From the NCBI GenBank assembly GCA_035536455.1, contig DATLOC010000010.1:65544-129543 (forward strand): 64,000 nt of DNA. Direction: 5' to 3'. Below, piece by piece: positions 1-64,000 of the stretch (position 1 is the stretch's first letter; the number at the start of each line of letters is the position of its first letter). Source of the stretch: Thermoanaerobaculia bacterium. GTDB lineage: Bacteria; Acidobacteriota; Thermoanaerobaculia; Multivoradales; UBA5704. Under the pieces are notes generated by a model. It was not told the DNA's origin. It did not search any database and saw only the letters and a list, made by a program, of their open reading frames with translations. The position numbers and the translations under genes were made by a program.

Positions 1-2
1 TC

Positions 3-386
3 CGGCGCTCGGTCGAGCGCATCGCGGCGATGTCGAAAAAGTACGGCGACCGCGCGGATTTCCTCACCGTCTACATCAAGGAGGCGCACCCCGAAGACGA
101 GTGGCAGGTGGAGAGCAACGAGACCGAAGGCGTCTGTTACCCGCAGCCCAAGACGACGCGGCAGCGCCTGGCCATCGCCAACGACTTCGTGCGCCGCTTC
201 GACTACCCCATCCCGCTCCTCGTCGACCCGATCGAGAACCCCGCCAACGCCGCTTACGCCGGCTGGCCGGAGCGCTTCTACGTCATCGACGAGAACCGCA
301 AGATCGTCTACAAGGGCGAGCCCGGCCCCTACGGCTTCCACCCCGAAGAGGTCGAGAAGTGGCTGGAGCAGCGGTTCGCATCGTAA
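3..386 (+). CDS. Thioredoxin-fold, iodothyronine-deiodinase-like protein. C-terminal part only; the 5' end lies upstream of the window.
   Basis: The reading frame is open from the window edge (RRSVERIAAMSKKYGDRADFLTVYIKEAHP...). The FLTVYIKEAHP / FYVIDENRKIVYKG motifs resemble the deiodinase/thioredoxin-like fold. Stop at 384-386. Confidence 0.5.
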   Translation, partial: RRSVERIAAMSKKYGDRADFLTVYIKEAHPEDEWQVESNETEGVCYPQPKTTRQRLAIANDFVRRFDYPIPLLVDPIENPANAAYAGWPERFYVIDENRKIVYKGEPGPYGFHPEEVEKWLEQRFAS

Positions 387-392
387 CCCTTA

Positions 393-1595
393 ATGAGTTC
401 TTCACCAAGCTGGACGCCAGAAGATAGCCTTTCCGGACTCGAAGCGGCTCTACGCCCCAAGCCGCCCCGCCACCAACTTGTATTTTACGGTAGCGATCCG
501 TGGAAGCTGACGGAGACACTCTTCCTGCACTTCGAGAACACCAAGAACCTTCAGTCAATCCTCGCCACCAACGTAGGCTTCACGCCAAACGAGACACAGG
601 CGACTCACATCTCTGTTTGTCTGAGGCAAGGGAGAGAACTCTTTCGCCTTGCGCGAGAGAGTGAGCTTCTAGCTCGGCCACTACTGATCTACTATGGTAT
701 GCACAGCTTCGCGAAAGCCGTGGCTCTCTCCTTTGGCAATCCGAAGACCCATGAAGACTTTCCGGAGGCTCACGGCCTCAAAGACACGCTTCAGATTCAT
801 GCATCCGAACTGGATAGATCTACAGTCAAGATTCTCAATGATGGCGTCTTCCAGCGTTTTGTGTCTGCTCTGCGAGAGACTACCGGCTTCCAATTCCCCG
901 CACCAGTTGCTTCCTTTACATGGGCGCAGGTTCCCTCCACAGAGCCCAGCCGTTTGGCGAACCTCGAGATCTCTCTCAAGGACCTCTTCGCCCGCGTTCC
1001 TGGCCTTGGAGATTTCCTCGGGTTGACGCTCGGGGGCGAGCAAATGATCGCCCGGGCCGAGAGTCGCTTCGACCGCCTAACATCCGCCCCCGCCAAGTTC
1101 CATTTGTTGCTCTACGTTCGAGGCCCTCGAGTGACGGCAGATTGGGCAAGGACACTCCAGCCCGCTCTTCGTCAGTGGGGAGTTCTCCGTGAACAGCCAG
1201 GCGAAGTGATATTTGATAACACACCGCCCGATTGGACATATTCACAAATAGAGGAAGAAACTGCGCGGGTCGTTCGCCCAGTTGGTTCTCTTCTCTTCCC
1301 TATGGAAATGACACTTGGTGATGAAGCCTTGATAGTCGGTACTTTGGGCGGTCATACGTTGCCGAGCATGGCGATCGAGTATTTAGCAGCCTTTGCTTTG
1401 GGCAGCATTGCCCGATACCGGCCGGATCTTTGGGCCGACTTCGTCTCCCTCCGCTCAGCGAAGGGGCACTCCGGCTACCGTGCGCTTGTCGAACGGTTCC
1501 TCGACCTAATAATCGAGCGCTTCCCACTCAAAGTGCTCACAACGATGACAGAAACCCGTATCGTCCTCAGAAATCCGGGCGTGATCTCGGGATGA
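393..1595 (+). CDS. Hypothetical protein, 400 aa, in a lower-GC segment. Possibly horizontally acquired.
   Basis: Long ORF with protein-like composition. GC is visibly lower than flanking DNA. No recognisable family motif (contains LLIYYGMHSFAKAVAL). No obvious SD sequence. Confidence 0.5.
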   Translation: MSSSPSWTPEDSLSGLEAALRPKPPRHQLVFYGSDPWKLTETLFLHFENTKNLQSILATNVGFTPNETQATHISVCLRQGRELFRLARESELLARPLLIYYGMHSFAKAVALSFGNPKTHEDFPEAHGLKDTLQIHASELDRSTVKILNDGVFQRFVSALRETTGFQFPAPVASFTWAQVPSTEPSRLANLEISLKDLFARVPGLGDFLGLTLGGEQMIARAESRFDRLTSAPAKFHLLLYVRGPRVTADWARTLQPALRQWGVLREQPGEVIFDNTPPDWTYSQIEEETARVVRPVGSLLFPMEMTLGDEALIVGTLGGHTLPSMAIEYLAAFALGSIARYRPDLWADFVSLRSAKGHSGYRALVERFLDLIIERFPLKVLTTMTETRIVLRNPGVISG

Positions 1596-1616
1596 GTCGC
1601 AAGTAAAGCTCGTGCG

Positions 1617-1889
1617 CTAGTAGTGATACCGGCACTGCAGGAAGTCGATGCGGTCGTCGGTGACGACGTAGACCAGCCGGTGTTCTTCGGTCAGCCGCCG
1701 CGACCAGACGCCGCTTCCGAGGTGACGTAGCGGCTCGGGCTTGCCGATACCCTGGAAGGGATCGCGCAGGATGGCTTCGACGAGGTCGAGGACCCGCAGG
1801 GCGACCTTGCGGTCGGCGCGCACCCAGTACCGCAGGTCCTCCCGGAACTCGGGTTGGAAGACGGCGTGGCGCTCGCGCCGCCGCGTCAC
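1617..1889 (-). CDS. yoeB: YoeB/Txe-family type II toxin (mRNA interferase)
   Basis: 90 aa. C-terminal ...WSRRLTEEHRLVYVVTDDRIDFLQCRYHY is the YoeB signature. GTG start 6 bp downstream of the antitoxin stop. Confidence 0.85.
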   Translation of the reverse strand: MTRRRERHAVFQPEFREDLRYWVRADRKVALRVLDLVEAILRDPFQGIGKPEPLRHLGSGVWSRRLTEEHRLVYVVTDDRIDFLQCRYHY

Positions 1890-1895
1890 GCGCGG

Positions 1896-2180
1896 CTAGG
1901 CCTCGTCCAGGCCCAGATCGCGACGGAGGTCGGCCACCGTCTGCGGCTCTCCCTCCCCCGCTCGCGCCCTGGCCAGCGCCGCGAGCAGGCGCTCCGCGTT
2001 CTTGGGCGAGCGTAGGAGGTGCGCCGTTTCGGTCAGGCTCGCCAGCTCGTCGGCGGAGATGAGGGCGACGGCGTCGGCGCCCCGCCGCCGGATGATCACG
2101 GTCTCGCGGTCCTGTGTCACGCGGTCGAGCAGCCGAGCGAGGGCGGCGCGGGCCTGGGTGTAGGTCGTCTCGATCGCCAT
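1896..2180 (-). CDS. yefM: YefM/Phd-family antitoxin
   Basis: [65 protein letters not shown] is the Phd/YefM fold. A GGAGGAGCC SD sits upstream of the ATG at 2180. The ORF-track extension to 2459 is upstream read-through. Confidence 0.85.
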
Positions 2181-2274
2181 CTCGGCTCCTCCTTGTACAG
2201 GAAGACTGTACGGAACGGGGAAGCGACGGTCAAGGAGTGCTGTCCTCGCCACTCCGTTTTCCGTCATTCTCTGC

Positions 2275-4146
2275 ATGATGACCACCGCCCCCTCCCCCAC
2301 TCTCGCCGACGCCCGGGCCACGCTCAGGCGGGTCTTCGGCTTCGACGCCTTCCGCGGCGCGCAGGAGGCGGTGGTGGGTTCCCTCCTCGCCAGCGAGGAC
2401 GCGTTCGTCGTCTGGCCGACGGGGGGCGGGAAGTCGCTCTGCTTCCAACTCCCCGCCATCCTGCGGCCGGGGACCGGGGTGGTCGTCTCGCCGCTCGTGG
2501 CGCTGATGCAGGACCAGGTGGCGGCGCTGCGGCAGCTCGGCGTGGCGGCGGCGGCGGCGCACTCGGGGCTGCCGCCGGGCGAGCTCGCCGCCGTCGAGCG
2601 CCGCTTCGCCGCGGGCGAGCTCGACCTCCTCTACGTCGCCCCCGAGCGACTTCTCACCGACCGCTTCCTCACCCTCCTCGACCAGACGCCGCTCGCCCTC
2701 CTCGCGATCGACGAGGCGCACTGCGTCTCGCAGTGGGGGCACGACTTCCGGCCGGAGTACCTGGGTCTCGGCGTCCTCGGCCGCCGCTTCCCGGGCGTGC
2801 CGCGGCTCGCCCTCACCGCCACCGCCGACCCGACGACGCGCCGCGAGATCGTCGAGCGGCTGGACCTGCCGCGGGCGCGGCTCTTCCTCGCCAGCTTCGA
2901 CCGCCCCAACGTGCGCTACCGCGTCGTCGACAAGCGCGAGGATCCGGCGCGCCAGCTCCTCACCTTCCTGCGCGAGGAGCACGCCGGCGACTGCGGCATC
3001 GTCTACCGCCTGTCGCGCGCCAAGGTCGAGGCGACGGCGGCGTTCCTCGCCGAGCAGGGCGTGGCCGCGCTTCCCTACCACGCCGGCCTGAGTCCCGCCG
3101 AGCGCGCGGCGACGCTCGGCCGCTTCCGCGCCGGCGAGGGGCTGGTGGTCGTCGCCACCGTCGCCTTCGGCCTCGGCATCGACCGCCCCGACGTCCGCTT
3201 CGTCGCCCACCTCGACGTGCCGAGCAGCCTCGAGGCCTACCACCAGGAGACCGGGCGCGCCGGCCGCGACGGCGAGCCGGCCGACGCCTGGATGACCTAC
3301 GGCCTCGGCGACGTGCTGGCGATGCGCCGGCGGATCGACGCCGGCGAGGCCGAGGAGACGCGCAAGCAGGTCGAGCGGCGCAAGCTCGACTCGCTCCTCG
3401 GCTACTGCGAGACGACGGAGTGCCGGCGGCGCGCTCTCCTGCGCTACTTCGGCGAGGAGCCGCCCGGACCGTGCGGCAACTGCGACACCTGCCTCGAGCC
3501 GATCGCCACCTGGGACGCCACGGTGCCGGCGCAGAAGGCGCTCTCGGCGGTCTACCGCACCGGCCAGCGCTTCGGGATGATGCACGTCATCGACGTGCTG
3601 CGCGGCGAGCGCACCGAGAAGGTGCTGCGCCACGGCCACGAGCGCCTCCCCACCTTCGGCGTCGGCGCCGACCTCGAGCCCAAGGCCTGGCGGACGCTGC
3701 TGCGCCAGCTCCTGGTGCGCGGCCTGCTCGCGGCCGAGGTCGAGGGCCTGCAGACCCTGCGTCTCGAGCCCGACGCCTGGCCGGTGCTGCGCGGCGAGAA
3801 GAGCCTCCTGCTGCGCGAGGAGCGGAAGCCGTCGGCGCGCAGCCGCCGGCGCGGCGAGCGGAGCGCCGCCGGCGCGGCGCCGGGCCTTTTCGCGGCCGCG
3901 CCCCTCGATCCCGCCGCCGAGCGGCTGTTCGAGGCGCTGCGCGCCCTGCGCCGCGACCTCGCGCTGGCGCAGGGCGTGCCTGCCTACGTCGTCTTCCACG
4001 ACGCCACCCTCCGCGCTGTCGCCGCGCGCGCGCCGCGGACCCTCGCCGAGCTCGGCCAGGTCTCCGGCATCGGCGAGGCGAAGCTCGCCCGCTACGGCGA
4101 GGCGGTGCTTTCGAAAGTGCGCGAGGTGCTCGTCGGGCCCGATTGA
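2275..4146 (+). CDS. recQ: ATP-dependent DNA helicase RecQ
   Basis: [14 protein letters not shown]..., Walker [18 protein letters not shown] box [18 protein letters not shown], helicase C region, zinc-binding CxxC, and a C-terminal HRDC-like region. 623 aa. Confidence 0.95.
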
Positions 4147-4205
4147 ATTCCCCCGGCGGCCTCGCTAGTCTCCAGCATCGCTCCAACGAGACAGACCACC
4201 GGCTG

Positions 4206-7205
4206 ATGCCGGAGCCCCAGCCGCCGCTCGCCGGCGCCACTCTCGCCCACTATCGCCTCGCGAACCGGCTCGGCGCCGGCGGCATGGGCGAGGTCTATGC
4301 CGCCGAGGACACCAAGCTCGGGCGCCGCATCGCACTGAAGATCCTGCAGCCCGACTTCGCCGGCGACCCGCTGCGGCTCGAGCGGTTCCGCCGCGAGGCC
4401 CGGGCCGTGGCCGCCCTCAACCACCCCAACATCATTACGATCCATTCGGTCGAGGAGGACCGCGGGATCCACTTTCTCACCATGGAGTTGGTGGAAGGGG
4501 AGACGCTGCGGCAGCGGCTGCGCCGGGGCGGTCTGTCGCTCGCCGAGCTCTTGGAGCTGGCGGTGCCGCTCGCCGACGCGGTCGGGGCGGCGCACGAGCG
4601 CGGCATCACCCATCGCGATCTCAAGCCGGAGAACGTGATGGTGACCCGGGACGGCCGGGTCAAGGTGCTCGACTTCGGCCTCGCCCAGCTGCGCGAGCGC
4701 GCGGTCGCGGTCGACAGCCAGGCCGTGACCTACCTCACCGAGGCGGGAACGGTGATGGGGACCGCCGCCTACCTCTCACCCGAGCAGGCGATGGGGCGGG
4801 AGGTGGACGCCCGCTCCGACATCTTTTCGCTCGGCATCGTGCTCTTCGAGATGGCGTCCGGCAGGCACCCGTTCGCCGGGGCTTCCGCGGCGGAGATCAT
4901 CTCGGCGATCCTGCGGGACAAGCCGGCGCCGGTGACCGAGCGCAACGCCGCGCTCCCCGACCACCTCGGCCGGATCGTCGGCCGCTGCCTCGAGAAGAAT
5001 CCCGAGCACCGCTATCAGAGCGCCAAGGATCTTCGCAACGATCTGCGGGATCTGGGACGCGAGCTGGACGCGACGGAGCGCCTCGGCAACCGAGCTGCGG
5101 CGGCCGCGCCGGTGCGACGCCCCCGCTGGCTGCTGCCCGTCCTGCCGGCGCTTTTGGCCCTTGTGCTAGGCACGGGTTGGTGGCTGTTGAGCCATCGTCC
5201 GGAGAGCGCCCGCACGCCGCCCGCCGGGCCGGCGGACGCGCCGGACCGCGCCGCCATCGCGGTGCTCCACTTCCAGAACCTCACCGGGGACCCGAAGCTC
5301 GACTGGCTCCGCACGGGTCTCACCGAGATGCTGGTCACCGACCTCTCGCAATCCCCCGGCCTGGAGGTCCTGAGCACCGGGCGCCTCTATCAGATCCTCA
5401 AGAAGCACGACGCCCTCGATCGGGCGCCGCTGTCCTTCGAGGCCATGCGGGCGGTGGCCGAGGAGGCCGCCGTGCAGGCGATGGTGAGGGGCAGCTTCGC
5501 CCGGGTCGGCGAGCGCTATCGCCTTGCGGTCACGGTCGAGGAGCCGACGGACGGCAGGATCGTCGCCTCCGAGCGCGTCGAAGGACGCGGCCCTGAGACC
5601 CTTTTCACCCTGGTGGACCAGCTCTCGGCGGCGATCCGACGCACCTTCGAGATCCGCGCCCGGCCCGAGCTGCCGGAGACGGTGGCGGCGGTGACCACCT
5701 CCTCGGTCGAGGCTTGGCGCAACTACTCGGAGGCGAACCGGCTGGCCTTCGAGTCGAAACCGAGGGAGGCGATCGGCCTGCTCGAGCAGGCAGTCGCGAT
5801 CGACCCGACCTTCGCTCTCGCCTACGCCAGCCTGGGGCGCCTGTACGAGAACCTCGGTAACACTCCTACCGCCCGGCACCACACGCGGCGCGCCATCGCA
5901 CATGCCGAGCGGCTCCCGCTCGATCAGCGCAGCGAGATCGAGGGCTTCTACTACGCCGGCCGCTGGGCGACCAAGGACCGCGCCATCGCCGCCTTCCGGC
6001 AGGCCCTGAGGCTCTACCCCAAGCGCGAGTCGCTGCGCAACAACCTGGCCAATCTCTACGCCGAGCGGGAGCTGTACCAGCGCGCCCTCGACGAGTATCG
6101 GCAGCTCATCGAGCAGCGCACGAGCTACCCCGGCACCTACACCGCCGCGGCCAACGCCTATGCCGCGCTCGACCGGTTCGATGAAGGGTACCGGCTGCTG
6201 TCGGGGTTCGCCGGCCGCGCCCCCGACAACTGGTTCGTCCAGCTCGGGCTGGGCTGGCACCTGACCGAGTGGGGCAAGCTCGACCGGGCGGCGGCGGCAT
6301 TCGATCGGGCCGCGGAGCTGCGACCGGGCGAGCTGTTCGTCGCCTACGGCCGCTGGCGGCTGGCCGTCCTGCGCGAGGACTGGCCGGCGGCGGCCCGCCA
6401 CGCGTCGGTGATGGCAGCCGCCGACGACCCGTTCGGCCGCTGGCGGGGAGCGGCGTCGGAGGCGCGCAATCTCTTGTACCAGGGTCGATCCGACGCGGCA
6501 CTCGCGCGGCTGGACGGCGTCGTCGCAGCCTACGGGAAACCGGACGCCTTGAGCGCGCTCGGGCGCTGCTGGAAGGCGGAGCTGCTGCTGCAGAGGGGCG
6601 AGCCCGAGCAGGCGCTGGCGGAGGCGGAGCTGGCTCGGCGGGAGGGCCGCGACGAATGGCCGGAGCTGCGGGGGATCTTCTTCGCCGCCCAGGCCCAGCA
6701 GGCCCTCAGCCGGCCGGTCGAGGCGCGCAGCCTGCAGCAGCTGCTGGCGGAGCGGAACGCCGCCAACCCGAACCCTGTCGAGGAGCGCCAGCTCCACCTC
6801 CTCGCCGGCCTCCTCGCGCTGGCGCGCGGCGAGGCGGCGACCGCCGTTGAGGCCCTCAACCGGGCCGCTGCCCTCCTGCCGCCCAAAGGCGTCGAGGTGC
6901 ACTGGCACGTCTACCCCGACCACGTCCCGATCTGGACCGCGCTGGGCGAGGCCGAGCGCGCCGCCGGGCGGCCCGAGCGGGCGCTCGCGTGGTTCCAGCG
7001 GGCGGCCGCCAGCGGGTCGGAGCACCTCGAGCAGCCCGTGCCTTACGTGCGCAGCTTCTACTTCCTCGGCCGCATCCGCGAGCAACGGGGCGAGACCGAG
7101 GAGGCTCGGCGCAGCTTCGCGCGCTTCCGCGCCTTCTGGGCTGCCGGCGACCTCGACCGCGACCGGATGGCAGCGCTGCCGGCGGCTGTGCGCCCCTCTC
7201 CCTAG
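4206..7205 (+). CDS. Ser/Thr protein kinase with one TM segment and a C-terminal TPR/tetratricopeptide domain (receptor-like STK)
   Basis: Hanks kinase motifs ([29 protein letters not shown]). Hydrophobic segment [21 protein letters not shown], then about 650 aa of TPR-like helical repeats. The start is taken at the ATG at 4206, inside the long artefactual ORF 2019..7205. Confidence 0.85.
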
Positions 7206-7423
7206 CCGCCCGGCGGCTGCACGTCCGGAATCGGTCGCTCCGTGCCCTCACCGAGCAGGTCGACGATCGCCCGGAAGTTACCCGCGCGCACGGCGCTCTT
7301 CTCGTCCTCGGAGAGGCCGGCCGCGGACGTGGCGGCTTCCGGGTCGGCCTTGTAGGCCTTCAGCACCGCCGGGTTCGTTGCGAGATCGGCGATGAATCGG
7401 CCGAGGCGGTTTTGGTCGCTCAT
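7202..7423 (-). CDS. Small hypothetical protein (73 aa)
   Basis: Good GC3 codon bias and a strong SD (GAGGAGGGAGC) just upstream of the ATG at 7423. Convergent with the kinase gene, 4-bp overlap. Confidence 0.55.
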   Translation of the reverse strand: MSDQNRLGRFIADLATNPAVLKAYKADPEAATSAAGLSEDEKSAVRAGNFRAIVDLLGEGTERPIPDVQPPGG

Positions 7424-7633
7424 GCTCCCTCCTCGGGGCCGAAGGCCCCGTTCACCCGATGGAACGCCGTGTTCAGTCGATGGCGGCCAAGCTATGCCGC
7501 CTTCCGCGTCGTGTCAATGCGAGTAGCGGAGCGGGCCTAGCCTCGGCGACGACGCTTTCGTTCTTCATTTCGCGCGGGATAGACTGGCGGCACCCCGGTT
7601 GCGAAGAGAGCGCGGTTTCTCGCGGAGGTCAGG

Positions 7634-9580
7634 ATGTCCCCACCGGAGCGGACGATGAGCTCCGTAGGCCGCTCGCTCGTCGTCTTTTTCGCCTTCGCCA
7701 ACGACCGCGACGACCGCGCGCGCTACCTGCGCAACCTGCCCGAGGAGCTGCGGCGGGTGCGCGACGCCATGGCGCCAGCGGTGGAGGCCGAGCTCTGCGA
7801 GGTGGTCGAGCGGGCCAACGCCACCATCGACGAGGTGCTGGACGTCTTCCAGGACCCGATCTACCGCGACCGCGTCGCCCTCTTCCACTTCGGCGGTCAC
7901 GCCGGCGGCGCCGAGTTGCTGCTCGAGTCGCCGGCCGGCGCGGCGACCGTGGCCCACGCGGGAGGGCTGGCGCGCTTCCTCGGCGAGCAGCGCGGTCTCG
8001 TGCTGGTGTTCTTGAACGGCTGCTCATCGCGCGGGCAGGTGCAGGGCCTCCTCGACGCCGGGGTGCCGGCGGTCACCTCGCAGGCCATCGACGATGCAGT
8101 GGCGACCGAGTTCGCCGCCCGCTTCTACCAGGCCCTCGCTGGCGGCGCCCCGCTCCGCGCCGCCTATGCCGAGGCGCAGGGCGCGGTGCAGACCCGGCGC
8201 GGCGGCTTGGCGCGCGAAACCTATCGCTCCTTCGTGCCCGAGGCGATGGCGGAAGAGCGCTGGCCGTGGGACCTCCACGTCGCCCCGGGCGCCGAGGAGC
8301 GCGTCGCGCGCTGGAGCCTGCCGCTCGCCGCCCGCGATCCTCTCTTCGGGCTGCCGCCGCCGCCGGCGCTGGACCTGCCGTCCTCGCCGTTCAAGCACCT
8401 TGCCTGGTTCACCCGCGAAGATGCCGAGGTGTTCTTCGGCCGCGGGCAGGAGATCCGCGACCTCTACGAGGCGGTTACCCTGCCCGAGGCCGCCCCCATC
8501 GTGCTCCTCTTCGGCGCCACCGGGGTGGGCAAGTCGTCGCTGCTGGCGGCGGGCCTCGCGCCGCGGCTCGAAGCGACGCACGAGGTGGTCTACACGCGCC
8601 GCGACGGCGCCGGCGGTCTCGCCGCCACGCTGGCGCGGGCGCTCGGGGCCGCGGGCGCCGGCGCTCCGGCCGACCTCGGCGCGGCGTGGCGGGCGCGGGA
8701 GACGGCGGCCGGGAAACCCCTGGTGATGATCCTCGACCAGGCCGAGGAGGCCTGGACCCGCCCGCTGGCCGACGGGCGTGAAGCCGAGGAGCTGGCGGTG
8801 GCGCTGCGCTCGATCTTCGCGGTGCGGGAGGCCCGGCCGCGCGGGCGCCTGCTGCTCGGCTTCCGCAAGGAGTGGCTGGCTGAGGTGCTGCGGCTCGTTG
8901 ACGGCGAGGCGCTGCCCCGCCTGCGCGTGGAAGTCACCCACCTGGGCTGCGATGCCATCGCGGAGGCCGTCGCCGGTCCGGCAAGCAGCGAACGCCTGCG
9001 GCGGCACTACGGCCTGGAGGTCGAGCCGGAGCTGCCGGGGATCGTCGCCGATGACTTGCTGGAAGATCCGGGCGCTGCCGTCGCCCCGGCGCTGCAGATC
9101 CTGCTGACCAAGATGTGGGCCCTGGCGGCAAAGGAGAGCCCCGGCGCGCCGCGCTTCACCGTCGAGCTCTACCAGCGGCTCAAGCGCGGCGGCATCCTGC
9201 TCGACGATTTCATCGGCGAGCAGCTCGACGGTCTGCGGCAATGGCGACGGGAGCTGGTGGACTCCGGCCTGGCCCTCGACCTGCTCGGCCACCACACCAC
9301 GGCCGTGGGCACGGCCGAGACGCGCCAGGCCGCCGAAGTGGCGGAGCGCTACGGCGGCCGTGCCGACGTGAAGGACCTGCTCGCGCAGTGCAACGACCGC
9401 TATCTCCTCTCCGCCACCGAAGGCGCCAGTCGCCTTGCCACGACACCTTGGCGCCCCTGGTGCGCCGACGCTTCGAGGCCTCGGACCTGCCCGGCCAGCG
9501 GGCCTCGCGCATCCTCGGGCAGCGCGTCGTCGAATGGGCGGGGGGCAAGGAGGGGGCGCCGCTCGACGAGCTGGACCTGA
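7634..9580 (+). CDS. CHAT-like (caspase-fold His/Cys) peptidase domain fused to a STAND-class P-loop NTPase. The reading frame degenerates after about 9438, consistent with a frameshift.
   Basis: N-terminal domain has a His...Cys dyad in CHAT/caspase order (ALFHFGGHAG ... LVFLNGCSS). Then FFGRGQEIRDL, Walker A LLFGATGVGKSS and Walker B VMILDQAEE. After SATEGASRLA the translation turns Arg/Ser-rich, and sensible sequence continues in another frame. Confidence 0.7.
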   Translation: MSPPERTMSSVGRSLVVFFAFANDRDDRARYLRNLPEELRRVRDAMAPAVEAELCEVVERANATIDEVLDVFQDPIYRDRVALFHFGGHAGGAELLLESPAGAATVAHAGGLARFLGEQRGLVLVFLNGCSSRGQVQGLLDAGVPAVTSQAIDDAVATEFAARFYQALAGGAPLRAAYAEAQGAVQTRRGGLARETYRSFVPEAMAEERWPWDLHVAPGAEERVARWSLPLAARDPLFGLPPPPALDLPSSPFKHLAWFTREDAEVFFGRGQEIRDLYEAVTLPEAAPIVLLFGATGVGKSSLLAAGLAPRLEATHEVVYTRRDGAGGLAATLARALGAAGAGAPADLGAAWRARETAAGKPLVMILDQAEEAWTRPLADGREAEELAVALRSIFAVREARPRGRLLLGFRKEWLAEVLRLVDGEALPRLRVEVTHLGCDAIAEAVAGPASSERLRRHYGLEVEPELPGIVADDLLEDPGAAVAPALQILLTKMWALAAKESPGAPRFTVELYQRLKRGGILLDDFIGEQLDGLRQWRRELVDSGLALDLLGHHTTAVGTAETRQAAEVAERYGGRADVKDLLAQCNDRYLLSATEGASRLATTPWRPWCADASRPRTCPASGPRASSGSASSNGRGARRGRRSTSWT

Positions 9581-10905
9581 CGGTCGTCGAGCAGGGGGCG
9601 GATGGCATGCGCGCCTGGACCGCCGACGAGAAGCGGCTGGTGGAAAGGAGTCGCGACCAGCGGACGCGGCGCCGGCGGCTGCGGCGCAACCTGCGGTTGG
9701 CGGCGATGTTGGCCGTCCTCGTGATCGCGACGTCCGCCGCCGCAGCCTGGTGGCAGCGGGCCAGGGCCGAGAAGGAAGCGAGGACCGCTGGGCGGGTCAC
9801 CGATTTCCTGACCGGCATGTTCCAGGAGCTCGACCCGTACCGCGTGGCGCTGGACGAGAACTCCTTGCCGCACATTCTCGAGCGCAGCCGGAAGAGGATC
9901 GAGAGGGACCTCGCGGACGAACCGGAGGCGCAGGACGAGCTAAGGGCGACGATTGGTGTGGTCTACCGCAACCTGGGCTTGGTCCGTCCGGCGAGGGAGC
10001 TCCTGCAGCAGGTCGTCGCCTTCCGCCGCCGCACTCTCGGCGAGGAGCATCCGGACACGCTTGTCGCGAAGAACGACCTGGCCAATGTGTACTCCGCGGC
10101 GGCGCGCCACAAGGAAGCCGAGGAGCTGTACCGCCAGGTCCTTGCGAGCCGCCGTCGCGTGCTGGGTGAGGAGCACACGGACACGCTCAAGGCGATGAGC
10201 AATCTGGCTAATGGGTATCGCCATCAAGCCCGCCTGAAAGAAGCGGAAGACATGAACCTGCAGGTCATCGCGCGCTTCCGCCGCGTGTCGGGCGACCGGC
10301 ATCCCGACACGCTCAAAGCGATGACCAACCTAGCCAATCTGTATGCGCTCCAGGGCCGCCTGCGAAGAGCGGAAGAGCTCCATCGCCGGGTCCTCCAGAT
10401 CCGTCGGGGTCTCCTGCGCCCGGAGCACCCGGACACGCTCGCGTCGATGACCAGCCTGGCCAATGTGGTGTCGACGCGCGGGCGCCCGCGGGAGGCCGAG
10501 GAGCTGCAACGCCGAGCCTTCGCGATCTCTCGTCGGGTCCTGGGGGAGGCGCACCCGGACACGCTCATGTACCGGGAAAACCTGGCCAATGCCTACTACG
10601 AGCAGGGTCGCCTGGACGAGGCCGAGAAGCTGTACCGCGAGGTCCTAGCGCTGCGCCGCCGCGTGCAGGGCGAGGAGCATCCGGACACGGTCGCCTCGAT
10701 GAACAACCTGGCGATCTTGGCGCGGGATCGAGACCGCCCCAAGGAAGCGGCCGACCTGCTCCGCCGTGGCCTCGAGATCCATCGCCGCGTGCTGGGGCCG
10801 GAGCACCCGTCCACTCTCACCTCCATGAGCAACCTGGTCGCTGTGCACGCGATGCAGGGTCGCCTCGCAGAAGCCGAGGCCCTGCAGCGCCGGACGGGCG
10901 CCTGA
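9115..10905 (+). CDS. Continuation of the preceding STAND gene in a second frame: helical region, one TM helix, then about 10 TPR_10/12 (kinesin-light-chain-type) repeats. Ends at a second apparent frameshift.
   Basis: Sensible translation starts near 9440 (HDTLAPLVRRRFEASDLPGQ...). TM helix LRLAAMLAVLVIATSAAAAWW. Repeats follow the pattern GEEHPDTLxxMxNLAxxYxxQGRLxEAEELYRRVL. A stop at 10903 interrupts a repeat that continues in frame -1. Confidence 0.65.
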   Translation: MGPGGKGEPRRAALHRRALPAAQARRHPARRFHRRAARRSAAMATGAGGLRPGPRPARPPHHGRGHGRDAPGRRSGGALRRPCRREGPARAVQRPLSPLRHRRRQSPCHDTLAPLVRRRFEASDLPGQRASRILGQRVVEWAGGKEGAPLDELDLTVVEQGADGMRAWTADEKRLVERSRDQRTRRRRLRRNLRLAAMLAVLVIATSAAAAWWQRARAEKEARTAGRVTDFLTGMFQELDPYRVALDENSLPHILERSRKRIERDLADEPEAQDELRATIGVVYRNLGLVRPARELLQQVVAFRRRTLGEEHPDTLVAKNDLANVYSAAARHKEAEELYRQVLASRRRVLGEEHTDTLKAMSNLANGYRHQARLKEAEDMNLQVIARFRRVSGDRHPDTLKAMTNLANLYALQGRLRRAEELHRRVLQIRRGLLRPEHPDTLASMTSLANVVSTRGRPREAEELQRRAFAISRRVLGEAHPDTLMYRENLANAYYEQGRLDEAEKLYREVLALRRRVQGEEHPDTVASMNNLAILARDRDRPKEAADLLRRGLEIHRRVLGPEHPSTLTSMSNLVAVHAMQGRLAEAEALQRRTGA

Positions 10906-10988
10906 AAGCAGCGGAGGGCCTGTACCGTCGGACCCTGGCGCGTTTTCGCCGCGGGCTGGGCGAAGAGCACCCGGAGACGATCTGGTCA

Positions 10989-11258
10989 ATGAACAACCTG
11001 GCCGCCGTCGTGCGAGACCGAGGGCGCCTCGCGGAGGCCGAAGCCCTGTACCTCCAGGTCCTCGCGCGCCGGCGCCGCACGCTGGGCGAACAACACATCG
11101 ACACGCTCACCACGATGACCGAACTGGCAGGCGTCTATCGGGCGCAAGGTCGCCTACAAGAAGCGGAGGGACTGGAGAGCCAGGCTCTCACGCTCTATCA
11201 GCAGGCGCACCCTCCACCGCCTTCACCGCGAAGTGCTCCAGCAGATAGCGATGGATGA
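10989..11258 (+). CDS. Terminal TPR repeat fragment of the same disrupted STAND-TPR gene
   Basis: Read-through in this frame from about 10897 gives GRLKAAEGLYRRTLARFRRGLGEEHPETIWSMNNLAAVVRDRGRLAEAEALYLQVLARRRRTLGEQHIDTL..., which are canonical repeats. The 3' end overlaps the convergent gene. Confidence 0.55.
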   Translation: MNNLAAVVRDRGRLAEAEALYLQVLARRRRTLGEQHIDTLTTMTELAGVYRAQGRLQEAEGLESQALTLYQQAHPPPPSPRSAPADSDG

Positions 11259-12762
11259 ACATGTAGCCGCCGCCCACCTTCTGCAGGAAACCGAGATCCT
11301 CGGCGGCGTAGTCGAGGAAGTCGGAGAGCCGCAGCGGCAGGAGGCGCTTGGCCGACAGGATCAGGCGGAGGACCCAGTGGTAGATCACGTCGGCGCCGCC
11401 GTACCAGAGACCGGCGTAGAGGCCCGCGGCGAGCGCCGCGAGGATTCCGAAAAGAGTGCCGTAGAGCGGCCCGAGAGCCGGACCCACTCCCGCCTGAGAG
11501 CTCACCCAGCGCCCGAGTGCGTACCCGCCGGCGGCGCCGGCGAAGCCGAAGGCCAGGCCCACGAGGCCGCCGCCCACGAAGGCGTTGCGCAGCGACAGCC
11601 GGATGCCCTGGTTGGGCACGGTCTTGAGCGCCACGACCCGGCTCTGGAGCCCGTTGAAGATGGTCCCGGCGAGCGCGCCCACGAGGGCCGCCGCCAGCCA
11701 CACGAACCAGGGGAGGCCGAGCGAGGTCGAGAACGTGCCCGTGGCGCCGCCGAGAAGCGCGAGGCCGCCCAGCAAGGCGCTGCACACCAGCCCGCAACCC
11801 AGACCGGCGGTCCCGCCGCGGCGGAGCGCCTTCCCGACGCCGGCTCGGGCCCAGAGATTGACCGCGGCCCCGAGGACGGCGCCCACCACGGCGAGCAGCA
11901 GCATGAGGAACAACCACAGCATCAGGTACGGCCCAGCTTTCAGGAGCAGGGCGGTTCCCAACCCGGCGATCAGCCCGATCAGGGCTCCTTTGCCGACGCC
12001 GACCCATGACCACCTCAGGGTCTCCACCGTCTGGATCTCCCGCGTCCCGCTCTGGCGCGCGGCCCTCGTCCCCCAGAGCGGCGCGGCCACCACAGCGAAG
12101 GTCGGGCCGATGAAGAACGCGGCCAGCACCCCCACGAACGGCCCAATCGCCGCGTCGCCGCCTTCGTCGATCAGGCCGAAGACGGTGAAAAGGCCCCCGG
12201 CGACGACCACGGTGACGAGGGAGCAGAACAGCGTCAGGGCCACGAAGTAGAGGGCCGAGAAGGCGAGACGCCGCCATCGCGCCGGGGCCTCGTCGGCCAT
12301 CCTCCAGAAGCGGCCGGCGCGAAGCCGCCACAGCTCGAGCACGGCACCGCTCGGGCTCACAACCAGGCCGGCGAGCAGCCCGAGGACGAGGGTGCCAACC
12401 GCCGCCATCGCGATAACTTCCACCAGCCCCTCCTCGACCACGGTCACCACCGAGGTCCCCGAGCTGGTTAGGAAGTCGATGATCGACCCACTGCCGTCCT
12501 CCATCGTTCCGGCCTGGAACAGGAGGAGGATGGCGCTCGGTCCGATGATGGCGGCCCAGAGCACCCCCAAGAGCACGCCCACCGCCAGCCGCGAGGCCAG
12601 GAGGTAGAGGGCGAGCTGTCCGCGCCCCGAGAGCCAGCTCGGCTGGAGCTGCTCGATCAGGAAAACCGTCTGCCCGTGCTGCTGCATGCCCCTGGCGAGC
12701 CAGGCCAGCCAGGCGGTGGCTTGGCGTTCGCTATACGGCGGCTTGCCCTTCCGCTCAGGCAT
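11188..12762 (-). CDS. C-terminal part of a NACHT NTPase: winged-helix motifs flank an inserted multi-pass (about 8-10 TM) membrane domain
   Basis: N-terminus PYSERQATAWLAWLARGMQQHGQTVFLIEQL matches the NACHT helical/WH region. About 380 aa of hydrophobic helices follow. The C-terminus ...DFLDYAAEDLGFLQKVGGGYMFIHRYLLEHFA matches the NACHT terminal FxHxxxQEYxA-type motif. The start ATG overlaps the upstream ORF's stop (ATGCCTGA). Confidence 0.7.
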   Translation of the reverse strand: MPERKGKPPYSERQATAWLAWLARGMQQHGQTVFLIEQLQPSWLSGRGQLALYLLASRLAVGVLLGVLWAAIIGPSAILLLFQAGTMEDGSGSIIDFLTSSGTSVVTVVEEGLVEVIAMAAVGTLVLGLLAGLVVSPSGAVLELWRLRAGRFWRMADEAPARWRRLAFSALYFVALTLFCSLVTVVVAGGLFTVFGLIDEGGDAAIGPFVGVLAAFFIGPTFAVVAAPLWGTRAARQSGTREIQTVETLRWSWVGVGKGALIGLIAGLGTALLLKAGPYLMLWLFLMLLLAVVGAVLGAAVNLWARAGVGKALRRGGTAGLGCGLVCSALLGGLALLGGATGTFSTSLGLPWFVWLAAALVGALAGTIFNGLQSRVVALKTVPNQGIRLSLRNAFVGGGLVGLAFGFAGAAGGYALGRWVSSQAGVGPALGPLYGTLFGILAALAAGLYAGLWYGGADVIYHWVLRLILSAKRLLPLRLSDFLDYAAEDLGFLQKVGGGYMFIHRYLLEHFAVKAVEGAPADRA

Positions 12763-14893
12763 GCGCGCCCGCTTCCGCCCGGCGGAACATGCGGGCGACG
12801 AAAGCCTCCATCAGTTTCTGGCGCCGGGCGGCGAGGGTCTCCGCGCCGGCGCTCTCGAGGGTCGTCACGGGCAGATCCTGGTAGGCCTGGACCATCAAGC
12901 TCAGCATCAGGGGCGAGCGGGCCTCGATGAGCATCCCGGAATCGCGTTCCAAGAGGCTCTTGAGGGCCGCCAGCGGGGGGCCCGCCCGCTCCAGGAAGGC
13001 GAAGACCTGATCGCGCGTGAACGGCTGGAGGCGGATGGCGCCGTTCAGGGCGAGGCGCACCGGCAGCTCCAGGTACTCTTTGAGGCGGCAGCAGACCGCG
13101 ATGCTCGGCTGCAGGCCGGCCTCGGTAAATGCGTTGACCGCCTCGACACAGGCGCTCCGGGCCTCCGGCGCCACCTCGTCGAGACCGTCGAGCAACGGCA
13201 GCAGCCGGCCCTCGTCGAGCCAGGCACGGCCCACCCTCTTCGGGATCAGGTAGCGGACCGCCAGCCGGTCCACCAGCCAGTCGCCGAAGTCCTGTCCAGG
13301 GCCCTTCCACGAGGCGAGGTCGAAAAGGACCGGCACGGGGCAGGCGGGATCTTTCTCGGCCCGGTCGAGGAGGTCCCGAGCCAGCTCCAGGAGGCTGATC
13401 GTCTTGCCTGACCCGGGCTCGCCGAGAACGAGCAGCGAGCCGCCCAGCTCTTCGAAGACCTCGGCGACGCGCCGCCCGGCGGGCACTGCCGCGGCGCCCG
13501 CGTCCGCGGTGTCCGACACCGCGCCGAAGGGGCTCGCCGTCGCCCCCCCCACGATCTCCATCCCCAGGTCCAAGCGGGCGCTGCGCTGGAGCGAGCGCTC
13601 GAGCACCCCTTCGATCCAGAACTGGCGCACTTTGCGCAGCAGGATCAGCAGACCCTTGCGGGCATCGGGGGCGGCCACGGCCGGCGCCGGAGAAGGCCGC
13701 GCCGGGGCCGCCGGCGGCGGCGCGGAGGCCGGCGCCGCGCGGAACAGGGCCCCCGCGACGTCGACGCGGAACAGCGTGCCGTCGCGGGCGCGCAGGTGCA
13801 GCACCGGCGTGCCCCACTCGACGTTGTCTCCGAGGGCCATCTTGATCGCTTGGCGGGCCTCCGAAACCGCCGTGTCCACGGCGTCGCCGTCGGCCAGGGA
13901 GTCGTAGAACGTCCGGGCGAACTCGATGGCCGCGCGGTCGCTGATCTCGTACTGCATCGAGACCACCGCGGGGAGCCCTCGGCTCGCCAGGATCGCCCCG
14001 GCGCTCGAGCAGAGGCTCGTCTCGCTGCTGCGGGCACCTTCGCAAGCGTTGAGGACCGCGAGCTTGAGCGACGCATGGTCGGCCAGCAGCGTCCCCAAAT
14101 CGCGGGCCGGAAGCCGGTGAGGCTCCCCGCCGCCGCCCGCCTCCGCGTCGAGCAGCACCAGCCCCTCGCCCGTCGCTTCGTCGAAGCCGCCGTGGCCGAT
14201 GAAATGAAAGATGTGCCAGGGCCCTTGCTCCAGGGCCTCGCTCAGGTCCCGCCAGGTATGGCCGCCGACCCACTGGAGCCGTACCACGCCCTTGTCCGTC
14301 AGGTGCTCGATGGCGAGCGCCATCTGCTCCTGCTCGCGCGCCACGTTCAGACCGTGCCGCGCGCCCACCATGCCGAGGATCCGGATCGGCGGCTCCAGGG
14401 TCAGCGGCTCGATCGGCAGCCCCAACTCGAGGTGGCGCACGATGGGAGTCTCGCGCGAGAGGCTCAGGTAGTCCTGCTTGAAGTCCGGATCGAAGAGGTA
14501 CTCCCAGGGCAGGGCGGCGAGGTCGGGGGCCTCGATGCGCAGCCGGAGCCGCAGGCCCTTGCCCTGGCCGCGGGCCTGCACGAGGCTGGTGTGGTAGCAG
14601 GCGTAGAGGGCCTTCTCGCGGGTGAGAGCGGCGAAGAGGTCGCGGCCCAGCTCCTGGGCGCTCCGCATCCGGTCGAGCGGCGCCTCTTCCGGCCGCGTCG
14701 GGGCGAAGCTGCGGCCCGCTCTGCCGGCGCCACGGGCGGCCTCCACCAGGCGCAGGCGGTCGCGGAAGATCGGGTCGGAAAGCGTCAGCTCGAGGGTGGC
14801 GTTCGTCTCCCCCGCCGGCGAGTCCAGGACGGAGACGGCGTAGACGCCCTCGCCGCGAGGGCTGATCTTCAGCTCGAGCTCCAGGTACTCCAT
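12755..14893 (-). CDS. CHAT-domain peptidase fused to a NACHT NTPase. N-terminal part of a split NLR-like gene.
   Basis: CHAT motifs (LPWEYLFD..., HIFHFIGHGG, LAVLNACEGA). NACHT Walker A LVLGEPGSGKTIS, Walker B LLPLLDGLDEV, sensor IAVCCRL, and ARSPLMLSLMVQAY. Start taken at the ATG at 14893, 8 bp after the caspase gene's stop. The ORF-track extension to 15670 is read-through. Confidence 0.8.
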   Translation of the reverse strand: MEYLELELKISPRGEGVYAVSVLDSPAGETNATLELTLSDPIFRDRLRLVEAARGAGRAGRSFAPTRPEEAPLDRMRSAQELGRDLFAALTREKALYACYHTSLVQARGQGKGLRLRLRIEAPDLAALPWEYLFDPDFKQDYLSLSRETPIVRHLELGLPIEPLTLEPPIRILGMVGARHGLNVAREQEQMALAIEHLTDKGVVRLQWVGGHTWRDLSEALEQGPWHIFHFIGHGGFDEATGEGLVLLDAEAGGGGEPHRLPARDLGTLLADHASLKLAVLNACEGARSSETSLCSSAGAILASRGLPAVVSMQYEISDRAAIEFARTFYDSLADGDAVDTAVSEARQAIKMALGDNVEWGTPVLHLRARDGTLFRVDVAGALFRAAPASAPPPAAPARPSPAPAVAAPDARKGLLILLRKVRQFWIEGVLERSLQRSARLDLGMEIVGGATASPFGAVSDTADAGAAAVPAGRRVAEVFEELGGSLLVLGEPGSGKTISLLELARDLLDRAEKDPACPVPVLFDLASWKGPGQDFGDWLVDRLAVRYLIPKRVGRAWLDEGRLLPLLDGLDEVAPEARSACVEAVNAFTEAGLQPSIAVCCRLKEYLELPVRLALNGAIRLQPFTRDQVFAFLERAGPPLAALKSLLERDSGMLIEARSPLMLSLMVQAYQDLPVTTLESAGAETLAARRQKLMEAFVARMFRRAEAGAHA

Positions 14894-14901
14894 GCCGGGC
14901 G

Positions 14902-16956
14902 TTACCGCCGCACCCCGATCGCCACCGTGGCCGTCGCCCAGTCGCGCTCCGGCACGTCCTCGACCCTCGGCGGGGCGAAGCTGCGCGACCCCTCCCCCGA
15001 CTGGTAGAGGGCGGCCACCCGCTCGAGCGGGTTCTCGCCCCAGACGGCACGGGTCGCCTCCTGTTCCAGGAACCCGAAGTCGACGGGAGCGCGGGTGACC
15101 AGGAGCTTCAGGTGGACGAGCCCGAGGTCCGCGATCTCGCCGGGCTCGGCCGCCCAGGGGAAACCGGCGGGCAGGTGCAGGGGCAGGCCCCCGGCGAGCT
15201 TGAAGGAGTCGCGGCCGACCCGCGTCACCGCGCCTGGGGCCAGCTCCATCCCGCCCGCCACGTCGACGTCGCCCTGGAACGGGATGAGGAGCTGAATCCT
15301 GCCGTCGCTGCCGAACTCGACCAGACTCACGCGGACCGGGGCGTCGAAGCCGTTCTCGATCTCGAACTCCGCCGCCTCCCCCTCGCGGAAGACCGGGACG
15401 CCGTCGCCGGGCGCGGGCTCGGCGGCGATCAGCTCGTCGCCACGCTGGCGGTACGCGCGCAGCCCGACCCGCCCGCGCAGCCGGCTCGCCGGGTCGGGGT
15501 TGTCGAGCGCGAGGAGCGACCGGTAGCGGGCGACGCCGCGGAGGTCGCGGAGCAGGGCGTCGAGGTCGGCGGGCTGCGGCGGCTGCTCGGACCGCAGGTG
15601 CGCCGCGAGGCGCCCGTCGCGGCCGACCGCGGCCCAGGTCCAGGCGGCGAGCGGCCCCACGCCGGGGCACGGATCGCCGGGTCCGACGCCCGGCCGCGGC
15701 GGCAGGCAGCGGACGAGGACGTCGGCGTCGGCGGCGTCCTCGATCCGTTGCAGCAGGCGGTCGCCGTCGAGGAGGCCGGCGAGGCGGCCGGCCTCTGCGG
15801 CCCGCTCCGCCGGCACCGCGAGCGCGAGCCGCAGCCCCGGCGCGGGGAGCCGCTGCTCGGCGAGGAAGGCGCGCATCCCGGGCTCGGGCTCGCCGCCGCG
15901 TCCGGCCTCGAGCCGCCCGCGGGCGGTCGCGGCCGCGACGTCGCCGATGCGCACCGCCGCCACCTCCTCACCCGCGCTCCGGTCGCGGCTGCCGAAGGCG
16001 CGGATCGTCCACAGCGAGCCCGGCGCCACGCCGTGGGCGGCGCCGCCGGCGAGCTCCACCTCGTCTCCCGTGCGCGACAGGACCCGCAGGTAGGAGCCCG
16101 GCCGCACCTCCTCCGTACCGAACAGCAGCTCGTCCAGCTTGCCCTCGGCCTGCGGGTGCTGGCGGCCGTAACGCGCGGTGACCGCCGGCGCGACCTGCTC
16201 GATGAGATCGCGCCAGGTGACCGCCCGGTCGAGTCGCGCCAGCGCCTCGCCGAGAAAGAAGGTCAGGGCGCCATGCCGCACGACCTGGGTGCCGTCGAAG
16301 ACCCGGTGCTCGCTCGCCAGCTCGTCGGCGCGGCAGGCGGCCACCATGACCGCGCGCCGCCGCCCCGGGAGCCATCCGGCCCGGCCGGCCTCCTCAGGCG
16401 CGCTCAAGCTCCGAGTCGCCGCGAGGACGGGCGGCGGCTCGCCGCCGGCGAACATCTCCGCCGGCGCGCGCAGGTCGGCCTCCACCTCGCGCGTCGCCTC
16501 GCCGAACGCGTCGCGGGTGACCGCGCCCGAGTGGCAGCAGTCGAAGAGCAGTGTGACGTACGGGGTCTTCTCGTTGACCCGCCGCACCCAGGCGTCGATC
16601 TCCTCGTCGATCAGGTCGCGGTTGGGCTTGCTGCCGCGGCCGCTGTCGTGGGTGACCATCGACTCGATCATCCGCCCCGGGGCGCGCGGGTCGGCCATCC
16701 GCGAGCCGTGCCCCGCATAGAAGAGGACGACGACGTCCTCCTCCCCTGCCGCGGCCGCCAGCTCCTCGAGCGCCGCCAGGACGCCCGCGCGCGTCGCCTC
16801 GGAGTCGCGCAGCGCGCGCGCCTCGGCCTCCGGGAAGCCGAAGCGGTCGACGAGCAGCGAGCGCATCAGCTCCATGTCGTTGACGCACCCCTCGAGGTCC
16901 GCGCCGGCGATCTCGGGGTAGCGGTTGATCCCGATGAGCAGGGCTCGTCTCTCCAT
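14902..16956 (-). CDS. Peptidase C14 (caspase/metacaspase-family) protein with a C-terminal domain of about 400 aa and unknown function
   Basis: RALLIGINRYP...VNDMELM...VVLFYAGHGS (His) and LLFDCCHSGA (Cys). Strong SD (GGGAGGGCGCGAGG) before the ATG at 16956. First gene of a two- or three-cistron minus-strand operon. Confidence 0.85.
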   Translation of the reverse strand: MERRALLIGINRYPEIAGADLEGCVNDMELMRSLLVDRFGFPEAEARALRDSEATRAGVLAALEELAAAAGEEDVVVLFYAGHGSRMADPRAPGRMIESMVTHDSGRGSKPNRDLIDEEIDAWVRRVNEKTPYVTLLFDCCHSGAVTRDAFGEATREVEADLRAPAEMFAGGEPPPVLAATRSLSAPEEAGRAGWLPGRRRAVMVAACRADELASEHRVFDGTQVVRHGALTFFLGEALARLDRAVTWRDLIEQVAPAVTARYGRQHPQAEGKLDELLFGTEEVRPGSYLRVLSRTGDEVELAGGAAHGVAPGSLWTIRAFGSRDRSAGEEVAAVRIGDVAAATARGRLEAGRGGEPEPGMRAFLAEQRLPAPGLRLALAVPAERAAEAGRLAGLLDGDRLLQRIEDAADADVLVRCLPPRPGVGPGDPCPGVGPLAAWTWAAVGRDGRLAAHLRSEQPPQPADLDALLRDLRGVARYRSLLALDNPDPASRLRGRVGLRAYRQRGDELIAAEPAPGDGVPVFREGEAAEFEIENGFDAPVRVSLVEFGSDGRIQLLIPFQGDVDVAGGMELAPGAVTRVGRDSFKLAGGLPLHLPAGFPWAAEPGEIADLGLVHLKLLVTRAPVDFGFLEQEATRAVWGENPLERVAALYQSGEGSRSFAPPRVEDVPERDWATATVAIGVRR

Positions 16957-17174
16957 CCTCGCGCCCTCCCGCGGAGGCCCCGGCCGCTCGTTTGTCAGAG
17001 TGGTGGCAGCATAGCATTCGCCTTCCGCTATCTTTCCGACAGACGGCGCTTGAATCGCAAAAGAGCGATATCGCTCCGCGGCGACGAGAGTTGGCGCGGA
17101 GTTGACCTTCTCCACGAAGCGTGTCAGAAATGGCGCGCAAATCGGTCCACAATCGACTCAACGAAGGGGGAAGA

Positions 17175-20123
17175 ATGAAGAGCATGCTGCTTCGTCGGCA
17201 CGTGGTGGTTTTCGCCGCCTTTCTCATCCCGCTGCTCGCCGCCTCGTGCACGATCCAGCGCGCGATGGTCAAGCCCGAGGGCGCGAGCGGGGGGAAGAAG
17301 GCTCCGGCCGCGCTGGCCAACAAGATGGCGCAGGCGCAGAAGTTCGCGCCCTGGGACGAAACAAGGCTGCAGGACGCCGGCCCCGCCAGCTTCGCCGAGC
17401 AGGACTGGCTGGAGAAGAACACGGACGGCCAGGGGAACGGGCCCACTCCGCTCAGCGCTCTCAGCGGGGCGCTCGCCGGCTGGAAGGGGTTCAAGGCGCG
17501 GCCGGCCGAGGGGGGCGGGGCGTGGCAGCCGTTCGGCCCCACCAACGGCATCAACGACCTGGCCAACCCGTACCGCGACCGCTCCGTGTACAACGCGGGG
17601 ACCGAGAACTTCAGCGGCCGCACGGTCCACGCCGTGATCTCGCCGGACTGCACGGCGGGCGATTGCACCCTGTGGATCGCCAATGCCAACGGCGGCGTCT
17701 GGCGGACCGCCGACGCGCTCGCTCCAGAGCCGGCGTGGGAGTACGTCTCGTATGCCTTCGAGCAGAACAACGTCTCGTCCCTCGCGCTCGACCCCAACGA
17801 CGCCAGCCACAGGACGCTGTGGGCCGGCACCGGCGAGCCCAACGCCTGCGGCAGCGGCTGTGAGGCCGGGGTCGGCGTCTACGTGTCGACCAACGGCGGC
17901 AACTCCTGGAGCGGCCCGCTCGGCGTGGAGGCCTTCTTCGGCCGCGCCGCCGGCACGGTCGAGGTCAAGCCGGGCGACCCCAACACCATCTTCGTCGGCG
18001 CCGGCCGCGGCGTCGTGGGCGTCAGCAACACCTGCTGCGGCGGCGCCGACGCGCTAATTCCCGGCGCGCCGCACTTCGGGGTCTGGCGGTCGCAGGACCG
18101 CGGCCAGACCTGGGAGCTGGTCAACCAGGGCGACGCCGCGCTCTGCACCGCGTTCACCCCCGATCAGGTGTCCTTGAACGGCACGCCCTGCTCGCCGCGC
18201 GGCGCCCGCCGCGTGAAATTCGACCCGGTCGATCCGAACACGGTCTACGCCTCGTTCTTCGCCCGCGGCATCTGGCGCTCGAAGTCGAACGGCGATCCGG
18301 GAACCTGGGAGCAGATCATGCCGCGGCTCGGGCCCGCCACGGTCACCACCGAGCGCGCCGAGTTCGACGTCGTCGAGCTGCCGAGCGGCGAGACGCGGAT
18401 GTACGTCGGCGTCGGCGGCGGCGGCCTCTTCGCCCGCTTCCGCCGCAACGACGCGGTGCGCAACCCGGCCGCCGCCACGGTCGCGGCCTCCTGGGTGACC
18501 ACCACTAGCTCTGTCGTCAACTCGCCGGGCTACTCCAGCTTCGGCTTCTGCGACGGGCAGTGCTCCTACGACAGCTACGTGTACGTCCCGCCGGCGTCGT
18601 CGGGGGCCACGGTCGACACCGTCTACCTCTCGGGCGCCAACCAGTACAACGAGAACAACTACGCCCCCAGCACCAGCGGGCGGTCGAACGGCCGCGCCGT
18701 CCTGGTCTCCACCGACGCCGGGGCGACGTTCACCGACCTGACCGAGGACAGCCGCAGCAACACTCAGCCGGGCGCGCTGCACCCGGACCACCACGCGGTG
18801 GTGGTCAACCCGACGAACTGGATGCAGTTCTTCGACTTCGGGGACGGCGGCGTCAACCGCTCGGACGGCGTCTTCGTCGACGAGTCGGCCGACTGCGCGG
18901 CGCCGCCGAAGTCCTACACCGGCGGGAACCGCACGTTCTGCGAGCTGGTGCTGTCGCGGGTGCCGCAGGAGCTCAAGGCGATCAACAAGGGCCTGCGGAC
19001 CCTCCACTTCTACCAGGTCGAGTACGACCGGACGAACCCGGACCGGCTCGCCGGCGGCACCCAGGACAACGGCTCGTGGGAGACGCTGGGCGACAAGGAC
19101 ACCTGGGTCAACGTCAACGTCGCCGACGGCGGCCACAACGCCTTCGACGCGCCGGGGCCGGGCCACGATCCGGAGTTCGCGCTGACCTCCTTCCAGGTCG
19201 GCCAGCTCTCGGTGCGCTACAACTCGCTCGACCAGTCCGACGTCAACTGGATCTCGGACACCCTGTTCATCCTCTTCAACGAGGCCTCGCCGTTCATCAC
19301 CAGCGCGATCACCGACCCGGTGACGCCGGGCACCCTCTTCACCGGCCGCGAGCACGTGTTCCGCTCGAAGAACTGGGGCCGCGCCGTCGGGCTGACCAAG
19401 GCCAAGCACCGGCAGCACTGCAACATCTGGACCGGCGACGGCGACATCGACGAGGACGGCACCTACGAGCCGCTCACCGACCTCTGCGACGACTGGAGGG
19501 CGCTGGGCAATCAGACCGCGGCCGGCAGGCTGACCAACGCGGTCTTCGGCGACCGCGCCGGCGGGCACATCTCCACGGTGGAGCGCGCCTACAGCGACAC
19601 CAGCACGCTGTGGGCGACGACGAGCACCGGCCGCGTCTTCATCTCCAAGAACGTCGACAACGCGGACCCCACGACCGTCACCTTCACCCGGCTCGACAGC
19701 CTGGCCGCCAACGACCCGCCGCGCTACCCGACGGCGATCTTCGTCGACCGCACCAACCCGAACCACGCCTGGATCAGCTACAGCGGCTTCACCGCCAAGA
19801 CGCCGCTCACGCCGGGCCACATCTTCGAAGTGACCTACAACCCCGGGGCGGGAACGGCGACGTTCACGATGCTCGACTCGCTGGACCCGGAAAAGAACTA
19901 CCCGGACATCCCGGCCAACGCGATCGTCGTCACCAACGCGGGCTCCATCTACGTCGGCAACAGCTTCGGAGTCGCGGTGAAGAAGGCCGGCACCGACAAG
20001 TGGAAGCCCTCGCCGGCCGGTCTGCCCAACGTCAACGTGGCCGACCTGGTCTACATGCCGGAGAGGGACTCCCTCTTGGCCGGTACGCACGGCCAGGGCA
20101 TCTGGAAGCTGAAGGTGAAGTAA
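17175..20123 (+). CDS. Secreted lipoprotein with BNR/Asp-box (SxDxGxTW) beta-propeller repeats. Sialidase or GH74/Ycf48-like.
   Basis: Lipoprotein signal MKSMLLRRHVVVFAAFLIPLLAASC. A GAAGGGGGAAGA SD precedes the ATG at 17175. Repeated S-x-D/N-x-G-x-(T/S)-W motifs (VSTNGGNSWSG, SKSNGDPGTWEQ, RSQDRGQTWEL, VSTDAGATFTD). Confidence 0.8.
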   Translation: MKSMLLRRHVVVFAAFLIPLLAASCTIQRAMVKPEGASGGKKAPAALANKMAQAQKFAPWDETRLQDAGPASFAEQDWLEKNTDGQGNGPTPLSALSGALAGWKGFKARPAEGGGAWQPFGPTNGINDLANPYRDRSVYNAGTENFSGRTVHAVISPDCTAGDCTLWIANANGGVWRTADALAPEPAWEYVSYAFEQNNVSSLALDPNDASHRTLWAGTGEPNACGSGCEAGVGVYVSTNGGNSWSGPLGVEAFFGRAAGTVEVKPGDPNTIFVGAGRGVVGVSNTCCGGADALIPGAPHFGVWRSQDRGQTWELVNQGDAALCTAFTPDQVSLNGTPCSPRGARRVKFDPVDPNTVYASFFARGIWRSKSNGDPGTWEQIMPRLGPATVTTERAEFDVVELPSGETRMYVGVGGGGLFARFRRNDAVRNPAAATVAASWVTTTSSVVNSPGYSSFGFCDGQCSYDSYVYVPPASSGATVDTVYLSGANQYNENNYAPSTSGRSNGRAVLVSTDAGATFTDLTEDSRSNTQPGALHPDHHAVVVNPTNWMQFFDFGDGGVNRSDGVFVDESADCAAPPKSYTGGNRTFCELVLSRVPQELKAINKGLRTLHFYQVEYDRTNPDRLAGGTQDNGSWETLGDKDTWVNVNVADGGHNAFDAPGPGHDPEFALTSFQVGQLSVRYNSLDQSDVNWISDTLFILFNEASPFITSAITDPVTPGTLFTGREHVFRSKNWGRAVGLTKAKHRQHCNIWTGDGDIDEDGTYEPLTDLCDDWRALGNQTAAGRLTNAVFGDRAGGHISTVERAYSDTSTLWATTSTGRVFISKNVDNADPTTVTFTRLDSLAANDPPRYPTAIFVDRTNPNHAWISYSGFTAKTPLTPGHIFEVTYNPGAGTATFTMLDSLDPEKNYPDIPANAIVVTNAGSIYVGNSFGVAVKKAGTDKWKPSPAGLPNVNVADLVYMPERDSLLAGTHGQGIWKLKVK

Positions 20124-20149
20124 GCGGAGGAGGGATCCTGCGGTAGCTG

Positions 20150-20191
20150 GCGGCGGGTCGCGGCGACGCGGTCCGCCGCTTTTCTTTTTCC
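20150..20191 (+). terminator. Putative rho-independent terminator after the BNR lipoprotein gene
   Basis: GC-rich imperfect hairpin GCGGCGGGTCGCG...CGCGGTCCGCCGC followed by TTTTCTTTTTCC. Confidence 0.45.
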
Positions 20192-20286
20192 GGCGGCGAA
20201 GGGCCAACCGGGCCCGCGGCGCTGCGTCTAAGGAGAAGCAGCGCGGCCGCCGGCCCGGCGGCGCGCTCTTCAGAGGAGACGATCCG

Positions 20287-21165
20287 ATGCGCATTCACTC
20301 GCTGTACTTCGCGGCCGCGGCCCTGCTGCTCGCGTCCGCGCCCGCCTGCGCCGACGGTTTCAACGTCAGCACGCGGGGGGACGACATCCGCGACTGCTCG
20401 GACCTCGAAGTCACTGCCCACGGCCGGCGGGTGGCGCGGGCCGAGGAATCCTTCACCCTGCCGGCGCCCCGCGGCGCGCGGCTGGTCGTCGAGGGTTCGC
20501 GCAACGGCGGCGTCTACGTCACCGGCGGCGCCGGGCGGGACTACGAGGTGCAGGTCTGCAAGGCCGCCGTGGCGGGCACGCAGGAGGCCGCGGAGCGGCA
20601 GCTCGCGCGCATCCGTGTCGAGTCCGGCGATGGCCGGCTCGCCGGCAGCGGGCCGGGCGGCGGCGACTGGCTGGTCTACTTCCTGATCGCGGCGCCGCGC
20701 GACGCGGCCATGGACGTGGCGGTGCGCAACGGCCCGCTCGCCGTGCGCGACACCGCCGGCGACTTCCGGCTGCGCGCCGAGAACGGACCGATTGCGCTGC
20801 GCGGCACCGAAGGCGCCTACGACGTCGCGGTGCAGAACGGTCCGGTCTCGATCTCCGGCGGCGGCGACGACGTGAAGGTGCGCGCCAACAACGGCCCCAT
20901 CTCGGTGCGCCTCGCCGACGGCGACTGGGACGGCGAGGGCCTCGACGCCCGCGCGGTCAACGGCCCGCTCAGCCTCTCGGTCGGCGAGTCCTTCCGCTCC
21001 GGCGTCGTCGTCGAGGCCTCCGGCAACTCCCCTTGGAGCTGCTCCGGCTGCGCCGCCGCCCGCCGCACCTGGCAAGACGAAGGCCGCCGCTTCGAGCTCG
21101 GCGAAGGCCCCGTCCGCGTGCGCCTCTCGACGGTCAACGGACCGGTATCGATCAAGGTGCGCTGA
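20287..21165 (+). CDS. Secreted DUF4097-like (putative adhesin / beta-helical) protein
   Basis: Signal peptide MRIHSLYFAAAALLLASAPACA. Repeated NGP(I/L/V)xxR motifs typical of DUF4097. Confidence 0.65.
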   Translation: MRIHSLYFAAAALLLASAPACADGFNVSTRGDDIRDCSDLEVTAHGRRVARAEESFTLPAPRGARLVVEGSRNGGVYVTGGAGRDYEVQVCKAAVAGTQEAAERQLARIRVESGDGRLAGSGPGGGDWLVYFLIAAPRDAAMDVAVRNGPLAVRDTAGDFRLRAENGPIALRGTEGAYDVAVQNGPVSISGGGDDVKVRANNGPISVRLADGDWDGEGLDARAVNGPLSLSVGESFRSGVVVEASGNSPWSCSGCAAARRTWQDEGRRFELGEGPVRVRLSTVNGPVSIKVR

Positions 21166-21178
21166 GCGGGGCTGTTCC

Positions 21179-23173
<1,995 letters not shown>

Positions 23174-23182
23174 ACGGCGATT

Positions 23183-23965
23183 CTAACCAGCGGGAGGGGG
23201 CGCTTCCTTCCGCCGCAGCTCGGCGATGAGGCGGGGGGAGGTGGCGCGGTGCCAGGGGGTGCGGTCGTAGTCGCCCCAGAGGTTGGTGACGGCGAGGCCG
23301 GCGGTGCGGGCGCGGCGCTGCAGCTCGGCGAGCGACCAGAGGCGGCCGCGGAAGCTGGCCGCGACGGCAGGCGCGCCGGGAGGCTCGTAGGTGAAGCGCA
23401 CGGCGCAGACGCGGCTCCCCGGCTCGCAGCGCAAGACCTCCTCCACCGCCAGGCCGCCAGCAACGCGGTGCGCGATGACGAGCCCGGCGCGCGACGCGGC
23501 CACCCGCCGCCGGCGCGGCGAGAGCCAGGCGGCGTCGAGGACGAAGCGCCCGTCCGGCGCCAAGTGGCGGGCCGCGGCGCGCAGCGCCCGGTCCCGGTCG
23601 GCGTCGTTCAGGAGATGGACAAAGGGGTCGTCCACGGCGGCGACGAGGTCGAAGACGGCGCGCAGCCGAAGATCACGGGCGTCGGCCGCGAGAAGCCGTA
23701 CGTTGGCCAGTCCCGCCAGCCCTCGCCGCGCCACGGCGAGCAGCTCGGGCGCGACGTCGAAGGCCGTGACCGCGCCGGCCGTTTGTGCGAGGAAGGCGGT
23801 CGCCCGCCCCGTGCCGCAGCCGATCTCCAGCACCCGGCACCCCGGCGGCTCCCCCGCCGCCGCGCTCCAGAACGGCCCGTCGCCGCGCCCGGCGAGCTCA
23901 CGCTCGTAGAATGGCAGGATGCGCCGGTAGTAGGCACGGACCTCCTCGGCGCTCTCTCGTCGCAC
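23183..23965 (-). CDS. Class I SAM-dependent methyltransferase
   Basis: VLEIGCGTGRATAFL motif I. GTG start. Confidence 0.75.
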   Translation of the reverse strand: MRRESAEEVRAYYRRILPFYERELAGRGDGPFWSAAAGEPPGCRVLEIGCGTGRATAFLAQTAGAVTAFDVAPELLAVARRGLAGLANVRLLAADARDLRLRAVFDLVAAVDDPFVHLLNDADRDRALRAAARHLAPDGRFVLDAAWLSPRRRRVAASRAGLVIAHRVAGGLAVEEVLRCEPGSRVCAVRFTYEPPGAPAVAASFRGRLWSLAELQRRARTAGLAVTNLWGDYDRTPWHRATSPRLIAELRRKEAPPPAG

Positions 23966-24036
23966 GCGCTCTCCGGCCTCCCCTCTCCACTACGATACTG
24001 TGCAGAGACAAGAGGCACAGCCAAAGGAGAAACCCC

Positions 24037-24240
24037 ATGTCCGTGGCCAAGATCATCGAGATCAGCAGCGACTCCACCGTCAGCTTCGAGGACGCCATCC
24101 GCGACGGCCTCCGCCGGGCGGGCAAGACGGTCAAGAACATCAAGCGCGCCTGGGTCGCGGATCACCTCGTGGAAGTGACGGGGAACGAGATCACCTCGTT
24201 CCGCGTCCACCTCAAGATCACCTTCGTCGTCGACGACTAA
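24037..24240 (+). CDS. Dodecin (small flavin-binding protein)
   Basis: 67 aa, MSVAKIIEISSDSTVSFEDAIRDGLRRAGKTVKNIKRAWVADHLVEVTGNEITSFRVHLKITFVVDD fits the dodecin family. AAAGGAGAAA SD 5 nt upstream. Confidence 0.85.
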   Translation: MSVAKIIEISSDSTVSFEDAIRDGLRRAGKTVKNIKRAWVADHLVEVTGNEITSFRVHLKITFVVDD

Positions 24241-24278
24241 ACGCCTCGCGGCCGCGCGACCGGCTGCCTGAATGAAGC

Positions 24279-24680
24279 ATGGCGACCCACGCCGGCCTCT
24301 ACGCCAAGGGGTTCGCGGCCTGGCTCGGCTTCGGCGCCGTCGTCGTAGCGCTCGGTGCGGTGCGCGAGGCGCTGCTGCGGCCGCGCCTCGGCCCGCTCCG
24401 CGCCGAGCAGCTCGAGACGATCGTCGCCTCCGGCGTCGTTCTCGCGCTCATCGTCTGGTTCGTGCGCGCCACGCGCCCCACGCGCCGGCAGGCGTTCGTC
24501 CTCGGCGTCGCCTGGGTCGTCCTGACTCTGCTCTTCGAGTTCGGCGTCTTCCACCTCGCCCTCGGCATGCCGATGGACGAGCTCCTCGCCGCCTTCGACC
24601 TGCCGCACGGGCGACTCTGGCCGGTGTTCCTGCTGACGCTGTTGGTGGGGCCGTGGCTGGCGGCGAGGCGCGGGTCGTAA
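24279..24680 (+). CDS. Small integral membrane protein (about 4 TM), hypothetical
   Basis: Hydrophobic helices (FAAWLGFGAVVVALGAV, VVLALIVWFV, FVLGVAWVVLTLLFEFGVF, WPVFLLTLLVGPWL). The overlapping alternative frame is Arg-rich and low-complexity. Confidence 0.55.
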   Translation: MATHAGLYAKGFAAWLGFGAVVVALGAVREALLRPRLGPLRAEQLETIVASGVVLALIVWFVRATRPTRRQAFVLGVAWVVLTLLFEFGVFHLALGMPMDELLAAFDLPHGRLWPVFLLTLLVGPWLAARRGS

Positions 24681-24699
24681 CCTGCAGGTTGCATTCGGT

Positions 24700-25950
24700 G
24701 GTGGACACATGGGTTCGCCGACTGCCGGCTCGGTGGTGTGCCCTACAAGCGGGCCGCTTACCTCTGGATTACGAGGCGCAATGATGGGATGGACTCCTCC
24801 TGCGACTCAGACGGCATCGACGTGCCAGAGTCGCCGGCGGCAACCGAAAGGAGGAGTCCGCCATGCAGTCTACGACCATCGCTGTCGACCTCGCAAAGAA
24901 CGTTTTTCCAGGTGGCGGTCTCCCGCCACCCCGGCAAGGTCGCCGAGACGCACCGACTCACGCGCGGCGAGCTCGTACGCTTCTTCGCCGAGCGCCAGCC
25001 GGCGGTTGTCCTGCTCGAGGCCTGTGGCACCGCCCATTTCTGGGCGCGACAGCTCCAGCAGCTCGGCCACCGCGTCCTGCTCCTGCCGCCTGCCCATGTC
25101 CGCCGCTACGTAACCCGGAACAAGACCGACCAAGCCGACGCGAAGGCGCTGCTCGAAGCCCACCGCAACGAGGAGATCCGCCCCGTTCCGGTCAAGTCGG
25201 TCGCCCAGCAGACCCTCGCGGCTCTCCATCGCCTGCGTTCGGCCTGGATCGCCGATCGCACCGCGCGCATCAACCTCGTCCGCGGCGTGCTCCGCGAGCT
25301 GGGGCACCCGATCCCCGTCGGCGCTCGCCACGTCGTCCCACAGGCCTGGGCTCTTCTCGAATCTGCCGCAGCGAGCTGCCGGATCCGCTCCGGCTCGCCC
25401 TGGCGGAGGCCTGCCTCGAGATCCGCGACTTTGAAGCCCGTCTCCAAGCGATCGAAAAACAGCTCGAGGCTCTCGCCAAGCAGACGCCCGTCGTCGAGCG
25501 CTTGCGCTCCATCCCGGGCGTCGGGCTTCTGACCGCCACCGCCTTGGTCGCCTTCGTCGGAGAGGTCGGCCGCTTCACCACCTGCCGCCACTTCGCCAGC
25601 TATCTCGGCCTCACTCCCCGCGAGCGCTCCAGCGGGCAGACGCGACAACTCGGCCGCATCAGCAAACGCGGCGACGCCTACCTGCGCACTCTCCTCATCC
25701 ACGGCGCCCGCGCCGTCCTCTGGGCCGCCAAACGTCTGCAGAAACCTGATCGCCTGCGCGCCTGGGCACTCGCGGTCGAACGGCTCCGCGGCCACAACCG
25801 AGCCGCCGTGGCGCTGGCCAACAAGATGGCCCGCATCGCCTGGGCCGTCTGGAGGAGCGACACGGCCTACCAAGCGCGGCCGCTGGCCGCGTGAAATCGG
25901 CCGGGTAGGAGAGAGAAACGCTTCCTCCCGCAAGCTGCTGTGAGATCGAA
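24700..25950 (+). mobile_element. IS110-family insertion sequence remnant. Boundaries approximate.
   Basis: Contains the IS110/DEDD transposase pseudogene. IS110 elements lack clear terminal inverted repeats, so the ends cannot be fixed from sequence alone. Confidence 0.5.
24863..25894 (+). pseudogene. IS110-family transposase disrupted by two frameshifts
   Basis: N-terminus MQSTTIAVDLAKNVF then +1 frame QVAVSRHPGKVAETHRLTRGELVRFFAERQPAVVLLEACGTAHFW (DEDD N-domain). Shift 1 is in a T5 run at about 24897. Shift 2 is near 25360-25380. The C-terminal domain ...ERLRSIPGVGLLTATALVAFVGEVGRFTTCRHFASYLGLTPRERSSGQTRQLGRISKRGDAYLRTLLIHGA is the typical IS110 C-terminus. Confidence 0.8.
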
Positions 25951-26170
25951 CGGATGGCACGATCGGTAAGACCGGCGTTTGGAATAAGCCGATAACCCCG
26001 GTGGCCCGCTCAAGGCCGCTGTCAACGATTGGCTCCCGACGCGCGACTTCCATCATGGCCCGGAGCTCCGAATGCTCCACTCAGAGGCCGGAGATACGAG
26101 TGCAGTCTTTCACGATCGCCCACCCGCCCTCCCCGCGCGCAGCTTGACGGAGGAGTCCAGATACGAGGGG

Positions 26171-27109
26171 TTAGGCGACGGGCCCTCGGAAGGTCCATAG
26201 GCCTGACTCAAGAAATGCCCTTATGCCGTCAGCGCTCACAATAGCAATGCGTCGCAGAGCCTCCGCGTAAAACGCATCCGTTAGTTCGGAGCGGACTGAG
26301 GCGTGCAGGATTGAATGGGTAATTCCTGGTGATTGGGGATAGTCGAACCAGAGCCATTCCGACTTGTCGAGCTTGACATTCTCCGCAGTCAAACGGCCTG
26401 TCGAGATTTCAGCCGTTCCTAGGTCAACGGAGGATGACCAGAGAGAAGCCGTTGTGAACACAGCGGGGACGAAAGCAGCCGCCTTTCCCCTTGGAAGCAG
26501 GTCCTCGCGATCGCGGAGAAACTCCATTAGGCCATTGAGGCCGCGGCACACCTGAGTCGCGGCGTCCTCGATCTCGCCACGACCAGATCCACCGGTGTCA
26601 CCCAGGTCGCCTGTGCGTACCTCCAAGCCAACCTGATAGGCGTTCTGGGTTGGAAGGAGCCCTTGTCTGGTGGCTAAGACGTGACCCTCGGAAGTCCGCC
26701 GCACGACTGAAGCCGAGGACGTGCCGCTGTAGTAGTCTTTCTGGGGCCAATCGGCCTGCGCGAAGCACCAGTTGGCGACCGCTGGATTGGCCCGCTTACA
26801 TTCACAAACGAGGAAGATGTTCGGCAAGTTGTTGTGCAGAACGAAGTCGATGCGGGTGTCACGGCCCTTTGCTTCAACGCCGAACTCAGCGACGACGGGA
26901 TACCACGGAGAGCCTTGCTTGCGGAGTTCCTGCACGTGCCGCAGGACGGCATATTGGAAGCCATAACCATGACGGTCGAGAGCCTTTCTGAACCCTGCTT
27001 CGACTAGCGCCCCCTCGTCCACAGGTGATCCCCCCTGCAGCCTAAAGCGTATGAGCTGAGCAACGGCCCCCGCGCGAATGCGGGAGTGACGACCGCTGCA
27101 ACGCTGCAC
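26171..27109 (-). CDS. PD-(D/E)xK-type nuclease-like protein (restriction-endonuclease fold), hypothetical, in a low-GC cassette
   Basis: Candidate catalytic triad ...VAEFGVEAKGRDTRIDFVLHNNLPNIFLVCECKRANP (E...D...ExK). Lower GC and atypical codon usage. GTG start. 312 aa. Confidence 0.5.
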   Translation of the reverse strand: MQRCSGRHSRIRAGAVAQLIRFRLQGGSPVDEGALVEAGFRKALDRHGYGFQYAVLRHVQELRKQGSPWYPVVAEFGVEAKGRDTRIDFVLHNNLPNIFLVCECKRANPAVANWCFAQADWPQKDYYSGTSSASVVRRTSEGHVLATRQGLLPTQNAYQVGLEVRTGDLGDTGGSGRGEIEDAATQVCRGLNGLMEFLRDREDLLPRGKAAAFVPAVFTTASLWSSSVDLGTAEISTGRLTAENVKLDKSEWLWFDYPQSPGITHSILHASVRSELTDAFYAEALRRIAIVSADGIRAFLESGLWTFRGPVA

Positions 27110-27141
27110 TAGCTCATCTCAGTGGCCCAGCGATATGGAGT

Positions 27142-27621
27142 TCAACGGCGAGCCGAGCGAGACCTCTGCAACGATGCGCTCGCCGGCAGCTGCCCCTGCG
27201 CTTGAGCAAGCGCTACCCATTCGGCAACGACGAGTGCCTGGCCGAGATCGCGGGTCCTTGTGTGAGCCCGGATGAATTCTCCCTCCTGCACGTGTCCGGC
27301 CTTGAGGGATCCGAGGATGGTACTGATGGCGGCAATCAGGGTAGCGTGAGCTGATAGTTGGGGGTCGAGAAGGAGCTCCAATTCGTACCGTAGCTGGTCG
27401 ATGTGAAGGTACTCCACGTCGTCGCGATCCTCGAAGCCCGCGGTGAAGTAGTGCAATGTCTTTCCCAGGAACTCGGCTAGTTTCTGCCGGACCTCTGCTG
27501 CCCAAGCGGTGCGCCGATCGCTTTCGAGCTTGAGGCAAGTGGTCCGCCAGGTGACGAACGGCCCCACGAAGACGGCGAGCAGAGCGACGGTCAATGAGAG
27601 GACTGTAATGAGGTCTTTCAC
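27142..27621 (-). CDS. Membrane-anchored hypothetical protein (N-terminal TM helix), co-oriented 32 bp upstream of the PD-(D/E)xK gene
   Basis: VKDLITVLSLTVALLAVFVGPFVTW TM helix, then a soluble helical domain. The overlapping alternative ORF is Arg-rich junk. GTG start. Confidence 0.5.
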   Translation of the reverse strand: MKDLITVLSLTVALLAVFVGPFVTWRTTCLKLESDRRTAWAAEVRQKLAEFLGKTLHYFTAGFEDRDDVEYLHIDQLRYELELLLDPQLSAHATLIAAISTILGSLKAGHVQEGEFIRAHTRTRDLGQALVVAEWVALAQAQGQLPASASLQRSRSARR

Positions 27622-27795
27622 GTACGATACCTTGAACTTGTAGGATCTCCTGCCCGAAGCATAGAGAGGACGTTACCACTGCCGCCTAAGGGCAAGCCTA
27701 CGAGGGTCGAGGTGCGGGCGGGGCGGCTGGTCGTCCGGACTGTCTAGAAAAAGAGGACGGGGGGCGTCGCCGCCCCCCGTGGTGCGCTTGTCGGC

Positions 27796-28179
27796 TTACT
27801 CGGTGGTCTCCGCCGTCCGTGCCGGGGTCGGTGCCGGAGCCGGGGTCTCGGGCTTCTTCGTGCGGCGGACGCCGCGCGGCCGGAGGCCGAACTCGTGGAG
27901 CACCTTGTTCTTGGTGCCGAACTGCCCGCGCAGGGCCGCGTCGGCCTGGCTACGCAGCTCGACGCCGCGAGCCTCGGCTCGCCGGCGCTTCTCGTTGGTC
28001 TCCCGCAGGCGCGCGGTGTAGATCTCCTGCTGGTTCTCGAGGCCGCGGGTCTCGGCGAGCCAGGCTTCGAGGTCGGTCTGCAGGGGCTCGAGCAGGGGGA
28101 TCTCGGGCAGGCGCGCCTTCAGGTTGGTGCTCAGGACGTCCATCGCGGCGATGAGCTCGATCAGGTTGCGGTCCGGCAT
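27796..28179 (-). CDS. Small basic coiled-coil protein with a Lys/Arg/Pro-rich C-terminal tail, hypothetical. Possible DNA-binding protein.
   Basis: ATG at 28179 with AAGGAGAG SD. MPDRNLIELIAAMDVL...ARLRETNEKRRRAEARGVELR... ends ...RRTKKPETPAPAPTPARTAETTE. Divergent from the repeat array. Confidence 0.55.
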   Translation of the reverse strand: MPDRNLIELIAAMDVLSTNLKARLPEIPLLEPLQTDLEAWLAETRGLENQQEIYTARLRETNEKRRRAEARGVELRSQADAALRGQFGTKNKVLHEFGLRPRGVRRTKKPETPAPAPTPARTAETTE

Positions 28180-28261
28180 GGGGCTCTCCTTCATTCCAGT
28201 CGACTGGAGAAGCGCCGGGCGGAGGATTCCGCCGGCGGGGGTGAGACGGAGGGGGCGGCGG

Positions 28262-28560
28262 GGGGAAGCTTCGCTTCCCGGAGGGGAAGCTTCCCCACCC
28301 GAAAGGGAGGCTTCACTTTTCAAAAGGGGAGCTTCGCCATCCAAAGGGGAAGCTTGACCTTTGAGGAAGCTTCGCCATCGGAAAGCGAAGCTCCGCTCTT
28401 CAAGAGGGAAGCTTCCCTACCCGAAAGGGAAGCTTCGCCTTTCAAAGGTGAAGCTTCGCTCTCGGAAGGGAAGGCTTCGCTTTTCAAAAGGGAAGCTTCG
28501 CCATCCAAAGGGGAAGCTTCGCTTTTCAAAAGGGAGGCTTCTCCTGAGGCGGGGAGGGAA
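28262..28560. repeat. Tandem direct-repeat array: about 14 copies of a 19-22 bp unit (consensus about GGGAAGCTTCGCYWTYCAAAAG), each with the 8-bp palindrome GAAGCTTC (8 perfect, 6 degenerate)
   Basis: Read directly from the sequence. Units are head-to-tail with no spacers. Unit length varies, so there is no conserved reading frame. Lies in a roughly 500 bp divergent intergenic region. Confidence 0.9.
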
Positions 28561-28571
28561 GCCCGGTTCCG

Positions 28572-28600
28572 TGTTGTCAGAGCACGCATAGCGGGTATCT
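28572..28600 (+). promoter_or_regulatory. Putative sigma70-like promoter for the XRE regulator (TTGTCA-16 nt-TATCTT)
   Basis: Hexamers with 16-nt spacing about 85 nt upstream of the ATG at 28683. Weak evidence. Confidence 0.25.
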
Positions 28601-28682
28601 TACCTGCCTATCGTGGCCTGTCAACCCACTCAGGCGGGCAGAGCGGGAATAGCTACCCGGACCCGTGGTGTACACTCCCAGC

Positions 28683-29096
28683 ATGGACCCGAGCGGGGCG
28701 GCGCAGCCCGAAGGCCAGCAGCTCGCCCAGGCGCTCCGGCGGAAGATCCGCGAGGCGGGGTTGAGCTACGGCGAGGTCGAGCGCCGGCTGGGCATGGGGA
28801 AAGACACCCTGCGCCACATCCTGAGCGGCAGGGTCGAGCTCAAGGTCAAACACCTCTACGGAGTCCTGGGCGCCCTGGGGATCGAGCCCGCCCAGTTCTT
28901 CGCCGAGCACTACGGCCTGCTGACGCCGCTCCAGGCCGCCAATCAGAACCACCACCCGCACGTGCCGAGCCTGTCCCTCATCCAGAGCGCGGCGATCTGG
29001 TTCATCGCCCGGAGGCTCAAGGAGAAGGGAATCCTGGCCGAGGACGAGATGGAGGCGTTCGTCACGGAGCACGAGCGGAAGGCGTCGGCGCCCTAG
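28683..29096 (+). CDS. XRE-family helix-turn-helix transcriptional regulator
   Basis: LRRKIREAGLSYGEVERRLGMGKDTLRHILSGRVELKVKHLYGVLGALGI is an HTH_3 motif. An alternative GTG start at 28665 is possible. Confidence 0.75.
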   Translation: MDPSGAAQPEGQQLAQALRRKIREAGLSYGEVERRLGMGKDTLRHILSGRVELKVKHLYGVLGALGIEPAQFFAEHYGLLTPLQAANQNHHPHVPSLSLIQSAAIWFIARRLKEKGILAEDEMEAFVTEHERKASAP

Positions 29097-29145
29097 CTTC
29101 CGGGGCGGGTTGGCCACCTCCGCTCGGAATGCTATGGTGGCATAT

Positions 29146-29871
29146 ATGAAGACCTCGATCGTCCGTTTCTTCGTCCTGGTGTTCCTCTTCCTGGCGGCGT
29201 CCACGGGCGCCGCGGCGACCGAAATCACCTTCTCCCCTGCCCCGCCGGTGACCGGGCAGTCGTTCACCATCACCTTCCACGGCGTCGCCATGGCCTGCGA
29301 GGACGTCGGGACGCTGGCGGTTCAGAGCATCGCCTTCGACACGATCAGCCTCGTGGTGACCGATCCCGGCTGCCCCGTCATCCCGATCGGTCCGGTGGAG
29401 TACACCGCCAGCGTCAACGTGGGGCCGCTCGCCGCCGGCACCTACGCGGTGCAGGTGCGCGCGGAAGGTACGTCCGTGCTGCTCGACTTCCAGCTCTTCG
29501 AGGTGAAGCCGGCCCCGGCCTGCGACGCCACCGACACCGCCCTCTGCCTCGACGGCCGGTTCGAGGTGACCGCCGAGTGGACCGACTTCGACGGCAACGA
29601 CGGCGTCGCGCACACGATGCCGGACGACTTCGACGGGCTGGGCGACTGGGGGACCCTCTGGTTCTTCGGGCAGGACAACCCCGAAATGCTGGTCAAGATC
29701 CTGGACGCCTGCGCGGTGAACGGCCACTACTGGGTCTTCCTCTCCCCGGCCTCGACGGTGCGCTACGAGATCACCGTGCGCGACGTCCGCACCGGGGCGG
29801 TGAAGACCTACTCGAAGCCCCTCCACGTGGTGCCGGAGCTCTTCGCCGACACCAGCGCCTTCGACTGCTAG
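29146..29871 (+). CDS. Secreted hypothetical protein
   Basis: Signal peptide MKTSIVRFFVLVFLFLAASTGAAA. No recognisable family. 241 aa. Confidence 0.55.
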   Translation: MKTSIVRFFVLVFLFLAASTGAAATEITFSPAPPVTGQSFTITFHGVAMACEDVGTLAVQSIAFDTISLVVTDPGCPVIPIGPVEYTASVNVGPLAAGTYAVQVRAEGTSVLLDFQLFEVKPAPACDATDTALCLDGRFEVTAEWTDFDGNDGVAHTMPDDFDGLGDWGTLWFFGQDNPEMLVKILDACAVNGHYWVFLSPASTVRYEITVRDVRTGAVKTYSKPLHVVPELFADTSAFDC

Positions 29872-30797
29872 CCGGCGTCGTGGTGCCGGACCACCTGCCG
29901 CGCCGCGGCCGGCGGGACGACGAGGACGCTGCAGCGCGCCTGGCGGACGACGGTGGCGGCGACGCTGCCGACCAGGAAGCGGTCGAAGCCGCTGCGGCCG
30001 TGGGTGCCGAGGACGGCGAGGTCCACGCCGCGGCCGAGGGCGCGCAGGATCTCGTTGCGCGGGTCGCCGGAGCGGGGGATGGCGCGGAGCTCGAGCGGCG
30101 TCCCCGCCTGCTCGCGCTCGACGAACGCCGCGAGCTCCGCGGCGGAGCGCCGCTCGGCCTCCTCCTCGGTGAGCTGGGGCTCCGCCTGGCGCTCGGCCAC
30201 GAACTTCATGAACGTGTGGACTTGGAGGACGTCCACCCGCACCGGCGCGCCGCCGGCCACCTGCGCCAGGAGCGCCAGGCCGGTGTGGAAGGCTTCGGTC
30301 GAGAGCGGCGAGAGGTCGACCGCCGCCACGACCTTGGCCGGCGGCACGCGCAGGGCGGGGCGCACGACCAGGACCGGGCAGGGGGCGGTGCGCACCACCC
30401 GGTCGGCGGTCGAGCCGAGCCGGTCGCGGAAGGCCTTGCCGGGAACCTTGGCGCCTACCACGATCAGGTCGGCGTCGCCGTCGCGCGCCGCCTGGACGAG
30501 CCCCCGCGCCGGCGGTCCTTCCAGCACCTCGTAGCGGACCGCGACCGCTGGCGCGCCGGCCTCCTCGGCCTGGCGGCGGAGGGCCTCGCGATGGTGCGCC
30601 AGGGCCTCCTCGCGCAGGTCGGCGGGGTCCACGGGCTCCTCGCCGAGAAAGTGCGGCTGCGGCCCCAGGGCGTGGACCAGGTCCACCTCGGCGCCGGCGG
30701 CGCGGGCCAGGGCGAGGACGACGCGGACGACCTCGTCGCTCCCCTCCTCCAGCGAGCTGCCGACGACGAGGCGCTTCAGAGGGGCCTCGGCGCTCAT
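29868..30797 (-). CDS. Universal stress protein, tandem UspA domains
   Basis: Two USP-type alpha/beta domains (KRLVVGSSLEEGSDEVVRVVLALARAAGAEVDLVHAL... and ...AVLGTHGRSGFDRFLVGSVAATVVRQARCSVLVVP). ATGA start/stop overlap with the upstream gene. Confidence 0.8.
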   Translation of the reverse strand: MSAEAPLKRLVVGSSLEEGSDEVVRVVLALARAAGAEVDLVHALGPQPHFLGEEPVDPADLREEALAHHREALRRQAEEAGAPAVAVRYEVLEGPPARGLVQAARDGDADLIVVGAKVPGKAFRDRLGSTADRVVRTAPCPVLVVRPALRVPPAKVVAAVDLSPLSTEAFHTGLALLAQVAGGAPVRVDVLQVHTFMKFVAERQAEPQLTEEEAERRSAAELAAFVEREQAGTPLELRAIPRSGDPRNEILRALGRGVDLAVLGTHGRSGFDRFLVGSVAATVVRQARCSVLVVPPAAARQVVRHHDAG

Positions 30798-31273
30798 CCG
30801 GGCCGCCCCGCCGGCGGCTTGCCGGCGCCCACGGCTTCCAGCGCCTCCGCCAGGGCGAGCGCCTGCTCGCGCGAGATCGGCCCCTGGCTCCCCACCGTGT
30901 CCATCAGCCGGCGCTGCAGCGTCTGCATCGCCACCGGGTCCATCCGCCCCTCCTCCACCGCCTCGCTGGCGGCGGCGAAGGCGGCGTGCAGGCGGGCGCG
31001 GTCCGCGTCGGTGACGTCGGGGGCGTAGCGGGCCTCGATCTGCGTCTCGGTGTACCCGAGGAGCCAGCCGAAGAGCTTCGGCCCCTGGGTGACCATGACG
31101 ATGAGGCCGATCCCGAGGACGATCAGGAGCCCCAGGCAGCCGACCAGCGCCACCTTGGCGCAGCCCGAGCCCGCCGGGTTGCGCGGCGCGCCGGGCTCGA
31201 AGGGTGCGGGCGGGAGCTGCGAGTCGTCGGGGGCGGGGCCGTCCGGCTCGGTCATCGCCGCTCTTTGTACCAC
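30794..31273 (-). CDS. Membrane-anchored hypothetical protein (single TM, periplasmic helical domain)
   Basis: TM helix VALVGCLGLLIVLGIGLIVMV. A GGGAG SD lies before the GTG at 31273. Translationally coupled to the USP gene. Confidence 0.6.
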   Translation of the reverse strand: MVQRAAMTEPDGPAPDDSQLPPAPFEPGAPRNPAGSGCAKVALVGCLGLLIVLGIGLIVMVTQGPKLFGWLLGYTETQIEARYAPDVTDADRARLHAAFAAASEAVEEGRMDPVAMQTLQRRLMDTVGSQGPISREQALALAEALEAVGAGKPPAGRPG

Positions 31274-31292
31274 GACTCCCTATAATCGCCGC

Positions 31293-33854
31293 GTGGACTA
31301 CGACCCGCCCCGCCGCACCCACGGTCCGCCCCCCGCCCCGCCGCGCCGCCGCCGACCGCTGCCGCCGGGCCGCGCCCTGCGCTGGGCCTGGCCGCTCCTC
31401 GGCGCGCTCCTCCTCGGCGCCGCCAGCGGTGTCATCTTCGCCGCGGCGATCCACGTGCCGCGCGTCGACTCGGTCGTCGACTTCACGCCCGGCCTCGTCA
31501 CCCAGCTCCTCGACCGTAACGGCAAGGTCTTCACCACCTTCGCGCGCGAGCGGCGGGTGATGCTGGAGGAGGGGCAGATCCCCAAGGTGCTCGAGAACGC
31601 CGTCCTGGCCTCGGAGGACAGCAACTTCTTCCGCCACGGCGGCGTCGACGCCTTCGGCATCGGCCGCGCCGCCCTCGCCGACCTGCGCGCCGGCGAGGTG
31701 GTCGAGGGGGCCTCGACGATCACCATGCAGCTCGCGCGCAGCCTCTTCCTGTCGCGCGAGCAGGTCTGGCGGCGGAAGATCGAGGAGGCCTTCCTGGCGG
31801 TCGAGCTGGAGAAGACCTTCAGCAAGCAGCAGATCCTGACCATGTACCTCAACCTGATGAACTTCGGCCACGGCAACTACGGCGTCGAGGCCGCCTCGCG
31901 CTACTACTTCGGCAAGCCCGCGGCGAAGCTGACGTTGGCCGAGGCGGCGACGCTGGTCGGCATCCTGCCGGCGCCCAGCCGCTACAGCCCGTACCGCCGG
32001 CCGGAGGTGGTGCTCAGCCAGCGCCAGCGCGTGCTGCGGCGGATGCTCGAGGAGGGGATGATCGACCGCCCCGCCCACGACCGCGCCGCGGCGCAGCCGC
32101 TCCTCGTCTCGCGCCAGCAGCCGCAGCAGGCCTTCGCGCCGTACTTCGCCGAGGACGTGCGCAAGCACCTGGAGGCGACCTACGGCGCCGACGCGCTCTA
32201 CGAGGGCGGGTTGCAGGTGCAGACGACGCTCGACCCGGCGATCCAGCGCTCGGCCGAGAAGGCGGTGCGCGAGGGGCTGGCGCGGCTCGACCACCGCCGC
32301 GGCTGGCGCGGCCCGGTCGCCGAGCTGGAGGGCGACCCGGCGCAGCAGACGCTCCCCTCCTGGAGCGGCGCCGAGCCGGCCGTCGGCCGCTGGCACCAGG
32401 GGATCGTGCTGGAGTCCGGGCCGAAGACCGCGACGGTGCGGATCGACAAGGGGACCTACACCCTCGAGCCCGCGGGCTTCCGCTGGACCGGCCGCACGCG
32501 GCCGGACTCGCTGCTCGATCCGGGGGACGTCGCCTGGTTCCGGCTCGACGTGCCGAAGGAGAAGGGCAAGCCGAAGGAGGGCGCCGCGCCGCGCCTCTAC
32601 CTCGAGCAGGAGCCGCGCATGGAGGCGGCGGCGGTGGTCATCGAGCATGCCCGCGGCGCCGTCCGCGCCATGGTCGGCGGCTGGGACTTTGAGCGCAACA
32701 AGTTCAACCGCGTCTCCCAGGCCAAGCGGCAGACGGGGTCGGCCTTCAAGGTCTTCGTCTACGGCGCCGCGCTGGAGAACGGCTGGACGCCGTCCGACAC
32801 CATCCTCGACGCCCCCACCGTCTTCATCGGCGCCGACGGCCGCCTCTCCTACCGGCCGCAGAACTACTACCGGAAGTACTACGGCATCGTCACCCTGCGG
32901 CGGGCGCTGGCGCTGTCGCTCAACATCTCGTCGGTCAAGCTCCTCGACCTCGTCGGGGTGCGGCGGGTGATCGCCTTCGCCCGCCGTTGCGGCGTCGACC
33001 AGCCGCTGCCGCCCTACCCCAGCCTCGCGCTCGGCACCGCGGACCTGACGCCGCTGCGCTTCGCCGCCGCCTACGCCGCGATCGCCAATCAGGGGACCTG
33101 GATCGAGCCCTACCTCGTCCAGCGCATCGCCAGCCCCGAGGGGCAGGTGCTCGAGCAGCACGTCCCCAACACCCGCACGGCGACCGACCCGGCGGTGGCC
33201 TACGTCCTCACCCACATGATGGAAGGGGTGATCGACCACGGCACCGCGACGCCGGTCAAGGACCTGCCGATCGACATCGCCGGCAAGACCGGCACGACCG
33301 ACGACTTCTCCGACGCCTGGTTCGTCGGCTTCACGCCGCGCTACACCATCCTCACCTGGGTCGGCTACGACGTGAAGAAGTCGCTCGGCGGCGGCATGAG
33401 CGGGACAGTGGCGGCGCTGCCGATGTGGCGCGGCATCGTCGAGGACGGGCTCGGGACGGGGTGGCTGACGAAGGGCGAGGAGTTCGCGGTCCCCGGCGGC
33501 GTCACCACCCGCGACGTCGAGTACTACACCGGCCTCCTGCCCGGCGCCGGCAGCCAACGCAGGCAGAGAGAAGCCTTCGTCGCCGGCACCGAGCCCTCCG
33601 GCCAGCACGGCCCGGAGTGGAACTCGATCCTGAACCTCCCCTGGTACCAGCAGAAGTCGTTCTACATCCCGAAGCAGGGGGAGGAGATGCGCCCCGCGCC
33701 GGAGGGCCCGGAGGGCGCGGCCCCACCGGGCGCCACCGAAGGCGCGGCACCGGAGGCGGGGGCGGTCGAGGAGGGCGAAGCGGTACCCCCGGTCGGCGGC
33801 GAGGAGCCGCCCGCGGACCAGCCCGCGCCTACCGCGGAGCCGCCGCCGCCGTAG
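31293..33854 (+). CDS. mrcA: Class A penicillin-binding protein (PBP1A; transglycosylase + transpeptidase)
   Basis: GT51 motifs (EDSNFFRHGGVD, TITMQLAR), transpeptidase SxxK/SxN/KTG (GKTGTT) regions, and a low-complexity Pro/Glu/Ala-rich C-terminal tail. The start is uncertain: the in-frame GTG at 31293 lies just after a TATAAT at 31281, and the upstream part of the 31050 ORF is antisense junk. Confidence 0.85.
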   Translation: MDYDPPRRTHGPPPAPPRRRRPLPPGRALRWAWPLLGALLLGAASGVIFAAAIHVPRVDSVVDFTPGLVTQLLDRNGKVFTTFARERRVMLEEGQIPKVLENAVLASEDSNFFRHGGVDAFGIGRAALADLRAGEVVEGASTITMQLARSLFLSREQVWRRKIEEAFLAVELEKTFSKQQILTMYLNLMNFGHGNYGVEAASRYYFGKPAAKLTLAEAATLVGILPAPSRYSPYRRPEVVLSQRQRVLRRMLEEGMIDRPAHDRAAAQPLLVSRQQPQQAFAPYFAEDVRKHLEATYGADALYEGGLQVQTTLDPAIQRSAEKAVREGLARLDHRRGWRGPVAELEGDPAQQTLPSWSGAEPAVGRWHQGIVLESGPKTATVRIDKGTYTLEPAGFRWTGRTRPDSLLDPGDVAWFRLDVPKEKGKPKEGAAPRLYLEQEPRMEAAAVVIEHARGAVRAMVGGWDFERNKFNRVSQAKRQTGSAFKVFVYGAALENGWTPSDTILDAPTVFIGADGRLSYRPQNYYRKYYGIVTLRRALALSLNISSVKLLDLVGVRRVIAFARRCGVDQPLPPYPSLALGTADLTPLRFAAAYAAIANQGTWIEPYLVQRIASPEGQVLEQHVPNTRTATDPAVAYVLTHMMEGVIDHGTATPVKDLPIDIAGKTGTTDDFSDAWFVGFTPRYTILTWVGYDVKKSLGGGMSGTVAALPMWRGIVEDGLGTGWLTKGEEFAVPGGVTTRDVEYYTGLLPGAGSQRRQREAFVAGTEPSGQHGPEWNSILNLPWYQQKSFYIPKQGEEMRPAPEGPEGAAPPGATEGAAPEAGAVEEGEAVPPVGGEEPPADQPAPTAEPPPP

Positions 33855-33884
33855 CCGTCTATCCCTGCAGCGCGTACGCTTTCG

Positions 33885-34196
33885 TTGTATGACGTTCCGC
33901 GTTATACTCGCGGTGTGATCCGCTCCTTCCGTTCCGCGGAGACCGAACGGATCTGGCGGGGCGAGGTCTCGCGGAAGCTGCCGCGTGACATCCAAGACGT
34001 CGCTCGGCGGAAGCTCAGGATGCTCAACAACGCGGAGAGCCTCAGCGACCTGCGAGTGCCGCCGGGCAACCGGCTCGAAGCTCTTAGAGGGCGACGCGCC
34101 GGCCAGCACAGCATCCGCATCAACGACCAGTTCCGGATCTGCTTCGTCTGGCGCGTCGGAGGCGCCGACGACGTGGAGATCGTGGACTATCACTGA
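33885..34196 (+). CDS. higB: HigB-family toxin (RelE/ParE superfamily, plasmid-killer type)
   Basis: ...IRSFRSAETERIWRGEVSRKLPRDIQDVARRKLRMLNNAESLSDLRVPPGNRLEALRGRRAGQHSIRINDQFRICFVWRVGGADDVEIVDYH. An alternative GTG start at 33915 gives the typical 93 aa. Confidence 0.85.
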   Translation: MYDVPRYTRGVIRSFRSAETERIWRGEVSRKLPRDIQDVARRKLRMLNNAESLSDLRVPPGNRLEALRGRRAGQHSIRINDQFRICFVWRVGGADDVEIVDYH

Positions 34197-34210
34197 AGGA
34201 CGAACGCCCA

Positions 34211-34512
34211 TGGCAGAGCGACTGCCCAACATCCATCCCGGCGAGGTGCTGCTCGAGGAGTTCCTGGCGCCGCTCCAGTTGAGCCAGAACGCCCTCGCGC
34301 GCGCTCTCGGTGTACCACCGCGGCGGATCAACGAGATCGTCCTCGCCAAGCGGGCGATCACGCCGGATACCGCGCTGCGGCTGGCACGCTACTTCGGCAC
34401 CTCGGAGCGCTTCTGGCTGGGGCTGCAGGCCGACTACGACCTCGAGGAGGCACGCCGCGGGCTCGGGGCTCGCATCCAGCGAGAGGTCAAGCCTCGGCAG
34501 TCGGCGGCTTGA
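34211..34512 (+). CDS. higA: HigA antitoxin (XRE-family HTH)
   Basis: MAERLPNIHPGEVLLEEFLAPLQLSQNALARALGVPPRRINEIVLAKRAITPDTALRLARYFGTSERFWLGLQADYDLEEAR. Toxin-first HigBA order. Confidence 0.85.
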
Positions 34513-34876
34513 GCGGAAGAGAGGCTAGGCTTTCGTGATCACCGCGTGGTCCGGGCTTCCGCTAATAGGCGGGTGAGCGGAGGGACGGGGTAGGGGAAAA
34601 GCTACTCGTCGAGAGGTCGCGCAGGAGGGTGCTGCCGGTCCTGCCAGAACCGTCCCGACCAGTCCGGCCGTCAGACTAGGCCGCCGCTCCATTCAACCTC
34701 CGTCTGGAGGTGTCTCCTGAGCATCTCTTTCCAGCCGTCGAGCGCCCACTCCGCCAACTGTGGAGGTTTCAGGTCCATATCGAACCCAAACTGCCCTCGC
34801 GCCATGGTGAGAACGGTGACCTGGGATCCGACGCGAGCCACGACAATTCCTCTCTTTCTCGGATCGCGAAGACAGT

Positions 34877-36055
34877 CTATGATTTCACGCTGCCGCCCTT
34901 GGTCCCAATCACCGCGTAGTCCTGGCTCCCGAACAGCAGGTCGTCGAGGCGGTCGCGGAGGCGGTTGACGCGGTCGGCGAGCTCGTACTGCGCGGGGGGG
35001 AGGGTCGCGAGGTCGATCTCGGGGAGGCGCTCGGCGTCGGCGAAGGGGCGGAGCTCGAGGTGCTCGACGGCGGCGAAGCCGGCTTGCTGGAGGAGGAGCT
35101 GCAGCGCCTCGGGGTGCACCGGGCGGACATGCGTCGGGTCGAGCCAGAAGTTGCGCGCGGCGACGACCAAGGAGAGCGGGTTCGGGGTCTCGAGGATCAG
35201 CACGCCGCCGGGGCGGAGGGCGCGCCAGGCGAGGCGGACGAGGCGGTCGAGCGCCTCGGGGGGCAGGTGCTCGACGACGTGGAAGGAGACGACGGCGCCG
35301 AGATTTCCCTCCTCCACTCCCGCCAAGTGCGCGAAGAGGTCTCCGGCCGCGGCGTCGAGCCCGCGCTCGCGGCAGAGGGCGACCATGCGCTCGCTCGAAT
35401 CCACCCCGCGCGCCGCCACGCCGCGCTCACGCAGCAGGGCGAGCGCCTCGCCGCGGCCGCAGCCGAGGTCGAGCACGTTGTGCTTCCCTTCCAGGTACGG
35501 CAGGTAGCGGGCGATCCGCTCGCCGATCTCCTCCTCGGTGCCGCGGTAGCGCCGCTCGAGCTCGAAGTAGGCGTGCTCCTCGCGGGCGCGGGCGAGGGTC
35601 TCTTGGGGAGGCGCGGCGCCCCCTTCCAGCGCGGCCAGTGCAGCGCCGAGGCTGCCGAGTAGGTCGCGCGCCTCCCGTCGGTAGCCGTCGAGCTTCTGGT
35701 CGACGCGCGCGAAGAGGGCGTCGTTGTGCCGCATGATCTCGGTCAGGCCTTCGGCGAGCGTGCCTTCGAGCGGCAGGAGGCGGGCGCCGTGCCAGGTCTC
35801 GACGGCCTTGGCGCGCTCCAGGTGGTCGAGCAGGATGAGGTTGAAGACCCGCTGCCGCTCCCAGAGGTCGTTCTGCGGCACCTTGACCAGCGGGCGGAAG
35901 AGCCGCTTCCAGCCGACCAGAAAGCGGCCGAGGAGGCCGCGGTGGCTGCGGATGGGGAACTCGCGGTCCCCCCGCCACAGCCACCGCCAGGAGTCGATGT
36001 CGCGGGTCGGCTCGGTGAGGAAGTCGTCTAGTGAGGGCGGCCGGTCGTCGCTCAC
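34877..36055 (-). CDS. Class I SAM-dependent methyltransferase (Methyltransf_11/12-like)
   Basis: VLDLGCGRGEALALL motif I. About 190 aa N-terminal extension. 4-bp overlap with the rplI stop. Confidence 0.7.
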   Translation of the reverse strand: MSDDRPPSLDDFLTEPTRDIDSWRWLWRGDREFPIRSHRGLLGRFLVGWKRLFRPLVKVPQNDLWERQRVFNLILLDHLERAKAVETWHGARLLPLEGTLAEGLTEIMRHNDALFARVDQKLDGYRREARDLLGSLGAALAALEGGAAPPQETLARAREEHAYFELERRYRGTEEEIGERIARYLPYLEGKHNVLDLGCGRGEALALLRERGVAARGVDSSERMVALCRERGLDAAAGDLFAHLAGVEEGNLGAVVSFHVVEHLPPEALDRLVRLAWRALRPGGVLILETPNPLSLVVAARNFWLDPTHVRPVHPEALQLLLQQAGFAAVEHLELRPFADAERLPEIDLATLPPAQYELADRVNRLRDRLDDLLFGSQDYAVIGTKGGSVKS

Positions 36056-36498
36056 TCCGCCCGCACGACGGTGACGGTGACCTCGGCGACGACGTCGTGG
36101 TGGAGCTCGACGCGCACCGGGTGGTCGCCGAGGGTCTTGATGCCGCCTTCGAGGTCGATGCGCCGGCGGTCCACCTCGATCCCCTCCTTGGCGATCAGGT
36201 CGGCCACTTCGCCGGCGGTCACCGAGCCGTAGAGGGTGTCGGTCTCCCCCACTCGCTTGGGAATCGTGAGGCGCAGGCCGGCCAGCCGCGCCGCCACCTC
36301 GGCGGCGGCGTCCTTCTCGCGCTGGTGGCGGGCGTCGATCTTGTGCTTCTGCTGCTCGAAGTAGGCGCTGTTGGCGGTCGTCGCCTCCAGCGCCAGCCCC
36401 TGCGGGATCAGGTAGTTGCGCGCGTAGCCGGGCTTGACCTCGACCACCTGGCCGCGGCGGCCGAGGTGGCGCTGGTCGCTCATCAGGATGACTCGCAT
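36052..36498 (-). CDS. rplI: 50S ribosomal protein L9
   Basis: MRVILMSDQRHLGRRGQVVEVKPGYARNYLIPQGLA... is the canonical L9 N-domain. 148 aa. Confidence 0.95.
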   Translation of the reverse strand: MRVILMSDQRHLGRRGQVVEVKPGYARNYLIPQGLALEATTANSAYFEQQKHKIDARHQREKDAAAEVAARLAGLRLTIPKRVGETDTLYGSVTAGEVADLIAKEGIEVDRRRIDLEGGIKTLGDHPVRVELHHDVVAEVTVTVVRAE

Positions 36499-36507
36499 GG
36501 TCCCCTC

Positions 36508-36804
36508 CTAGTCCGTCGCGAAGGGGATCAGCGCCAGGTGGCGCGCCCGCTTGATGCCCTGCTGCAGCAGCCTCTGGTGGCGGGCGCAGGTGCCGGAGAT
36601 CCGCCGCGGCAGGATCTTCGAGCGCTCGGGGATAAACCCCGCCAGGAGCTTGACGTCCTTGTAATCGACGTAGTCGATCTTGTCGGCGCAGAACTTACAG
36701 ACTTTGCGGCGGCGGTAGAAGACCTTCTTCCCCTTGGCGCCCTTGGCGCCCGCCTTGCCCGCTCCCCTGCCGCCTGGTCCGCGGCCGCCTGTGCGTGGTG
36801 GCAT
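36508..36804 (-). CDS. rpsR: 30S ribosomal protein S18
   Basis: KVCKFCADKIDYVDYKDVKLLAGFIPERSKILPRRISGTCARHQRLLQQGIKRARHLALIPF. Confidence 0.95.
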   Translation of the reverse strand: MPPRTGGRGPGGRGAGKAGAKGAKGKKVFYRRRKVCKFCADKIDYVDYKDVKLLAGFIPERSKILPRRISGTCARHQRLLQQGIKRARHLALIPFATD

Positions 36805-36807
36805 GGC

Positions 36808-37224
36808 TTACTCCTCCCTTCCGGGCCGGTCGCCCTCGCGGGCGGCGGGTGCGGCGACGGCCTCGGCAGTGGGAGGCGCGCTGGTCTCGGCCGACGGCTC
36901 GGGGATCAGCGGCTTGCCCGCGCGCTTGAGGTCCTGGTCGGTGCGCACCGACAGGTAGCGCAGCACCTTGTCGTTCTGGTTCATGCGGTGCTCGACGTCG
37001 GCGAGGGTCCGCGTCCCGTTCTCGCTGGAGAGGTAGAGGACGACGTACTTGCCTTCGGTGAGCTTCGAGATCGGATAGGCCAGCTTGCGCCGGCCCCAGC
37101 TCTCCTCGCGGTTGATCGTGAGACCCCCGCCGGTGAGCATCTGCTTGTACTCCCCGGTCAGCTCGACGACTTCCTCGTCGGTGACACGTGGATCGACAAC
37201 GAACACCAACTCATAGGTACGCAT
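36808..37224 (-). CDS. rpsF: 30S ribosomal protein S6
   Basis: MRTYELVFVVDPRVTDEEVVELTGEYKQMLTGGGLTINREESWGRRKLAYPI. GGGAGGTG SD before the ATG at 37224. The ORF-track extension to 37383 is read-through. Confidence 0.92.
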   Translation of the reverse strand: MRTYELVFVVDPRVTDEEVVELTGEYKQMLTGGGLTINREESWGRRKLAYPISKLTEGKYVVLYLSSENGTRTLADVEHRMNQNDKVLRYLSVRTDQDLKRAGKPLIPEPSAETSAPPTAEAVAAPAAREGDRPGREE

Positions 37225-37434
37225 GGGATTCCTAGGCACCTCCCTATGGCCTGGCAGCCCCGCTGCGAGATGGCGCGGAGCAGAGAGGAACGGGATGCAG
37301 GCCCGGCAGGACCGGCCCGCGGCGAATGAGAGGCGCATTATACACGGGCGGCGGGCGAACCCAGCGAGTCGGCCGCCGAACACCGTGGATCCACGGCGGA
37401 ACCGAGCGGTTCGGCGGGCGAACCGGATGGGTCG

Positions 37435-37995
37435 CTAGCCGTTGAAGCGGCTCATTGCCGCTTCGGGGCCTTCGCGGGCCCAGGCTTCGCAGGCGTCGGC
37501 GGCGCGGGCGATCATTTCCGCGGCGGTCTCGCGCTCTTCGGGGGCGAAGGGGGAGAGGACGTAGTCGGCGATCACGTCGCCGGCCGGGGGGCCGTCGGGG
37601 CCGGCGACGCCGCAGCGCAAGCGGGGGACCTGGTCGGTCTGCAGGCTCTCGAGGATCGACTCCATGCCGCGGTGCCCGGCCGGGCTGCCGGCGAGGCGCA
37701 GGCGGAGGCGGCCGAGCGGCAGGGCGACCTCGTCGTAGACCACCAGCAGCGCCTCGGGCGGGAGCTCCCAGCGCTCGACCAGGCAGCGGGCGGCGTAGCC
37801 GCTGCGGTTCATGTAGGTCTGGGGCCGCGCCAGGGCCAGCTCGGGGTCGGGCACCACGAGCGCGTTGCACTCCAGGCGCTCGGGCGGCGACCCCCGCCGC
37901 CGCGCCAGCTCCTCGACGACGCGGAAGCCGACGTTGTGGCGGGTGTCGCGGTAGCGCTCCCCCGGATTGCCGAGGCCGAGAATCAGCTTGAGCAC
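37435..37995 (-). CDS. pth: Peptidyl-tRNA hydrolase
   Basis: LKLILGLGNPGERYRDTRHNVGFRVVEELARR...YMNRSGYAARCL...GHRGMESI. Probable GTG start at 37995. The longer ORF overlaps rplY. Confidence 0.85.
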   Translation of the reverse strand: MLKLILGLGNPGERYRDTRHNVGFRVVEELARRRGSPPERLECNALVVPDPELALARPQTYMNRSGYAARCLVERWELPPEALLVVYDEVALPLGRLRLRLAGSPAGHRGMESILESLQTDQVPRLRCGVAGPDGPPAGDVIADYVLSPFAPEERETAAEMIARAADACEAWAREGPEAAMSRFNG

Positions 37996-38039
37996 GCGGT
38001 CCAGGGCGCGAAGGCTTTCGCGCCGGGCTCCGATCGCTC

Positions 38040-38693
38040 CTAGGCTTCCTCTTCCGGCTTCCCGCCCTTCTTGATGACCTCCGGCTCCGCCGGCTCGGCG
38101 GCCTCCACCTCTTCGGCCGGTTTCTCCTCGATGCGGGCGTGCGACACCGAGACGATGACGCGCGCCGGGTCCTCGAGGAGCGTCACGCCCGGCGGCAGCT
38201 CGAGCTGCCGGGCCTCGACGTGCTGGCCGACGTGGAGCGCCGAGACGTCGAGTTTGATGTGCTGCGGGATGTCGCCGGGGAGGCACTCGACGTGGAGCGC
38301 GCGGGTGACGAAGTCGAGGATGCCGGCCTCGTTCTTGACGCCGTAGGGGAGGCCTTCGACCTCGACGTGCACCTCGACGCGCACCTTCTGCGACATCTCG
38401 ATGCGCTGGAAGTCGATGTGGACGATGTGGCGCTGCAGCGGGTCGATCTGCAGGTCGCGGATCATGGCGTGCCGCTCCTTGCCGGTCTCGCCGAGCTTGA
38501 GCAGGAAGACGGCGTTCTCGCTCCCCGCCTTCTTGAGCAGGTCGAGGACGGTCTTGCGGTCCACCTCCAGCGGCACCGACTCGCGGCCGCCGCCGTAGAG
38601 CACCGCCGGGATGCGGCCCTGGGCGCGGAGCTGGCGGTTGGTGTTCTTGCCCTTGGTCTCGCGCTTCTGCACTTCGAGGGTCAGTTCGCTCAT
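38040..38693 (-). CDS. rplY: 50S ribosomal protein L25 / general stress protein Ctc
   Basis: MSELTLEVQKRETKGKNTNRQLRAQGRIPAVLYGGG... with a C-terminal acidic tail. 217 aa. Confidence 0.92.
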   Translation of the reverse strand: MSELTLEVQKRETKGKNTNRQLRAQGRIPAVLYGGGRESVPLEVDRKTVLDLLKKAGSENAVFLLKLGETGKERHAMIRDLQIDPLQRHIVHIDFQRIEMSQKVRVEVHVEVEGLPYGVKNEAGILDFVTRALHVECLPGDIPQHIKLDVSALHVGQHVEARQLELPPGVTLLEDPARVIVSVSHARIEEKPAEEVEAAEPAEPEVIKKGGKPEEEA

Positions 38694-38732
38694 GGTCTCC
38701 TCACTTCCATTCCATTCTGACGGCGAGCACGC

Positions 38733-39674
38733 CTAGACGAAGAGCGAGCTCACCGAGCTGTTCTCGTGGATGCGCCGGATCGCCTCGCCCAGGAGCGGCG
38801 CGACCGACAGCGGCCGCAGCTTGCTCGAGCGGGCGAGCTTCTCGTCGAGCGGCGTGGTGTTGGTGATCAGCAAGGCCTCGATCGGCGAGGCCTCGAGGCG
38901 CTGCAGCGCCGGCCCCGAGAGGATGCCGTGCACGCCGGCTGCCAGCACCCGCTGCGCGCCCTCGCGCTTGAGCGCCTCGACGGTCTTGGTCAGGGTGCCG
39001 GCGGTGTCGATGATGTCGTCGACGACGAGGCAGTTGCAGCCGTCCACGTCGCCGATGACGCGCAGCACCTCGGCCTCGTTGGGGGCGGTGCGCCGCTTGT
39101 CGACGATCGCCAGGCCGACCTCCAGCCGTTTGGCGATCGCCCGCGCGCGCTCGACGCCGCCGGTGTCGGGCGAGACGATGACCAGCTTCGGGACGTCCAT
39201 CTCGCGCACCGCCTCGAGCAGCACCGGCGCGGCGAAGAGGTGGTCCACCGGCACGTCGAAGAAGCCCTGGATCTGGTCGGCGTGGAGGTCCATGGTGAGG
39301 ACGCGGTCGGCGCCGGCCTTCGAGATCAGGTCGGCCACGAGCTTGGCGGTGATCGGCACCCGCGGCCGGTCCTTCTTGTCCTGGCGCGCGTAGCCGTAGT
39401 AGGGCAGCACGGCGGTGATCCGCGAGGCCGAGGAGCGCTTGAAGGTGTCGAGCAGGATGAGCAGCTCCATCAGGTTCTCGTTGACCGGCGCCGAGGTGGG
39501 CTGGACGACGAAGACGTCCGAGCCGCGGACGTTCTCGTCGATCTGGCAGAAGGTCTCGCCGTCGGAGAACTTGTAGCCCACGACGTTGCCCGCCTCGATG
39601 TTGAGGTATTCGCAGATTTCCTGCACCAGGGCGGGGTGGGCGCGCCCCCCGAATATCTTCAGCTCGCCGGGCAT
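38733..39674 (-). CDS. prs: Ribose-phosphate pyrophosphokinase (PRPP synthetase)
   Basis: KIFGGRAHPALVQEICEYL...SDGETFCQIDENVRGSDVFVVQPT...DLHADQIQGFF...CNCLVVDDIIDTAGT. Confidence 0.95.
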   Translation of the reverse strand: MPGELKIFGGRAHPALVQEICEYLNIEAGNVVGYKFSDGETFCQIDENVRGSDVFVVQPTSAPVNENLMELLILLDTFKRSSASRITAVLPYYGYARQDKKDRPRVPITAKLVADLISKAGADRVLTMDLHADQIQGFFDVPVDHLFAAPVLLEAVREMDVPKLVIVSPDTGGVERARAIAKRLEVGLAIVDKRRTAPNEAEVLRVIGDVDGCNCLVVDDIIDTAGTLTKTVEALKREGAQRVLAAGVHGILSGPALQRLEASPIEALLITNTTPLDEKLARSSKLRPLSVAPLLGEAIRRIHENSSVSSLFV

Positions 39675-39687
39675 GGTCCCTCAGGTT

Positions 39688-39761
39688 GGTTGGGGCGGGA
39701 GGATTCGAACCTCCGGTGCCAGATCCAAAGTCTGGTGCCTTACCACTTGGCGACGCCCCAG
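39688..39761 (-). tRNA. tRNA-Gln (anticodon TTG), 3' CCA encoded
   Basis: Reverse complement TGGGGCGTCGCCAAGTGGTAAGGCACCAGACTTTGGATCTGGCACCGGAGGTTCGAATCCTCCCGCCCCAACCA. The 7-bp acceptor stem pairs U1:A72. Anticodon loop CUUUGGA. T-loop GGAGG-TTCGAAT-CCTCC. Closely matches E. coli tRNA-Gln. Confidence 0.9.
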
Positions 39762-39820
39762 TGCCGAAGCCGTGCCTTCATGGCCGGCGCCGCCGTCTTC
39801 CTCCGCCGGATGATACGGGC

Positions 39821-40225
39821 TTACGTGATCGTCCAGAACGAATCGCGGAGGTGCATCTCCTGGATCTCCTCCAGGCTCTTGTCCGGCGGCGGCTGCATAA
39901 CGGCCGGCGGCGCTTCCGCCGCCCCGTTGTCGGGCCGCCGTTGCACCCCTTCGGCGGGACGCTCGCCGCGCTCGGCCAGCACCCGCTCGTACTCTCCCAG
40001 GATGCGCGTCTCGATGACCCGCCGCGTCTCGTTGTTCAGCGGGTGCGCCACGTCCTTGAACTCGCCGTTCTTCTTCTTGCGGCTGGGCATGCTGATGAAG
40101 AGGCCGTCCTTGCCGTGGATGATCTTGATGTCGTTGACCATGAAGCAGTGGTCGAAAACCACCGAGACAAAGGCCTTCAGCTTCTCTTCCTGCACCGGGA
40201 ACACCTTCACCTCGGTGATCTCCAT
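39821..40225 (-). CDS. spoVG: Septation protein SpoVG with a roughly 40-aa C-terminal extension
   Basis: MEITEVKVFPVQEEKLKAFVSVVFDHCFMVNDIKIIHGKDGLFISMPSRKKKNGEFKDVAHPLNNETRRVIE. GGAGGAAG SD before the ATG at 40225. Confidence 0.85.
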   Translation of the reverse strand: MEITEVKVFPVQEEKLKAFVSVVFDHCFMVNDIKIIHGKDGLFISMPSRKKKNGEFKDVAHPLNNETRRVIETRILGEYERVLAERGERPAEGVQRRPDNGAAEAPPAVMQPPPDKSLEEIQEMHLRDSFWTIT

Positions 40226-40328
40226 CGCCTCTTCCTCCACCCCCTCCGAGCGCGCCGGCGCCTGCCGGCGATTCCTAGATGGCGCGTCTACGGGAGAGAG
40301 CCAATGCTATGTGAAGTCGGCAGATAGA

Positions 40329-41009
40329 TCAACCGCCGGCCCCGGCCGGCGCCGGACGGCAGTCGCCGGCGCGGAAGCCCTCGGGCGGCGTGAGGACCGC
40401 CGGCGCCGCCCCGAGCGGCTCGCTCAGCACCTGCCGCCAGCGCACCTGCACCCCCTGCCGGCGGTCGGAGAGGATGGCCCAGTCGCCGCGCCGCACCCAG
40501 AGGTAGGCCGGCGTCTCCCCGTCCCACACCGTCCAGCTCGCCACCCGGCCGCCGTCGAGGGTCGCCGTCCAGCGGCGGCCGCCGGCGTCCGCGAAGGCCA
40601 CCTCGCGGCCGCTCTGGCGGGGCGGCGCGGCGGGCTCCCCCGGCACCCGCTCCAGCAGGAGGGCGGGGAGCGACATCAGCGGGAAGGGCGCCAGCGGCAC
40701 GCCCGAGAGGTCGAAGCGCCCCTCGAAGACGCAGTAGGCGCTGCTGCGGTGGTCCAGGAAGAGGCCGCGCTCCGCCTCGACGTCGAGGGTCCAGAGCGCG
40801 CGGCCGACCGGATCGACGGCCCGCACCTGGTAGCGCTCCGGGGAGGCGAGGAGGAGGCTCAGGCGGAAGCTCCCCTCCCCTTGCGTCCCCGAGGTGGTCA
40901 CCCGGTAAAGGCGCTGCGAACCGAGGGCCGCGGCGGGGATCTCCCAGACGGGAGTCTCGGGGTGGTGGACCGGGGCCGGCCCGGCCCCGGCGCAGCCGGC
41001 GAAAAGCAC
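40329..41009 (-). CDS. Hypothetical lipoprotein. The true start is probably upstream of the annotated GTG.
   Basis: The in-frame upstream sequence encodes ...SLKTSLGLAAVLFAGC, a lipoprotein signal ending in a lipobox. The only canonical in-frame start is GTG at 41075, which would overlap the 3' end of the upstream TPR gene. There is an apparent CTG right before KTSLGL. Confidence 0.5.
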   Translation of the reverse strand: MLFAGCAGAGPAPVHHPETPVWEIPAAALGSQRLYRVTTSGTQGEGSFRLSLLLASPERYQVRAVDPVGRALWTLDVEAERGLFLDHRSSAYCVFEGRFDLSGVPLAPFPLMSLPALLLERVPGEPAAPPRQSGREVAFADAGGRRWTATLDGGRVASWTVWDGETPAYLWVRRGDWAILSDRRQGVQVRWRQVLSEPLGAAPAVLTPPEGFRAGDCRPAPAGAGG

Positions 41010-41032
41010 CGCGGCGAGGCCGAGGGAGGTTT

Positions 41033-43027
41033 TCAGGGACGCGCGGTCTCGAGCTCGCGCAGCTTGTTGCGCACCGCGTCGGCGTTCTCGTCGTCGAGGG
41101 CGAGCGCGCGGCGGTAGTGCTGGAGCGCGTCGTCGGCGCGCCCGAGCGCCCGGTAGGTGTCGGCCAGGTGCTCATAGATGGTGGCGTCGCCGGGCTCGAG
41201 CCGCGCCGCCCGCTCGAGGAAGGAGAGGGCCTCCTGGTACTGGCCGAGCTGGAAGTGGGCCCAGCCCAGCGAGTCGACGTAGGCGCCGTTGTCCGGCTCG
41301 AGGGCGACGGCGCGGCGCACCAGGCCGAGCGCCTCCTCCAGCCGCTCCCCCTTCTCGGCCAGCATGTAGCCGAGGTAGTTGAGCGCCGGATGGAAGCCGG
41401 GCTCGATCTCCAGGGCGCGCCGGAAGGCGCTCTCGGCCTCGCCGCGCTCGCCCTCGCGCTCGTGCGCCGCGCCGAGGAGGAAGGCCACCGGGGCGGTGGC
41501 CGGCTGGCGCGCCAGCAGGCGCTCCAGCGGCGCGATCGAGGCCTCGTAGCGCTCCAGGCGGTGGTAGGCCTGGACCGCCGCCAGCACGTCCTCGGGCTTC
41601 TCGGAGGCGGCGAGGTCGGCGAGGAGGGCCTCCCCTTCGGCGCCGCGGCCGGTGCGCACCAGGAGCTCCCCGCGCTTGCCGGCGAAGTCGCGCTCCGCCG
41701 CGCCGGCGTCCCGCTCCTCCAGCAGCTCCAAGGCCTCGGTATACCGCTTCAGCTCGCCCAGGGCGTCGAGGCGCAAGGCTAAGGCCGCAGCCTGTACCTC
41801 CGGATCGGCCGCGCCCGCCAGCTCCGCCGCCGCCTTGACGGCCGCGTCCCACTGCTCCCCTTCGGCGTGCACGCGCACGATCTCGAGCCCCGCCTCCTCG
41901 GCCTCCTTCGCCTTGCCTTCCGCGGCGAGGTCGGCCCGCAGCTCGGCGAGGAGCTCGGCGCCCTCGGCGGCGCGCCCGTCGCGCACCATCAGGCGCGCCT
42001 GCATGCCGGCGAGCGCCAGGTTCGCGGGGTCTTCGCGGCGCAGGCCCGCCAGCAGCTCGCCGGCCTCGCGGTTCTTCCCCTGGGCGGCGAGGACGAGCGC
42101 CTTGAGCAGCACCGGCTGGCGCTCGCCCGGCTCGCGGGCGAGGACCGCCTCGGCGGCCGCCAGCGCCCCCTCGAGGTCGCCGGCGCGGTAGAGGGCCGAG
42201 CCGATCTGCCGCTGCAGGCGGGGGTCGTCCCGCTGCGCCGCCGGCGCGCCGCGCAGGGTGTCGAGCGCCGCGGCGTGGTCGCCGCGCTCGCTCTGGAGGT
42301 CGGCGAGGGTGATGCGCGCCTCGAGCGCCGACGGGTCGCGCGCCAGCAGCTCGGCGAGCGGCACCTCGGCCTCCGCGCCCTTCTTGGCCTTGAGCAGCGC
42401 CTCGATCAGGAAGCCGGTGGCGGCGCGGTTCTCGGGGGTGAGGGCCGCGACGCGGCGGAAGGCCTCGGCGGCGGCTTCCGCGTCGCCGCGGTCGAGCCGC
42501 AGCCGGCCGAGGGCGAAGAGCGCCTGCACGTCCTCGGGATCGAGGCGGGTGAGCGTCTCCAGGACCTCCTCCAGGGCCGCCGGCGCTTCGGGGCTGGCGG
42601 CGGCGAGGTCGAGGTAGACCTCCGCGGCGCCGCGCAGCACGTCGAGCGACTCGGGCGCCAGCTCCCGCGCCCGCCCGACCGCGCGCGACGCCTCGGCCAG
42701 CCGCTCGGCCGCGCCCGGCCCGCGCGCCACCCGTGCCGCGCGGACGATCAGTTGGGCGCGCTCGAGCGGGATGAACGGGTCGCGCGGATCGAGCCGCTCG
42801 GCCTCGGCGAAGGCGGCGAGGGCGGCGTCGTACTCCCCTTCGCCGGCGAGGGCCTTGGCGAGAGCGAAGTGATACGCGGCGGTGTCGGAGTCGGTGGCGG
42901 CGGGCGTCTGGGCGAGGGCCGGCGCCGGGAGGAGGAGCAAAAGGAGCGCGCAAACCGGCTTCACGGCGAGAGGATAGCGCGCGCGCCGGCGCTTGCCAAG
43001 GCGACGACGCCGCTCGTATAATTCCAT
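41033..43027 (-). CDS. Secreted TPR-repeat protein (664 aa)
   Basis: ATG at 43027 with AGGAG SD. Signal peptide MELYERRRRLGKRRRARYPLAVKPVCALLLLLLPAPALA. More than 12 TPR units through to ...NYLGYMLAEKG...YVDSLGWAHFQLGQYQEAL. The ORF-track extension to 44206 is read-through. Confidence 0.8.
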   Translation of the reverse strand: MELYERRRRLGKRRRARYPLAVKPVCALLLLLLPAPALAQTPAATDSDTAAYHFALAKALAGEGEYDAALAAFAEAERLDPRDPFIPLERAQLIVRAARVARGPGAAERLAEASRAVGRARELAPESLDVLRGAAEVYLDLAAASPEAPAALEEVLETLTRLDPEDVQALFALGRLRLDRGDAEAAAEAFRRVAALTPENRAATGFLIEALLKAKKGAEAEVPLAELLARDPSALEARITLADLQSERGDHAAALDTLRGAPAAQRDDPRLQRQIGSALYRAGDLEGALAAAEAVLAREPGERQPVLLKALVLAAQGKNREAGELLAGLRREDPANLALAGMQARLMVRDGRAAEGAELLAELRADLAAEGKAKEAEEAGLEIVRVHAEGEQWDAAVKAAAELAGAADPEVQAAALALRLDALGELKRYTEALELLEERDAGAAERDFAGKRGELLVRTGRGAEGEALLADLAASEKPEDVLAAVQAYHRLERYEASIAPLERLLARQPATAPVAFLLGAAHEREGERGEAESAFRRALEIEPGFHPALNYLGYMLAEKGERLEEALGLVRRAVALEPDNGAYVDSLGWAHFQLGQYQEALSFLERAARLEPGDATIYEHLADTYRALGRADDALQHYRRALALDDENADAVRNKLRELETARP

Positions 43028-43093
43028 ACTTACTCCTAAGTCGCTGGCCTCCAATGGCTTAGAGGTACCAATCTGAAACCGTCCGCGGCCTCG

Positions 43094-44425
43094 ATGAACA
43101 AGCTCGGTCAGCTGCTCGTGACGCGCGGCTGGATCAGCGTGCAGCAACTGACGCGCGCGCTCAAGAACCAGCAGGCCGTTGGCGGCCAGCTCGGCACGTG
43201 CCTGCTCGAGATGGAGGCGCTGAGCGAGGACCTGCTGCTGAAGGGGCTGGCTGAGCAGCTCGGCGTGCCGGCGGCCGGCGTCGACGACCTGCGCAGCGTC
43301 GCGGAGGACGCGCTCGCCCTGCTGCCGCCGAAGGTGGCACGGCGCTGCCGCGCCGTCCCCATCCGCGTCGCCGGCGGGCGGCTCGACGTGGCGATGCTCG
43401 ATCCGCACAACCTCACCGCCCAGGACGAGCTGGCCTTCGCCACCGGCAAGCGGGTGCGGGTGCACGTGCTCCACGAGGCACGCATCCACGAGGCGCTCGA
43501 CCGCTACTACGGCGAGGAGCCGCCGCTGCGCTTCGTCCATCTGCTGGACCGCCTGAACCGCGCGCGCTACCTCTGGGAGCGCGAGTCGCAGGCGGGCGAG
43601 CCGGCGGCCGCGGCCCCGGTCGCGGCGGCGCTCGGCGGCCGGCCGGGGCTCGGCGCGACCGCGCCCGTCCGGACGATCGAGGGCGAGTGGGAGCTGTCCC
43701 TGCCGGAGCTGTCCGAGCCGGCGGCGCCGCCGCCGCCCCGGGACGCCAAGCCGCGGCCGGCGGTCGTCGCCACGCCGGTCCCGAAACCGGCGCCGGCCGC
43801 GAAACCGGCCCCGCCGCCGCCCGCGCCGGCGGAGCCGGAGCCCGCCCGGCCGCGCACGGTGGCGCTCACCGTCTCCGAGCGCGCCGCGCTGGGGGCCGGG
43901 CCGGGAGAGGCGCCACCTTCCCCGAGCCTCGCTTCTCTGCCCGAGCTGGAGGAGGCGCTGACGGCAGCCGCCGGGCGCGACGAGATCGGGCGCCTCCTCG
44001 TCGCCTTCCTGGCGCCGACCTACCGCCGCGTCGCCCTGCTGCAGGTGGCGCGCGAGCGGGTCGCCGGCTGGCTGGCGCAGGGCGAGGGGATCGATCCCGA
44101 GCGCTTCGCGCGCTTCGCCGTCGGCTTCGACCAGCCGTCGGCCTTCTTGAACCTCCGCCAGGGGAGCGGCCTCCACCTCGGCCCGCTCGCCGACATGCCG
44201 GCGCACCGCGAGCTGGCCGCCTGCTGGGGCGGCCAGCTGCCGCGCGAGTGCCTGCTCCTGCCGGTCCGCCTGCGCGACCGGCTGGTGACCGTGCTCTACC
44301 TCGACGCCGCCGGCGGCCCGCTCGGCCGCGTCGACCTCGAGGGGTTGCAGCGGCTGGCGGCGGCGGTGGCGCGGGCCCTGGAGCGCCTCATCCTGCAGAA
44401 GAAGAAGGGGAGCGCCGCACGCTGA
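43094..44425 (+). CDS. MshEN / T2SS-GspE N-terminal-domain protein (probable c-di-GMP-binding adaptor) with a Pro-rich linker and a C-terminal domain of unknown function
   Basis: N-terminus LGQLLVTRGWISVQQLTRALKNQQAVGGQLGTCLLEMEALSEDLLLKGLAEQLGVP matches the GspE-N/MshEN fold. [19 protein letters not shown] linker. Confidence 0.6.
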   Translation: MNKLGQLLVTRGWISVQQLTRALKNQQAVGGQLGTCLLEMEALSEDLLLKGLAEQLGVPAAGVDDLRSVAEDALALLPPKVARRCRAVPIRVAGGRLDVAMLDPHNLTAQDELAFATGKRVRVHVLHEARIHEALDRYYGEEPPLRFVHLLDRLNRARYLWERESQAGEPAAAAPVAAALGGRPGLGATAPVRTIEGEWELSLPELSEPAAPPPPRDAKPRPAVVATPVPKPAPAAKPAPPPPAPAEPEPARPRTVALTVSERAALGAGPGEAPPSPSLASLPELEEALTAAAGRDEIGRLLVAFLAPTYRRVALLQVARERVAGWLAQGEGIDPERFARFAVGFDQPSAFLNLRQGSGLHLGPLADMPAHRELAACWGGQLPRECLLLPVRLRDRLVTVLYLDAAGGPLGRVDLEGLQRLAAAVARALERLILQKKKGSAAR

Positions 44426-44447
44426 GCGGGAACCCGCCGCCCGGACC

Positions 44448-46581
44448 GGTGGACGTCATCGTGCCGGTCTACGCGGCGGCCGAGGAGCTCGCCGCCTGCC
44501 TGGCGAGCCTCGAGCGCCACACCGACCTCCACCGCCACCGGCTGGTCGTCGTCGACGACGCCGGCCCCGGCTTCGATCCGGCGCCGGTCGCGGCGCTGGC
44601 GGCGCGGCTCGCGGCCGCCGCCCCGCCGGCGGGCGCCGGTGCGGACAGCGGCGTCCTCCTGCTCCGCAACGCGAAGCGGCGGGGCTTCGTGGCCAGCGTC
44701 AACCGCGGCATGGCGCTGTCGGGGCGCGACGTCGTGCTGCTCAACAGCGACACGGTCGTGACCCGCGGCTGGCTCGAGAAGCTGCAGGCGGCCGCCCTCT
44801 CGGCGCCGGACGTCGCCACCGCCACGCCGTTCTCCAACCACGCCACCATCTGCTCGCTCCCCCGCTTCCTCGAGATCAACGCCCTCCCCGCCGGCTGGGA
44901 CCTGAACGCCTTCGCCGCGCTGGTCGAGCGCGCGGCGGCGCGCGAGCGCCCGCCCCTCCCCACCGGGATCGGCGTCTGTCTCTACATCCGCCGCGCGGCG
45001 CTCGAGCGCGTCGGTCCGTTCGACGAGCGGGCCTTCGGCCTCGGCTACGGCGAGGAGAGCGACTTCTGCTGCCGCGCCACGGCGGCCGGCTGGCGGCACG
45101 TGCTCGACGACGCGACCTTCATCTGGCACGCCGGCCAGAGCAGCTTCGGGGCGTCGCGGGGAGCGCGCGTGCGCGCCGCCCACCGGGTGATGCGCCGCCG
45201 CCACCCCGGCTACCTGCCGGCCGTGGCGCGCTTCATCGCCGAGGACCCGCTGGCGCCGGCGCGCGAGCGGGTGATCGCGGCGCTGCGGCCGCGCCGGCAG
45301 CGGCCGCCCCGCGGCCCGCGCCGGGTGGTCCACCTCGTCCACGGCTGGCCTCCCTGGAGCCCGGCCGGCACCGAGACCTACGCCCGCGGCCTCGCCCTGC
45401 GCCAGGCCGAGCGGCGGGAGGTGGCGGTCTACGCCCGCTCCGCGGACCCGCGCCGCGGCAAGGGCGAAGCGCTCGAGCTGCTCGACGGCGGCGCCCGGGT
45501 CCGTCTCGTCACCAACAACTTCACGCAGCGCGACCCGCTGTCGCGCAACGCCATCCGCGACCGCGCCTTCGACGCCGACTTCGCGCGCCTGCTCGACGAG
45601 GCGCGCCCCGAGCTGGTGCACGTCCACCACCTGGCCGGCCACGCCTTCTCGCTGACCCGCGCCGCGGCGCGGCGGCGTGTCCCCCTGCTCTACCAGGTCC
45701 AGGACTGGTGGACGCCCTGCGCCCGCGCCAACCTGCTCGACCACCGGCGGCGGCTGTGCAGCGGGCCCGGGCTCGGCAAGTGCGCGGCCTGCCTGCCGCT
45801 CACGCGGCGGCCGCCCGCCGGGCTCTGGAACCGCCTGCTGTATGCCGAGCGCGGGCGCGCGGCGCGCGCCGCCTTTCGCCGCGCCGACGCCTGGCTCATA
45901 GGATCGCACGCCATCCGCGACAGCTACCTCGCGCTCGGGCTGCTGCGCCCCGAGGACCCCGCGTACGTCATCCCGTACGGCGTCGAGACGCCGCCCCGAG
46001 CGCCGCGCCCGACGCGCGCCGAGAGAGACCCGTTGCGCTGCGGCGTCATCGGGTCGCTCATGCCGCACAAGGGGGCGCACGTCGCCGCGGCCGCCTTCCG
46101 CGCCATCGATCCGGCGCGCGCCCGCCTGACCGTCTGGGGGGACCGGACGATCGACCCCGCCTACGCCGCCGAGGTCGAGGCGCTGGGGGGCGGCCGGGTC
46201 GAGATCCGGCCCCCCTTCGCCGAGGCGGAGAAGCCGGCGCTCTTCGCGACGCTCGACCTGCTCGTCGTCCCCTCGCTGGGGCTGGAGTCCTTCGGCCTGG
46301 TGGCCCGCGAGGCGCTCCACCATGGCGTGCCGGTGCTGGCGAGCCGCCGCGGCGCCCTCGCCGAGCTGTGGGCCGACTCGCCGGGCGAGGCGGCGGGCGC
46401 GCTCTTCGACCCCGAGCGCCCCGAGGAGCTGCGCGCCTGGGTCGAGCGGCTGATCGCCGAGCCGGAGCTGCTCGCCGCATGGCGGGCCCGTCTGCCGGCG
46501 GTCAAGGGCATGGACGAGCACGCCGAAGAGATCGAGGAGGTCTACGAGCGGGTGCTGGCAGGGAAGAAGAGGGCGGGGTAA
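44448..46581 (+). CDS. Bifunctional glycosyltransferase: N-terminal GT2 fused to C-terminal GT1/GT4
   Basis: VIVPVYAA...VVVDDAG...NSDT (GT-A/GT2), then ...LVVPSLGLESFGLVAREALHHGVPVLASRRGAL (GT4 ExxxxxxE region). Start uncertain: GTG at 44448, or CTG overlapping the upstream stop. Confidence 0.8.
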
Positions 46582-46588
46582 GGAAGAA

Positions 46589-47830
46589 ATGAGCCTCGTG
46601 CCGACGGCGCTGCGCGTGATGCGGGCGGAGGGGCTGCTGGCCGTGCGCGACCGGACGCTGGATCGGATGGCCGAGGCGCGGCGGCGGCGGGCGTTCCGGG
46701 TGGCGGAGCGCGCGCCAGCGGGGTTCCGCGCCGAGACCCTCGACCTCCTCCCTACCCCGCCCTTCCCCTGGCTCGGCGGCGTGCAGACGCAGCTCCTGCA
46801 CCGCCTGGAGCGGGAAGCGCGCGCGGGGAGCACGGCCCTCCTCTACCCCGACGGCGCCCGCTCCCGCCTGGAGCTGGCCGCCGGCGAGCGACGGACGGCG
46901 CTCTACCTGAACGCTTGGTCCCGCGACATGACGGCGCTCGAGGACCCGGCGCTGGAGGAGGCGGCGCTCGGCGGTCTCGAGGCCAGCGGCGCCGAGCGGC
47001 TGCACGTGGAGGGGCTCGCGGGGCTGCCGCTCGGCTCGCTCCTCGCGCTCGGCCGCCGCGGCGTGCGGCTGTCGATCGCCCTTCACGACTTCGCCCCCTT
47101 CTGTCCGCGCCCGCACCTGCTCGAACGGCCGCAGCTCGCGTTCTGCCATTACTCGCGCGATCCGCACCGCTGCGCCCGTTGTCTCAACGAAGACTGGCGG
47201 GTGGAGGTCGGCTGGCAGGAGGGGCGGCGCGCGCTCGCGGCGGAGCTGCTGGCCGGCGCGGAGCGCATCGCCTACCCGTCGGCGTTCCTCCGTTCGACCT
47301 GCCTGGATCTTTTTCCCGGTCTGCCGCCGGAGCGACAGGTGGTCGTCGCGCCGGACGACCCGCCGGCGCTCCCGGCTCACCGCACCCCTGCCCAGCCCCC
47401 CCGCCACATCGCCTACGTCGGCAGCGTCCTCCCCCACAAGGGCGCGCTGGTCTTCGAGGAGGTCGTGCGGCGGCTGGGGCGCGGCGGGGCGGCGGGCGTG
47501 CGCTGGAGCGCCTACGGCGGCGGCGACGCGGCGCTGCTGGCGCGCCTGCGGCGCCTGCCGCGAGTGCGCGTCCGCGGCTACTACCGGAGCGGCTCCCTCC
47601 CCCGCCTCCTGGCCGCCGACGAGGTGGACCTGGCGCTGCTGCTGTCGATCGTCCCGGAGTCCTACGGCTTCACCCTGTCGGAGTGCCGTGCCGCGGGCGT
47701 GCCGGTGGTGGCTTTCGACCTCGGGGCGCTGGGCGAGCGGGTGCGCGCCGAAGCGGGGGGCACGCTGGTGCCGCTCGCCGAGGGCGCCGCGGGCGTCGCC
47801 GCCCGCCTCGGCGAGCTCCTGGGCGGCTAG
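46589..47830 (+). CDS. Glycosyltransferase family 1 (GT4-like)
   Basis: ...LLLSIVPESYGFTLSECRAAGVPVVAFDLGALGE is the GT4 C-terminal motif. 413 aa. Confidence 0.75.
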   Translation: MSLVPTALRVMRAEGLLAVRDRTLDRMAEARRRRAFRVAERAPAGFRAETLDLLPTPPFPWLGGVQTQLLHRLEREARAGSTALLYPDGARSRLELAAGERRTALYLNAWSRDMTALEDPALEEAALGGLEASGAERLHVEGLAGLPLGSLLALGRRGVRLSIALHDFAPFCPRPHLLERPQLAFCHYSRDPHRCARCLNEDWRVEVGWQEGRRALAAELLAGAERIAYPSAFLRSTCLDLFPGLPPERQVVVAPDDPPALPAHRTPAQPPRHIAYVGSVLPHKGALVFEEVVRRLGRGGAAGVRWSAYGGGDAALLARLRRLPRVRVRGYYRSGSLPRLLAADEVDLALLLSIVPESYGFTLSECRAAGVPVVAFDLGALGERVRAEAGGTLVPLAEGAAGVAARLGELLGG

Positions 47831-49266
47831 GGCGCCGGCTCCTCGCGCCGGGCGACCGCGATCATCCCCAGGCCCGGCCAGGGCAGGACGCGGTCGGCGC
47901 GGCGCACCAGCGGCACCAGCATGTTGAAGAGCTTGAGCTGTACGCGGCTGAAGTGACGCCGCTTGAGCGCCACGCCGTTGATCCACCAGCCGGGGACGGC
48001 GGCGCGGTTGAAGTCGCGTACCGCCTCCAGCCGGAACCCGGCCGCGGCGAGCTCCCGTTCGAGCATCGGGCGGTCGTAGCGGGTGCGATGCCCCAGCACC
48101 TCGTCGAGGCTGGAGTAGAGGCGCTGCCCGGCGGGGACGTAGAGCACGAGCCGGCCGCCGGGGGCGAGCGCGCCGTGCATGTTGCGCAGCGCCGGCAACG
48201 GGTCGCGCACGTGCTCGAGGACGTTGAGGCAGATCACGGTGTCGAAGGCGCCGCGCCAGGGTGCGAGGTCTTCCGGCTCCTCGACGTCGACGCGGGCGAC
48301 CTCGAGGTAGGGCTTGCCGAGCGCCAGGTTGCGCAGGTAGGCGAGGTAGTGCGGGTTGATGTCGCTCGCCAGGTAGCGGTCGCGCGGCAGCAGCCACGAG
48401 GTGATGTTGCCGATCCCGGCGCCGATCTCCAGCACCCGCGCGCCGACGTGCGGCGCGATCGACTCCGCCATCCAGCGGTTGAAGCGCTGCGCCCGCTCCA
48501 GGCTGTGCAGGATGTGCGAGCCGTACTCGTCCTCGGCATAGAGGTCGTCGACGAGCTTGTACTTGAGGATGGCCTTGATGGCCTTGAAGCCGTCGCGCCA
48601 GCCGATCTTCTTCCCCTCGCGGTAGGTGCGCCCGAGGTAGCTGATCGGCACTTCGAAGATGCGCACGTCGCGCTTGGCGATCTTGGCGGTGATCTCGGGC
48701 TCCATCGCGAAGTCGTTCGAGCGGATCGGGATCGACTTGAGCAGCGGCGCCCGGAACATCTTGTAGCAGGTCTCCATGTCGGTGAGGTTGAGGTCCGTCG
48801 CCCAGTTGCTCAGACCGGTGAGCAGCCGGTTGCCGAGCGCGTGCCGGTGGTAGAGGACGCGCCGCCGCTCGCTGGGCAGGAAGCGCGAGCCGTAGACGAC
48901 GTCGGCGCCGTCCTCGAGGAACGGCCGCACCAGCCGCGCGTAGTCGCGCGGGTCGTACTCGAGGTCCGCGTCCTGGAAGACGATGAGGTCGCCCGTCGCC
49001 TCGGCGATGCCGCGGCGGATGGCGCTCCCCTTCCCCTGGTTGCGCCCCTGCTCGAGCAGGCGCACCCGGTCCGGGTGGGCGGCGGCCAGTTGGCGGAGCA
49101 CGTCCAGGCTGCCGTCGGTCGAGCCGTCGTCGACGAGCAGGAGCTCGAGCTCGCGCACCTCCGGCATCTCGACCGCCAGCACCCGGGCGACGAGCTCGCC
49201 GACCAGGTAGCGCTCGTTGTAGACCGGGACGACGACGGAGAGCTTGGGCGCGAACTCGCGCTTCAC
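47827..49266 (-). CDS. Bifunctional GT2 glycosyltransferase (DPM1/GtrB-like) fused to a class I SAM methyltransferase
   Basis: LSVVVPVYNERYLV...LLLVDDGSTDGS...QDADLEYDP (GT2), then VLEIGAGIGNITSWL (MTase motif I). Confidence 0.85.
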   Translation of the reverse strand: MKREFAPKLSVVVPVYNERYLVGELVARVLAVEMPEVRELELLLVDDGSTDGSLDVLRQLAAAHPDRVRLLEQGRNQGKGSAIRRGIAEATGDLIVFQDADLEYDPRDYARLVRPFLEDGADVVYGSRFLPSERRRVLYHRHALGNRLLTGLSNWATDLNLTDMETCYKMFRAPLLKSIPIRSNDFAMEPEITAKIAKRDVRIFEVPISYLGRTYREGKKIGWRDGFKAIKAILKYKLVDDLYAEDEYGSHILHSLERAQRFNRWMAESIAPHVGARVLEIGAGIGNITSWLLPRDRYLASDINPHYLAYLRNLALGKPYLEVARVDVEEPEDLAPWRGAFDTVICLNVLEHVRDPLPALRNMHGALAPGGRLVLYVPAGQRLYSSLDEVLGHRTRYDRPMLERELAAAGFRLEAVRDFNRAAVPGWWINGVALKRRHFSRVQLKLFNMLVPLVRRADRVLPWPGLGMIAVARREEPAP

Positions 49267-49380
49267 ATCTGGCCTCGCGGGGCGGAGGGTAGCATCGGCG
49301 CCGAGAGGGTGCGCCCGGCCAGAAGCAGAGCGGCCGCCCGCAGGCGGCCGCTAGACCCGGAGGGTGGGAGGGCGAGAGGG

Positions 49381-49890
49381 CTACTCGAAGTAGCCGGTCA
49401 CGTCGAGCACGACGTGCGCGGTGTTGTTGTTGGAGATGTTCGGAGTCTCGGTGTCGCCCCAAATGATGTGGAGGTCGGCGTTATTGCTCGAGAGAGGCAC
49501 GATCGCGCCATTAGCGATCACCGACTCGCCGGTGTTGAAGTTGATCGTTGAAAACCCCGAGAACCAGACGTTGGAGGGCGAAATGGCGAGCCAGCCGGCG
49601 GCGGTAGGAGCCACCACCGTGATGTTCAAGGTGGCCGCCTTCGCTCCCACGGGTATGCCGCAGTTGCCCTGGACCTTGAACTGCCTCGGCGAGTAGTCGA
49701 AGATCACCGGGCCGGCGTTCAGCCCGTTGGGGGTGTTTCGGGTGTCGGCCACCCGACAGGGACTCACCGCATAGAACTGGTAGGGGCCTTCGCCCTGCGC
49801 CATCGCCGCCGCCGTCGACGCCAGCAAGAGAGCGACCGTCGCGAGCCAACGAACCGCACCGCACCGCTTGATCCCGTTCACGAGTAGCAC
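49381..49890 (-). CDS. Secreted hypothetical protein (169 aa), lower-GC segment
   Basis: Signal peptide ...WLATVALLLASTAAAMA. N/T/S/G-rich beta-type composition. Confidence 0.5.
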   Translation of the reverse strand: MLLVNGIKRCGAVRWLATVALLLASTAAAMAQGEGPYQFYAVSPCRVADTRNTPNGLNAGPVIFDYSPRQFKVQGNCGIPVGAKAATLNITVVAPTAAGWLAISPSNVWFSGFSTINFNTGESVIANGAIVPLSSNNADLHIIWGDTETPNISNNNTAHVVLDVTGYFE

Positions 49891-50060
49891 CTCCTAGGGT
49901 TTCGAGCGCCGAGAATACCACGCCAGTCGGGTGCAGGGTGTTGTCGGCGTCACAAACACAACCCCCCTGGGGGGAATTCCACAGCAAGGTTCCTGACTCC
50001 TAGTCCCATACTAGCATAAACCAAGGAGGGCTGAGGCTGAGCGTACCCCCACGCCTGTCC

Positions 50061-50936
50061 GTGGTCGTGCCGACGCACGACACTCGGGAGCTGACCCTGC
50101 GCTGTGTCACCGCGCTCCAGGGGTCGCGGGAACCCCTGGAGGTCCTCGTCGTGGACGACGCCAGCTCCGACGGCACTGGCGACGCCCTGGCCGCCCGCTT
50201 CCCTCATGTCGCGGTGCTCCGCTGCCCTGCCAGGACGGGCTTCACGCGCGCAGCGAACAGCGGGCTCGCGCGGGCGCAAGGAGAGATCGTCCTCCTCCTC
50301 AACAGCGACACCGAGGTCGAGCCTGGCGCCCTGACGGCGCTTCTCGCCGCTTTCGACGCGGATCATCGTCTGGGAGCGGCGGGGGGCTTGCTGCACTACC
50401 CCGACGGGAGCGCGCAGTGGAGCGGGGGGCGCGAGCCCGGCCTGTTCTGGCTGGCGGCGCTGGCGAGCGGCCTACCCAGGGCCCTGGCGCGATGGCCGGC
50501 CTACCGGCGGTGGAAGCCGGTGGGTGCCCGCGCCGGCGGGAGAGTGGACTGGGTGACCGGCGCGGCGCTGGCGGTTCGTCGTCGTGCTCTCGCCGAGGTG
50601 GGCTCCCTTGACGAGCGCTTCCGCTTCTACGCCCAGGACCTGGATCTCTGCTTGCGGCTGCGCGATGCGGGTTGGGGGATCGCGCTGCTCGCCGACTTCC
50701 GCGTCCTCCACCATCACGGCGCCACGATCGGCAAGGAGGCGGGCGCGGCCGAAGGGCGCCAGCACGCCGAGCTCCTCTGGCGCGACCTCTTGCGGTGGGC
50801 CGCCAAGAGACATGGGGAGCGGTGGGCTCGGCGGGCGGCTCTTGCCCTTTGGCTCGGCGGGACGGCGCGTCTCCTGTCGCTGCGCTTGCGCGATGTCTTC
50901 GCAGGGGGCTCTGGAGATCGACCGCATCGGAAGTAG
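50061..50936 (+). CDS. Glycosyltransferase family 2. The annotated GTG start may be wrong: a consensus SD is followed by an in-frame CTG at 50037.
   Basis: VVVPTHDTREL...VLVVDDASSDGT...LNSDTEV (GT2). Upstream AAGGAGGG (50023-50030), then 7 nt, then CTG AGC GTA CCC CCA CGC CTG TCC, which would add a typical (M)SVPPRLS N-terminus. Confidence 0.8.
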   Translation: MVVPTHDTRELTLRCVTALQGSREPLEVLVVDDASSDGTGDALAARFPHVAVLRCPARTGFTRAANSGLARAQGEIVLLLNSDTEVEPGALTALLAAFDADHRLGAAGGLLHYPDGSAQWSGGREPGLFWLAALASGLPRALARWPAYRRWKPVGARAGGRVDWVTGAALAVRRRALAEVGSLDERFRFYAQDLDLCLRLRDAGWGIALLADFRVLHHHGATIGKEAGAAEGRQHAELLWRDLLRWAAKRHGERWARRAALALWLGGTARLLSLRLRDVFAGGSGDRPHRK

Positions 50937-50951
50937 TAACCTCACGCTCGC

Positions 50952-53765
50952 ATGCCGCGACCCGTCGCTTGCACCATCATCGCCAACAACTACCTGGCGT
51001 TCGCGCGTGTCTTCGCCGCTTCCTTTCGCGAGCACCATCCGAACGGCGAGGTGCATGTTCTGGTGGTGGACGGCGCCGAGCCGCCGCACGACGCCCGCTC
51101 GGAGCCCTTCATCCGCCATTCCGTCGAGCGGCTGCAGATTCCCGACTTCCCGAACCTCGCCTTCCGCTACTCGCTGCTCGAGCTGAGCACCGCCCTCAAG
51201 CCCTCCTTCCTCGCCTATCTCCTCCGCTCTCTCGGTGTCCAGGGCGTCGCCTACTTCGACCCCGACATCCTCGTCACGGCCGACCTCGAGCCGGTCTTCG
51301 GGGCGCTCGCGACGCACGACCTCCTGCTCACTCCGCACATCACGGCGCCGCTCGAGGACGAGCGAGTGCCGGGCGAGCACGACATCCTGGTCTCCGGGGC
51401 GTACAACCTGGGCTTCGTCGCCGTCGCCGCCGGCGAGCGAAGCTTCGCGTTCCTCGACTGGTGGCGGCGGCGGCTCCACTTCGAGTGCTTGCACGACGTG
51501 GCGCGCGGGCTCTTCGTCGACCAGCGTTGGATGGATCTCGCGCCGGCCTTCGTGCCCCGGACTCGCATCCTGCACGACCCCGGGCTCAACGTCGCGTACT
51601 GGAACCTGCCCCACCGCCGCCTCGAGCGCCGGGAGGGCGCCTGGTGGGTCGAGGGCCAACCGCTGCGCTTCTTTCACTTCAGCGGCTTCGACCCGCTGCA
51701 GCCCCAGCGCCTCTCCCGTTTCCAGAACCGCTACGAATTCGCGGACCGCCCCGACATCGCGCCCCTCTTCGCCGAGTACGCGCGGCTGGTGGCGGCGGCG
51801 GGCCATGAACAGCTCAGCAAGACCCCTTATCGCTTCAGCCGCTTCGCCAACGGCGTCGCCGTCCCTGAGGTTGCGCGCCGGGCGCTGCAGGGCGCCGATC
51901 CCCACGGCCGGCGCTGGAACGATCCCTTCGCGACCACCGGACCCGACAGCTATTTCGAGTGGTTACGGGCGCCCGTCCTGGCCGACCACCAGCCCCCGCT
52001 GCCCCGCCTCGCGCTGCTGCTTTGGGACCGCCGTCCCGACCTGCAGGCGCGCTTCCCGCGGCCGGACGGCGCCGATCGCGTCGCGTTCGGCGAATGGTTC
52101 GTCGCCGCGGCCGCGCAGGAAGGGATCGATCCCGCCTTCGTGACGGCGCTCGCGGAGGGTCTCCGTCGGATCGGGGCCGGCCCGGTCGCGGCCGAGCGCG
52201 AAGCGGCCGCCGAGCGGCTGTTCGCGGCGCCCGGCGACGAGCGGGCACCGTTCGAGAGCGACGCGCGGGCCTTGACGCCCGATCTCGTCGCCTGGCTCAC
52301 CGCCGACGCCGGGTTCGAACCCGGCCGCAGGCCCCGCATCCCCCATTTCGCTCTCTCGCTGTACCGGCAGCGCGCAGACCTCCGGCGGGTCTTCCCCGAC
52401 CCGCTCGGACGCGACCGCGACGCCTTCGCCCTCTGGCTGGTCACCTCCGGACGGCTGGAGCACGGCTTGCCCGCGGCTCTCCTGGCTCCGACGCTTCGCA
52501 CCCTTTCTTGGCGGCGGCGCCTCTATGCCCGCCTCTGGTGGCACCGCCATCGACGAGAGGACCGGCGCGTCGAGCGTGTCGGGCCCCCGCCGGCCGCGGG
52601 CCCGACACCAGACGCCGACGCCAAGCCGGCAGCTCGACGCGAAATCGTCGCGCCCCGGCACGGCGTCAACGTGGTCGGATGGGCCGACGCGCCGACCGGC
52701 GTCGGCGAGGCCTGCCGCGGCACCTTGCGGGCGCTGGAGCATGCGGGCATCCCCCTCGCCCTGTACAACCTGGGCGGCTCGGCCGACAGCCCGCAGCGGG
52801 CCTCGCGGACCGCCGGCGAGCTCCCTTTCGAGACCATCCTCTATCACGTCAACGCCGACATGATGGAGACCGTCGGTCGGCAGCTTCCACGCGGCCTCAC
52901 GGCCGGACGGCGTGCGATCGGCTACTGGTTTTGGGAGCTCTCCTACTTCCCGCGGGAGTTCGCGCCCGCCTTCCGTCGCGTCGACGAGCTTTGGGCTCCC
53001 AGCCGCTTTTGTCTCGAGACGTTCCGGACCCTCGCACCGGTGCCGGTGCACTGGATGCCTCCTTGCGTGGCGCCGCCGAGCGCAAGTCCCCTCGATCGCT
53101 CGACGCTCGGCATCGACCCGGAATGCGTCCTGTTCCTGAATGTCTTCGACACGCTGAGCGTCCCCGAGCGCAAGAACCCTTTCGGCCTCCTTGCGGCATT
53201 TGCCGAGGTCGCCACGCGCAGCGCCGTGCCCGTTCACCTCGCGCTCAAGATCACGCACGCGGAGGCCGAGCCGGAACTCATCGCCGAGCTCCAGGAGCGG
53301 GCGCGCGGGTCCCCTGTCACGCTCTTGACCGGCGGCATGACGCGCGCCGAGCTCGACGCCCTGCTCGCGACCTGCGACGCCTACGTGTCACTCCATCGCT
53401 CGGAGGGACTGGGGCTGCCGCTGATCGAGGCCCTGTACTTGGACAAGCCCGTCATCGCGACCGGCTACGGGGGCGTCACCGACTTCTTCGACGAGTCGAC
53501 CGGCTTCGTCGTGAGCCACCGCCTCGTCGCGCTCGAACGGCCGCGCGGCCCCTACCCGTCGGGAAGCGTGTGGGCCGATCCGGACCTCGAGCACGCCGCC
53601 GGGCTGATGCTCGAGGTCGCCGCCGATCCGCAGCGAGCCGCGGCCCGCGGCCGGGCCGGGCACGAGCGCGTCGCCGCCCTCTACGGCGTCGAGGCCGCAG
53701 CGGCTCGCTTCCGCGCCCGGCTGGGCGCAGTGACGACGAGCGTCGCATCGTGCGTGCTCGTATAG
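50952..53765 (+). CDS. Large multidomain glycosyltransferase: N-terminal nucleotide-diphospho-sugar transferase-like domain (DxD), central helical region, C-terminal GT4 domain
   Basis: N-terminus TIIANNYLAFARVFAASF...YFDPDILV (DxD). C-terminus ...YVSLHRSEGLGLPLIEALYLDKPVIATGYGGVTDF (GT4). 937 aa. Confidence 0.7.
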   Translation: MPRPVACTIIANNYLAFARVFAASFREHHPNGEVHVLVVDGAEPPHDARSEPFIRHSVERLQIPDFPNLAFRYSLLELSTALKPSFLAYLLRSLGVQGVAYFDPDILVTADLEPVFGALATHDLLLTPHITAPLEDERVPGEHDILVSGAYNLGFVAVAAGERSFAFLDWWRRRLHFECLHDVARGLFVDQRWMDLAPAFVPRTRILHDPGLNVAYWNLPHRRLERREGAWWVEGQPLRFFHFSGFDPLQPQRLSRFQNRYEFADRPDIAPLFAEYARLVAAAGHEQLSKTPYRFSRFANGVAVPEVARRALQGADPHGRRWNDPFATTGPDSYFEWLRAPVLADHQPPLPRLALLLWDRRPDLQARFPRPDGADRVAFGEWFVAAAAQEGIDPAFVTALAEGLRRIGAGPVAAEREAAAERLFAAPGDERAPFESDARALTPDLVAWLTADAGFEPGRRPRIPHFALSLYRQRADLRRVFPDPLGRDRDAFALWLVTSGRLEHGLPAALLAPTLRTLSWRRRLYARLWWHRHRREDRRVERVGPPPAAGPTPDADAKPAARREIVAPRHGVNVVGWADAPTGVGEACRGTLRALEHAGIPLALYNLGGSADSPQRASRTAGELPFETILYHVNADMMETVGRQLPRGLTAGRRAIGYWFWELSYFPREFAPAFRRVDELWAPSRFCLETFRTLAPVPVHWMPPCVAPPSASPLDRSTLGIDPECVLFLNVFDTLSVPERKNPFGLLAAFAEVATRSAVPVHLALKITHAEAEPELIAELQERARGSPVTLLTGGMTRAELDALLATCDAYVSLHRSEGLGLPLIEALYLDKPVIATGYGGVTDFFDESTGFVVSHRLVALERPRGPYPSGSVWADPDLEHAAGLMLEVAADPQRAAARGRAGHERVAALYGVEAAAARFRARLGAVTTSVASCVLV

Positions 53766-53856
53766 CCTTCCGGTCCGGGGCGGACGGTGCGGTGGCGGAC
53801 CGCAGCGCAGATCTGCTAGCGTTAACCGTCGCTTTGGCCAATCGAGAAACTACCGC

Positions 53857-54603
53857 GTGTCCGAGCTGAGCTCCGCCCAGATCCGCGAGCTCGTCGCGTC
53901 AGTTCCCCACTGGCACCACATCTTCGCTTTCCCGCAGGGAATCACTACGCCGGGTGCCTACGACCCCCGCGACCTCTTCTCCCGCCTCCGTTTCCCCGAT
54001 CTCAGTGGCAAGCGAGTGCTCGACGTGGGGACCCGCGACGGGTTTTTTGCATTCGAGTGCGAGCGCCGCGGCGCCCATGTGGTGGCTCTCGATCACGTGG
54101 ACGCGGAGAAGACCGGCTTCGCGGTGGCCCGGCGCATTCTCGGGTCGCAGGTAGAGTACGTTCGCGCCAACGTCTACGACCTGACGCCGGAGGAGTTCGG
54201 CCACTTCGACGTGATCCTCTTCCTCGGCGTCCTCTATCACCTGCGCCACCCGCTGCTCGCGCTCGACCGGCTGCGCGCTATGGCGAAGAACCTGCTGATC
54301 GTCGAGTCCCTGGTGTGCGACTCGAGCTTCTTTGTCGGCTACGGCGAGGCGAGGCCCCTGGCCTCCTTCGCTCCTGAGCTAGCGGACCTGCCGCTGGCCC
54401 AGTTCCTGGTCGCTAACCGTTTCCACCCCGACTGGACCAACAAGTGGTCCCCGAACGTGGCCTGTCTCAAGGCGCTGCTCGAAGATGCCCTCTTCGCGCC
54501 CACCGCGGTCGAGGTGTGGGGAGAACGGGCTCTGGTGCACGCCCGCGTCGCCGAGGACCCCGGTCTCAGCCGGCGCGCACAGCTCGACGCGGGACTCGCA
54601 TGA
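53857..54603 (+). CDS. Class I SAM-dependent methyltransferase (DUF1698/Methyltransf_23-like)
   Basis: KRVLDVGTRDGFFAFECERRGAHVVALD. GTG start. ATGA overlap with the downstream gene. Confidence 0.65.
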   Translation: MSELSSAQIRELVASVPHWHHIFAFPQGITTPGAYDPRDLFSRLRFPDLSGKRVLDVGTRDGFFAFECERRGAHVVALDHVDAEKTGFAVARRILGSQVEYVRANVYDLTPEEFGHFDVILFLGVLYHLRHPLLALDRLRAMAKNLLIVESLVCDSSFFVGYGEARPLASFAPELADLPLAQFLVANRFHPDWTNKWSPNVACLKALLEDALFAPTAVEVWGERALVHARVAEDPGLSRRAQLDAGLA

Positions 54604-55577
54604 CACGAGGCATGATCGACCGGGTGTTCGCCAGGTCGGCTCAAGCCCTCCTCCTGCTGGGGGTCTGCAGCGCGCTCCTCCTCACCGGCTGCGGTCGCCG
54701 GACTGAGGACGCCGCCGTGAAAAGAACCGCCTCACCCGCGGATTTCGACGGCGACAAGGTCTCCGACTGGTTCATCTACCGGAGCGGTGGCTGGGTGTAC
54801 TACGGACCCTCTACAGGGACGGATGCCCTGCCCGCGGTGAGGACTGAAGCGCCCGACTCGAACTGCATCCCCGCTCCGGCCGACTACGACGGTGACGGCA
54901 AGATCGATCTCTCGCAACAGTGCGGGGGAGTCTGGCACTTCTACGATGCGGACGGCACTTATCGCAAGGGCATTTGGACGGGAGGGCTGCCGGGGGACCT
55001 CCCCGTCCCTGCCGATTACGACGGCGACGGCGATGCCGACATCGTGGTCTTCCGCGCCGGCTCCTGGATGTTTTATGACTTCGCGAGCGGCACCTGCACG
55101 CGCGGCCTCTGGACCGGTCCGGGAGCCGGGGGCATACCCATTCCCATGGACTACGACGGGGACGGACGCGCCGACTTCACGGTCTACCAGAACGGCGCTT
55201 GGCATTTCTACAACGACGACGGCACCCACGACAAAGGAATCTGGACGGGCGGCGTCGCTGGGGACGTGCCGGTACCCGGGGATTACCACGGCGTCGGCCG
55301 GGAGGAAGTGGTGATCTTCCGTGGCGGATCCTGGCTGTTCTATAGCCTGGAAACACAGAAGCAAACTTCAGACAGCGTATGGACCGGCGCCAACGCTTCT
55401 CCCGACACACCGTTGCAGCCGGCTCCCCTGGACCTCGACGGCGATGGCACGCTGGAGTTCACCGTCTATGCCGGAGGACCCTGGCACTTCTACGAGGATG
55501 ACGGCACGTATCGCAAAGGTGTTTGGACCGGCGGCGTGGCCAACGACCAGCCGATTTCCCGGCGCCAGCTCCCTTAA
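54599..55577 (+). CDS. Lipoprotein with FG-GAP-like repeats (DYDGDGxxD + G-W-x-FY blades; integrin-alpha-type beta-propeller)
   Basis: Signal and lipobox MTRGMIDRVFARSAQALLLLGVCSALLLTGC. Seven or more repeats of the pattern PxDYDGDG(K/R)xDxxVxxxGxWxFY...G.WTGG. Confidence 0.75.
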
Positions 55578-57955
55578 CCGCACCCGTTCTGCCGCGTACG
55601 TTCCCAACCGATGACATCGACGCGCGATGCCAAGTGAGGCGTCCCCTTTTCGCCGAACCAAGCGACTAGCTCCTGGAGCAGATCGAGCTGGAGGTCGTAG
55701 CTACCCGGAATGACTGGCGTGATGACACGTGCCACCAGGGTGATCGACTCGCCAGGGGAGAGGCGTCGTGGGAGGTCGATCCGGTTGCCCTTACTTCCGA
55801 TCATCCGGCCTTCCCGCTCCCACCAATACCCAAGCCGTATCGCGTAGCGCCCGTCGGCGCCGGTCGAGGCGCGGTTGGGCCAGACGTGCGTCCCGGCGTT
55901 CTTGATCGTCACCAGGACCGGGACTACCTCCCCCGCCGCGACGCGTCCCGGGATCTTGGAATGAAGCCACGTCAGCTGGAAGGCGCTGTCGGGGAGAGGC
56001 CCGAGCGGCTCCACCTGAGCGCGCGACTTGACCGGTGAAGCGAGCGCAAGCTCCTCCACGAGAGCCGACACCCTCGCGCCGAGGAGCGCCAGGTCGTAGC
56101 GCTCGCAGACGTGACGGCGCGCCTCCTCGCCGAGCGCCGCGCGCACCGACTCGTCGTCGAGGAGAGCCTCGATCTCACGTTCCATCGCCGGCAGGTCGAG
56201 ATAGGGGACCACGCGTCCCGCCTCGCGGCAGAACTCCGGGGCTCCTCCCGCCCGGTCGAAGCAGAGGGCAGGCTTGCCGAGCGCGGCCGCCTCCAGCAAG
56301 ACGAGCGGGAAAGGGTCCTCGCGTGAGGTCAGGAGGAAGAGGTCGGCGGCGTCGATTACCGGGAGCGGATCAACGCGCTCGCCCAGGAAGAAAATCCGCG
56401 GCGGGTGCCCGAGCTTGGCCAGGTCATGGTTCAGCCGCAGCTCCTCGATGGACGAGGAGGTCCCCCCTACCCAAGCGAAGGCGACATCGGGGCGGCGGGC
56501 GGTAAGGACGTGCCCCACTTGGATGAAGAGATCCGTCCCCTTCCGCCAGTCTGCCGTCCCCGCCCCGACGACGATCCGCGTTTCCGGAGTGAGCCCCAGC
56601 TCGGCTTTGAGCGCGCGGGCGTGTTCGGGTGTCGAGCGCGCGGCGAGCGCCGCCGTGTCGACCGCCTCGTGGAAGACCACCACTTTCTCTGCGGGGATAC
56701 CCTCGTTCTCGACGAGGTTCGAACGAACCGCCTCCGAGCAGGCGACGAAGCGCGAGGTGCGCCGTGCCTGCTCGCGGAAAAGCTCCCTGCCGAAGGCCGA
56801 GAGGGCGTACGAGAGCTCATGCACGTGGCTGATGACCGGCAGCTCGTCGTGCCCGAGGCGGGCAAGGAACGAGCCGTTCGTCGCCGTGTTTGCCCAGACG
56901 AGCGAGACGCTGTCGCAGAAGGCGGGATCGAAGAGCGACTCAGTGGTCACGACGGTGTCCCCGACGGCGCGGAACTCCGCTTCGAGCGGCCCCTCGTCCC
57001 GCAGGACGAAGCGAGGCTCGACACAGCCGTGGCTCTTCAGCCAGGTGGCGAGCCTGAGGAGCATGAGCGGCGCGCCGGTGCGCGTCGCCCCGTGAGAGAG
57101 GAAGAGGACCTGCCGCGCGGGCGGCGTCGGGGCCGCGATCGCTCTGAGCGCGGTGCACGCCTCCGAGAACGCCTCGAGCGCCTCGGGGCTCTCTCCCTCG
57201 TCCACCAGGCGACGCGCGACGGCCGCTACTTCCTCCGCCGCGGCGGCGAGCGCCTCGCCGGCGTCCTCTGGCGGCGGGGGCCGCCGCCAATGGCGCCCCG
57301 AGGGAGAGAGAAACGACATGAGGACGCCGCGGGCATCCTCCGGTGAGACGGGAAATGAGAGCTCGAGTGCAGCGGACAGCCTCGAGAGCTCGGCGACGCC
57401 GTCCTCGAGGAGCCGGTCGAGGCTCGAGAAGGCTCGCGGACGACCGCGCGTTAGGCGCTCGGCCTCCGAGACGTGCCGCTCCCAGAGCGCGAGCGCCTCG
57501 CGCGTCGGGACGGCGCTCCGCACGGCGAGCGAGCGGACCACCTCCCATGGGGATCGAAAGACGAGAGCGAAGCGACGCTCGACGCCGAGATCGTCGAGAA
57601 GCTCTTCCCACAGCGGCAAGAGGACCGAGAGGCGCGGGTCTTTCACTCCCCACAGCGGAACATCCGCGAACTCTCTCCGCAGCACCCCAGCGAGCCTCTC
57701 CCTGGCCGCGCGAGCCTCTGGCCGCTCGCGCCAATCGGCGGGGAGCGGGGCCAGGTCGAGGTGCGAAGCGCCGAGCGCCGCGAGGAGCTCGTCGTGGATC
57801 TCGACCACTTCGCGGAGCTCCCAGAAACCGCGCTCGTTGTCCGGACCAGGGGGGAGCAGAGGCCCGCCGAACGAGACTCCCAAGTGATGGAGCGCCCCCG
57901 CCAGCGCGGAGGTGCCGCTCCGGTGCATCCCCAGGACAATGACAGCGATGCCCAT
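55574..57955 (-). CDS. Sulfotransferase domain fused to GT4 glycosyltransferase and a C-terminal domain of unknown function
   Basis: N-terminus MGIAVIVLGMHRSGTSALAG (PAPS 5'-PSB-like motif, Sulfotransfer_3-like). Central ...DLFLLTSREDPFPLVLLEAAALGKPALCFD (GT4). Start taken at the ATG at 57955. An upstream ATG at 58012 is also possible. Confidence 0.6.
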   Translation of the reverse strand: MGIAVIVLGMHRSGTSALAGALHHLGVSFGGPLLPPGPDNERGFWELREVVEIHDELLAALGASHLDLAPLPADWRERPEARAARERLAGVLRREFADVPLWGVKDPRLSVLLPLWEELLDDLGVERRFALVFRSPWEVVRSLAVRSAVPTREALALWERHVSEAERLTRGRPRAFSSLDRLLEDGVAELSRLSAALELSFPVSPEDARGVLMSFLSPSGRHWRRPPPPEDAGEALAAAAEEVAAVARRLVDEGESPEALEAFSEACTALRAIAAPTPPARQVLFLSHGATRTGAPLMLLRLATWLKSHGCVEPRFVLRDEGPLEAEFRAVGDTVVTTESLFDPAFCDSVSLVWANTATNGSFLARLGHDELPVISHVHELSYALSAFGRELFREQARRTSRFVACSEAVRSNLVENEGIPAEKVVVFHEAVDTAALAARSTPEHARALKAELGLTPETRIVVGAGTADWRKGTDLFIQVGHVLTARRPDVAFAWVGGTSSSIEELRLNHDLAKLGHPPRIFFLGERVDPLPVIDAADLFLLTSREDPFPLVLLEAAALGKPALCFDRAGGAPEFCREAGRVVPYLDLPAMEREIEALLDDESVRAALGEEARRHVCERYDLALLGARVSALVEELALASPVKSRAQVEPLGPLPDSAFQLTWLHSKIPGRVAAGEVVPVLVTIKNAGTHVWPNRASTGADGRYAIRLGYWWEREGRMIGSKGNRIDLPRRLSPGESITLVARVITPVIPGSYDLQLDLLQELVAWFGEKGTPHLASRVDVIGWERTRQNGCG

Positions 57956-58072
57956 CGTAGCGTCAGGCCTTGGCTGCGAGGATCTCCAGGGTGCGCGCTC
58001 GTCGCGACCCATCGACGCGGCGCATTCTCGCGCGCCCGCCGCGCCTGGACAAGGTGACCTGCCGCTCTCGCC

Positions 58073-58798
58073 TCAACCCAGCCACCTGCGGCGCAGCGCC
58101 CAGAGGTACCAGCGCAGGTAGTGCGGGAGCCAGGCGAGGAGGCGGAAGCGGCTCTTGCCGGCGCTGCGGTCCCGCCAGGTGGCGGGAACCTCCTCGACGC
58201 GCTCGCCGCCGAAGTGCGCCTTCACCGTGAGCTCCAACGCCAAGCAGAACCCCGCCTTGCTCTCGATGGGCGTGCAGGCGAGGAAGTCGCTGCGGTAGGC
58301 CTTGTAGCTGTTCGTGGGGTCGCGCGTCGGCAGCCCGGCCAAGCGGTGGAGGGTGAGGCCGGCGGCGCGGCTGAGCAGCCCCTTCAACGGGGGTCCGCCG
58401 ATCTGCCGGCCGCCCGGCATGTAGCGGCTGGGGGAGACCACCGCCGCTCCCGACTCGGCGCGGGCCACGATCTCTTCCACGATCCGGAAGTCGTCCGAGA
58501 GGTCCGCCATGATGACGACCACGACCGGGGTACGAGCGGCCTGCATCCCGGCCTCGATGGCGTAGCGGGCGCCTCGGCCCAAAGTGTTGTGGACGAGGCG
58601 AACCACCGGCGGCTTGTCGTCCGCGGGCAGGGCGCTGAGGGCCGGCAGCGTCCGGTCCTCCTCCATGTCGTAGCAGACCAGCAGCTCGTAGCCCGGCGGG
58701 AACGACTCGCGGACCGCGCGGCACAGGGGGCCGATGTTCTCGGCTTCGTTGAAGACCGGCACCACCACCGAGTAGCGGAGAGGCGCCGGGTCGCTCAC
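58073..58798 (-). CDS. Glycosyltransferase family 2 (polyprenol-phosphate sugar transferase-like)
   Basis: YSVVVPVFNEAENIGPL...LLVCYDMEED...VVIMADLSDD. GTGA overlap with the upstream methyltransferase stop. The longer ORF-track N-terminus is read-through. Confidence 0.8.
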   Translation of the reverse strand: MSDPAPLRYSVVVPVFNEAENIGPLCRAVRESFPPGYELLVCYDMEEDRTLPALSALPADDKPPVVRLVHNTLGRGARYAIEAGMQAARTPVVVVIMADLSDDFRIVEEIVARAESGAAVVSPSRYMPGGRQIGGPPLKGLLSRAAGLTLHRLAGLPTRDPTNSYKAYRSDFLACTPIESKAGFCLALELTVKAHFGGERVEEVPATWRDRSAGKSRFRLLAWLPHYLRWYLWALRRRWLG

Positions 58799-59556
58799 GG
58801 CTTGCGGCCCCAGGTGACCGCGAAGCTGCCGAACCAGCGACCCAGCCCGACCGCTTCCCACAGCCGGTCGGCCCGGTTGTAGAGCGACAGCAGCGCATTG
58901 AAGCCCCTGGGGGCCACCGCGCGGTAGGGCAGGTCCGATTGGCAACGCTGGCCGATCGCGCCGTAGCCCGCCGCCGAGAAATCCTCGCGCAGCGCCCGCG
59001 GCAGCAGGGGCCGCTCGTCGGGGCTCACCCCTTCGGCGCGATAGAACGGGCTCTTCGGATGCCGGAAGAGCAGCATGGCAGGATGCAGGAGGTTGGGATC
59101 GAAGGCGAAGACTAAACCACCCGGCCGCAGTACGCGCGCCGCTTCGGCGAGGGCCCTCCGGCGATCGGCGATGTGGTGGAGCACGCTGCTGAAGGCGACG
59201 ACGTCGAAGCTCTCGTCGTGAAAGGGAAGGCGGAGCGCGTCGCCCTGGAGCCACGACGAGTCGAGAAAACGGCGGCGGGCAAGGCGCAGGGCGCCGAGAG
59301 AGAGGTCGATGCCGGCGTAGCGCGAGCAGCGGTCGACGTAGGTACGCCGCGATCGACCCGTGCCGCAGCCGACGTCGAGGACGCTCAGGCCGATCTCGGG
59401 GGCGACGGCGGCGAAGCGGCTCGCCAAGGTCTGCCAGCCGCGGTCGGTGAAGGGGTTGAAGTCGCCGCTCGCTTCGACGATGCGGTCGAAATGGCGGCCC
59501 TCGCGCCGGGCGGCCGACGAGCGGTTACCGCCTTCTGCTGTCGGGGGTGGGCACAA
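58795..59556 (-). CDS. Class I SAM-dependent methyltransferase (Methyltransf_11)
   Basis: VLDVGCGTGRS motif I. Start chosen at TTG 59556, preceded by AGGAG plus 7 nt. The ORF-track TTG at 59595 would collide with the divergent gene. Confidence 0.65.
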   Translation of the reverse strand: MCPPPTAEGGNRSSAARREGRHFDRIVEASGDFNPFTDRGWQTLASRFAAVAPEIGLSVLDVGCGTGRSRRTYVDRCSRYAGIDLSLGALRLARRRFLDSSWLQGDALRLPFHDESFDVVAFSSVLHHIADRRRALAEAARVLRPGGLVFAFDPNLLHPAMLLFRHPKSPFYRAEGVSPDERPLLPRALREDFSAAGYGAIGQRCQSDLPYRAVAPRGFNALLSLYNRADRLWEAVGLGRWFGSFAVTWGRKP

Positions 59557-59594
59557 ACCGCAACTCCTATACCATCCGCCCGCCGGCAAGCGCA

Positions 59595-60551
59595 ATGCTC
59601 TTCCTCCGCAAGCGCCCCACGCTCGAGGTCCACGTCCCGGTGAGTCCCACCCGGACGTTCCTCAACATGGCGCACTACCTGACGCGCTCGCTGCGCGCCC
59701 GCGGGGGCCGCTACCGCGACGCGCCGGTCGTCCTGACCGTCGGCGCGGAAAGGCGCGATCCCGACCTCGCTCGCAACCACCCCTGGATGGCCGCCAACGG
59801 CGTCGAGGTCCGCTGGATCGACGAGGCGCTGTTCGCGCGCGAAACCTGGTATGCCACCGCGTGCGAGCGCTTCCGCTACGAGTTCAAGAGTGATGTAGTG
59901 CTGGCGCTGGACGCCGATACCCTGATCGCCGGCCCTCTCGATGAGCTGGTCGAAGAGGCCCAGCGGACGGGGGCGGTGTGCGGCGTCGTGGCGCACGTGC
60001 CGCCGCTATCGACTCGCGAGCAGTGGCAGACGATCTATCGCGCCTGCGGCCTGGGCGAGCTCGAGACCCCCTGCGAGCACACCGGCTGGGGCTACATGTT
60101 CCAGAACGAGTCGCTGCGCCATTGCCCGCCGTACTTCAACCTCGGCGTGCTGGCCGCCTCGGCGCCGGCGATGCGGGACATCGGCAGCGCTATCTACGAG
60201 CTGATGGCGGCCGTCGACGCCGTCCACCGCACGAGCTTCCGCGTCCAGTTGGCGGTCTCGCTCGCGGTGACGCGGTTCGGTCTGCCCTTCCGCGCCCTGC
60301 CCTTTCGTTGGAACTTCGTCAACGATCCCCTGCTCGAGGCGCTCCATGCCGCGGAGCTGGGGGACGTCCGCATCATCCATCTCTTGCGCAAGCATCAGGT
60401 CGACAAGGAGGAGCTCTACTCCAGCCTGGACAACGTCGAGGCGATGCTCGCCCGCACCGATCTGCGGGTGATCAACGCGCTCGCCCAGCGATTGCTCGGC
60501 GAGATCCACCCGCGGGTCAAGGCCGAGGACGCCGCCCGGCCCGGCGCATGA
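59595..60551 (+). CDS. Putative GT-A-fold nucleotide-sugar transferase (DxD motif), hypothetical
   Basis: ...FKSDVVLALDADTLIAG... (DxD). No strong family match. ATG at 59595; GTG at 59547 is an alternative. Confidence 0.45.
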   Translation: MLFLRKRPTLEVHVPVSPTRTFLNMAHYLTRSLRARGGRYRDAPVVLTVGAERRDPDLARNHPWMAANGVEVRWIDEALFARETWYATACERFRYEFKSDVVLALDADTLIAGPLDELVEEAQRTGAVCGVVAHVPPLSTREQWQTIYRACGLGELETPCEHTGWGYMFQNESLRHCPPYFNLGVLAASAPAMRDIGSAIYELMAAVDAVHRTSFRVQLAVSLAVTRFGLPFRALPFRWNFVNDPLLEALHAAELGDVRIIHLLRKHQVDKEELYSSLDNVEAMLARTDLRVINALAQRLLGEIHPRVKAEDAARPGA

Positions 60552-61591
60552 TCGCCTTCGTCGAGGCCAAGCGTCCGGACTACGAGCACGTCCGGGACCT
60601 GCTCGCGCGCAGTGAGGCGAGCGGTGTGTGGTCGAACTTCGGCCCCCTGTCCCTGCAGCTCGAAGAGACCGTGACGGAGCTGTTGGCCCTACCGCGCGAC
60701 CGCCGGGTGGTGGCCTGCGCCAGCGGCACCGCGGCCCTCCACGGCCTCGTTCAACTCTACGAGCACCTCGCCGGGCGTCCGCTGCGCTGGGTCGTCTCGG
60801 CCTTCACCTTCTACGCCCAACGGCAGGGTCCGCTCGCCGCCGCGCGGGTGCTCGACTGCGACGCACAGGGGTTCCTCGATCTCGATGCGCTCGCCGCCCT
60901 GTCCACCGACTCGTACGACGGCATCGTGGTGACCAACCTGTTCGGGACGGCGGCCCACGTCGAACGCTACGAGGACCTCGCGGCGCGCGCCGGCAAGGTC
61001 CTCCTCTTCGACTCGGCCACCTGCTTCGGCTCGCGGCACCCCGGCAGGCCCTTCGGCACCCTCGGCGCGGGGGAGCTCTTCAGCTTCCATCACACCAAGC
61101 CTTGCGGCTTCGGTGAGGGAGGGTGCGCCGTGGTGCCTGCCGAGCTCGAGGACACGTTCCGCTCGCTGATCAATTTCGGGCTCTACCGGGGGATCGACAC
61201 CGGCGCGCGATCGAGCAATGGCAAGATGTCCGACGTGGCCGCCGCCTTCATCCTCGACCGGCTCTCTCGTCGCGACGCGATCCGCACGGCCCACCTGCAG
61301 CAGTTCCGGCGTTTGGCCGGCATTGCCCGCGCTCTCGGCCTCGAGCTCCTCGTCGACGGCGGGAACGAGGGGTCGTTTCCGAGCCTCGTGGCGGTCCTCT
61401 TTCCCCATCCGGTGGGGCTCGAGCGGCTGTCAGGCGGCCCGCTGGTCGTTCACAAGTACTACCGGTCGGTGGCGTCCCGGCCTCGAGCCGACGCGCTCTA
61501 CGCGCACGTGGTGTGCTTTCCGTGCCATAGCGGCGTGGTCCAGGTCCCGGACGACGAGCTGCTCACGGCCTTGAGTGTCTTGGCTCAATAA
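60548..61591 (+). CDS. DegT/DnrJ/EryC1/StrS-family PLP-dependent aminotransferase (sugar aminotransferase)
   Basis: ...VVACASGTAALH...GELFSFHHTKPCGFGEGG (catalytic Lys region). ATGA overlap with the upstream gene. The ORF-track extension to 59978 is read-through. Confidence 0.8.
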   Translation: MIAFVEAKRPDYEHVRDLLARSEASGVWSNFGPLSLQLEETVTELLALPRDRRVVACASGTAALHGLVQLYEHLAGRPLRWVVSAFTFYAQRQGPLAAARVLDCDAQGFLDLDALAALSTDSYDGIVVTNLFGTAAHVERYEDLAARAGKVLLFDSATCFGSRHPGRPFGTLGAGELFSFHHTKPCGFGEGGCAVVPAELEDTFRSLINFGLYRGIDTGARSSNGKMSDVAAAFILDRLSRRDAIRTAHLQQFRRLAGIARALGLELLVDGGNEGSFPSLVAVLFPHPVGLERLSGGPLVVHKYYRSVASRPRADALYAHVVCFPCHSGVVQVPDDELLTALSVLAQ

Positions 61592-61598
61592 CGGAGGG

Positions 61599-62168
61599 AT
61601 GGGTATGGGAACGCTCTCTGCCGATCAGATTGCCCAGCTCGGTCTCGCCGGCGTAGGTACCGACGTCGCGATCAGCGATCGCTGCTCGATCTACGGCGCC
61701 GGCTCGATCAGCATCGGAGACCACGTGCGGATCGACGACTTCGCCATCCTCACCGCGCGCGAGCCGGTGGCCATCGGCTCTTACGTCCACATCTCCGCGT
61801 TCGCCTTCCTGAGCGGTCCGTTCGGCCTCGTCATCGAAGACTTCGTCAACGTCGGGCCGCGGGCCGCGCTGCTCTCGGGAAACGACGACTTCTCGGGTCA
61901 ATGGCTTCCCGGCCCGGTCGTCCCGGAGGAGCTGCGCAACGTACAGGGAGGTTGCATCCACCTCGAGCGGCACACCATCGTGGGGACGCATAGCGTCGTC
62001 CTCCGCGGGGTGAGCTTCGGCGAAGGGGCGGTCGTTGGTGCCCTCTCGCTGGTCAAGGAGTCGCTCGCCCCTTGGGGAATCTATGGCGGGATTCCTGCGC
62101 GGCTAATCCGACCGCGTGGCCGCGGACCTCGAGAGCTTGCGGCTCGCCTCACCACAGGATCGGCCTAG
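61599..62168 (+). CDS. Left-handed beta-helix (hexapeptide-repeat) acetyltransferase (WbbJ/PglD-like sugar O-/N-acetyltransferase)
   Basis: Repeated [LIV]GxxxxI hexapeptides (ISDRCSIYGAGSISIGDHVRIDDFAIL..., IVGTHSVVLRGVSFGEGAVVGALSLV). Confidence 0.75.
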   Translation: MGMGTLSADQIAQLGLAGVGTDVAISDRCSIYGAGSISIGDHVRIDDFAILTAREPVAIGSYVHISAFAFLSGPFGLVIEDFVNVGPRAALLSGNDDFSGQWLPGPVVPEELRNVQGGCIHLERHTIVGTHSVVLRGVSFGEGAVVGALSLVKESLAPWGIYGGIPARLIRPRGRGPRELAARLTTGSA

Positions 62169-62244
62169 AGGGGTAAGCGGCCGCAGGCTCCCTCCCGGCC
62201 TCGTTTCGGAGGCCGGGAGGGGATGCGAAACAGCTCGCTTGGCC

Positions 62245-63162
62245 CTACTGCTCGCCGCCCGCGGTGAGGGGCGGGACGATGACGGCGTCGGAGTCGTTGT
62301 TCCCGAACGAGAAGCAGTTGACGCCGGCCGTAGTCACGGCGGTCGTATTGCCGGAGAAACTGCTGCGGCCGACACGGACGGTGCCGTTCGAACAGACGAT
62401 CCCGGTCAAATTGTTGGCTACCGTGCTTCCCTCGATGTTCAGCACCGCGCTGCCGTTGACGACCGAGAAGCCGGCGGCCGAGTTGCCCGCGGCGACGCTG
62501 TTCTTCACCGAGGCCGTAGAATTGCCTTGATTCTTGAAGCCGAAGACGTTGTGCTCCATCCGAACGTTGTCGAGCGAGGCCTTCACGACGGCGCTGCCGG
62601 TAGGGTTCACGAAGATGCCGCCGCCGGTGCCCTGGCCGTTGTTGCGCACGATCGTGTCCTTGATGTAAACCTGGGTGGTGCCGGCCGCGGTCGTCGCGAT
62701 CTCGATCCCCGAGCCGTTGGCCCCGCGGAAATTGTTGACCGTGCACTTCTCGACGTGAAGGGACGCCAGGGCGCCGAGCGCCTTGATGCCCACCAGGCCC
62801 GTGCCCAACCCCTCGATGTCGAGGCCGCGCAGCACCACGTGGCTGGTCGACGTGGCGTTGATGACGATGGCGTTGGTGCCGGACACCAGCACGCCGGCCT
62901 CAAAGCCTTCGCTGGAGATGGTGATCGACTTGGTGATCGTCACCCCGCCGAAGCCACCGGGATCGAGGACGTTGATCTCTCCCGCGGTCGCGGTCTTCGA
63001 GATGGCGCCCGCAAAGGTCTTGCAGGGTGCCGTCCGACTGCAGGGGTTGGCGTCGTCGCCGACGCCCGAGACCCAGGTACGGGTCGCCTGCGCCTGCGCG
63101 GACGCGGGAAGAAGGACCAGAAGGGCCGCGATCGCGGCGAGACACAGCACAGCTCTCTTCAT
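62245..63162 (-). CDS. Secreted right-handed parallel beta-helix (pectate-lyase-fold) protein
   Basis: ATG at 63162 with AAAGGAGAG SD. Signal MKRAVLCLAAIAALLVLLPASAQA. N/G/T/S-rich beta-helix repeats (VKNSVAAGNSAAGFSVVNGSAVLNIEGSTVANN). Confidence 0.7.
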   Translation of the reverse strand: MKRAVLCLAAIAALLVLLPASAQAQATRTWVSGVGDDANPCSRTAPCKTFAGAISKTATAGEINVLDPGGFGGVTITKSITISSEGFEAGVLVSGTNAIVINATSTSHVVLRGLDIEGLGTGLVGIKALGALASLHVEKCTVNNFRGANGSGIEIATTAAGTTQVYIKDTIVRNNGQGTGGGIFVNPTGSAVVKASLDNVRMEHNVFGFKNQGNSTASVKNSVAAGNSAAGFSVVNGSAVLNIEGSTVANNLTGIVCSNGTVRVGRSSFSGNTTAVTTAGVNCFSFGNNDSDAVIVPPLTAGGEQ

Positions 63163-63246
63163 TTGGAACTCTCCTTTGCTTAATCCAATGAGCATAAGTG
63201 GTTGAGCGCCGACGGGTTAAGGGCGCACCATACCACAGGTTGGAGC

Positions 63247-64000
63247 TCAGATGCGTCCCGCCGCGATCTCGCGTTCCACCCAGGGAATGACCTCGTCGAG
63301 TACCGTGGAAAGCGTCGTGGTGGCCTCGAAGCCCAGCGCCTCCCGAGCCTTCCGAGTCTCCGGCACCCGCATCTGCACGTCGTGGGGGAAGGGCGGGTCG
63401 GAGACGTGGCGGAACGGCTTCCCGTGGCCGTGGACCTTGTGCCAGATCAGCTCGGCCAGGTCGAGCACGGTGGTGGAGACCGGCGTCGAGAGGTTGAAGT
63501 CCTCGTTTTCGGCCGCCGGATGCAGCATCGCCGTGAGGATCCCTCGGGCCAAGTCGCCGCCGTACGTGTAGCAGCGCACCTGATTGCCGGCGCCGAGGAC
63601 GTGGAGCGGGTCCTGTCCCTTGAGCACCTTCTGCACCAGGTCGGGCACGACGTGGCTCATCGCCAGCTTGACGTTGCCGCTGCGAATCTCCTTGTCCCCC
63701 AGGGCGCGGCCTTCGCCGATGCCGACGCAGTTGAACGGGCGGCAGATGGTGAAGGGGAGCCGATACTGCTCCCAGGCACCGCGGGCGAAGTACTCGCAGG
63801 CCAGCTTCTGGAAGCCGTAGGTGCTGGAAGGCGGTGGACACTGCCGCTCGTGCCCCTCGGGGCTGGGGAAGACCGTGGCGTTCTCGAACACCATGCTGCT
63901 CGAGAGCACCGTGATCTTCTGCAGGCGGTGATGGCGATGAGCGTGAAGGGCGGCGTCGAACGCCGTCGCCGTGATGCGCTCATTCTCGGCCAGCAGGTCG
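63247..64000 (-). CDS. NAD-dependent epimerase/dehydratase (extended SDR). C-terminal part only; the 5' end lies beyond the window.
   Basis: The frame stays open to the window edge (...LHAHRHHRLQKITVLSSSMVFEN...). Motifs ...CRPFNCVGIGE...VPDLVQKVLKGQDPLHVLGAGNQVRCYTYGGDLARGI are typical of sugar-nucleotide epimerases/reductases. Confidence 0.8.
   Translation of the reverse strand, partial: DLLAENERITATAFDAALHAHRHHRLQKITVLSSSMVFENATVFPSPEGHERQCPPPSSTYGFQKLACEYFARGAWEQYRLPFTICRPFNCVGIGEGRALGDKEIRSGNVKLAMSHVVPDLVQKVLKGQDPLHVLGAGNQVRCYTYGGDLARGILTAMLHPAAENEDFNLSTPVSTTVLDLAELIWHKVHGHGKPFRHVSDPPFPHDVQMRVPETRKAREALGFEATTTLSTVLDEVIPWVEREIAAGRI

What the first reader, a model, noticed from the sequence alone, without database searches (positions are those of the whole stretch)
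7634..11258. Second, convergent STAND system: minimal CHAT-like peptidase + STAND NTPase + TM helix + kinesin-light-chain-type TPR array, broken by two frameshifts
The architecture is His/Cys caspase-fold domain (HFGGHAG / FLNGCSS), then FFGRGQEIRDL + Walker A/B NTPase, then a TM helix, then about 10 TPR_12 repeats (EEHPDTL...NLA..Y..QGRL.EAE.LYRRVL). This is typical of NTP-dependent conflict systems with a protease effector and a TPR sensor.

Sensible translation jumps frame near 9438 (SRLA|HDTLAPL) and again near 10897, inside a TPR unit (GRLAEAEALQRRTGA* versus GRLKAAEGLYRRTL).

It lies tail-to-tail with the caspase/CHAT-NACHT operon, which suggests a defense island. One paralogous system may be decaying.
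Basis: partly seen in the sequence, partly recalled or inferred. Interest (0 to 1): 0.75.

Follow-up and report, generated by a model that had tools for sequence, protein, structure and literature searches.

The report
Broken caspase-linked STAND sensor gene
This is one large bacterial "alarm" gene (protease, ATP switch, membrane helix, repeat sensor) of an already described family, inactivated in this strain by three deletions while close relatives keep it intact, so it is an ordinary recent pseudogene.

Summary
Window 7634-11258 (+) is one gene read in three frames: a compact CHAT protease, an nSTAND1 STAND NTPase, a hydrophobic helix and 42-residue kinesin-light-chain-type TPR units.

Orthologues in related Thermoanaerobaculia genomes (76-89% identical) are single ORFs of 1171-1273 aa. 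Against them the window carries three private deletions:
- 6 nt in frame at about 8073, inside a CHAT beta-strand.
- 1 nt at 9437-9439 (GCCC to GCC), inside the NTPase domain.
- 214 nt at 10891-10896, flanked by GGAC microhomology. It removes 71 codons plus one base.

So the second "frameshift" is really a deletion. An independent assembly of run SRR8544467 is 100% identical across all three lesions, and flanking genes have no uncompensated frameshifts. This is most likely a real, recent pseudogene.

The family is large (741 clusters at E<=1e-30) and already described, with swapped sensors (TPR, WD40, FGE-sulfatase, LRR).

Two refinements:
- The gene is probably not an independent system. Every TPR-type orthologue with enough flank lies near a stand-alone caspase gene, here the one in the convergent operon, which suggests a CHAT-to-caspase cascade.
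- The conserved helix implies an extracytoplasmic sensor.

Both are inferences. Interest is low to moderate.

The parts
7634..9439 (+). Segment 1 (frame 2): N-terminal 602 codons of the gene, covering the CHAT domain and most of the nSTAND1 NTPase. As it stands the ORF runs on out of frame to a stop at 9580.
   Evidence: NCBI calls it a 641-aa 'AAA family ATPase' (P0004).
7688..8194 (+). Compact CHAT (caspase-fold) peptidase domain. His dyad motif HFGGHAG at 7886-7906, catalytic Cys motif FLNGCSS at 8009-8029.
   Evidence: Pfam PF12770, 32.3 bits. H85, H89 and C130 invariant in 66 homologues. AF2 pLDDT 87. Foldseek best hit is the SAVED-CHAT filament 8tl0, E 1e-12, followed by caspases.
8073..8074 (.). 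Lesion 1: in-frame 6-nt deletion. It loses 'VA' of the conserved VPAV(V/I)ATS beta-strand that follows the catalytic Cys.
   Evidence: Absent from L001, L002, L022 and L023. The strand is E146-150 in the model.
8387..9439 (+). nSTAND1 STAND NTPase, as far as the first frameshift. Walker A at 8513-8539, Walker B at 8720-8749.
   Evidence: PF20703, 108.3 bits, model positions 1-326 of 379. Repairing one base extends the match to position 340 and 113.1 bits.
9437..9439 (.). Lesion 2: 1-nt deletion (GCCC to GCC). It shifts the frame inside the conserved RLAHDTLAPLV motif of the NTPase module.
9439..10896 (+). Segment 2 (frame 1): end of the NTPase module, Arg-rich stretch, hydrophobic helix, linker and TPR units 1-7.
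9691..9753 (+). Predicted single transmembrane helix LRLAAMLAVLVIATSAAAAWW, preceded by RTRRRRLRRNLR.
   Evidence: A hydrophobic 19-mer (KD>=1.6) at the same place in 103 of 115 homologues; N-flank net charge +5.0 against +1.0. In the full-length AF2 model of orthologue P0005 it is part of one 70-residue helix with pLDDT below 50, so it is unpacked.
9979..11127 (+). TPR array seen as DNA periodicity: 9 copies of a 126-nt unit, with one aberrant 164-nt step between 10735 and 10899.
   Evidence: 164 = 3x126 - 214. Protein units of 42 aa listed. The structural match is to kinesin light chain TPRs, 27-32% identity.
10891..10896 (.). Lesion 3: junction of a 214-nt deletion flanked by GGAC microhomology. 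It removes the end of TPR unit 7, all of unit 8 and the first 20 residues of unit 9, plus one base.
10896..11258 (+). Segment 3 (frame 0): the rest of TPR unit 9, the last two full units and the C-terminal tail. The last 71 nt overlap the convergent gene.
14902..17115 (-). Stand-alone caspase (Peptidase_C14) gene, intact. Probable ancestral partner of the broken gene.
   Evidence: Pfam 2e-20. PADLOC 'caspase' 3e-25. Orthologues lie next to every TPR-type orthologue with enough flank.
11188..14920 (-). Two further intact genes of the convergent operon: a CHAT plus weak NACHT-like NTPase (12755-14920) and a 524-aa protein with no family match (11188-12762).
   Evidence: Same gene order in L001, L022, L023, and co-directional with the focal gene in L002.

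Best explanation
Window 7634-11258 is a recently inactivated copy of a single gene of about 1270 codons for a CHAT-nSTAND1-TM-TPR STAND protein, in a high-GC Thermoanaerobaculia (Acidobacteriota) genome.

Shown:
- Domain order, conserved His/Cys dyad, Walker A and B motifs, a conserved hydrophobic helix and a 42-residue TPR array.
- Three strain-private deletions (6 nt, 1 nt, 214 nt).
- Intact single-ORF orthologues.
- Conserved adjacency to a stand-alone caspase gene.

Inferred for intact orthologues:
- The C-terminal TPR array binds a trigger.
- The nSTAND1 module then oligomerises in an NTP-dependent way.
- Oligomerisation brings the N-terminal CHAT proteases together and activates them.
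- CHAT then cleaves targets, most plausibly the neighbouring caspase. This would be a proteolytic cascade like SAVED-CHAT to PCaspase, ending in growth arrest or death.

In this strain the only long product is a 648-aa CHAT plus truncated NTPase with 46 out-of-frame residues. It lacks the end of the NTPase module, the membrane helix and the sensor, so the sensor-to-protease link is lost. The caspase remains intact, together with a second CHAT-NTPase gene that could make the loss tolerable.
For: Domains.

Catalytic and NTP-binding residues are invariant across 52-66 homologues.

CHAT fold: pLDDT 87; best match 8tl0 at E 1e-12 and TMq 0.71, then caspases.

Intact orthologues: L001 1273 aa, L002, L004 1171 aa, plus more than 20 database proteins of 1120-1270 aa at 73-89% identity.

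Lesions are private to the window and are all deletions. The 126-nt periodicity breaks with a 164-nt step.

Logan contig L021 from SRR8544467 is 100% identical to window 4816-11598. About 15 kb of flanking coding sequence has only in-frame or compensated indels.

The junction shares only 4 nt between repeat units that are 60-78% identical, too little for a k-mer assembler to collapse.

Caspase partner: adjacent in L004, L024/L025 (4-nt overlap), L026/L027, L002, L028, L031 and L020, and in the window clade.

Precedent for oligomerisation-activated CHAT cleaving a caspase: bioRxiv 10.1101/2023.06.23.546230.
Against: No reads were available, so a minority intact allele or a population polymorphism cannot be excluded.

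Lineage-specific substitutions show only a weak, non-significant excess of non-synonymous changes: 17 N / 27 S against 26 N / 76 S in four flanking genes. Decay must therefore be very recent.

The 6-nt deletion may be harmless.

No member of this family has been tested experimentally as far as I could find. PADLOC has no model for it.

The caspase partner is absent near the WD40-type relatives (L005-L014, L019, L029) and near L030, whose C-terminal domain is unassigned.

A 432-aa TM-TPR fragment starting at the ATG at 9607 could still be made.
Confidence: 0.78

Rival explanations
1. Sequencing or assembly artefact: the organism carries an intact gene, and the three deletions are errors of the metagenome assembly.
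For: The sequence comes from a metagenome-assembled genome. The closest strains L022 and L023, from other assemblies, show frameshifts in this same gene. Those sit at strain-polymorphic positions and look like both alleles written side by side, so artefactual frameshifts do occur in this gene family's assemblies. The TPR array is repetitive.
Against: Two assemblies made with different software are identical over 6783 nt, including all lesions. The lesions are deletions, not doubled polymorphic bases. The 214-nt junction has only 4 nt of microhomology and the units are 60-78% identical, so a k-mer graph could not jump there without real junction reads. No uncompensated frameshift occurs in the flanking genes.
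Confidence: 0.12
2. A functional split: the pieces act as separate polypeptides, a soluble CHAT-NTPase and a membrane-anchored TPR protein that work in trans.
For: A gene caller finds a 432-aa ORF from the ATG at 9607, preceded by a G-rich stretch. ORF1 keeps the dyad and the Walker motifs.
Against: The first break falls inside the NTPase domain, at model position about 326-340 of 379 and within a nearly invariant motif. The TPR array is itself broken out of frame and out of repeat register. No relative shows such a split: all full-length homologues are single ORFs. The arrangement is private to one strain.
Confidence: 0.06
3. Programmed recoding: two -1 ribosomal frameshifts or transcriptional slippage restore a full-length protein.
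For: Both frame changes are in the -1 direction.
Against: There is no slippery heptamer or homopolymer run at either site. Orthologues need no recoding. The second site lacks 71 codons, so even a frame-restored product has a TPR array out of register.
Confidence: 0.01

Closest known systems
nSTAND1-clade STAND NTPase conflict systems (Kaur, Iyer, Burroughs, Aravind 2021, PMC8195603; Pfam PF20703)
   Same: The NTPase scores 108 bits against PF20703. An N-terminal caspase-like effector, a central STAND switch and C-terminal superstructure-forming repeats are exactly the described theme. Sensors are swapped among relatives: TPR, WD40, FGE-sulfatase, LRR.
   Different: This copy is inactivated. 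The papers I could read do not discuss the conserved hydrophobic helix between NTPase and sensor, nor the recurrent stand-alone caspase neighbour.
SAVED-CHAT / PCaspase cascade of type III-B CRISPR-CBASS hybrids (Steens et al., bioRxiv 10.1101/2023.06.23.546230; PDB 8tl0)
   Same: It is the best structural match of the CHAT domain (E 1e-12, TMq 0.71). That CHAT is activated by oligomerisation and cleaves a separately encoded caspase. Here a caspase gene is the conserved neighbour.
   Different: There is no SAVED domain and no cyclic-oligoadenylate signal. Oligomerisation would be driven by a STAND NTPase. Sequence identity is only about 20%. Cleavage of the caspase is untested.
Apaf-1 / caspase-9 apoptosome and bacterial Apaf-1-like STANDs with fused caspase-like proteases (PMC13581612)
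   Same: A STAND switch plus repeat sensor activates a caspase-fold protease by induced proximity. [quoted passage not shown]
   Different: A different STAND clade (nSTAND1, not AP-ATPase). A TPR sensor in this orthologous group rather than WD40. A predicted membrane helix lies between switch and sensor.
Avs and bNACHT antiviral STAND proteins
   Same: Single large polypeptide with effector, STAND NTPase and TPR-like sensor. The expected logic is abortive infection.
   Different: ORF1 matches no PADLOC model, and the intact orthologue matches only a generic TPR model and a marginal PrimPol hit (E 3.4e-4). No phage trigger is known. Characterised Avs sensors are cytoplasmic and fold back on the NTPase, which a membrane-spanning linker would preclude.

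Membership tests
nSTAND1 STAND NTPase (PF20703) | Match to the family profile above the curated cut-off | tested here: met
   108.3 bits against 27.1 for ORF1.
nSTAND1 STAND NTPase (PF20703) | Walker A (GxxGxGKS) and Walker B (hhhhDQxEE) motifs | tested here: met
   GATGVGKSS at 8513-8539 and LVMILDQAEE at 8720-8749. G291, G293, S295, S296, D360, Q361, E363 and E364 are invariant in 52 homologues.
nSTAND1 STAND NTPase (PF20703) | Complete, contiguous NTPase module including its C-terminal helical part | tested here: not met
   In the window the match stops at model position 326 of 379, at the 1-nt deletion. Orthologue L001 reaches position 372.
nSTAND1 STAND NTPase (PF20703) | NTP-dependent oligomerisation | not testable with these tools
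   Requires biochemistry.
CHAT / clan CD caspase-fold peptidase (PF12770) | Profile match above the cut-off | tested here: met
   32.3 bits against 24; 51 bits in L001. Only profile positions 82-268 of 289 are covered, so this is a compact version.
CHAT / clan CD caspase-fold peptidase (PF12770) | Catalytic His and Cys at the ends of the two central strands | tested here: met
   H89 follows strand 81-87 and C130 ends strand 124-130 in the model. Both are invariant in 66 sequences.
CHAT / clan CD caspase-fold peptidase (PF12770) | Caspase/CHAT three-dimensional fold | tested here: met
   Foldseek: 8tl0 at E 1e-12, then procaspase-3, caspase-8 and others.
CHAT / clan CD caspase-fold peptidase (PF12770) | Proteolytic activity | not testable with these tools
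   The window copy also lacks two residues of a core strand. The effect is unknown.
TPR_12 / kinesin-light-chain-type TPR array | Tandem 42-residue units matching TPR_12/TPR_10 | tested here: met
   E 6.6e-92 and 3.6e-89. Regular 42-aa units. KLC1/2 TPR structures are top hits at 27-32% identity.
Characterised antiviral STANDs (Avs, bNACHT) as modelled in PADLOC 2.0 | Match to a family model | tested here: not met
   No family for ORF1. For the intact orthologue only a generic 'TPR' model and a marginal PrimPol hit at E 3.4e-4.
Characterised antiviral STANDs (Avs, bNACHT) as modelled in PADLOC 2.0 | Protection against phage | not testable with these tools
   Needs expression of an intact orthologue and phage challenge.
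CHAT-to-caspase protease cascade (SAVED-CHAT/PCaspase type) | Separately encoded caspase next to the CHAT gene | tested here: met
   All TPR-type orthologues with enough flank, plus L020, L028 and L031. Absent near the WD40-type relatives and near L030, whose C-terminal domain is unassigned.
CHAT-to-caspase protease cascade (SAVED-CHAT/PCaspase type) | SAVED domain sensing a cyclic oligonucleotide | tested here: not met
   No SAVED domain in any Pfam result.
CHAT-to-caspase protease cascade (SAVED-CHAT/PCaspase type) | CHAT cleaves and activates the caspase | not testable with these tools
   Requires biochemistry.
Pseudogene | Reading frame disrupted relative to intact orthologues | tested here: met
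Pseudogene | Lesions reproducible and not general assembly noise | tested here: met
   An identical Logan contig. No uncompensated frameshifts in the flanking genes.
Pseudogene | Read-level support | not testable with these tools
Pseudogene | Relaxed selection | tested here: inconclusive
   17 N / 27 S against 26 N / 76 S in controls; downstream of the first lesion 11 N / 13 S.

The most novel reading that the evidence does not exclude
The family, of which this is a dead copy, may be a transmembrane NLR-like receptor. The conserved single hydrophobic helix has a strongly positive N-terminal flank. That would put the CHAT protease and NTPase in the cytoplasm and the TPR, WD40, FGE-sulfatase or LRR sensor outside the cytoplasmic membrane. 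A periplasmic or extracellular cue would then trigger NTPase clustering, and a CHAT-to-caspase cascade would follow inside the cell. This differs from every characterised bacterial STAND, where a cytoplasmic sensor folds back on the NTPase.
Probability: 0.3. Interest if true: 0.65.

Novelty: new member of a known kind. Interest (0 to 1): 0.3.

Why it matters
For this window it matters little. It is a recently dead copy of a common, already named type of STAND conflict gene. Its main practical value is as an annotation correction: three ORFs annotated separately are really one pseudogene.

Two family-level observations are worth more.
- The consistent pairing with a stand-alone caspase suggests that STAND-driven CHAT proteases feed a caspase executioner. 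That would extend the SAVED-CHAT/PCaspase cascade logic to NLR-like sensors.
- The conserved membrane helix suggests that these sensors look outside the cytoplasm.

Both can be tested on intact orthologues such as P0001 or P0016.

Tried and rejected
1. Parallel decay in three strains. L022 and L023 (92-95% identical) also show frameshifts in this gene, and in L023 these outnumber frameshifts in the flanking genes. Inspection showed each lies at a strain-polymorphic position, with both alleles written in tandem. They are consensus artefacts, so the idea was dropped.

2. Loss of an upstream partner as the primary lesion. L001 has an extra caspase-nSTAND1-WD40 gene (5189-9985) directly upstream. 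tblastn found no remnant of it in the window, and other intact orthologues lack it. There is no support for this idea.

3. Exact look-up of ORF1 from the first ATG found nothing. The database entry starts at the second Met (P0004).

4. Two scans of JGI metagenome contigs found nothing: one for the 214-nt deletion junction, one for either allele at the 1-nt site. No independent sample could be brought in.

5. A sequence search of the PDB with the N-terminal 602 aa found nothing. Only fold comparison worked.

6. Promoter and terminator scans gave nothing above chance.

7. The lineage-specific N/S test for relaxed selection was inconclusive.

8. Programmed frameshifting was rejected, since neither site has a slippery sequence.


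Full report
WHAT IS THERE

The window is high-GC DNA, about 72%. Its closest relatives are metagenome-assembled Thermoanaerobaculia (Acidobacteriota) genomes.

Between 7634 and 11258 the + strand carries three ORFs in three frames: 7634-9580, 9115-10905 and 10989-11258. Third-position GC follows the frame changes. The coding frame is 2 up to about 9420, frame 1 from about 9540 to 10860, and frame 0 after about 11040. This is therefore one coding region whose frame shifts twice, not overlapping spurious ORFs.

Pfam results:
- ORF1: CHAT, 32.3 bits against a cut-off of 24, residues 19-187; nSTAND1, 108.3 bits against 27.1, residues 252-592.
- ORF2: TPR_12 at 6.6e-92 and TPR_10 at 3.6e-89.
- The frame holding ORF3: TPR_10 at 3.8e-30.

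ONE GENE, NOT THREE

A scan of one genome per species found 20 related loci. The closest carry a single uninterrupted ORF:
- L001, 89% identity: 10001-13822, 1273 aa.
- L002, 83% identity.
- L004, 76% identity: 10019-13534, 1171 aa.

These are shown. The protein database holds more than 20 further full-length relatives of 1120-1270 aa at 73-89% identity.

Inserting one base at each break gives a 1208-aa protein that aligns end to end with these orthologues. The repair also extends the nSTAND1 match across the first break, from model position 326 to 340 and from 108.3 to 113.1 bits.

THE LESIONS

Global DNA alignment with L001 and L002, and with the nearest strains L022 and L023 (92-95% identical), shows three changes private to the window.
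1. A 6-nt in-frame deletion at about 8073. It removes "VA" from the family-wide VPAV(V/I)ATS segment, which is a beta-strand just after the catalytic Cys.
2. A 1-nt deletion at 9437-9439 (GCCC to GCC). It lies inside the nearly invariant RLAHDTLAPLV motif of the NTPase module.
3. A 214-nt deletion at 10891-10896. The sequence GGAC is present at both ends in the intact orthologues.

The third lesion removes the last 9 residues of TPR unit 7, all of unit 8 and the first 20 residues of unit 9. That is 71 codons plus one base. The DNA shows this independently: nine copies of a 126-nt unit are spaced 126 nt apart, except for one step of 164 nt, which equals 378 minus 214.

All three lesions are deletions. 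That fits the known deletional bias of bacterial gene decay (my own background knowledge, not tested here).

REAL OR ARTEFACT?

I had no reads, but four observations argue that the lesions are real.
1. The database holds this strain's ORF1 as NCBI protein HVF58806.1 (P0004, 641 aa, contig of 131 kb). A contig from the independent Logan assembly of run SRR8544467 (L021, 6783 nt) is 100% identical to window 4816-11598, with all three lesions.
2. The deletion junction shares only 4 nt between units that are 60-78% identical at the DNA level. A k-mer assembler cannot jump there without reads that contain the junction.
3. In about 15 kb of flanking coding sequence compared with L022 and L023, every indel is in frame, compensated within a few bases, or intergenic.
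4. The artefacts I did find look different. L022 and L023 have their own +1 and +2 insertions in this gene, each at a position where strains differ and each reading like both alleles written side by side.

I first read the L022 and L023 frameshifts as parallel decay, and rejected that reading.

A lineage-specific substitution count gives only a weak hint of relaxed constraint: 17 non-synonymous to 27 synonymous changes, against 26 to 76 in four neighbouring genes. If the gene is dead, it died recently.

I put the real-pseudogene reading at about 0.8 and the artefact reading at about 0.12.

WHAT THE INTACT PROTEIN IS

N-terminal domain, about 230 aa:
- It is a compact CHAT domain. H85, H89 and C130 are invariant in 66 homologues down to about 50% identity.
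- An AlphaFold2 model of the window's own domain is confident: pLDDT 87, pTM 0.87.
- Its best PDB match is the CHAT domain of the activated SAVED-CHAT filament (8tl0, E 1e-12, TMq 0.71), followed by many caspases.
- Searching this domain alone against 1.84 billion cluster representatives gives 741 hits at E<=1e-30 and 2290 at E<=1e-10. In the 150 best hits listed it lies at the extreme N-terminus, and most are 1000-2100 aa proteins.

NTPase:
- It belongs to the nSTAND1 clade, named by Kaur et al. 2021 (PMC8195603).
- Walker A and Walker B residues are invariant.

C-terminal part:
- It varies among relatives with the same N-terminal module: TPR, WD40, FGE-sulfatase or LRR. This is the usual STAND pattern of sensor swapping.
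- The TPR array resembles kinesin light chain TPRs at 27-32% identity.

A full-length model of orthologue P0005 (pLDDT 85, pTM 0.53) shows CHAT, NTPase, one 70-residue helix (656-725) and an all-helical solenoid.

THE HYDROPHOBIC HELIX

The segment LRLAAMLAVLVIATSAAAAWW (9691-9753), preceded by RTRRRRLRRNLR, is conserved in position.
- 103 of 115 homologues have a 19-mer with Kyte-Doolittle mean >=1.6 at residues 600-800.
- Mean net charge is +5.0 in the 15 residues before it and +1.0 after it. The N-flank is the more positive in 106 of 115.
- It is also present in the caspase-nSTAND1-WD40 protein of L001.
- In the AF2 model the hydrophobic part has pLDDT below 50, so it is not packed against a domain.

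If this is a membrane-spanning helix, the protease and the NTPase must be cytoplasmic, because they need NTP and carry the positive flank. The sensor would then be outside the cytoplasmic membrane.

The STAND papers I could read do not discuss this. A DGR paper does predict periplasmic sensors for some STAND targets (PMC10907252). I treat this as an inference, not a finding.

NOT A SELF-CONTAINED "SECOND SYSTEM"

The convergent operon in the window encodes three proteins:
- a stand-alone caspase (14902-17115, Peptidase_C14 at 2e-20);
- a CHAT protein with a weak NACHT-like NTPase (12755-14920);
- a 524-aa protein with no family match (11188-12762).

Orthologues of that caspase lie next to every TPR-type orthologue for which enough flank is available:

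| Locus | Arrangement |
|---|---|
| L004 | caspase directly upstream, same strand |
| L024 / L025 | caspase directly upstream, 4-nt overlap |
| L026 / L027 | caspase upstream, with one inserted gene between |
| L002 | caspase, CHAT-NACHT, unknown, CHAT-nSTAND1-TPR, CHAT-nSTAND1-WD40 all co-directional, gaps of 8-28 nt |
| L001, L022, L023, window | convergent |

More distant relatives also have a Peptidase_C14 gene just upstream: the FGE-sulfatase-type gene of L031 (a planctomycete genome), the gene of L028 (planctomycete, C-terminal domain not assigned) and that of L020 (a Saprospiraceae genome). The WD40-type relatives (L005-L014, L019, L029) and L030, whose C-terminal domain is unassigned, do not.

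The two CHAT proteins in the window share only their CHAT cores: 35% identity over 130 aa, E 2e-10.

MOST LIKELY MECHANISM (INFERRED)

In intact orthologues:
1. The TPR array recognises a trigger.
2. The nSTAND1 module exchanges or binds NTP and oligomerises.
3. The clustered CHAT domains become active.
4. They cleave substrates, most plausibly the partner caspase, which then executes growth arrest or death.

The closest tested precedent is the SAVED-CHAT filament, which is activated by oligomerisation and cleaves and activates PCaspase (bioRxiv 10.1101/2023.06.23.546230). The apoptosome is the conceptual parallel.

In this window the chain is cut. The longest product has CHAT, lacking two strand residues, plus an NTPase that ends at residue 602 followed by 46 out-of-frame residues. 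It has no helix and no sensor. A 432-aa TM-TPR fragment from the ATG at 9607 cannot be excluded.

The intact caspase and the CHAT-NACHT gene remain. That could explain why the loss was tolerated. This last point is speculation.

COMPARISON WITH WHAT IS KNOWN, AND NOVELTY

The gene is a member of the described nSTAND1 conflict-system family. It passes the CHAT, nSTAND1 and TPR_12 profile tests. In this copy it fails only the requirement for a complete NTPase module.

It is not a member of any characterised defence family modelled in PADLOC. There is no hit for ORF1, and only a generic TPR model and a marginal PrimPol hit (E 3.4e-4) for the intact orthologue. It has no sequence-detectable solved relative.

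The anti-phage role, the cascade and the topology are untested.

VERDICT

This is a new, broken member of a known kind. As a finding in this window it is ordinary. The two family-level leads, the caspase partner and the membrane helix, give it modest interest.

Noticed in passing
L001 5189-9985 (no counterpart in the window between 7205 and 7634): The closest intact relative has an extra 1598-aa gene between the kinase-TPR gene and the focal gene. It combines a caspase-like domain, nSTAND1 (295 bits), a hydrophobic helix and about 13 WD40 repeats. tblastn finds no remnant of it in the window, L022 or L023, so the island's STAND gene content varies between strains.
   Followed up: partly
L002 10265 to the contig end (P0022): A CHAT-nSTAND1-WD40 paralogue lies 11 nt downstream of the CHAT-nSTAND1-TPR orthologue. 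Its N-terminal module is about 85% identical at the DNA level. This looks like a recent duplication with sensor swap.
   Followed up: partly
L022 around 5927; L023 around 9996, 11258-11262, 12020, 12077 and 12406, and 7066 in the kinase gene: Frameshifts in two ENA assemblies (contig_NNNN names) sit at strain-polymorphic positions and read as both alleles in tandem. They are probably consensus artefacts of mixed strains and would create false pseudogenes in those records.
   Followed up: yes
window 11188-11258: The 3' end of the focal gene and the 3' end of the convergent 524-aa gene overlap by 71 nt (155 nt in L001). The conserved Pro-rich tail of the TPR protein may be conserved only because it is the antisense of the other gene's C-terminus.
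   Followed up: no
window 11188-12762 (-): A 524-aa protein with no Pfam, NCBIfam or PADLOC match. It always follows the CHAT-NACHT-like gene (L001, L002, L022, L023). It may be that NTPase's sensor or partner.
   Followed up: no
window 1-1600: A low-GC stretch (56-59% against about 72%) holds a YaaC-like protein gene (393-1595, PF14175 at 5.7e-28). It is possibly foreign DNA at the edge of the island.
   Followed up: no
window 2019-7205: The 1728-aa ORF in the mechanical list is really two genes: a RecQ helicase in another frame (2275-4146) and a Ser/Thr kinase-TPR gene (about 4200-7205). The kinase domain matches PADLOC PD-T4-6 kinase models at 4.6e-97, which may only reflect generic kinase similarity. 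The kinase-TPR gene also accompanies the focal gene in L024 and L026, in the opposite orientation.
   Followed up: partly
window 7202-7423 (-): A 73-aa ORF is called by gene finders in L021-L023 with a weak LigA match. It is probably a spurious high-GC ORF in the 430-nt gap upstream of the focal gene.
   Followed up: no

Follow-up and report, generated by a model that had tools for sequence, protein, structure and literature searches.

A caspase-CHAT-NACHT operon in a Thermoanaerobaculia bacterium encodes a putative two-gene NACHT module with a membrane insertion in its winged-helix domain

The locus described here is situated in a 64,000-nucleotide stretch of DNA (the window) from a soil bacterium of the Thermoanaerobaculia. 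It comprises three minus-strand genes, arranged as an operon in the order ORF1-ORF2-ORF3, with ORF1 upstream and a spacing of 8 nt between its stop codon and the ORF2 start. The operon is flanked by the housekeeping genes RecQ and UvrB, with no obvious mobile defence island, and no system-level match for the locus was found in PADLOC or NCBIfam. Relatives within the Thermoanaerobaculia retain the trio at identities down to 41% for ORF3 and 63% for ORF1, and the chromosomal slot, between RecQ/kinase-TPR and UvrB, is stable in two genomes. A neighbouring STAND gene in the window (7634..11258) contains two frameshifts, real or artefactual, relative to an intact orthologue. The coordinates and motifs of the original prediction were all reproduced, and the features are as follows.

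14902..16956, minus strand: ORF1, C14 metacaspase-like protease, 684 aa
about 16132..16950, minus strand: ORF1 caspase domain (Pfam Peptidase_C14)
16702..16719, minus strand: ORF1 catalytic H83 (YAGH83GS), invariant in 63 homologues
16525..16542, minus strand: ORF1 catalytic C141 (DCC141HSG), invariant in 63 homologues
14905..16104, minus strand: ORF1 C-terminal region, ~400 aa, beta-rich, no family match
12755..14893, minus strand: ORF2, CHAT protease plus NACHT NBD/helical domain 1 (HD1), 712 aa, soluble
13841..14617, minus strand: ORF2 CHAT domain, residues 93-351 (Pfam CHAT)
14186..14203, minus strand: ORF2 catalytic H234 (FIGH234GG), CHAT dyad
14036..14053, minus strand: ORF2 catalytic C284 (LNAC284EG), CHAT dyad
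12758..13486, minus strand: ORF2 NACHT NBD-HD1, from the next four motifs and profile-profile/fold evidence
13400..13423, minus strand: ORF2 Walker A motif, GEPGSGK497T
13172..13195, minus strand: ORF2 Walker B motif, LLDGLDEV, with the D[GAS]hDE signature
13073..13096, minus strand: ORF2 sensor-1 motif, CCR
12896..12916, minus strand: ORF2 motif SPLMLSL
12755..12762, minus strand: ORF2/ORF3 junction, ATGCCTGA; the ORF3 ATG overlaps the ORF2 TGA (8 nt)
11188..12762, minus strand: ORF3, NACHT winged-helix domain (WHD) with multi-pass membrane insertion, 524 aa
12631..12735, minus strand: ORF3 WHD N-terminal half, residues 10-44, YSERQATAWLAWLARGMQQHGQTVFLIEQLQPSWL, aligning to KELLEELAYQFSCESKQLFSFGEL of canonical NACHT WHDs
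11398..12624, minus strand: ORF3 membrane insertion, residues ~47-455, ~410 aa (hydropathy, charge distribution, AF2 helices)
12004..12039, minus strand: ORF3 loop motif EIQTVETLRWSW (DIQTVETLxWSW), family-conserved, presumed cytoplasmic side
11584..11625, minus strand: ORF3 loop motif KTVPNQGIRLSLRN (KTxPNQGIRLSxRN), family-conserved, presumed cytoplasmic side
11227..11391, minus strand: ORF3 WHD C-terminal half, DVIYHWVLRLILSAKR...FLDYAAEDLGFLQKVGGGYMFIH504RYLLEHFA, aligning to DLTKELCEQDGILQRW...YLFLHRTFQEYLTA of canonical NACHTs

The C14 caspase with an HG...C dyad that had been predicted for ORF1 was borne out by matches to Pfam Peptidase_C14 (E 1.7e-20; 74.1 bits, cutoff 21.4) and PADLOC 'caspase' (E 2.6e-25), and by the invariance of both dyad residues. 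When the AF2 model of ORF1 (pLDDT 85.5) was compared with the PDB using Foldseek, the best matches were Arabidopsis metacaspase 9/4, GSU0716 and MALT1. The C-terminal region obtained no family match, in keeping with its earlier description as a domain of no assigned family.

The CHAT portion of ORF2 was matched by Pfam CHAT (E 1.6e-22) and by PADLOC SAVED_CHAT (E 2e-19). The sole PDB sequence match of ORF2 was 8tl0, 'CHAT domain-containing protein' (E 7.9e-5), which we take to be the SAVED-CHAT studied by Steens et al. The top NCBIfam match was the cell-division/heterocyst protein HetF (E 1e-19, partial); orthology to HetF was ruled out, as the score was 70 bits versus a cutoff of 1200. The domain calls originally made for ORF2 (CHAT and NACHT, with Walker A and B motifs) were right, but its Pfam NACHT score by itself, 19.8-21.8 bits, falls under the gathering cutoff of 26.7, so that NACHT membership is founded on profile-profile and fold evidence. 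ORF2 ends exactly where a winged-helix domain would be expected to begin.

ORF3 is 100% identical to the NCBI entry 'hypothetical protein VNJ70_03220, Thermoanaerobaculia bacterium'. The protein starts with the N-terminal WHD half, in which W18, L19, Q31, F34 and E37 are, with other residues, (near-)invariant among homologues; H504, the conserved WHD histidine, is invariant. The FIHRYLLEHFA segment had been proposed to be NACHT-related, and it does align to the His motif of canonical NACHT WHDs and, at FIH504, to NLRP3 FYSFIH522MTFQEFFAA (P 7.6e-4). Hydropathy and charge revealed about 10 hydrophobic helices in the membrane block (8-10 had been predicted), an even number equivalent to 5 hairpins, with positively charged loops on one side, presumed to be cytoplasmic, and the opposite side nearly devoid of loop sequence. 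Long helices are also present in this block in the AF2 model of joined ORF2 and ORF3 (pLDDT 82.9, pTM 0.77).

The insertion point lies within the WHD: the 'QTVFLIEQL' strand comes before it, and the helices leading to the His motif come after it. With the membrane block excised, both halves of the WHD profile aligned to the unbroken WHD of 30 canonical NACHT proteins that lack TM segments (hhalign local, 93.5%, E 2.3e-7, 81 columns), and the whole TM-excised module aligned to 30 canonical NACHTs at 99.9% (E 1.3e-34). Because the two WHD ends align to one contiguous canonical domain, the membrane block is read as an insertion inside the NACHT module and not as a transporter. By these alignments, it interrupts the winged-helix domain, as had been suggested. 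An independent transporter was also ruled out on other grounds: ORF3 has no match in Pfam, NCBIfam or PADLOC, and the TM block of every homologue lies between the same WHD halves. As assigned from these domains, ORF2 is the effector (a CHAT cysteine protease) together with the ATPase core (NBD and HD1), and ORF3 is the remaining NACHT part, a histidine-bearing WHD interrupted by approximately 10 membrane helices.

The original prediction treated ORF2 and ORF3 as one protein for conceptual joining and made no mention of a conserved gene split between them. It is apparent, however, that the module is divided at the identical HD1|WHD point in each of the 26 loci whose CHAT resembles the one in the window, whereas it is fused in all 42 non-CHAT loci. 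The 8-nt overlap of the ORF3 start with the ORF2 stop indicates translational coupling; the junctions of the 26 CHAT-type loci are 8-nt overlaps, 4-nt overlaps or a 2-nt gap. Fused CHAT-NACHT-WH[TM] proteins are present in metagenomes. One of them, P0195 (1073 aa), has 52.5% identity to full-length ORF2 and then runs on into an ORF3 homologue; P0291, P0256, P0254 and P0285 are further examples. The existence of these fused versions indicates, by Rosetta stone reasoning, that ORF2 and ORF3 are functionally linked, and this, together with translational coupling, makes it almost certain that the two proteins come together as a single NACHT unit at the membrane's inner face.

The same fused relatives, and the two frameshifts in the neighbouring STAND gene, might be taken to favour an artefactual boundary, in which pseudogenisation or a sequencing error caused a frameshift, or else programmed ribosomal frameshifting that yields one CHAT-NACHT-TM polypeptide. 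We regard this as very improbable. The split falls at the same residue in the 26 CHAT-type loci, which come from no fewer than 8 phyla and from several assemblies made independently. A start codon (ATG, GTG or TTG) is present in every case, frequently preceded by GGAGG at a distance of 5-8 nt. The frame relation also depends on the lineage (+1 for the 8-nt overlap, -1 for the 4-nt ATGA overlap, and one 2-nt gap), so no single frameshift mechanism fits. Moreover, the 150 best representative matches included 139 newly returned sequences, of which 97 lack a Walker A motif; most of these are 330-600 aa in length and have the appearance of free-standing WH[TM] proteins. By this comparison of sequences, the boundary is a conserved split between two real genes.

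The TM-type NACHT family comprises 3,121 clusters at 50% identity (E<=1e-10) and is over-represented among bacteria of filamentous or complex type, such as cyanobacteria, Chloroflexota and Planctomycetota. Its WH[TM] module was found after CHAT, kinase, TIR, DUF4062, cyclase or EAD7 domains, or after no effector, as in P0029 and P0032 (704 aa), in which NACHT and TM alone were seen, with no recognisable N-terminal effector. We infer that the TM block, as the constant element, is sensor-like, and that the variable N-terminus is the effector. Other CHAT-nSTAND1-repeat proteins adjoin about 6-8 of 21 loci, and close relatives differ by gain or loss of such genes in the operon slot. The caspase is not a general partner: a C14 gene adjoins only 6 of the 21 distinct split loci, and none was found at the other 15. 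Neighbours of the ORF1 type are confined to Thermoanaerobaculia loci, other C14 genes adjoin 2 further split loci, and ORF1-type caspases also occur apart from an ORF2/ORF3-type NACHT pair. The caspase is a lineage-specific neighbour, and a cascade step involving it is therefore lineage-specific at best.

We judge it somewhat probable that the product of the locus is an NLR-type (NACHT/STAND) switch, integral to the membrane, built of two subunits and with a protease as its output. In the resting state, the ORF3 WHD histidine would lock ADP in the ORF2 NBD, as in NLRs, and thereby anchor the CHAT-ATPase subunit on its membrane partner. A change in or at the membrane would be relayed to the WHD via the conserved loops of the presumed cytoplasmic side, DIQTVETLxWSW and KTxPNQGIRLSxRN, leading to nucleotide exchange and oligomerisation, by which the CHAT domains would be brought together and become active. 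TM-type NACHTs have been predicted to sense intramembrane or periplasmic signals (Kibby et al., bioRxiv 10.1101/2022.07.19.500537). In this lineage, CHAT would probably cleave and activate the co-operonic caspase ORF1, and the resulting breakdown of cellular proteins would stop the infected or damaged cell from growing or kill it. The inflammasome-like logic and abortive infection originally suggested are plausible by analogy with the cascade in which oligomerised SAVED-CHAT cleaves and activates the adjacent PCaspase, resulting in abortive infection (Steens et al., bioRxiv 10.1101/2023.06.23.546230). Against the proposed switch weigh its housekeeping-gene surroundings, the lack of a system-level match in PADLOC and NCBIfam, and the 15 split loci that have no caspase gene.

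Two other functions merit consideration. The membrane bundle might be the effector instead of the sensor, or both, such that NACHT oligomerisation would gather the TM hairpins and the membrane would be permeabilised or depolarised, with CHAT and caspase being accessory or regulatory. P0029 and P0032 are in line with this, as are the tiny non-cytoplasmic loops, which leave a ligand little surface to bind. Bacterial defence systems often use TM effectors that oligomerisation triggers, some CBASS effectors among them. Nevertheless, the norm for STAND proteins is a variable terminal domain as effector and a conserved C-terminal region as sensor, and here it is the N-terminus that varies while the TM block is constant. 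The Gly/Ala-rich helices and conserved positive-side loops resemble a transducer, and Kibby et al. classed TM regions as sensors; a TM effector is thus considered rather unlikely.

It also appears unlikely that the locus is, instead of anti-phage, a proteolytic signalling module for membrane stress or development, with a HetF-like CHAT protease under NTPase control, serving envelope homeostasis, differentiation or kin-related programmed cell death. The HetF match, the stable position of the operon in two genomes and the phyletic enrichment would suit such a role; the HetF score, however, is far below its cutoff, and ORF2 is no orthologue. The recurrent CHAT-nSTAND1-repeat neighbours, with their gain and loss, are typical of conflict systems (Kaur et al. 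2020, PMC7159879), which the swapping of N-terminal effectors also suits.

The favoured reading, a membrane-integral switch with protease output, can be compared with several known systems. A membrane insertion in an NLR-type NTPase had been taken for an undescribed architecture, but bNACHT proteins with 'TM region' sensors were noted as a class by Kibby et al. 2022/2023 (citing Kaur et al. 2020, 2021), and the family holds thousands of clusters. The present proteins share with that class the NACHT-clade STAND NTPase with its D[GAS]hDE Walker B signature and a variable N-terminal effector, peptidases being among those known. The published account is one sentence, without insertion anatomy, model or experiment, and the word 'split' is absent from the preprint; here, the insertion point is mapped inside the WHD and the module is shared between two genes.

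In the type III-B CRISPR-CBASS hybrid of Haliangium ochraceum (Steens et al.), a CHAT protease gene likewise adjoins a C14 'prokaryotic caspase' gene, sensor-domain oligomerisation activates CHAT and CHAT cleaves the caspase, the same order as is proposed here; the PADLOC SAVED_CHAT and 8tl0 matches of ORF2 point the same way. The sensor and oligomeriser there is a cA3-binding SAVED domain, whereas here it would be a membrane-embedded NACHT; CRISPR or cyclase context is absent, and ORF1 has its additional beta-rich C-terminal region. Animal NLR inflammasomes (NLRP3, NLRC4/NAIP, NLRP1) resemble the locus in the WHD His motif, equivalent to NLRP3 H522, and in the proposed activation of caspase-fold proteases by an oligomerising NTPase. 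Identity to them is only 12-17%, and the present module differs in being made of two polypeptides, with a directly fused protease, a polytopic membrane insertion in the WHD and no LRR, PYD or CARD.

KAP family P-loop NTPases, from the wider STAND/AAA+ neighbourhood, also have TM segments inserted within a conserved module, reportedly (Aravind et al. 2004, Genome Biol 5:R30; cited in PMC8195603) the NTPase domain; the present insertion leaves the NBD intact and falls in the winged-helix domain, and no Pfam match to KAP was found for the locus proteins. The locus lacks an EACC1 component (NCBIfam caspase_w_EACC1, 60.9 bits versus a cutoff of 140) and a vWA-MoxR or GTPase core, in which it differs from the CHAT/caspase-STAND conflict systems of multicellular bacteria (PMC7159879). 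It is like them in combining caspase-superfamily peptidases with STAND NTPases, in membrane-proximal operation, in phyletic enrichment and in its CHAT-nSTAND1-TPR/WD40 neighbours. The locus is a variant of the NLR-like systems of bacteria, which earlier catalogues list as likely devices of immunity or cell death.

The locus consists of three closely packed minus-strand genes, in a window with a G+C content of ~71%. All of the coordinates and motifs given for them in the original prediction were correct:

16956..14902, minus strand: ORF1, C14 protease, 684 aa
14893..12755, minus strand: ORF2, CHAT and P-loop module, 712 aa; start 8 nt past the ORF1 stop codon
12762..11188, minus strand: ORF3, membrane winged-helix domain (WHD) protein, 524 aa; ATG overlapping the ORF2 TGA (ATGCCTGA)

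ORF1 is a Peptidase C14 by all of the criteria applied: its score against Pfam Peptidase_C14 was above the cutoff (E 1.7e-20, 74.1 bits; cutoff 21.4), it possesses a His/Cys dyad, H83 (YAGHGS) and C141 (DCCHSG), that was invariant in 63 homologues, and it has the caspase-hemoglobinase fold. It also matched the PADLOC 'caspase' model (E 2.6e-25). In Foldseek searches, the AlphaFold2 model of ORF1 (pLDDT 85.5) matched plant type-II metacaspases (metacaspase 9/4), the bacterial protein GSU0716 and MALT1, with E values down to 2.6e-13; the caspase domain alone was recognized, and the beta-rich C-terminal ~400 aa had no match in the PDB. Loops of low model confidence lie at residues 143-152 and 182-199. 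The score against NCBIfam caspase_w_EACC1 (60.9 bits) was under the cutoff of 140, and no small EACC1 TM gene was found beside ORF1 at the locus.

The CHAT domain of ORF2 was identified by Pfam PF12770 (E 1.6e-22, 80.7 bits; cutoff 24) and contains the dyad H234 (FIGHGG) and C284 (LNACEG); by score and dyad, then, ORF2 is a CHAT peptidase of the caspase-fold clan CD. The CHAT domain is followed by a P-loop module with the motifs GEPGSGKT, LLDGLDEV, CCR and SPLMLSL. The NACHT clade has GxxGxGK[ST] in Walker A and the signature D[GAS]hDE in Walker B (Kibby et al., bioRxiv 10.1101/2022.07.19.500537), and ORF2 fits both (Walker A, GEPGSGK497T; Walker B, LLD569-G-L-D572-E573-V). The HMM searches proposed with the original prediction placed the CHAT and C14 domains above their cutoffs, but not the NACHT of ORF2, which scored 19.8-21.8 bits against Pfam NACHT PF05729, under the gathering cutoff of 26.7. 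That cutoff was passed by members of the same family (P0056, 41.1; P0080, 34.9; P0029, 27.5; and P0291, 49.0 bits), and the nucleotide-binding domain (NBD), helical domain 1 (HD1) and WHD resemble those of bona fide NACHT proteins in both profile and fold. ORF2 was not assigned to HetF (NCBIfam equivalog NF045509, 70.4 bits; cutoff 1200; CHAT core alone covered) or to the EruA-type defence proteins (NCBIfam antiphage_EruA, 17.3 bits; cutoff 1000), and a PADLOC search of the operon proteins gave no NACHT-system match.

In NCBI, the ORF3 product has a 100%-identical counterpart, annotated as 'hypothetical protein', in a metagenome-assembled genome of Thermoanaerobaculia (Acidobacteriota). ORF3 had no match in Pfam, NCBIfam or PADLOC. 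Its hydropathy plot contains ~10 hydrophobic segments. The positively charged loops all share a side with the two termini; those of the opposite side are very short, a pattern of hydropathy and charge that fits a topology of five helical hairpins with cytoplasmic N- and C-termini. Two conserved loops, DIQTVETLxWSW (residues 242-253) and KTxPNQGIRLSxRN (residues 380-393), are located on the positively charged side; both were confidently modelled, each with a short strand.

Three queries were run against PDB sequences: the TM-excised chimera, a profile of it built from 11 sequences, and a WHD-only profile of 23 sequences. None matched an NLR or a WHD; they returned just P-loop matches (RFC, ORC) and chance matches to TRAP1. 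Because these plain HMM searches missed the WHD, profile-profile comparison with canonical bacterial NACHT proteins was used. To this end, 91 non-TM NACHT proteins, kin of the cyanobacterial NACHT in one of the fetched loci, were retrieved, and 30 of them were aligned. The TM-excised family alignment, with the window sequence first, matched the 30 canonical NACHTs locally over 309 columns (99.9%, E 1.3e-34), extending through the WHD up to the histidine motif. The WHD-only profile matched over 81 columns, with both halves of the domain covered (93.5%, E 2.3e-7), which bears out the predicted interruption of a NACHT winged helix by TM helices. The halves, residues 10-44 and 458-512 of ORF3, align to one contiguous canonical WHD: in the first, TAWLAWLARGMQQHGQTVFLIEQL pairs with canonical KELLEELAYQFSCESKQLFSFGEL, and in the second, FLDYAAEDLGFLQKVGGG..YMFIHRYLLEHFA pairs with canonical DLTKELCEQDGILQRW..YLFLHRTFQEYLTA. 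The WHD histidine motif (FxHxxxQE[FY]xxA) is present after HD1, though the domain is interrupted, and H504 of ORF3 aligns with H522 of NLRP3, the segment of which was verified. When single sequences were compared with the WHD profile in hhalign, weak local matches were obtained to NLRP3 (the histidine motif alone; 25%, P 7.6e-4) and to the NACHT of locus L024 (the same motif; 5%, P 0.0078).

Because both halves align to a contiguous canonical WHD, the ~410-residue membrane block is, as judged from these alignments, an insertion within the NACHT winged-helix domain (WH[TM]). Two contrary outcomes foreseen in the original prediction, a terminal segment unrelated to NACHT and a TM block belonging to a transporter, were considered, and neither was found. 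An independent transporter gene was rejected, as the block has no Pfam, NCBIfam or PADLOC match and is in every case flanked by the two WHD halves within one ORF.

ORF2 and ORF3 had been treated as one conceptually joined protein. A neighbouring STAND gene in the window contains two frameshifts, so an artefact at the ORF2/ORF3 junction (12755-12762) had to be excluded. Relatives of ORF3, both close (82-94% identity) and distant (41-47%), all stand alone and begin at the same residue, and the gene upstream of them, which overlaps them by 8 or 4 nt at its 3' end, encodes a CHAT-NACHT protein. One genome per species was then scanned, and ORFs were analysed at 68 informative loci. All 26 of the loci with a window-like CHAT N-terminus were split, at an identical HD1|WHD position, and they came from Acidobacteriota, Planctomycetota, Chloroflexota, Bacteroidota, Rhodothermales, Gemmatimonadota, Calditrichia and one Burkholderiaceae MAG; loci with other N-termini were single ORFs (42 of 42). 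Most split junctions have the form [A/G/T]TGNNT[G/A]A, a smaller group has a 4-nt overlap (ATGA), and one has a 2-nt gap; GGAGG is often situated 5-8 nt upstream. From these sequences, genes of the ORF2/ORF3 type are indicated to be translationally coupled. The identical split at 26 loci rules out a frameshift or sequencing error in the window, and the frame relation differs between lineages, which excludes both sequencing error and programmed frameshifting. A single gene, artefactually broken or frameshifted, is therefore hardly credible, and the joined protein gives way to two genes.

The statement that a window-like CHAT is always split, true of the 26 genome loci, is contradicted by fused metagenomic CHAT-NACHT-WH[TM] proteins, which were found in an exhaustive search of representative sequences. 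In one of these, P0195 (1073 aa), a stretch with 52.5% identity to the whole length of ORF2 runs on into an ORF3 homologue; others are P0291, P0256, P0254 and P0285. The occurrence of the same two parts in split and fused form is Rosetta-stone evidence that ORF2 and ORF3 constitute one working unit. At locus L032 (8001..10027), two tandem C-terminal WH/TM matches were observed downstream of one CHAT-NACHT gene, which may reflect duplication of the membrane subunit or some rearrangement.

The ORF3 search returned 6,394 representative proteins (50%-identity clusters) at E<=1e-3 and 3,121 at E<=1e-10. Among the best 150 matches, 139 were newly returned; 42 of these contain Walker A and 97 do not, the latter, mostly of 330-600 aa, being apparently stand-alone. 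The effectors found ahead of the same WH[TM] module were kinase, TIR, DUF4062, adenylate/guanylate cyclase, EAD7, CHAT or none. In the family member P0249 (1110 aa), the sensor elements are arranged differently around the same terminal motif: a NACHT (130-276) is followed by a WD40 propeller (~571-950), and the WH/TM-type C-terminus occupies just 961-1104.

The surroundings of the operon were compared with those of L001, the locus of an 86%-identical relative. All-against-all clustering of neighbouring ORFs was noisy, owing to spurious alternative-frame ORFs at high G+C, and the caspase and CHAT-nSTAND1 clusters alone were used.

2275..7205 and 20287..23965 (L001, 1983..16790): conserved flanks, same order in L001
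7634..11258, plus strand: CHAT-nSTAND1-TM-TPR gene, convergent with the operon, in three reading frames
17121..20123, plus strand: 1000-aa ORF with a hydrophobic N-terminus, strong coding signal and GC3 of 0.95

Of the flanking genes, RecQ and a kinase-TPR gene make up one side and a 292-aa ORF, UvrB and a methyltransferase gene the other. In addition to this arrangement shared with L001, the window has two genes in the slot, the CHAT-nSTAND1 gene and the 1000-aa ORF. The former, compared with its intact 1273-aa orthologue (L013:9499-13320, minus strand), contains frameshifts near 9440-9460 and 10895-10915 and is missing ~65 aa of TPR; either the gene has decayed to a pseudogene, or the repeats were mis-assembled. 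The 1000-aa ORF had no Pfam match at E 1e-5 and is missing from the syntenic position in L001, and thus represents an insertion beside the caspase gene. The operon is situated in a fixed chromosomal slot where other STAND genes have been gained and lost, and ~6-8 of 21 split loci have a CHAT-nSTAND1-repeat gene as neighbour; in its behaviour, the slot resembles a small hotspot of STAND conflict genes inside a housekeeping neighbourhood. In L001, a PIN/PhdYeFM toxin-antitoxin pair and a gene for a TIR_2-domain protein (16795..19330) lie a few kb from the operon.

An ORF1-type caspase, with its C-terminal region, adjoins the gene pair only in Thermoanaerobaculia (the window, L001, L002/L015, L004 and L013). 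There the trio is kept even where ORF3 identity falls to 41%, and the ORF1-ORF2 adjacency is conserved in L001, L002 and L013. Unrelated C14 genes lie next to two further split loci (directly upstream in L026, downstream in L039). ORF1-type caspases form a sizeable family of their own, members of which also occur without the NACHT pair, again near CHAT-STAND genes. The anticipated conservation of the caspase as a neighbour therefore holds in Thermoanaerobaculia but not in general, a C14 neighbour being present at 6 of 21 distinct split loci; a universal partner is rejected, and the caspase is a recurrent, lineage-specific accessory. Some ORF1-type caspases (P0137-P0144, P0151, P0153; ~1150-1185 aa), from Rubrivirga, Gemmatimonadota and others, are fused to DUF7379 (PF24096), and others are followed by a small ORF of 73-91 aa at a conserved position (L010 10110..10385; L011 10090..10311).

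The domain composition, WHD insertion, topology pattern, operon structure and conserved split with its fused relatives come directly from these analyses, and the architectural statements on the locus are made with high confidence. In the closed state of NLR/STAND proteins, ADP is contacted by the WHD histidine; on activation the WHD rotates off NBD-HD1, permitting oligomerization, and N-terminal effectors are switched on by proximity. In the present proteins, the WHD is physically continuous with the membrane bundle through the two conserved loops, so that a conformational change within the membrane domain would be the natural trigger. The TM block is constant and the N-terminal effectors variable, which argues that the block is the sensor; that the bundle is itself a membrane-damaging effector is considered improbable. 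The output would be processing of ORF1 by ORF2. The sole PDB sequence match of ORF2 was 8tl0 ('CHAT domain-containing protein'), which we take to be the SAVED-CHAT protein of Steens et al. Oligomerized SAVED-CHAT cleaves and activates the adjacent PCaspase, leading to abortive infection (Steens et al., bioRxiv 10.1101/2023.06.23.546230), and by analogy the CHAT of ORF2 may cleave and activate the neighbouring ORF1. The reading as a whole, of sensor, cascade and defence, is plausible, though we stop short of calling it probable; a role outside defence, in envelope stress or development, seems unlikely.

A more novel reading, put forward only tentatively, is a true two-component NLR, in which the polytopic membrane protein would supply the WHD lock (H504) in trans to soluble CHAT-NBD-HD1 and nucleotide-dependent autoinhibition would act between two polypeptides. 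A perturbation of the membrane, for example by an entering phage, a holin or damage to the envelope, would free or re-arrange the soluble subunit, which would then oligomerize and start the CHAT to caspase proteolytic cascade. If correct, this would be the first NLR-type receptor shown to read membrane integrity directly, via a sensor inside its own NACHT module.

In animals, plants and bacteria alike, NLR/STAND switches have a central place in innate immunity; to our knowledge the well-studied ones are all soluble, single-chain receptors. The ORF3 family, of at least 3,121 clusters (50% identity), places a polytopic membrane domain, for which Pfam, NCBIfam and PADLOC have no model, within the regulatory WHD, and one clade has the ATPase divided into soluble and membrane subunits at the HD1|WHD hinge, which is the moving interface in NLR activation. 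This natural split is a ready-made system for the control of nucleotide exchange and oligomerization by the WHD lock, and could reveal the coupling of a membrane signal to protease output. The caspase neighbour suggests a possible second bacterial CHAT to caspase cascade, with a different sensor.

The original prediction regarded the architecture as undescribed; TM-type bacterial NACHTs with a peptidase effector are, however, a class already catalogued by Kibby et al. No model, structure or experiment on this class was found in the literature, nor any description of the gene split, and the word 'split' is absent from the Kibby et al. preprint. The two features for which no description was found are thus the conserved division of the NACHT module into soluble CHAT-NBD-HD1 and membrane WHD subunits and the lineage-specific C14 partner. 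Since the general architecture is catalogued, the operon refines known biology and is not a new kind of system. In the SAVED-CHAT/PCaspase system, the SAVED sensor is fused to CHAT, whereas ORF2 is without SAVED and has a NACHT C-terminal to CHAT instead; its PADLOC SAVED_CHAT match (profile positions 101-295) covers the CHAT part alone (residues 143-420).

Follow-up and report, generated by a model that had tools for sequence, protein, structure and literature searches.

Probable fission of a bacterial NLR-like gene within its NACHT module, with the parts encoded by an overlapping CHAT–NACHT and membrane protein gene pair

In a 64,000-nt stretch of DNA from a Thermoanaerobaculia bacterium (hereafter the window), one NACHT module is encoded by two overlapping genes on the minus strand. 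We consider it probable, at roughly 0.8, that the split is real, arose by gene fission within the NACHT module of an NLR-like (STAND) protein of bacteria and has been maintained in evolution; its products would form a switch in trans that controls a protease cascade. The original prediction that a NACHT domain is divided over two ORFs at a stop/start overlap, with its motifs distributed over both, was borne out by the data. The upstream ORF (ORF1) contains the Walker A and Walker B motifs and has the C-terminus ...ARMFRRAEAGAHA, followed by a TGA stop at 12757-12755. The downstream ORF (ORF2) contains the winged-helix elements and begins with MPERKGKPPY at the ATG at 12762-12760, in the +1 frame relative to ORF1. 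The plus-strand sequence tcaggcat at 12755-12762, which reads ATGCCTGA on the coding strand, is thus an 8-nt overlap of the two genes. This ATG is the sole start codon in the ORF2 frame between the upstream stop and the conserved region.

ORF1 (12755..14893, minus strand) encodes a protein of 712 aa, with an N-terminal CHAT protease domain followed by a NACHT nucleotide-binding domain (NBD) and a helical domain, without a winged-helix domain (WHD). A mechanically called ORF at 12755-15670 (971 aa) was rejected as over-extended, since the orthologues and an exact NCBI protein match place the true start at the methionine at 14893 (MEYLELELK; 712 aa). The protein is identical to P0008, a 'CHAT domain-containing protein' in NCBI from a Thermoanaerobaculia MAG, and its orthologues at 65-91% identity are all 696-712 aa long. 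The caspase-like (clan CD) CHAT domain at 13841..14608 (minus strand) matched Pfam PF12770 (3.3e-22, 79.7 bits vs a cut-off of 24) and the PADLOC SAVED_CHAT profile (2e-19), the latter with its CHAT part only (profile positions 101-295 of 498). The catalytic-type histidine in HFIGHG (14189-14206) and cysteine in LNACEG (14036-14053) are conserved in all orthologues. The NACHT P-loop core at 13172..13423 (minus strand) extends from Walker A, GEPGSGKT (GxxGxGK[ST] type; 13400-13423, residues 491-498), to Walker B, LLPLLDGLDEV (hhhhD[GAS]hDE type; 13172-13204, residues 564-574). The columns of this core are nearly invariant over 74 homologues, including those of the Walker B residues D549, G550, L551, D552 and E553 of the fused homologue P0012. 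The score of ORF1 against the Pfam NACHT family PF05729 was 19.0 bits, under the gathering cut-off of 26.7; precomputed PF05729 matches are present in many orthologues and fused relatives. Judged by its motifs, by these matches of the orthologues and by the fold match of the modelled fused homologue, the ORF1 family belongs to NACHT, and the truncated module in the window scores low.

ORF2 (11188..12762, minus strand) encodes a protein of 524 aa, which according to homologue alignment and an AF2 model is a NACHT WHD interrupted by a multi-pass membrane insert. It is identical to P0001, an NCBI hypothetical protein, and had no family match in Pfam, NCBIfam or PADLOC. Every close orthologue, at 82-94% identity, is a separate protein as well, with a length of 522-550 aa. 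The first part of the WHD, residues 1-44 (12631..12762, minus strand), consists of the PYSERQATAWLAWLARGM helix followed by TVFLIEQLQPSWL, and aligns to residues 695-735 of P0012, where a helix at 703-719 and a strand are modelled directly after a disordered loop at 685-702. The membrane insert, which was delimited by hydropathy scan, models and alignment to residues ~47-471 (11350..12624, minus strand), is ~420 aa long, with some 9-10 hydrophobic helices, and two motifs outside the membrane are conserved, (E/D)IQTVETLRWSW and KTVPNQGIRLSLRNA; the insert gave no PDB fold match. The second part of the WHD, residues 479-512 (FLDYAAEDLGFLQKVGGGYMFIHRYLLEHFA; 11227..11328, minus strand), corresponds to a helix, a beta-hairpin and a helix in the P0012 model. 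Its columns F492, L493, K495, V496, G497-G499, Y500, F502 and H504 are invariant or nearly so, and H504 (in YMFIH; 11251-11253) is the invariant histidine within the last WHD element. The AF2 model of ORF2 alone had a pLDDT of 77.5 and a pTM of 0.76, with a poor C-terminal wing (pLDDT 53-75).

The position of the cut was defined on the AF2 model of P0012 (pLDDT 80), in which the last helical-domain helix at 666-684 is followed by the disordered loop and the first WHD helix, and the membrane insert at 737-1025 by the remaining WHD at 1032-1066. The best PDB folds for this model were NOD2 (E 1e-7), NLRC4, NAIP5 and NLRP3, together with the SAVED-CHAT filament 8tl0. The complete NBD–helical domain–WHD architecture with an NLR-like fold was seen for the fused P0012 only, as a model, and in the window it spans ORF1 and ORF2. 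A NACHT module on a single polypeptide was not found in the window or in 18 other loci, where it is split after the helical domain. When mapped on the model, the cut is shown to fall in the disordered loop that follows the final helix of the helical domain and precedes the WHD.

The same protein position is cut in all 19 split loci, the window included. The 18 others come from Thermoanaerobaculia, Calditrichia, Planctomycetota and metagenomes at 40-94% identity. They were drawn from Illumina, long-read, JGI, ENA, NCBI and Logan assemblies made with different assemblers, and they show that the two-ORF arrangement is conserved across phyla. One rival explanation is that a single-nucleotide indel, in a recent pseudogene or as a sequencing or assembly error in the MAG, disrupts one gene; the original suggestion named a pseudogene or an assembly error. 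Such an indel would be consistent with the division of the module between two frames and with the existence of fused relatives, including those with CHAT (P0012, P0075, P0092, P0197, P0199, P0229 and P0237). Real frame breaks also occur nearby, as the neighboring CHAT-nSTAND1-TPR gene lacks 1 nt when compared with locus L001, and extra frameshifts are present in L003 and L012, which are from related long-read MAGs. This explanation is refuted by the data, and we regard it as exceedingly improbable. The ORF2 start codon is intact in 19/19 split loci, and both ORFs are intact and under purifying selection, with dN/dS values below 0.5 (0.16-0.33 for ORF1 and 0.37-0.45 for ORF2). The junction is not a bare shift: the two profile ends are separated by 0-3 residues in fused non-CHAT relatives, whereas the split pairs have 8-13 extra codons, which supply the stop, the start and often a Shine–Dalgarno (SD) sequence. 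Family homology was found neither in the ORF2 frame upstream of the ATG nor in the ORF1 frame downstream of the TGA. Additionally, a second assembly (Logan, run SRR8544467) was compared with window positions 11569-17393 and had 0 mismatches in 5825 nt, the junction included.

The orthologues share the two-ORF organization, and each ORF does not have a complete, separate domain complement, because one NACHT module is shared by two polypeptides. The view that the two ORFs are one gene holds in the evolutionary sense only, since fused relatives exist. Clean stand-alone ORF2-type proteins made up 71 of the best 150 cluster representatives at 50% identity. A CHAT head is present in 16/16 split loci that have the ORF1 N-terminus on the contig, and in the sample examined all of the ~45 non-CHAT loci are fused. 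The CHAT members form one clade of the NACHT tree, which is a neighbor-joining tree without support values.

The overlap is 8 nt long in 14/19 loci, and its RTGNNTRR geometry is shared by the window with L001, L002, L003, L004, L006, L008, L010, L012, L013, L015, L029, L095 and L096. It is 4 nt (ATGA/GTGA) in four loci (L041, L044, L062 and L097) and 1 nt (TAGTG) in L027, so the frame offset differs between lineages. In the window, the ORF2 start codon and a weak SD-like GGAAG lie within the sequence encoding the C-terminal tail of ORF1, RAEAGAHA (12758..12781, minus strand), which is without counterpart in the fused relatives. Across the split loci the tails are 6-12 residues long and variable in sequence, and the only recurrent features are the RTG start within them and stretches that are G-rich and SD-like. 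Conserved across loci is the start itself (ATG, GTG or TTG), located 5 nt ahead of the stop and in many cases preceded by an SD-like element at a distance of 6-14 nt. The element of the window is weak (−5.8 kcal/mol, matched by 36% of background windows), and in 9/16 loci no more than 5% of background windows do as well as the element.

The +1 frame of ORF2, a stop codon at the end of the overlap, which recalls prfB-type +1 sites, and the retention of this geometry in 14 loci could also suggest programmed +1 ribosomal frameshifting at or near the TGA, which would produce a single fused CHAT-NACHT-TM protein from one recoded gene. The conservation of a start codon, often with its SD-like element, argues against it, as does the fact that the pre-stop codons GCC, GTC, GGG and GGC cannot re-pair in +1. 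Additionally, joining the frames would take −1 instead of +1 in the five loci with a 4-nt or 1-nt overlap. Inspection of the junction for slippery sequences and RNA structure, as had been suggested, revealed no slippery heptamer inside the 16-codon window open in both frames and no unusual folding (z = −0.82), and an Rfam scan at gathering thresholds gave no match there. The combination of slippery P-site codon, in-frame stop and stimulatory SD that is expected at a prfB-like site was not found. Hence, we judge frameshifting very unlikely; the original suggestion was of an NLR that is unusually split or recoded, and of these we retain the split and not the recoding.

The junction can be compared with translationally coupled gene pairs for subunits of a single complex, in which ATGA 4-nt or 8-nt overlaps place the start codon in the end of the upstream ORF and the SD in the upstream coding sequence, with both genes on the same strand and no space for an intergenic promoter. 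The pair described here differs in that its products are halves of one ancestral domain module instead of separate ancestral proteins. Two separate polypeptides would be made from one mRNA by termination-reinitiation or by SD-assisted initiation at the overlap. Translation coupled through overlaps usually accompanies stoichiometric partners, which is an argument against the view that the proteins are independent and no longer cooperate, with ORF1 as a WHD-less CHAT-ATPase acting alone and ORF2 as a membrane protein of unrelated role. Locus L047, where an N-terminally truncated orphan ORF2-like gene has unrelated neighbors and no adjacent NACHT gene, is consistent with independence, as is the lack of any annotated family match of ORF2. 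On the other hand, in 19/19 split loci the two genes are neighbors that overlap on one strand, no columns of the family are more conserved than the WHD residues of ORF2, including the FLQKVGGGY-F-H motif, and in the model of the fused relatives the same residues pack as the WHD of one NACHT module. Independence of the two proteins thus appears improbable.

We infer that ORF1 and ORF2 likely form a two-subunit, membrane-linked NLR-like switch, which would drive a protease cascade from CHAT to a caspase. The current understanding of NLR/STAND switches is of one chain whose WHD clamps ADP against the nucleotide-binding domain. Activation turns the parts as rigid bodies about the loop that joins the helical domain to the WHD, the same loop that is cut here. 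An ADP-contacting histidine 'lock' is known from NLRC4 and Apaf-1, and the conserved F-I-H histidine of ORF2 could have this role. In the proposed switch the membrane-anchored WHD subunit would dock in trans onto the CHAT-NBD-helical domain subunit and complete the NACHT module. A signal in or at the membrane would then relax the lock, leading to nucleotide exchange, oligomerization of ORF1 and activation of CHAT. In a further reading, which we hold to be less likely than not, the ADP-locking WHD could be a 'lid', a separate integral membrane protein of a two-component NLR, which holds the soluble CHAT-NBD subunit inactive at the membrane, so that activation would consist of its release or re-docking, followed by oligomerization and the caspase cascade. 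That only CHAT-headed members are split could then mean that this protease effector assembles only when uncoupled from the membrane sensor, and fission with occasional re-fusion could be an adaptive tuning of the coupling. A large conserved family in which the two sides of the hinge belong to different polypeptides, and in which one of these sits in the membrane, would be a natural 'trans' version of the NLR switch. It would permit direct tests of the WHD-NBD contact in NLR activation, in which the lid is mutated, released or supplied in varying amounts. The split pair also points to sensing of membrane state by bacterial NLR-like proteins.

Bacterial NACHT proteins with TM regions were reportedly treated by Kaur et al. 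(2020, 2021). Insertion of TM regions in the NACHT module marks a class that is recognized among such proteins (Kibby et al., bioRxiv 10.1101/2022.07.19.500537, Supplementary Discussion). Their layout, with an effector at the N-terminus, the NACHT NTPase in the center and a multi-TM sensor region within the module, is also that of the pair, and is found exactly, on a single chain, in fused family members (e.g., P0014, P0016 and P0075). The modelled fold of P0012 likewise matches NOD2, NLRC4 and NLRP3. In contrast, the module described here is on two polypeptides, divided at the helical-domain/WHD loop, and no description of such a split was found in the literature searched. The bNACHTs that have been tested by experiment include no close relative (NCBIfam EruA 17 bits vs a cut-off of 1000). 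The names given by annotation pipelines, 'hypothetical protein' for ORF2 and 'CHAT domain-containing protein' for ORF1, mean that domain-based censuses of bacterial NLRs miss or mis-score the family. Such overlap junctions should not be automatically flagged as pseudogenes.

Immediately upstream in the same operon is a gene (14902..16956, minus strand) for a 684-aa caspase-like Peptidase_C14 protein (Pfam PF00656 2e-20, 73.9 bits vs a cut-off of 21.4; PADLOC 'caspase' 3e-25), which has the His/Cys motifs YAGHG and DCCHSG and ends 8 nt before the ORF1 start. A C14 gene is also upstream in L001, L002, L004, L006, L094 and L095 and nearby in L029 and L096; within the flanks, which are short, it was present in 8/19 split loci compared to 0/~75 other loci. 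In the proposed cascade CHAT would cleave and activate the caspase, in parallel to SAVED-CHAT, which cleaves and activates PCaspase (Steens et al., bioRxiv 10.1101/2023.06.23.546230). In that system, which belongs to type III-B CRISPR/CBASS (PDB 8tl0), CHAT is likewise fused to an oligomerizing sensor module beside a C14-type prokaryotic caspase gene. The likeness extends to the PADLOC matches of ORF1 (SAVED_CHAT) and of the upstream gene ('caspase'), and to the match of the modelled CHAT fold of the fused homologue to 8tl0. The sensor and oligomerizer differ, as here they are a NACHT NTPase and a membrane-embedded WHD, without a SAVED domain binding cyclic oligonucleotides. No CRISPR, cyclase, Cas10 or CD-NTase genes were found among the annotated neighbors. 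The operon is not a member of the SAVED-CHAT/PCaspase system, but by analogy it may work like one, which suggests a NACHT-driven CHAT-to-caspase cascade parallel to the CRISPR-linked one. No PADLOC system model covers the operon, so its defense role is an analogy, in which the cascade could lead to growth arrest or cell death as in a defense or regulated-death system.

A CHAT head on a STAND NTPase is also found in HetF-type and other CHAT-STAND proteins, including that encoded by the adjacent CHAT-nSTAND1-TPR gene (7634-10905). Those proteins are different in that they are single-chain, with soluble repeat sensors and an NTPase of the nSTAND1 instead of the NACHT clade. The assignment of ORF1 as a HetF equivalog was rejected, as the NCBIfam HetF profile scored 70 bits on the CHAT region vs an equivalog cut-off of 1200.

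The junction lies on the minus strand, where the plus-strand sequence tcaggcat at 12755-12762 reads ATGCCTGA. The upstream CHAT–NACHT gene (ORF1, 12755..14893) ends in ...AFVARMFRRAEAGAHA* with its TGA at 12757-12755, and the downstream gene (ORF2, 524 aa, 11188..12762) begins with MPERKGKPPYSERQ at an ATG at 12762-12760 in the +1 frame, which confirms the stop/start overlap of two ORFs in different frames noticed in the original prediction. This ATG is the sole start codon in the ORF2 frame from the preceding stop, 16 codons upstream, to the conserved region. In this DNA of 70.8% G+C the mechanically called upstream ORF (12755-15670, 971 aa) is over-extended; the true start of ORF1 is the Met at 14893 (MEYLELELK..., 712 aa), 8 nt past the stop of a Peptidase_C14 caspase-like gene (C14, 14902-16956, minus strand). 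The 712-aa product is an exact match to the NCBI MAG protein P0008 ('CHAT domain-containing protein', Thermoanaerobaculia bacterium), and the ORF2 product to P0001 ('hypothetical protein VNJ70_03220', Thermoanaerobaculia bacterium MAG). The Logan assembly of run SRR8544467 was identical across 11569-17393, including the junction.

The NACHT motifs were found spread over both ORFs, as originally described, with Walker A and B in ORF1 and the winged-helix domain (WHD) in ORF2. In ORF1, a CHAT protease domain scores 79.7 bits with Pfam and has its His in HFIGHG and its Cys in LNACEG; a P-loop NTPase follows, with the Walker A motif GEPGSGKT and the NACHT-type Walker B motif LLPLLDGLDEV. Because ORF1 stops ~220 residues past Walker A, it contains the nucleotide-binding domain (NBD) and the helical domain (HD) and lacks the WHD. 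No family match to ORF2 was found in Pfam, NCBIfam or PADLOC, and no system-level defence model from the PADLOC, NCBIfam or Pfam libraries matched the operon. Residues 1-44 of ORF2 (PYSERQATAWLAWLARGM..TVFLIEQLQPSWL) and its last ~45 residues (FLDYAAEDLGFLQKVGGGYMFIHRYLLEHFA) are the best-conserved columns of a large family, and between these two ends lie ~9-10 hydrophobic helices. Two strongly conserved, non-hydrophobic extramembrane motifs were also observed within this membrane insert, (E/D)IQTVETLRWSW (residues 240-252, window ~12007-12045) and KTVPNQGIRLSLRNA (residues 380-394, window ~11581-11625), each predicted to form a short β-strand between TM helices; they are candidates for a signal-sensing surface.

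The position of the cut was compared with relatives, of which many have the whole module as a single chain. P0014 and P0016 matched an artificial query of ORF1-NACHT joined to ORF2 with ~39% identity and 98-100% coverage, and the single-chain relatives P0075, P0012 and P0092 bear CHAT. In the AlphaFold2 model of fused P0012 (pLDDT 80), the last HD helix (666-684) is separated by a disordered loop (685-702) from the first WHD helix (703-719). The membrane insert, which is helical, spans 737-1025, and the rest of the WHD follows at 1032-1066 as helix, β-hairpin and helix. The best fold matches of this model among solved structures were NOD2, NLRC4, NAIP5 and NLRP3, with the N-terminal domain matching the SAVED-CHAT filament. 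A PDB sequence search with P0012 gave only weak P-loop matches to ORC1 and RFC (E ≥ 0.017), and in a PDB fold search with the ORF2 model the membrane insert had no significant match (best E 4.6e-3, TM-score ~0.15, to generic MFS-like helices). From the layout and fold matches of P0012, the model places the cut in the window exactly in the loop that joins HD to WHD in a NACHT module with a membrane insert in its WHD.

The original prediction regarded the two ORFs as one gene, which either carried a 1-nt indel, as a pseudogene or an assembly error, or was an unusual split or recoded NLR, and it pointed to orthologues for comparison. These had the same two-ORF cut. The close ORF2 orthologues (82-94% identity) were all separate proteins of 522-550 aa, and the ORF1 orthologues (65-91% identity) were all 696-712 aa long, with short variable C-terminal tails. 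Profile HMMs run on stop-to-stop fragments of orthologous DNA marked where NACHT ends and where the WHD begins; they were used in place of a junction regex motif scan, which missed many loci. The cut was at the identical position in 19 loci, the window included. The genes overlapped by 8 nt (RTGNNTRR) in the window, L001, L002, L003 (=L007), L004, L006, L008, L010, L012, L013, L015, L029, L095 and L096, by 4 nt (ATGA/GTGA) in L041, L044, L062 and L097, and by 1 nt (TAGTG) in L027; the loci with 8-nt overlaps included Calditrichia (L008) and Planctomycetota (L010, L012). The ORF1 tail sequences varied widely (AEAGAHA, AGLGETHA, MVATNV, ARQGGSLV and others), and the invariants of the junction were nucleotides, namely an ATG/GTG/TTG start, often preceded by GGAGG or GGGAGG at a distance of 6-14 nt. 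Ranked against background windows, the SD-like element reached at least the top 5% in 9 of 16 loci, and that of the window itself was weak by this comparison.

The distance from the NACHT-model end to the WHD-model start was 0-3 residues in fused non-CHAT members (53 loci and 53 cluster representatives), while by the family profile split pairs had 8-13 extra residues at the junction, equal to tail plus head. These extra residues indicate that the fission is a small insertion bringing a stop, an SD and a start, rather than a bare 1-nt shift. The dN/dS values, 0.16-0.33 for ORF1 and 0.37-0.45 for ORF2, were all below 0.5. ORF2 had 6394 matches in an exhaustive HMMER search, and of the 150 top-ranking cluster representatives (50% identity) 71 were clean stand-alone ORF2-type proteins (median 409 aa), which start 0-13 residues ahead of the first WHD helix. 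Hence, the orthologue lengths, the 19 loci cut at the same position, the extra codons, the dN/dS values and the breadth of ORF2-type proteins rule out explanations by indel, pseudogene or assembly error, and we consider a real, maintained two-subunit split to be about 90% probable.

The split part of the original alternative is thus borne out by the 19 loci, while its recoded part is not. Programmed frameshifting, which would join ORF1 and ORF2 into one product, is strongly argued against by the pre-stop codons GCC, GTC, GGG and GGC, which are unable to re-pair in +1, and by a frame offset that differs by lineage, so that both +1 and -1 shifts would be required. Inspection of the shared-open window revealed no slippery sites, the RNA folding of 131 nt around the junction was unremarkable (z = -0.82), and an Rfam gathering scan reported nothing at the junction and only a tRNA elsewhere.

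Some individual loci deviated from the common arrangement. L012 was scored at first as 'fused CHAT', which was rejected after an upstream long-read frameshift was found and the GTGGCTGA overlap proved to be present. Extra frameshifts were seen in both genes of L012 (~3440-3480 and 4286-4739), likewise a long-read MAG copy, and inside ORF2 of L003/L007 (MFD03066 long-read MAG, ~6376); these are probably homopolymer errors or decay. In L047, an orphan WHD–TM gene (2901-4208) keeps only the last HD helix (RRKHLFDTYIVRMFKRRGK...) and its upstream genes are unrelated; it resembles what is left of a fused-type gene after N-terminal truncation, rather than one partner of a split pair.

CHAT was present in 16/16 split pairs with the ORF1 N-terminus on the contig, a tally that leaves out L015, L097 and truncated ORF1s, and the ~45 members of the family whose N-terminal domain is of another kind were all fused (loci sampled; Pfam context for L095 and L096). 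The C14 gene is located upstream in L001, L002, L004, L006, L094 and L095, and nearby in L029 and L096, which makes 8 of the 19 split loci versus none of ~75 other loci. The pattern is that the split accompanies protease effectors. A neighbour-joining tree built from the NACHT region, without support values, placed the CHAT members in one clade with three fused CHAT proteins nested within it. The linker of fused CHAT proteins was 0-2 residues in P0197, P0229 and P0237, an ancestral-like state, and 10-11 residues in P0012, P0075 and P0199. As the tail and head of a split pair add up to this latter length, these three proteins may be secondary re-fusions of a split gene. The history could comprise one ancient fission with re-fusions or several independent fissions, and the linker lengths favour some re-fusions.

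From what is established on overlapping bacterial genes, ORF1 and ORF2 would be separate polypeptides from one mRNA, with ORF2 initiation coupled to ORF1 termination. In NLRs and Apaf-1, the WHD clamps ADP via a conserved histidine, and activation swings NBD–HD1 off the WHD. By analogy with this structural biology, the membrane-anchored WHD subunit (ORF2, with His504 in its YMFIH motif) would act in trans, completing the ORF1 NTPase and keeping it locked. The lock would open when a cue in the membrane or periplasm acts on the insert, upon which ORF1 would oligomerise and CHAT would become active. The adjacent C14 protein would then be the likely CHAT substrate and executioner, by analogy with SAVED-CHAT, which assembles into filaments before it cleaves PCaspase and activates it (bioRxiv 10.1101/2023.06.23.546230). 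We regard this trans-lock and protease-cascade mechanism as tentative, its chances being slightly short of even.

The split family belongs among bacterial NACHT/NLR-related proteins with membrane inserts. Although the effector logic of ORF1–C14 is similar to that of SAVED-CHAT/PCaspase, the SAVED domain and the nucleotide-signal source are absent from the window operon and its neighbourhood, and therefore the operon is no member of that system. The open-access literature searched, which is an incomplete sample, contained no account of a NACHT module divided between HD and WHD. The split pair is a populous, conserved architecture, beyond a single MAG, which automated annotation at present hides, and it offers a natural trans system for NLR-hinge studies.

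The operon neighbours include other conflict-type genes. A Ser/Thr-kinase–TPR gene is located within ORF 2019-7205 (plus strand), and the start of this very long ORF is probably over-called, because its Pfam-supported domains begin only at residue ~745. A 1000-aa BNR-repeat ORF (17121-20123, plus strand), with only a weak BNR/Asp-box match, is divergent from the caspase gene. Chromosomal markers are uvrB (21179-23173) and a tRNA-Gln (39687-39760), the only tRNA confirmed by the Rfam gathering scan of the window, which did not report the 79-nt tRNA-Gly(GCC) called by ARAGORN (44557-44635, minus strand). An IS110/IS116-family transposase ORF is at 24863-25894 (plus strand). Convergent to the operon, a CHAT–nSTAND1–TPR gene (7634-10905, plus strand) is frame-broken near 9436-9440, where the window has GCCACGAC versus GCCCATGAC in the L001 orthologue, a 1-nt deletion. 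The CHAT-nSTAND1 frame (7634-9580) gives way to the TPR frame (9115-10905) at ~9437, and a further TPR fragment is in a third frame (10989-11258); the break may reflect a pseudogene or an error of assembly. In the L001 orthologue, the annotated C-terminus itself seems to be read out of frame beyond ~window 9999.
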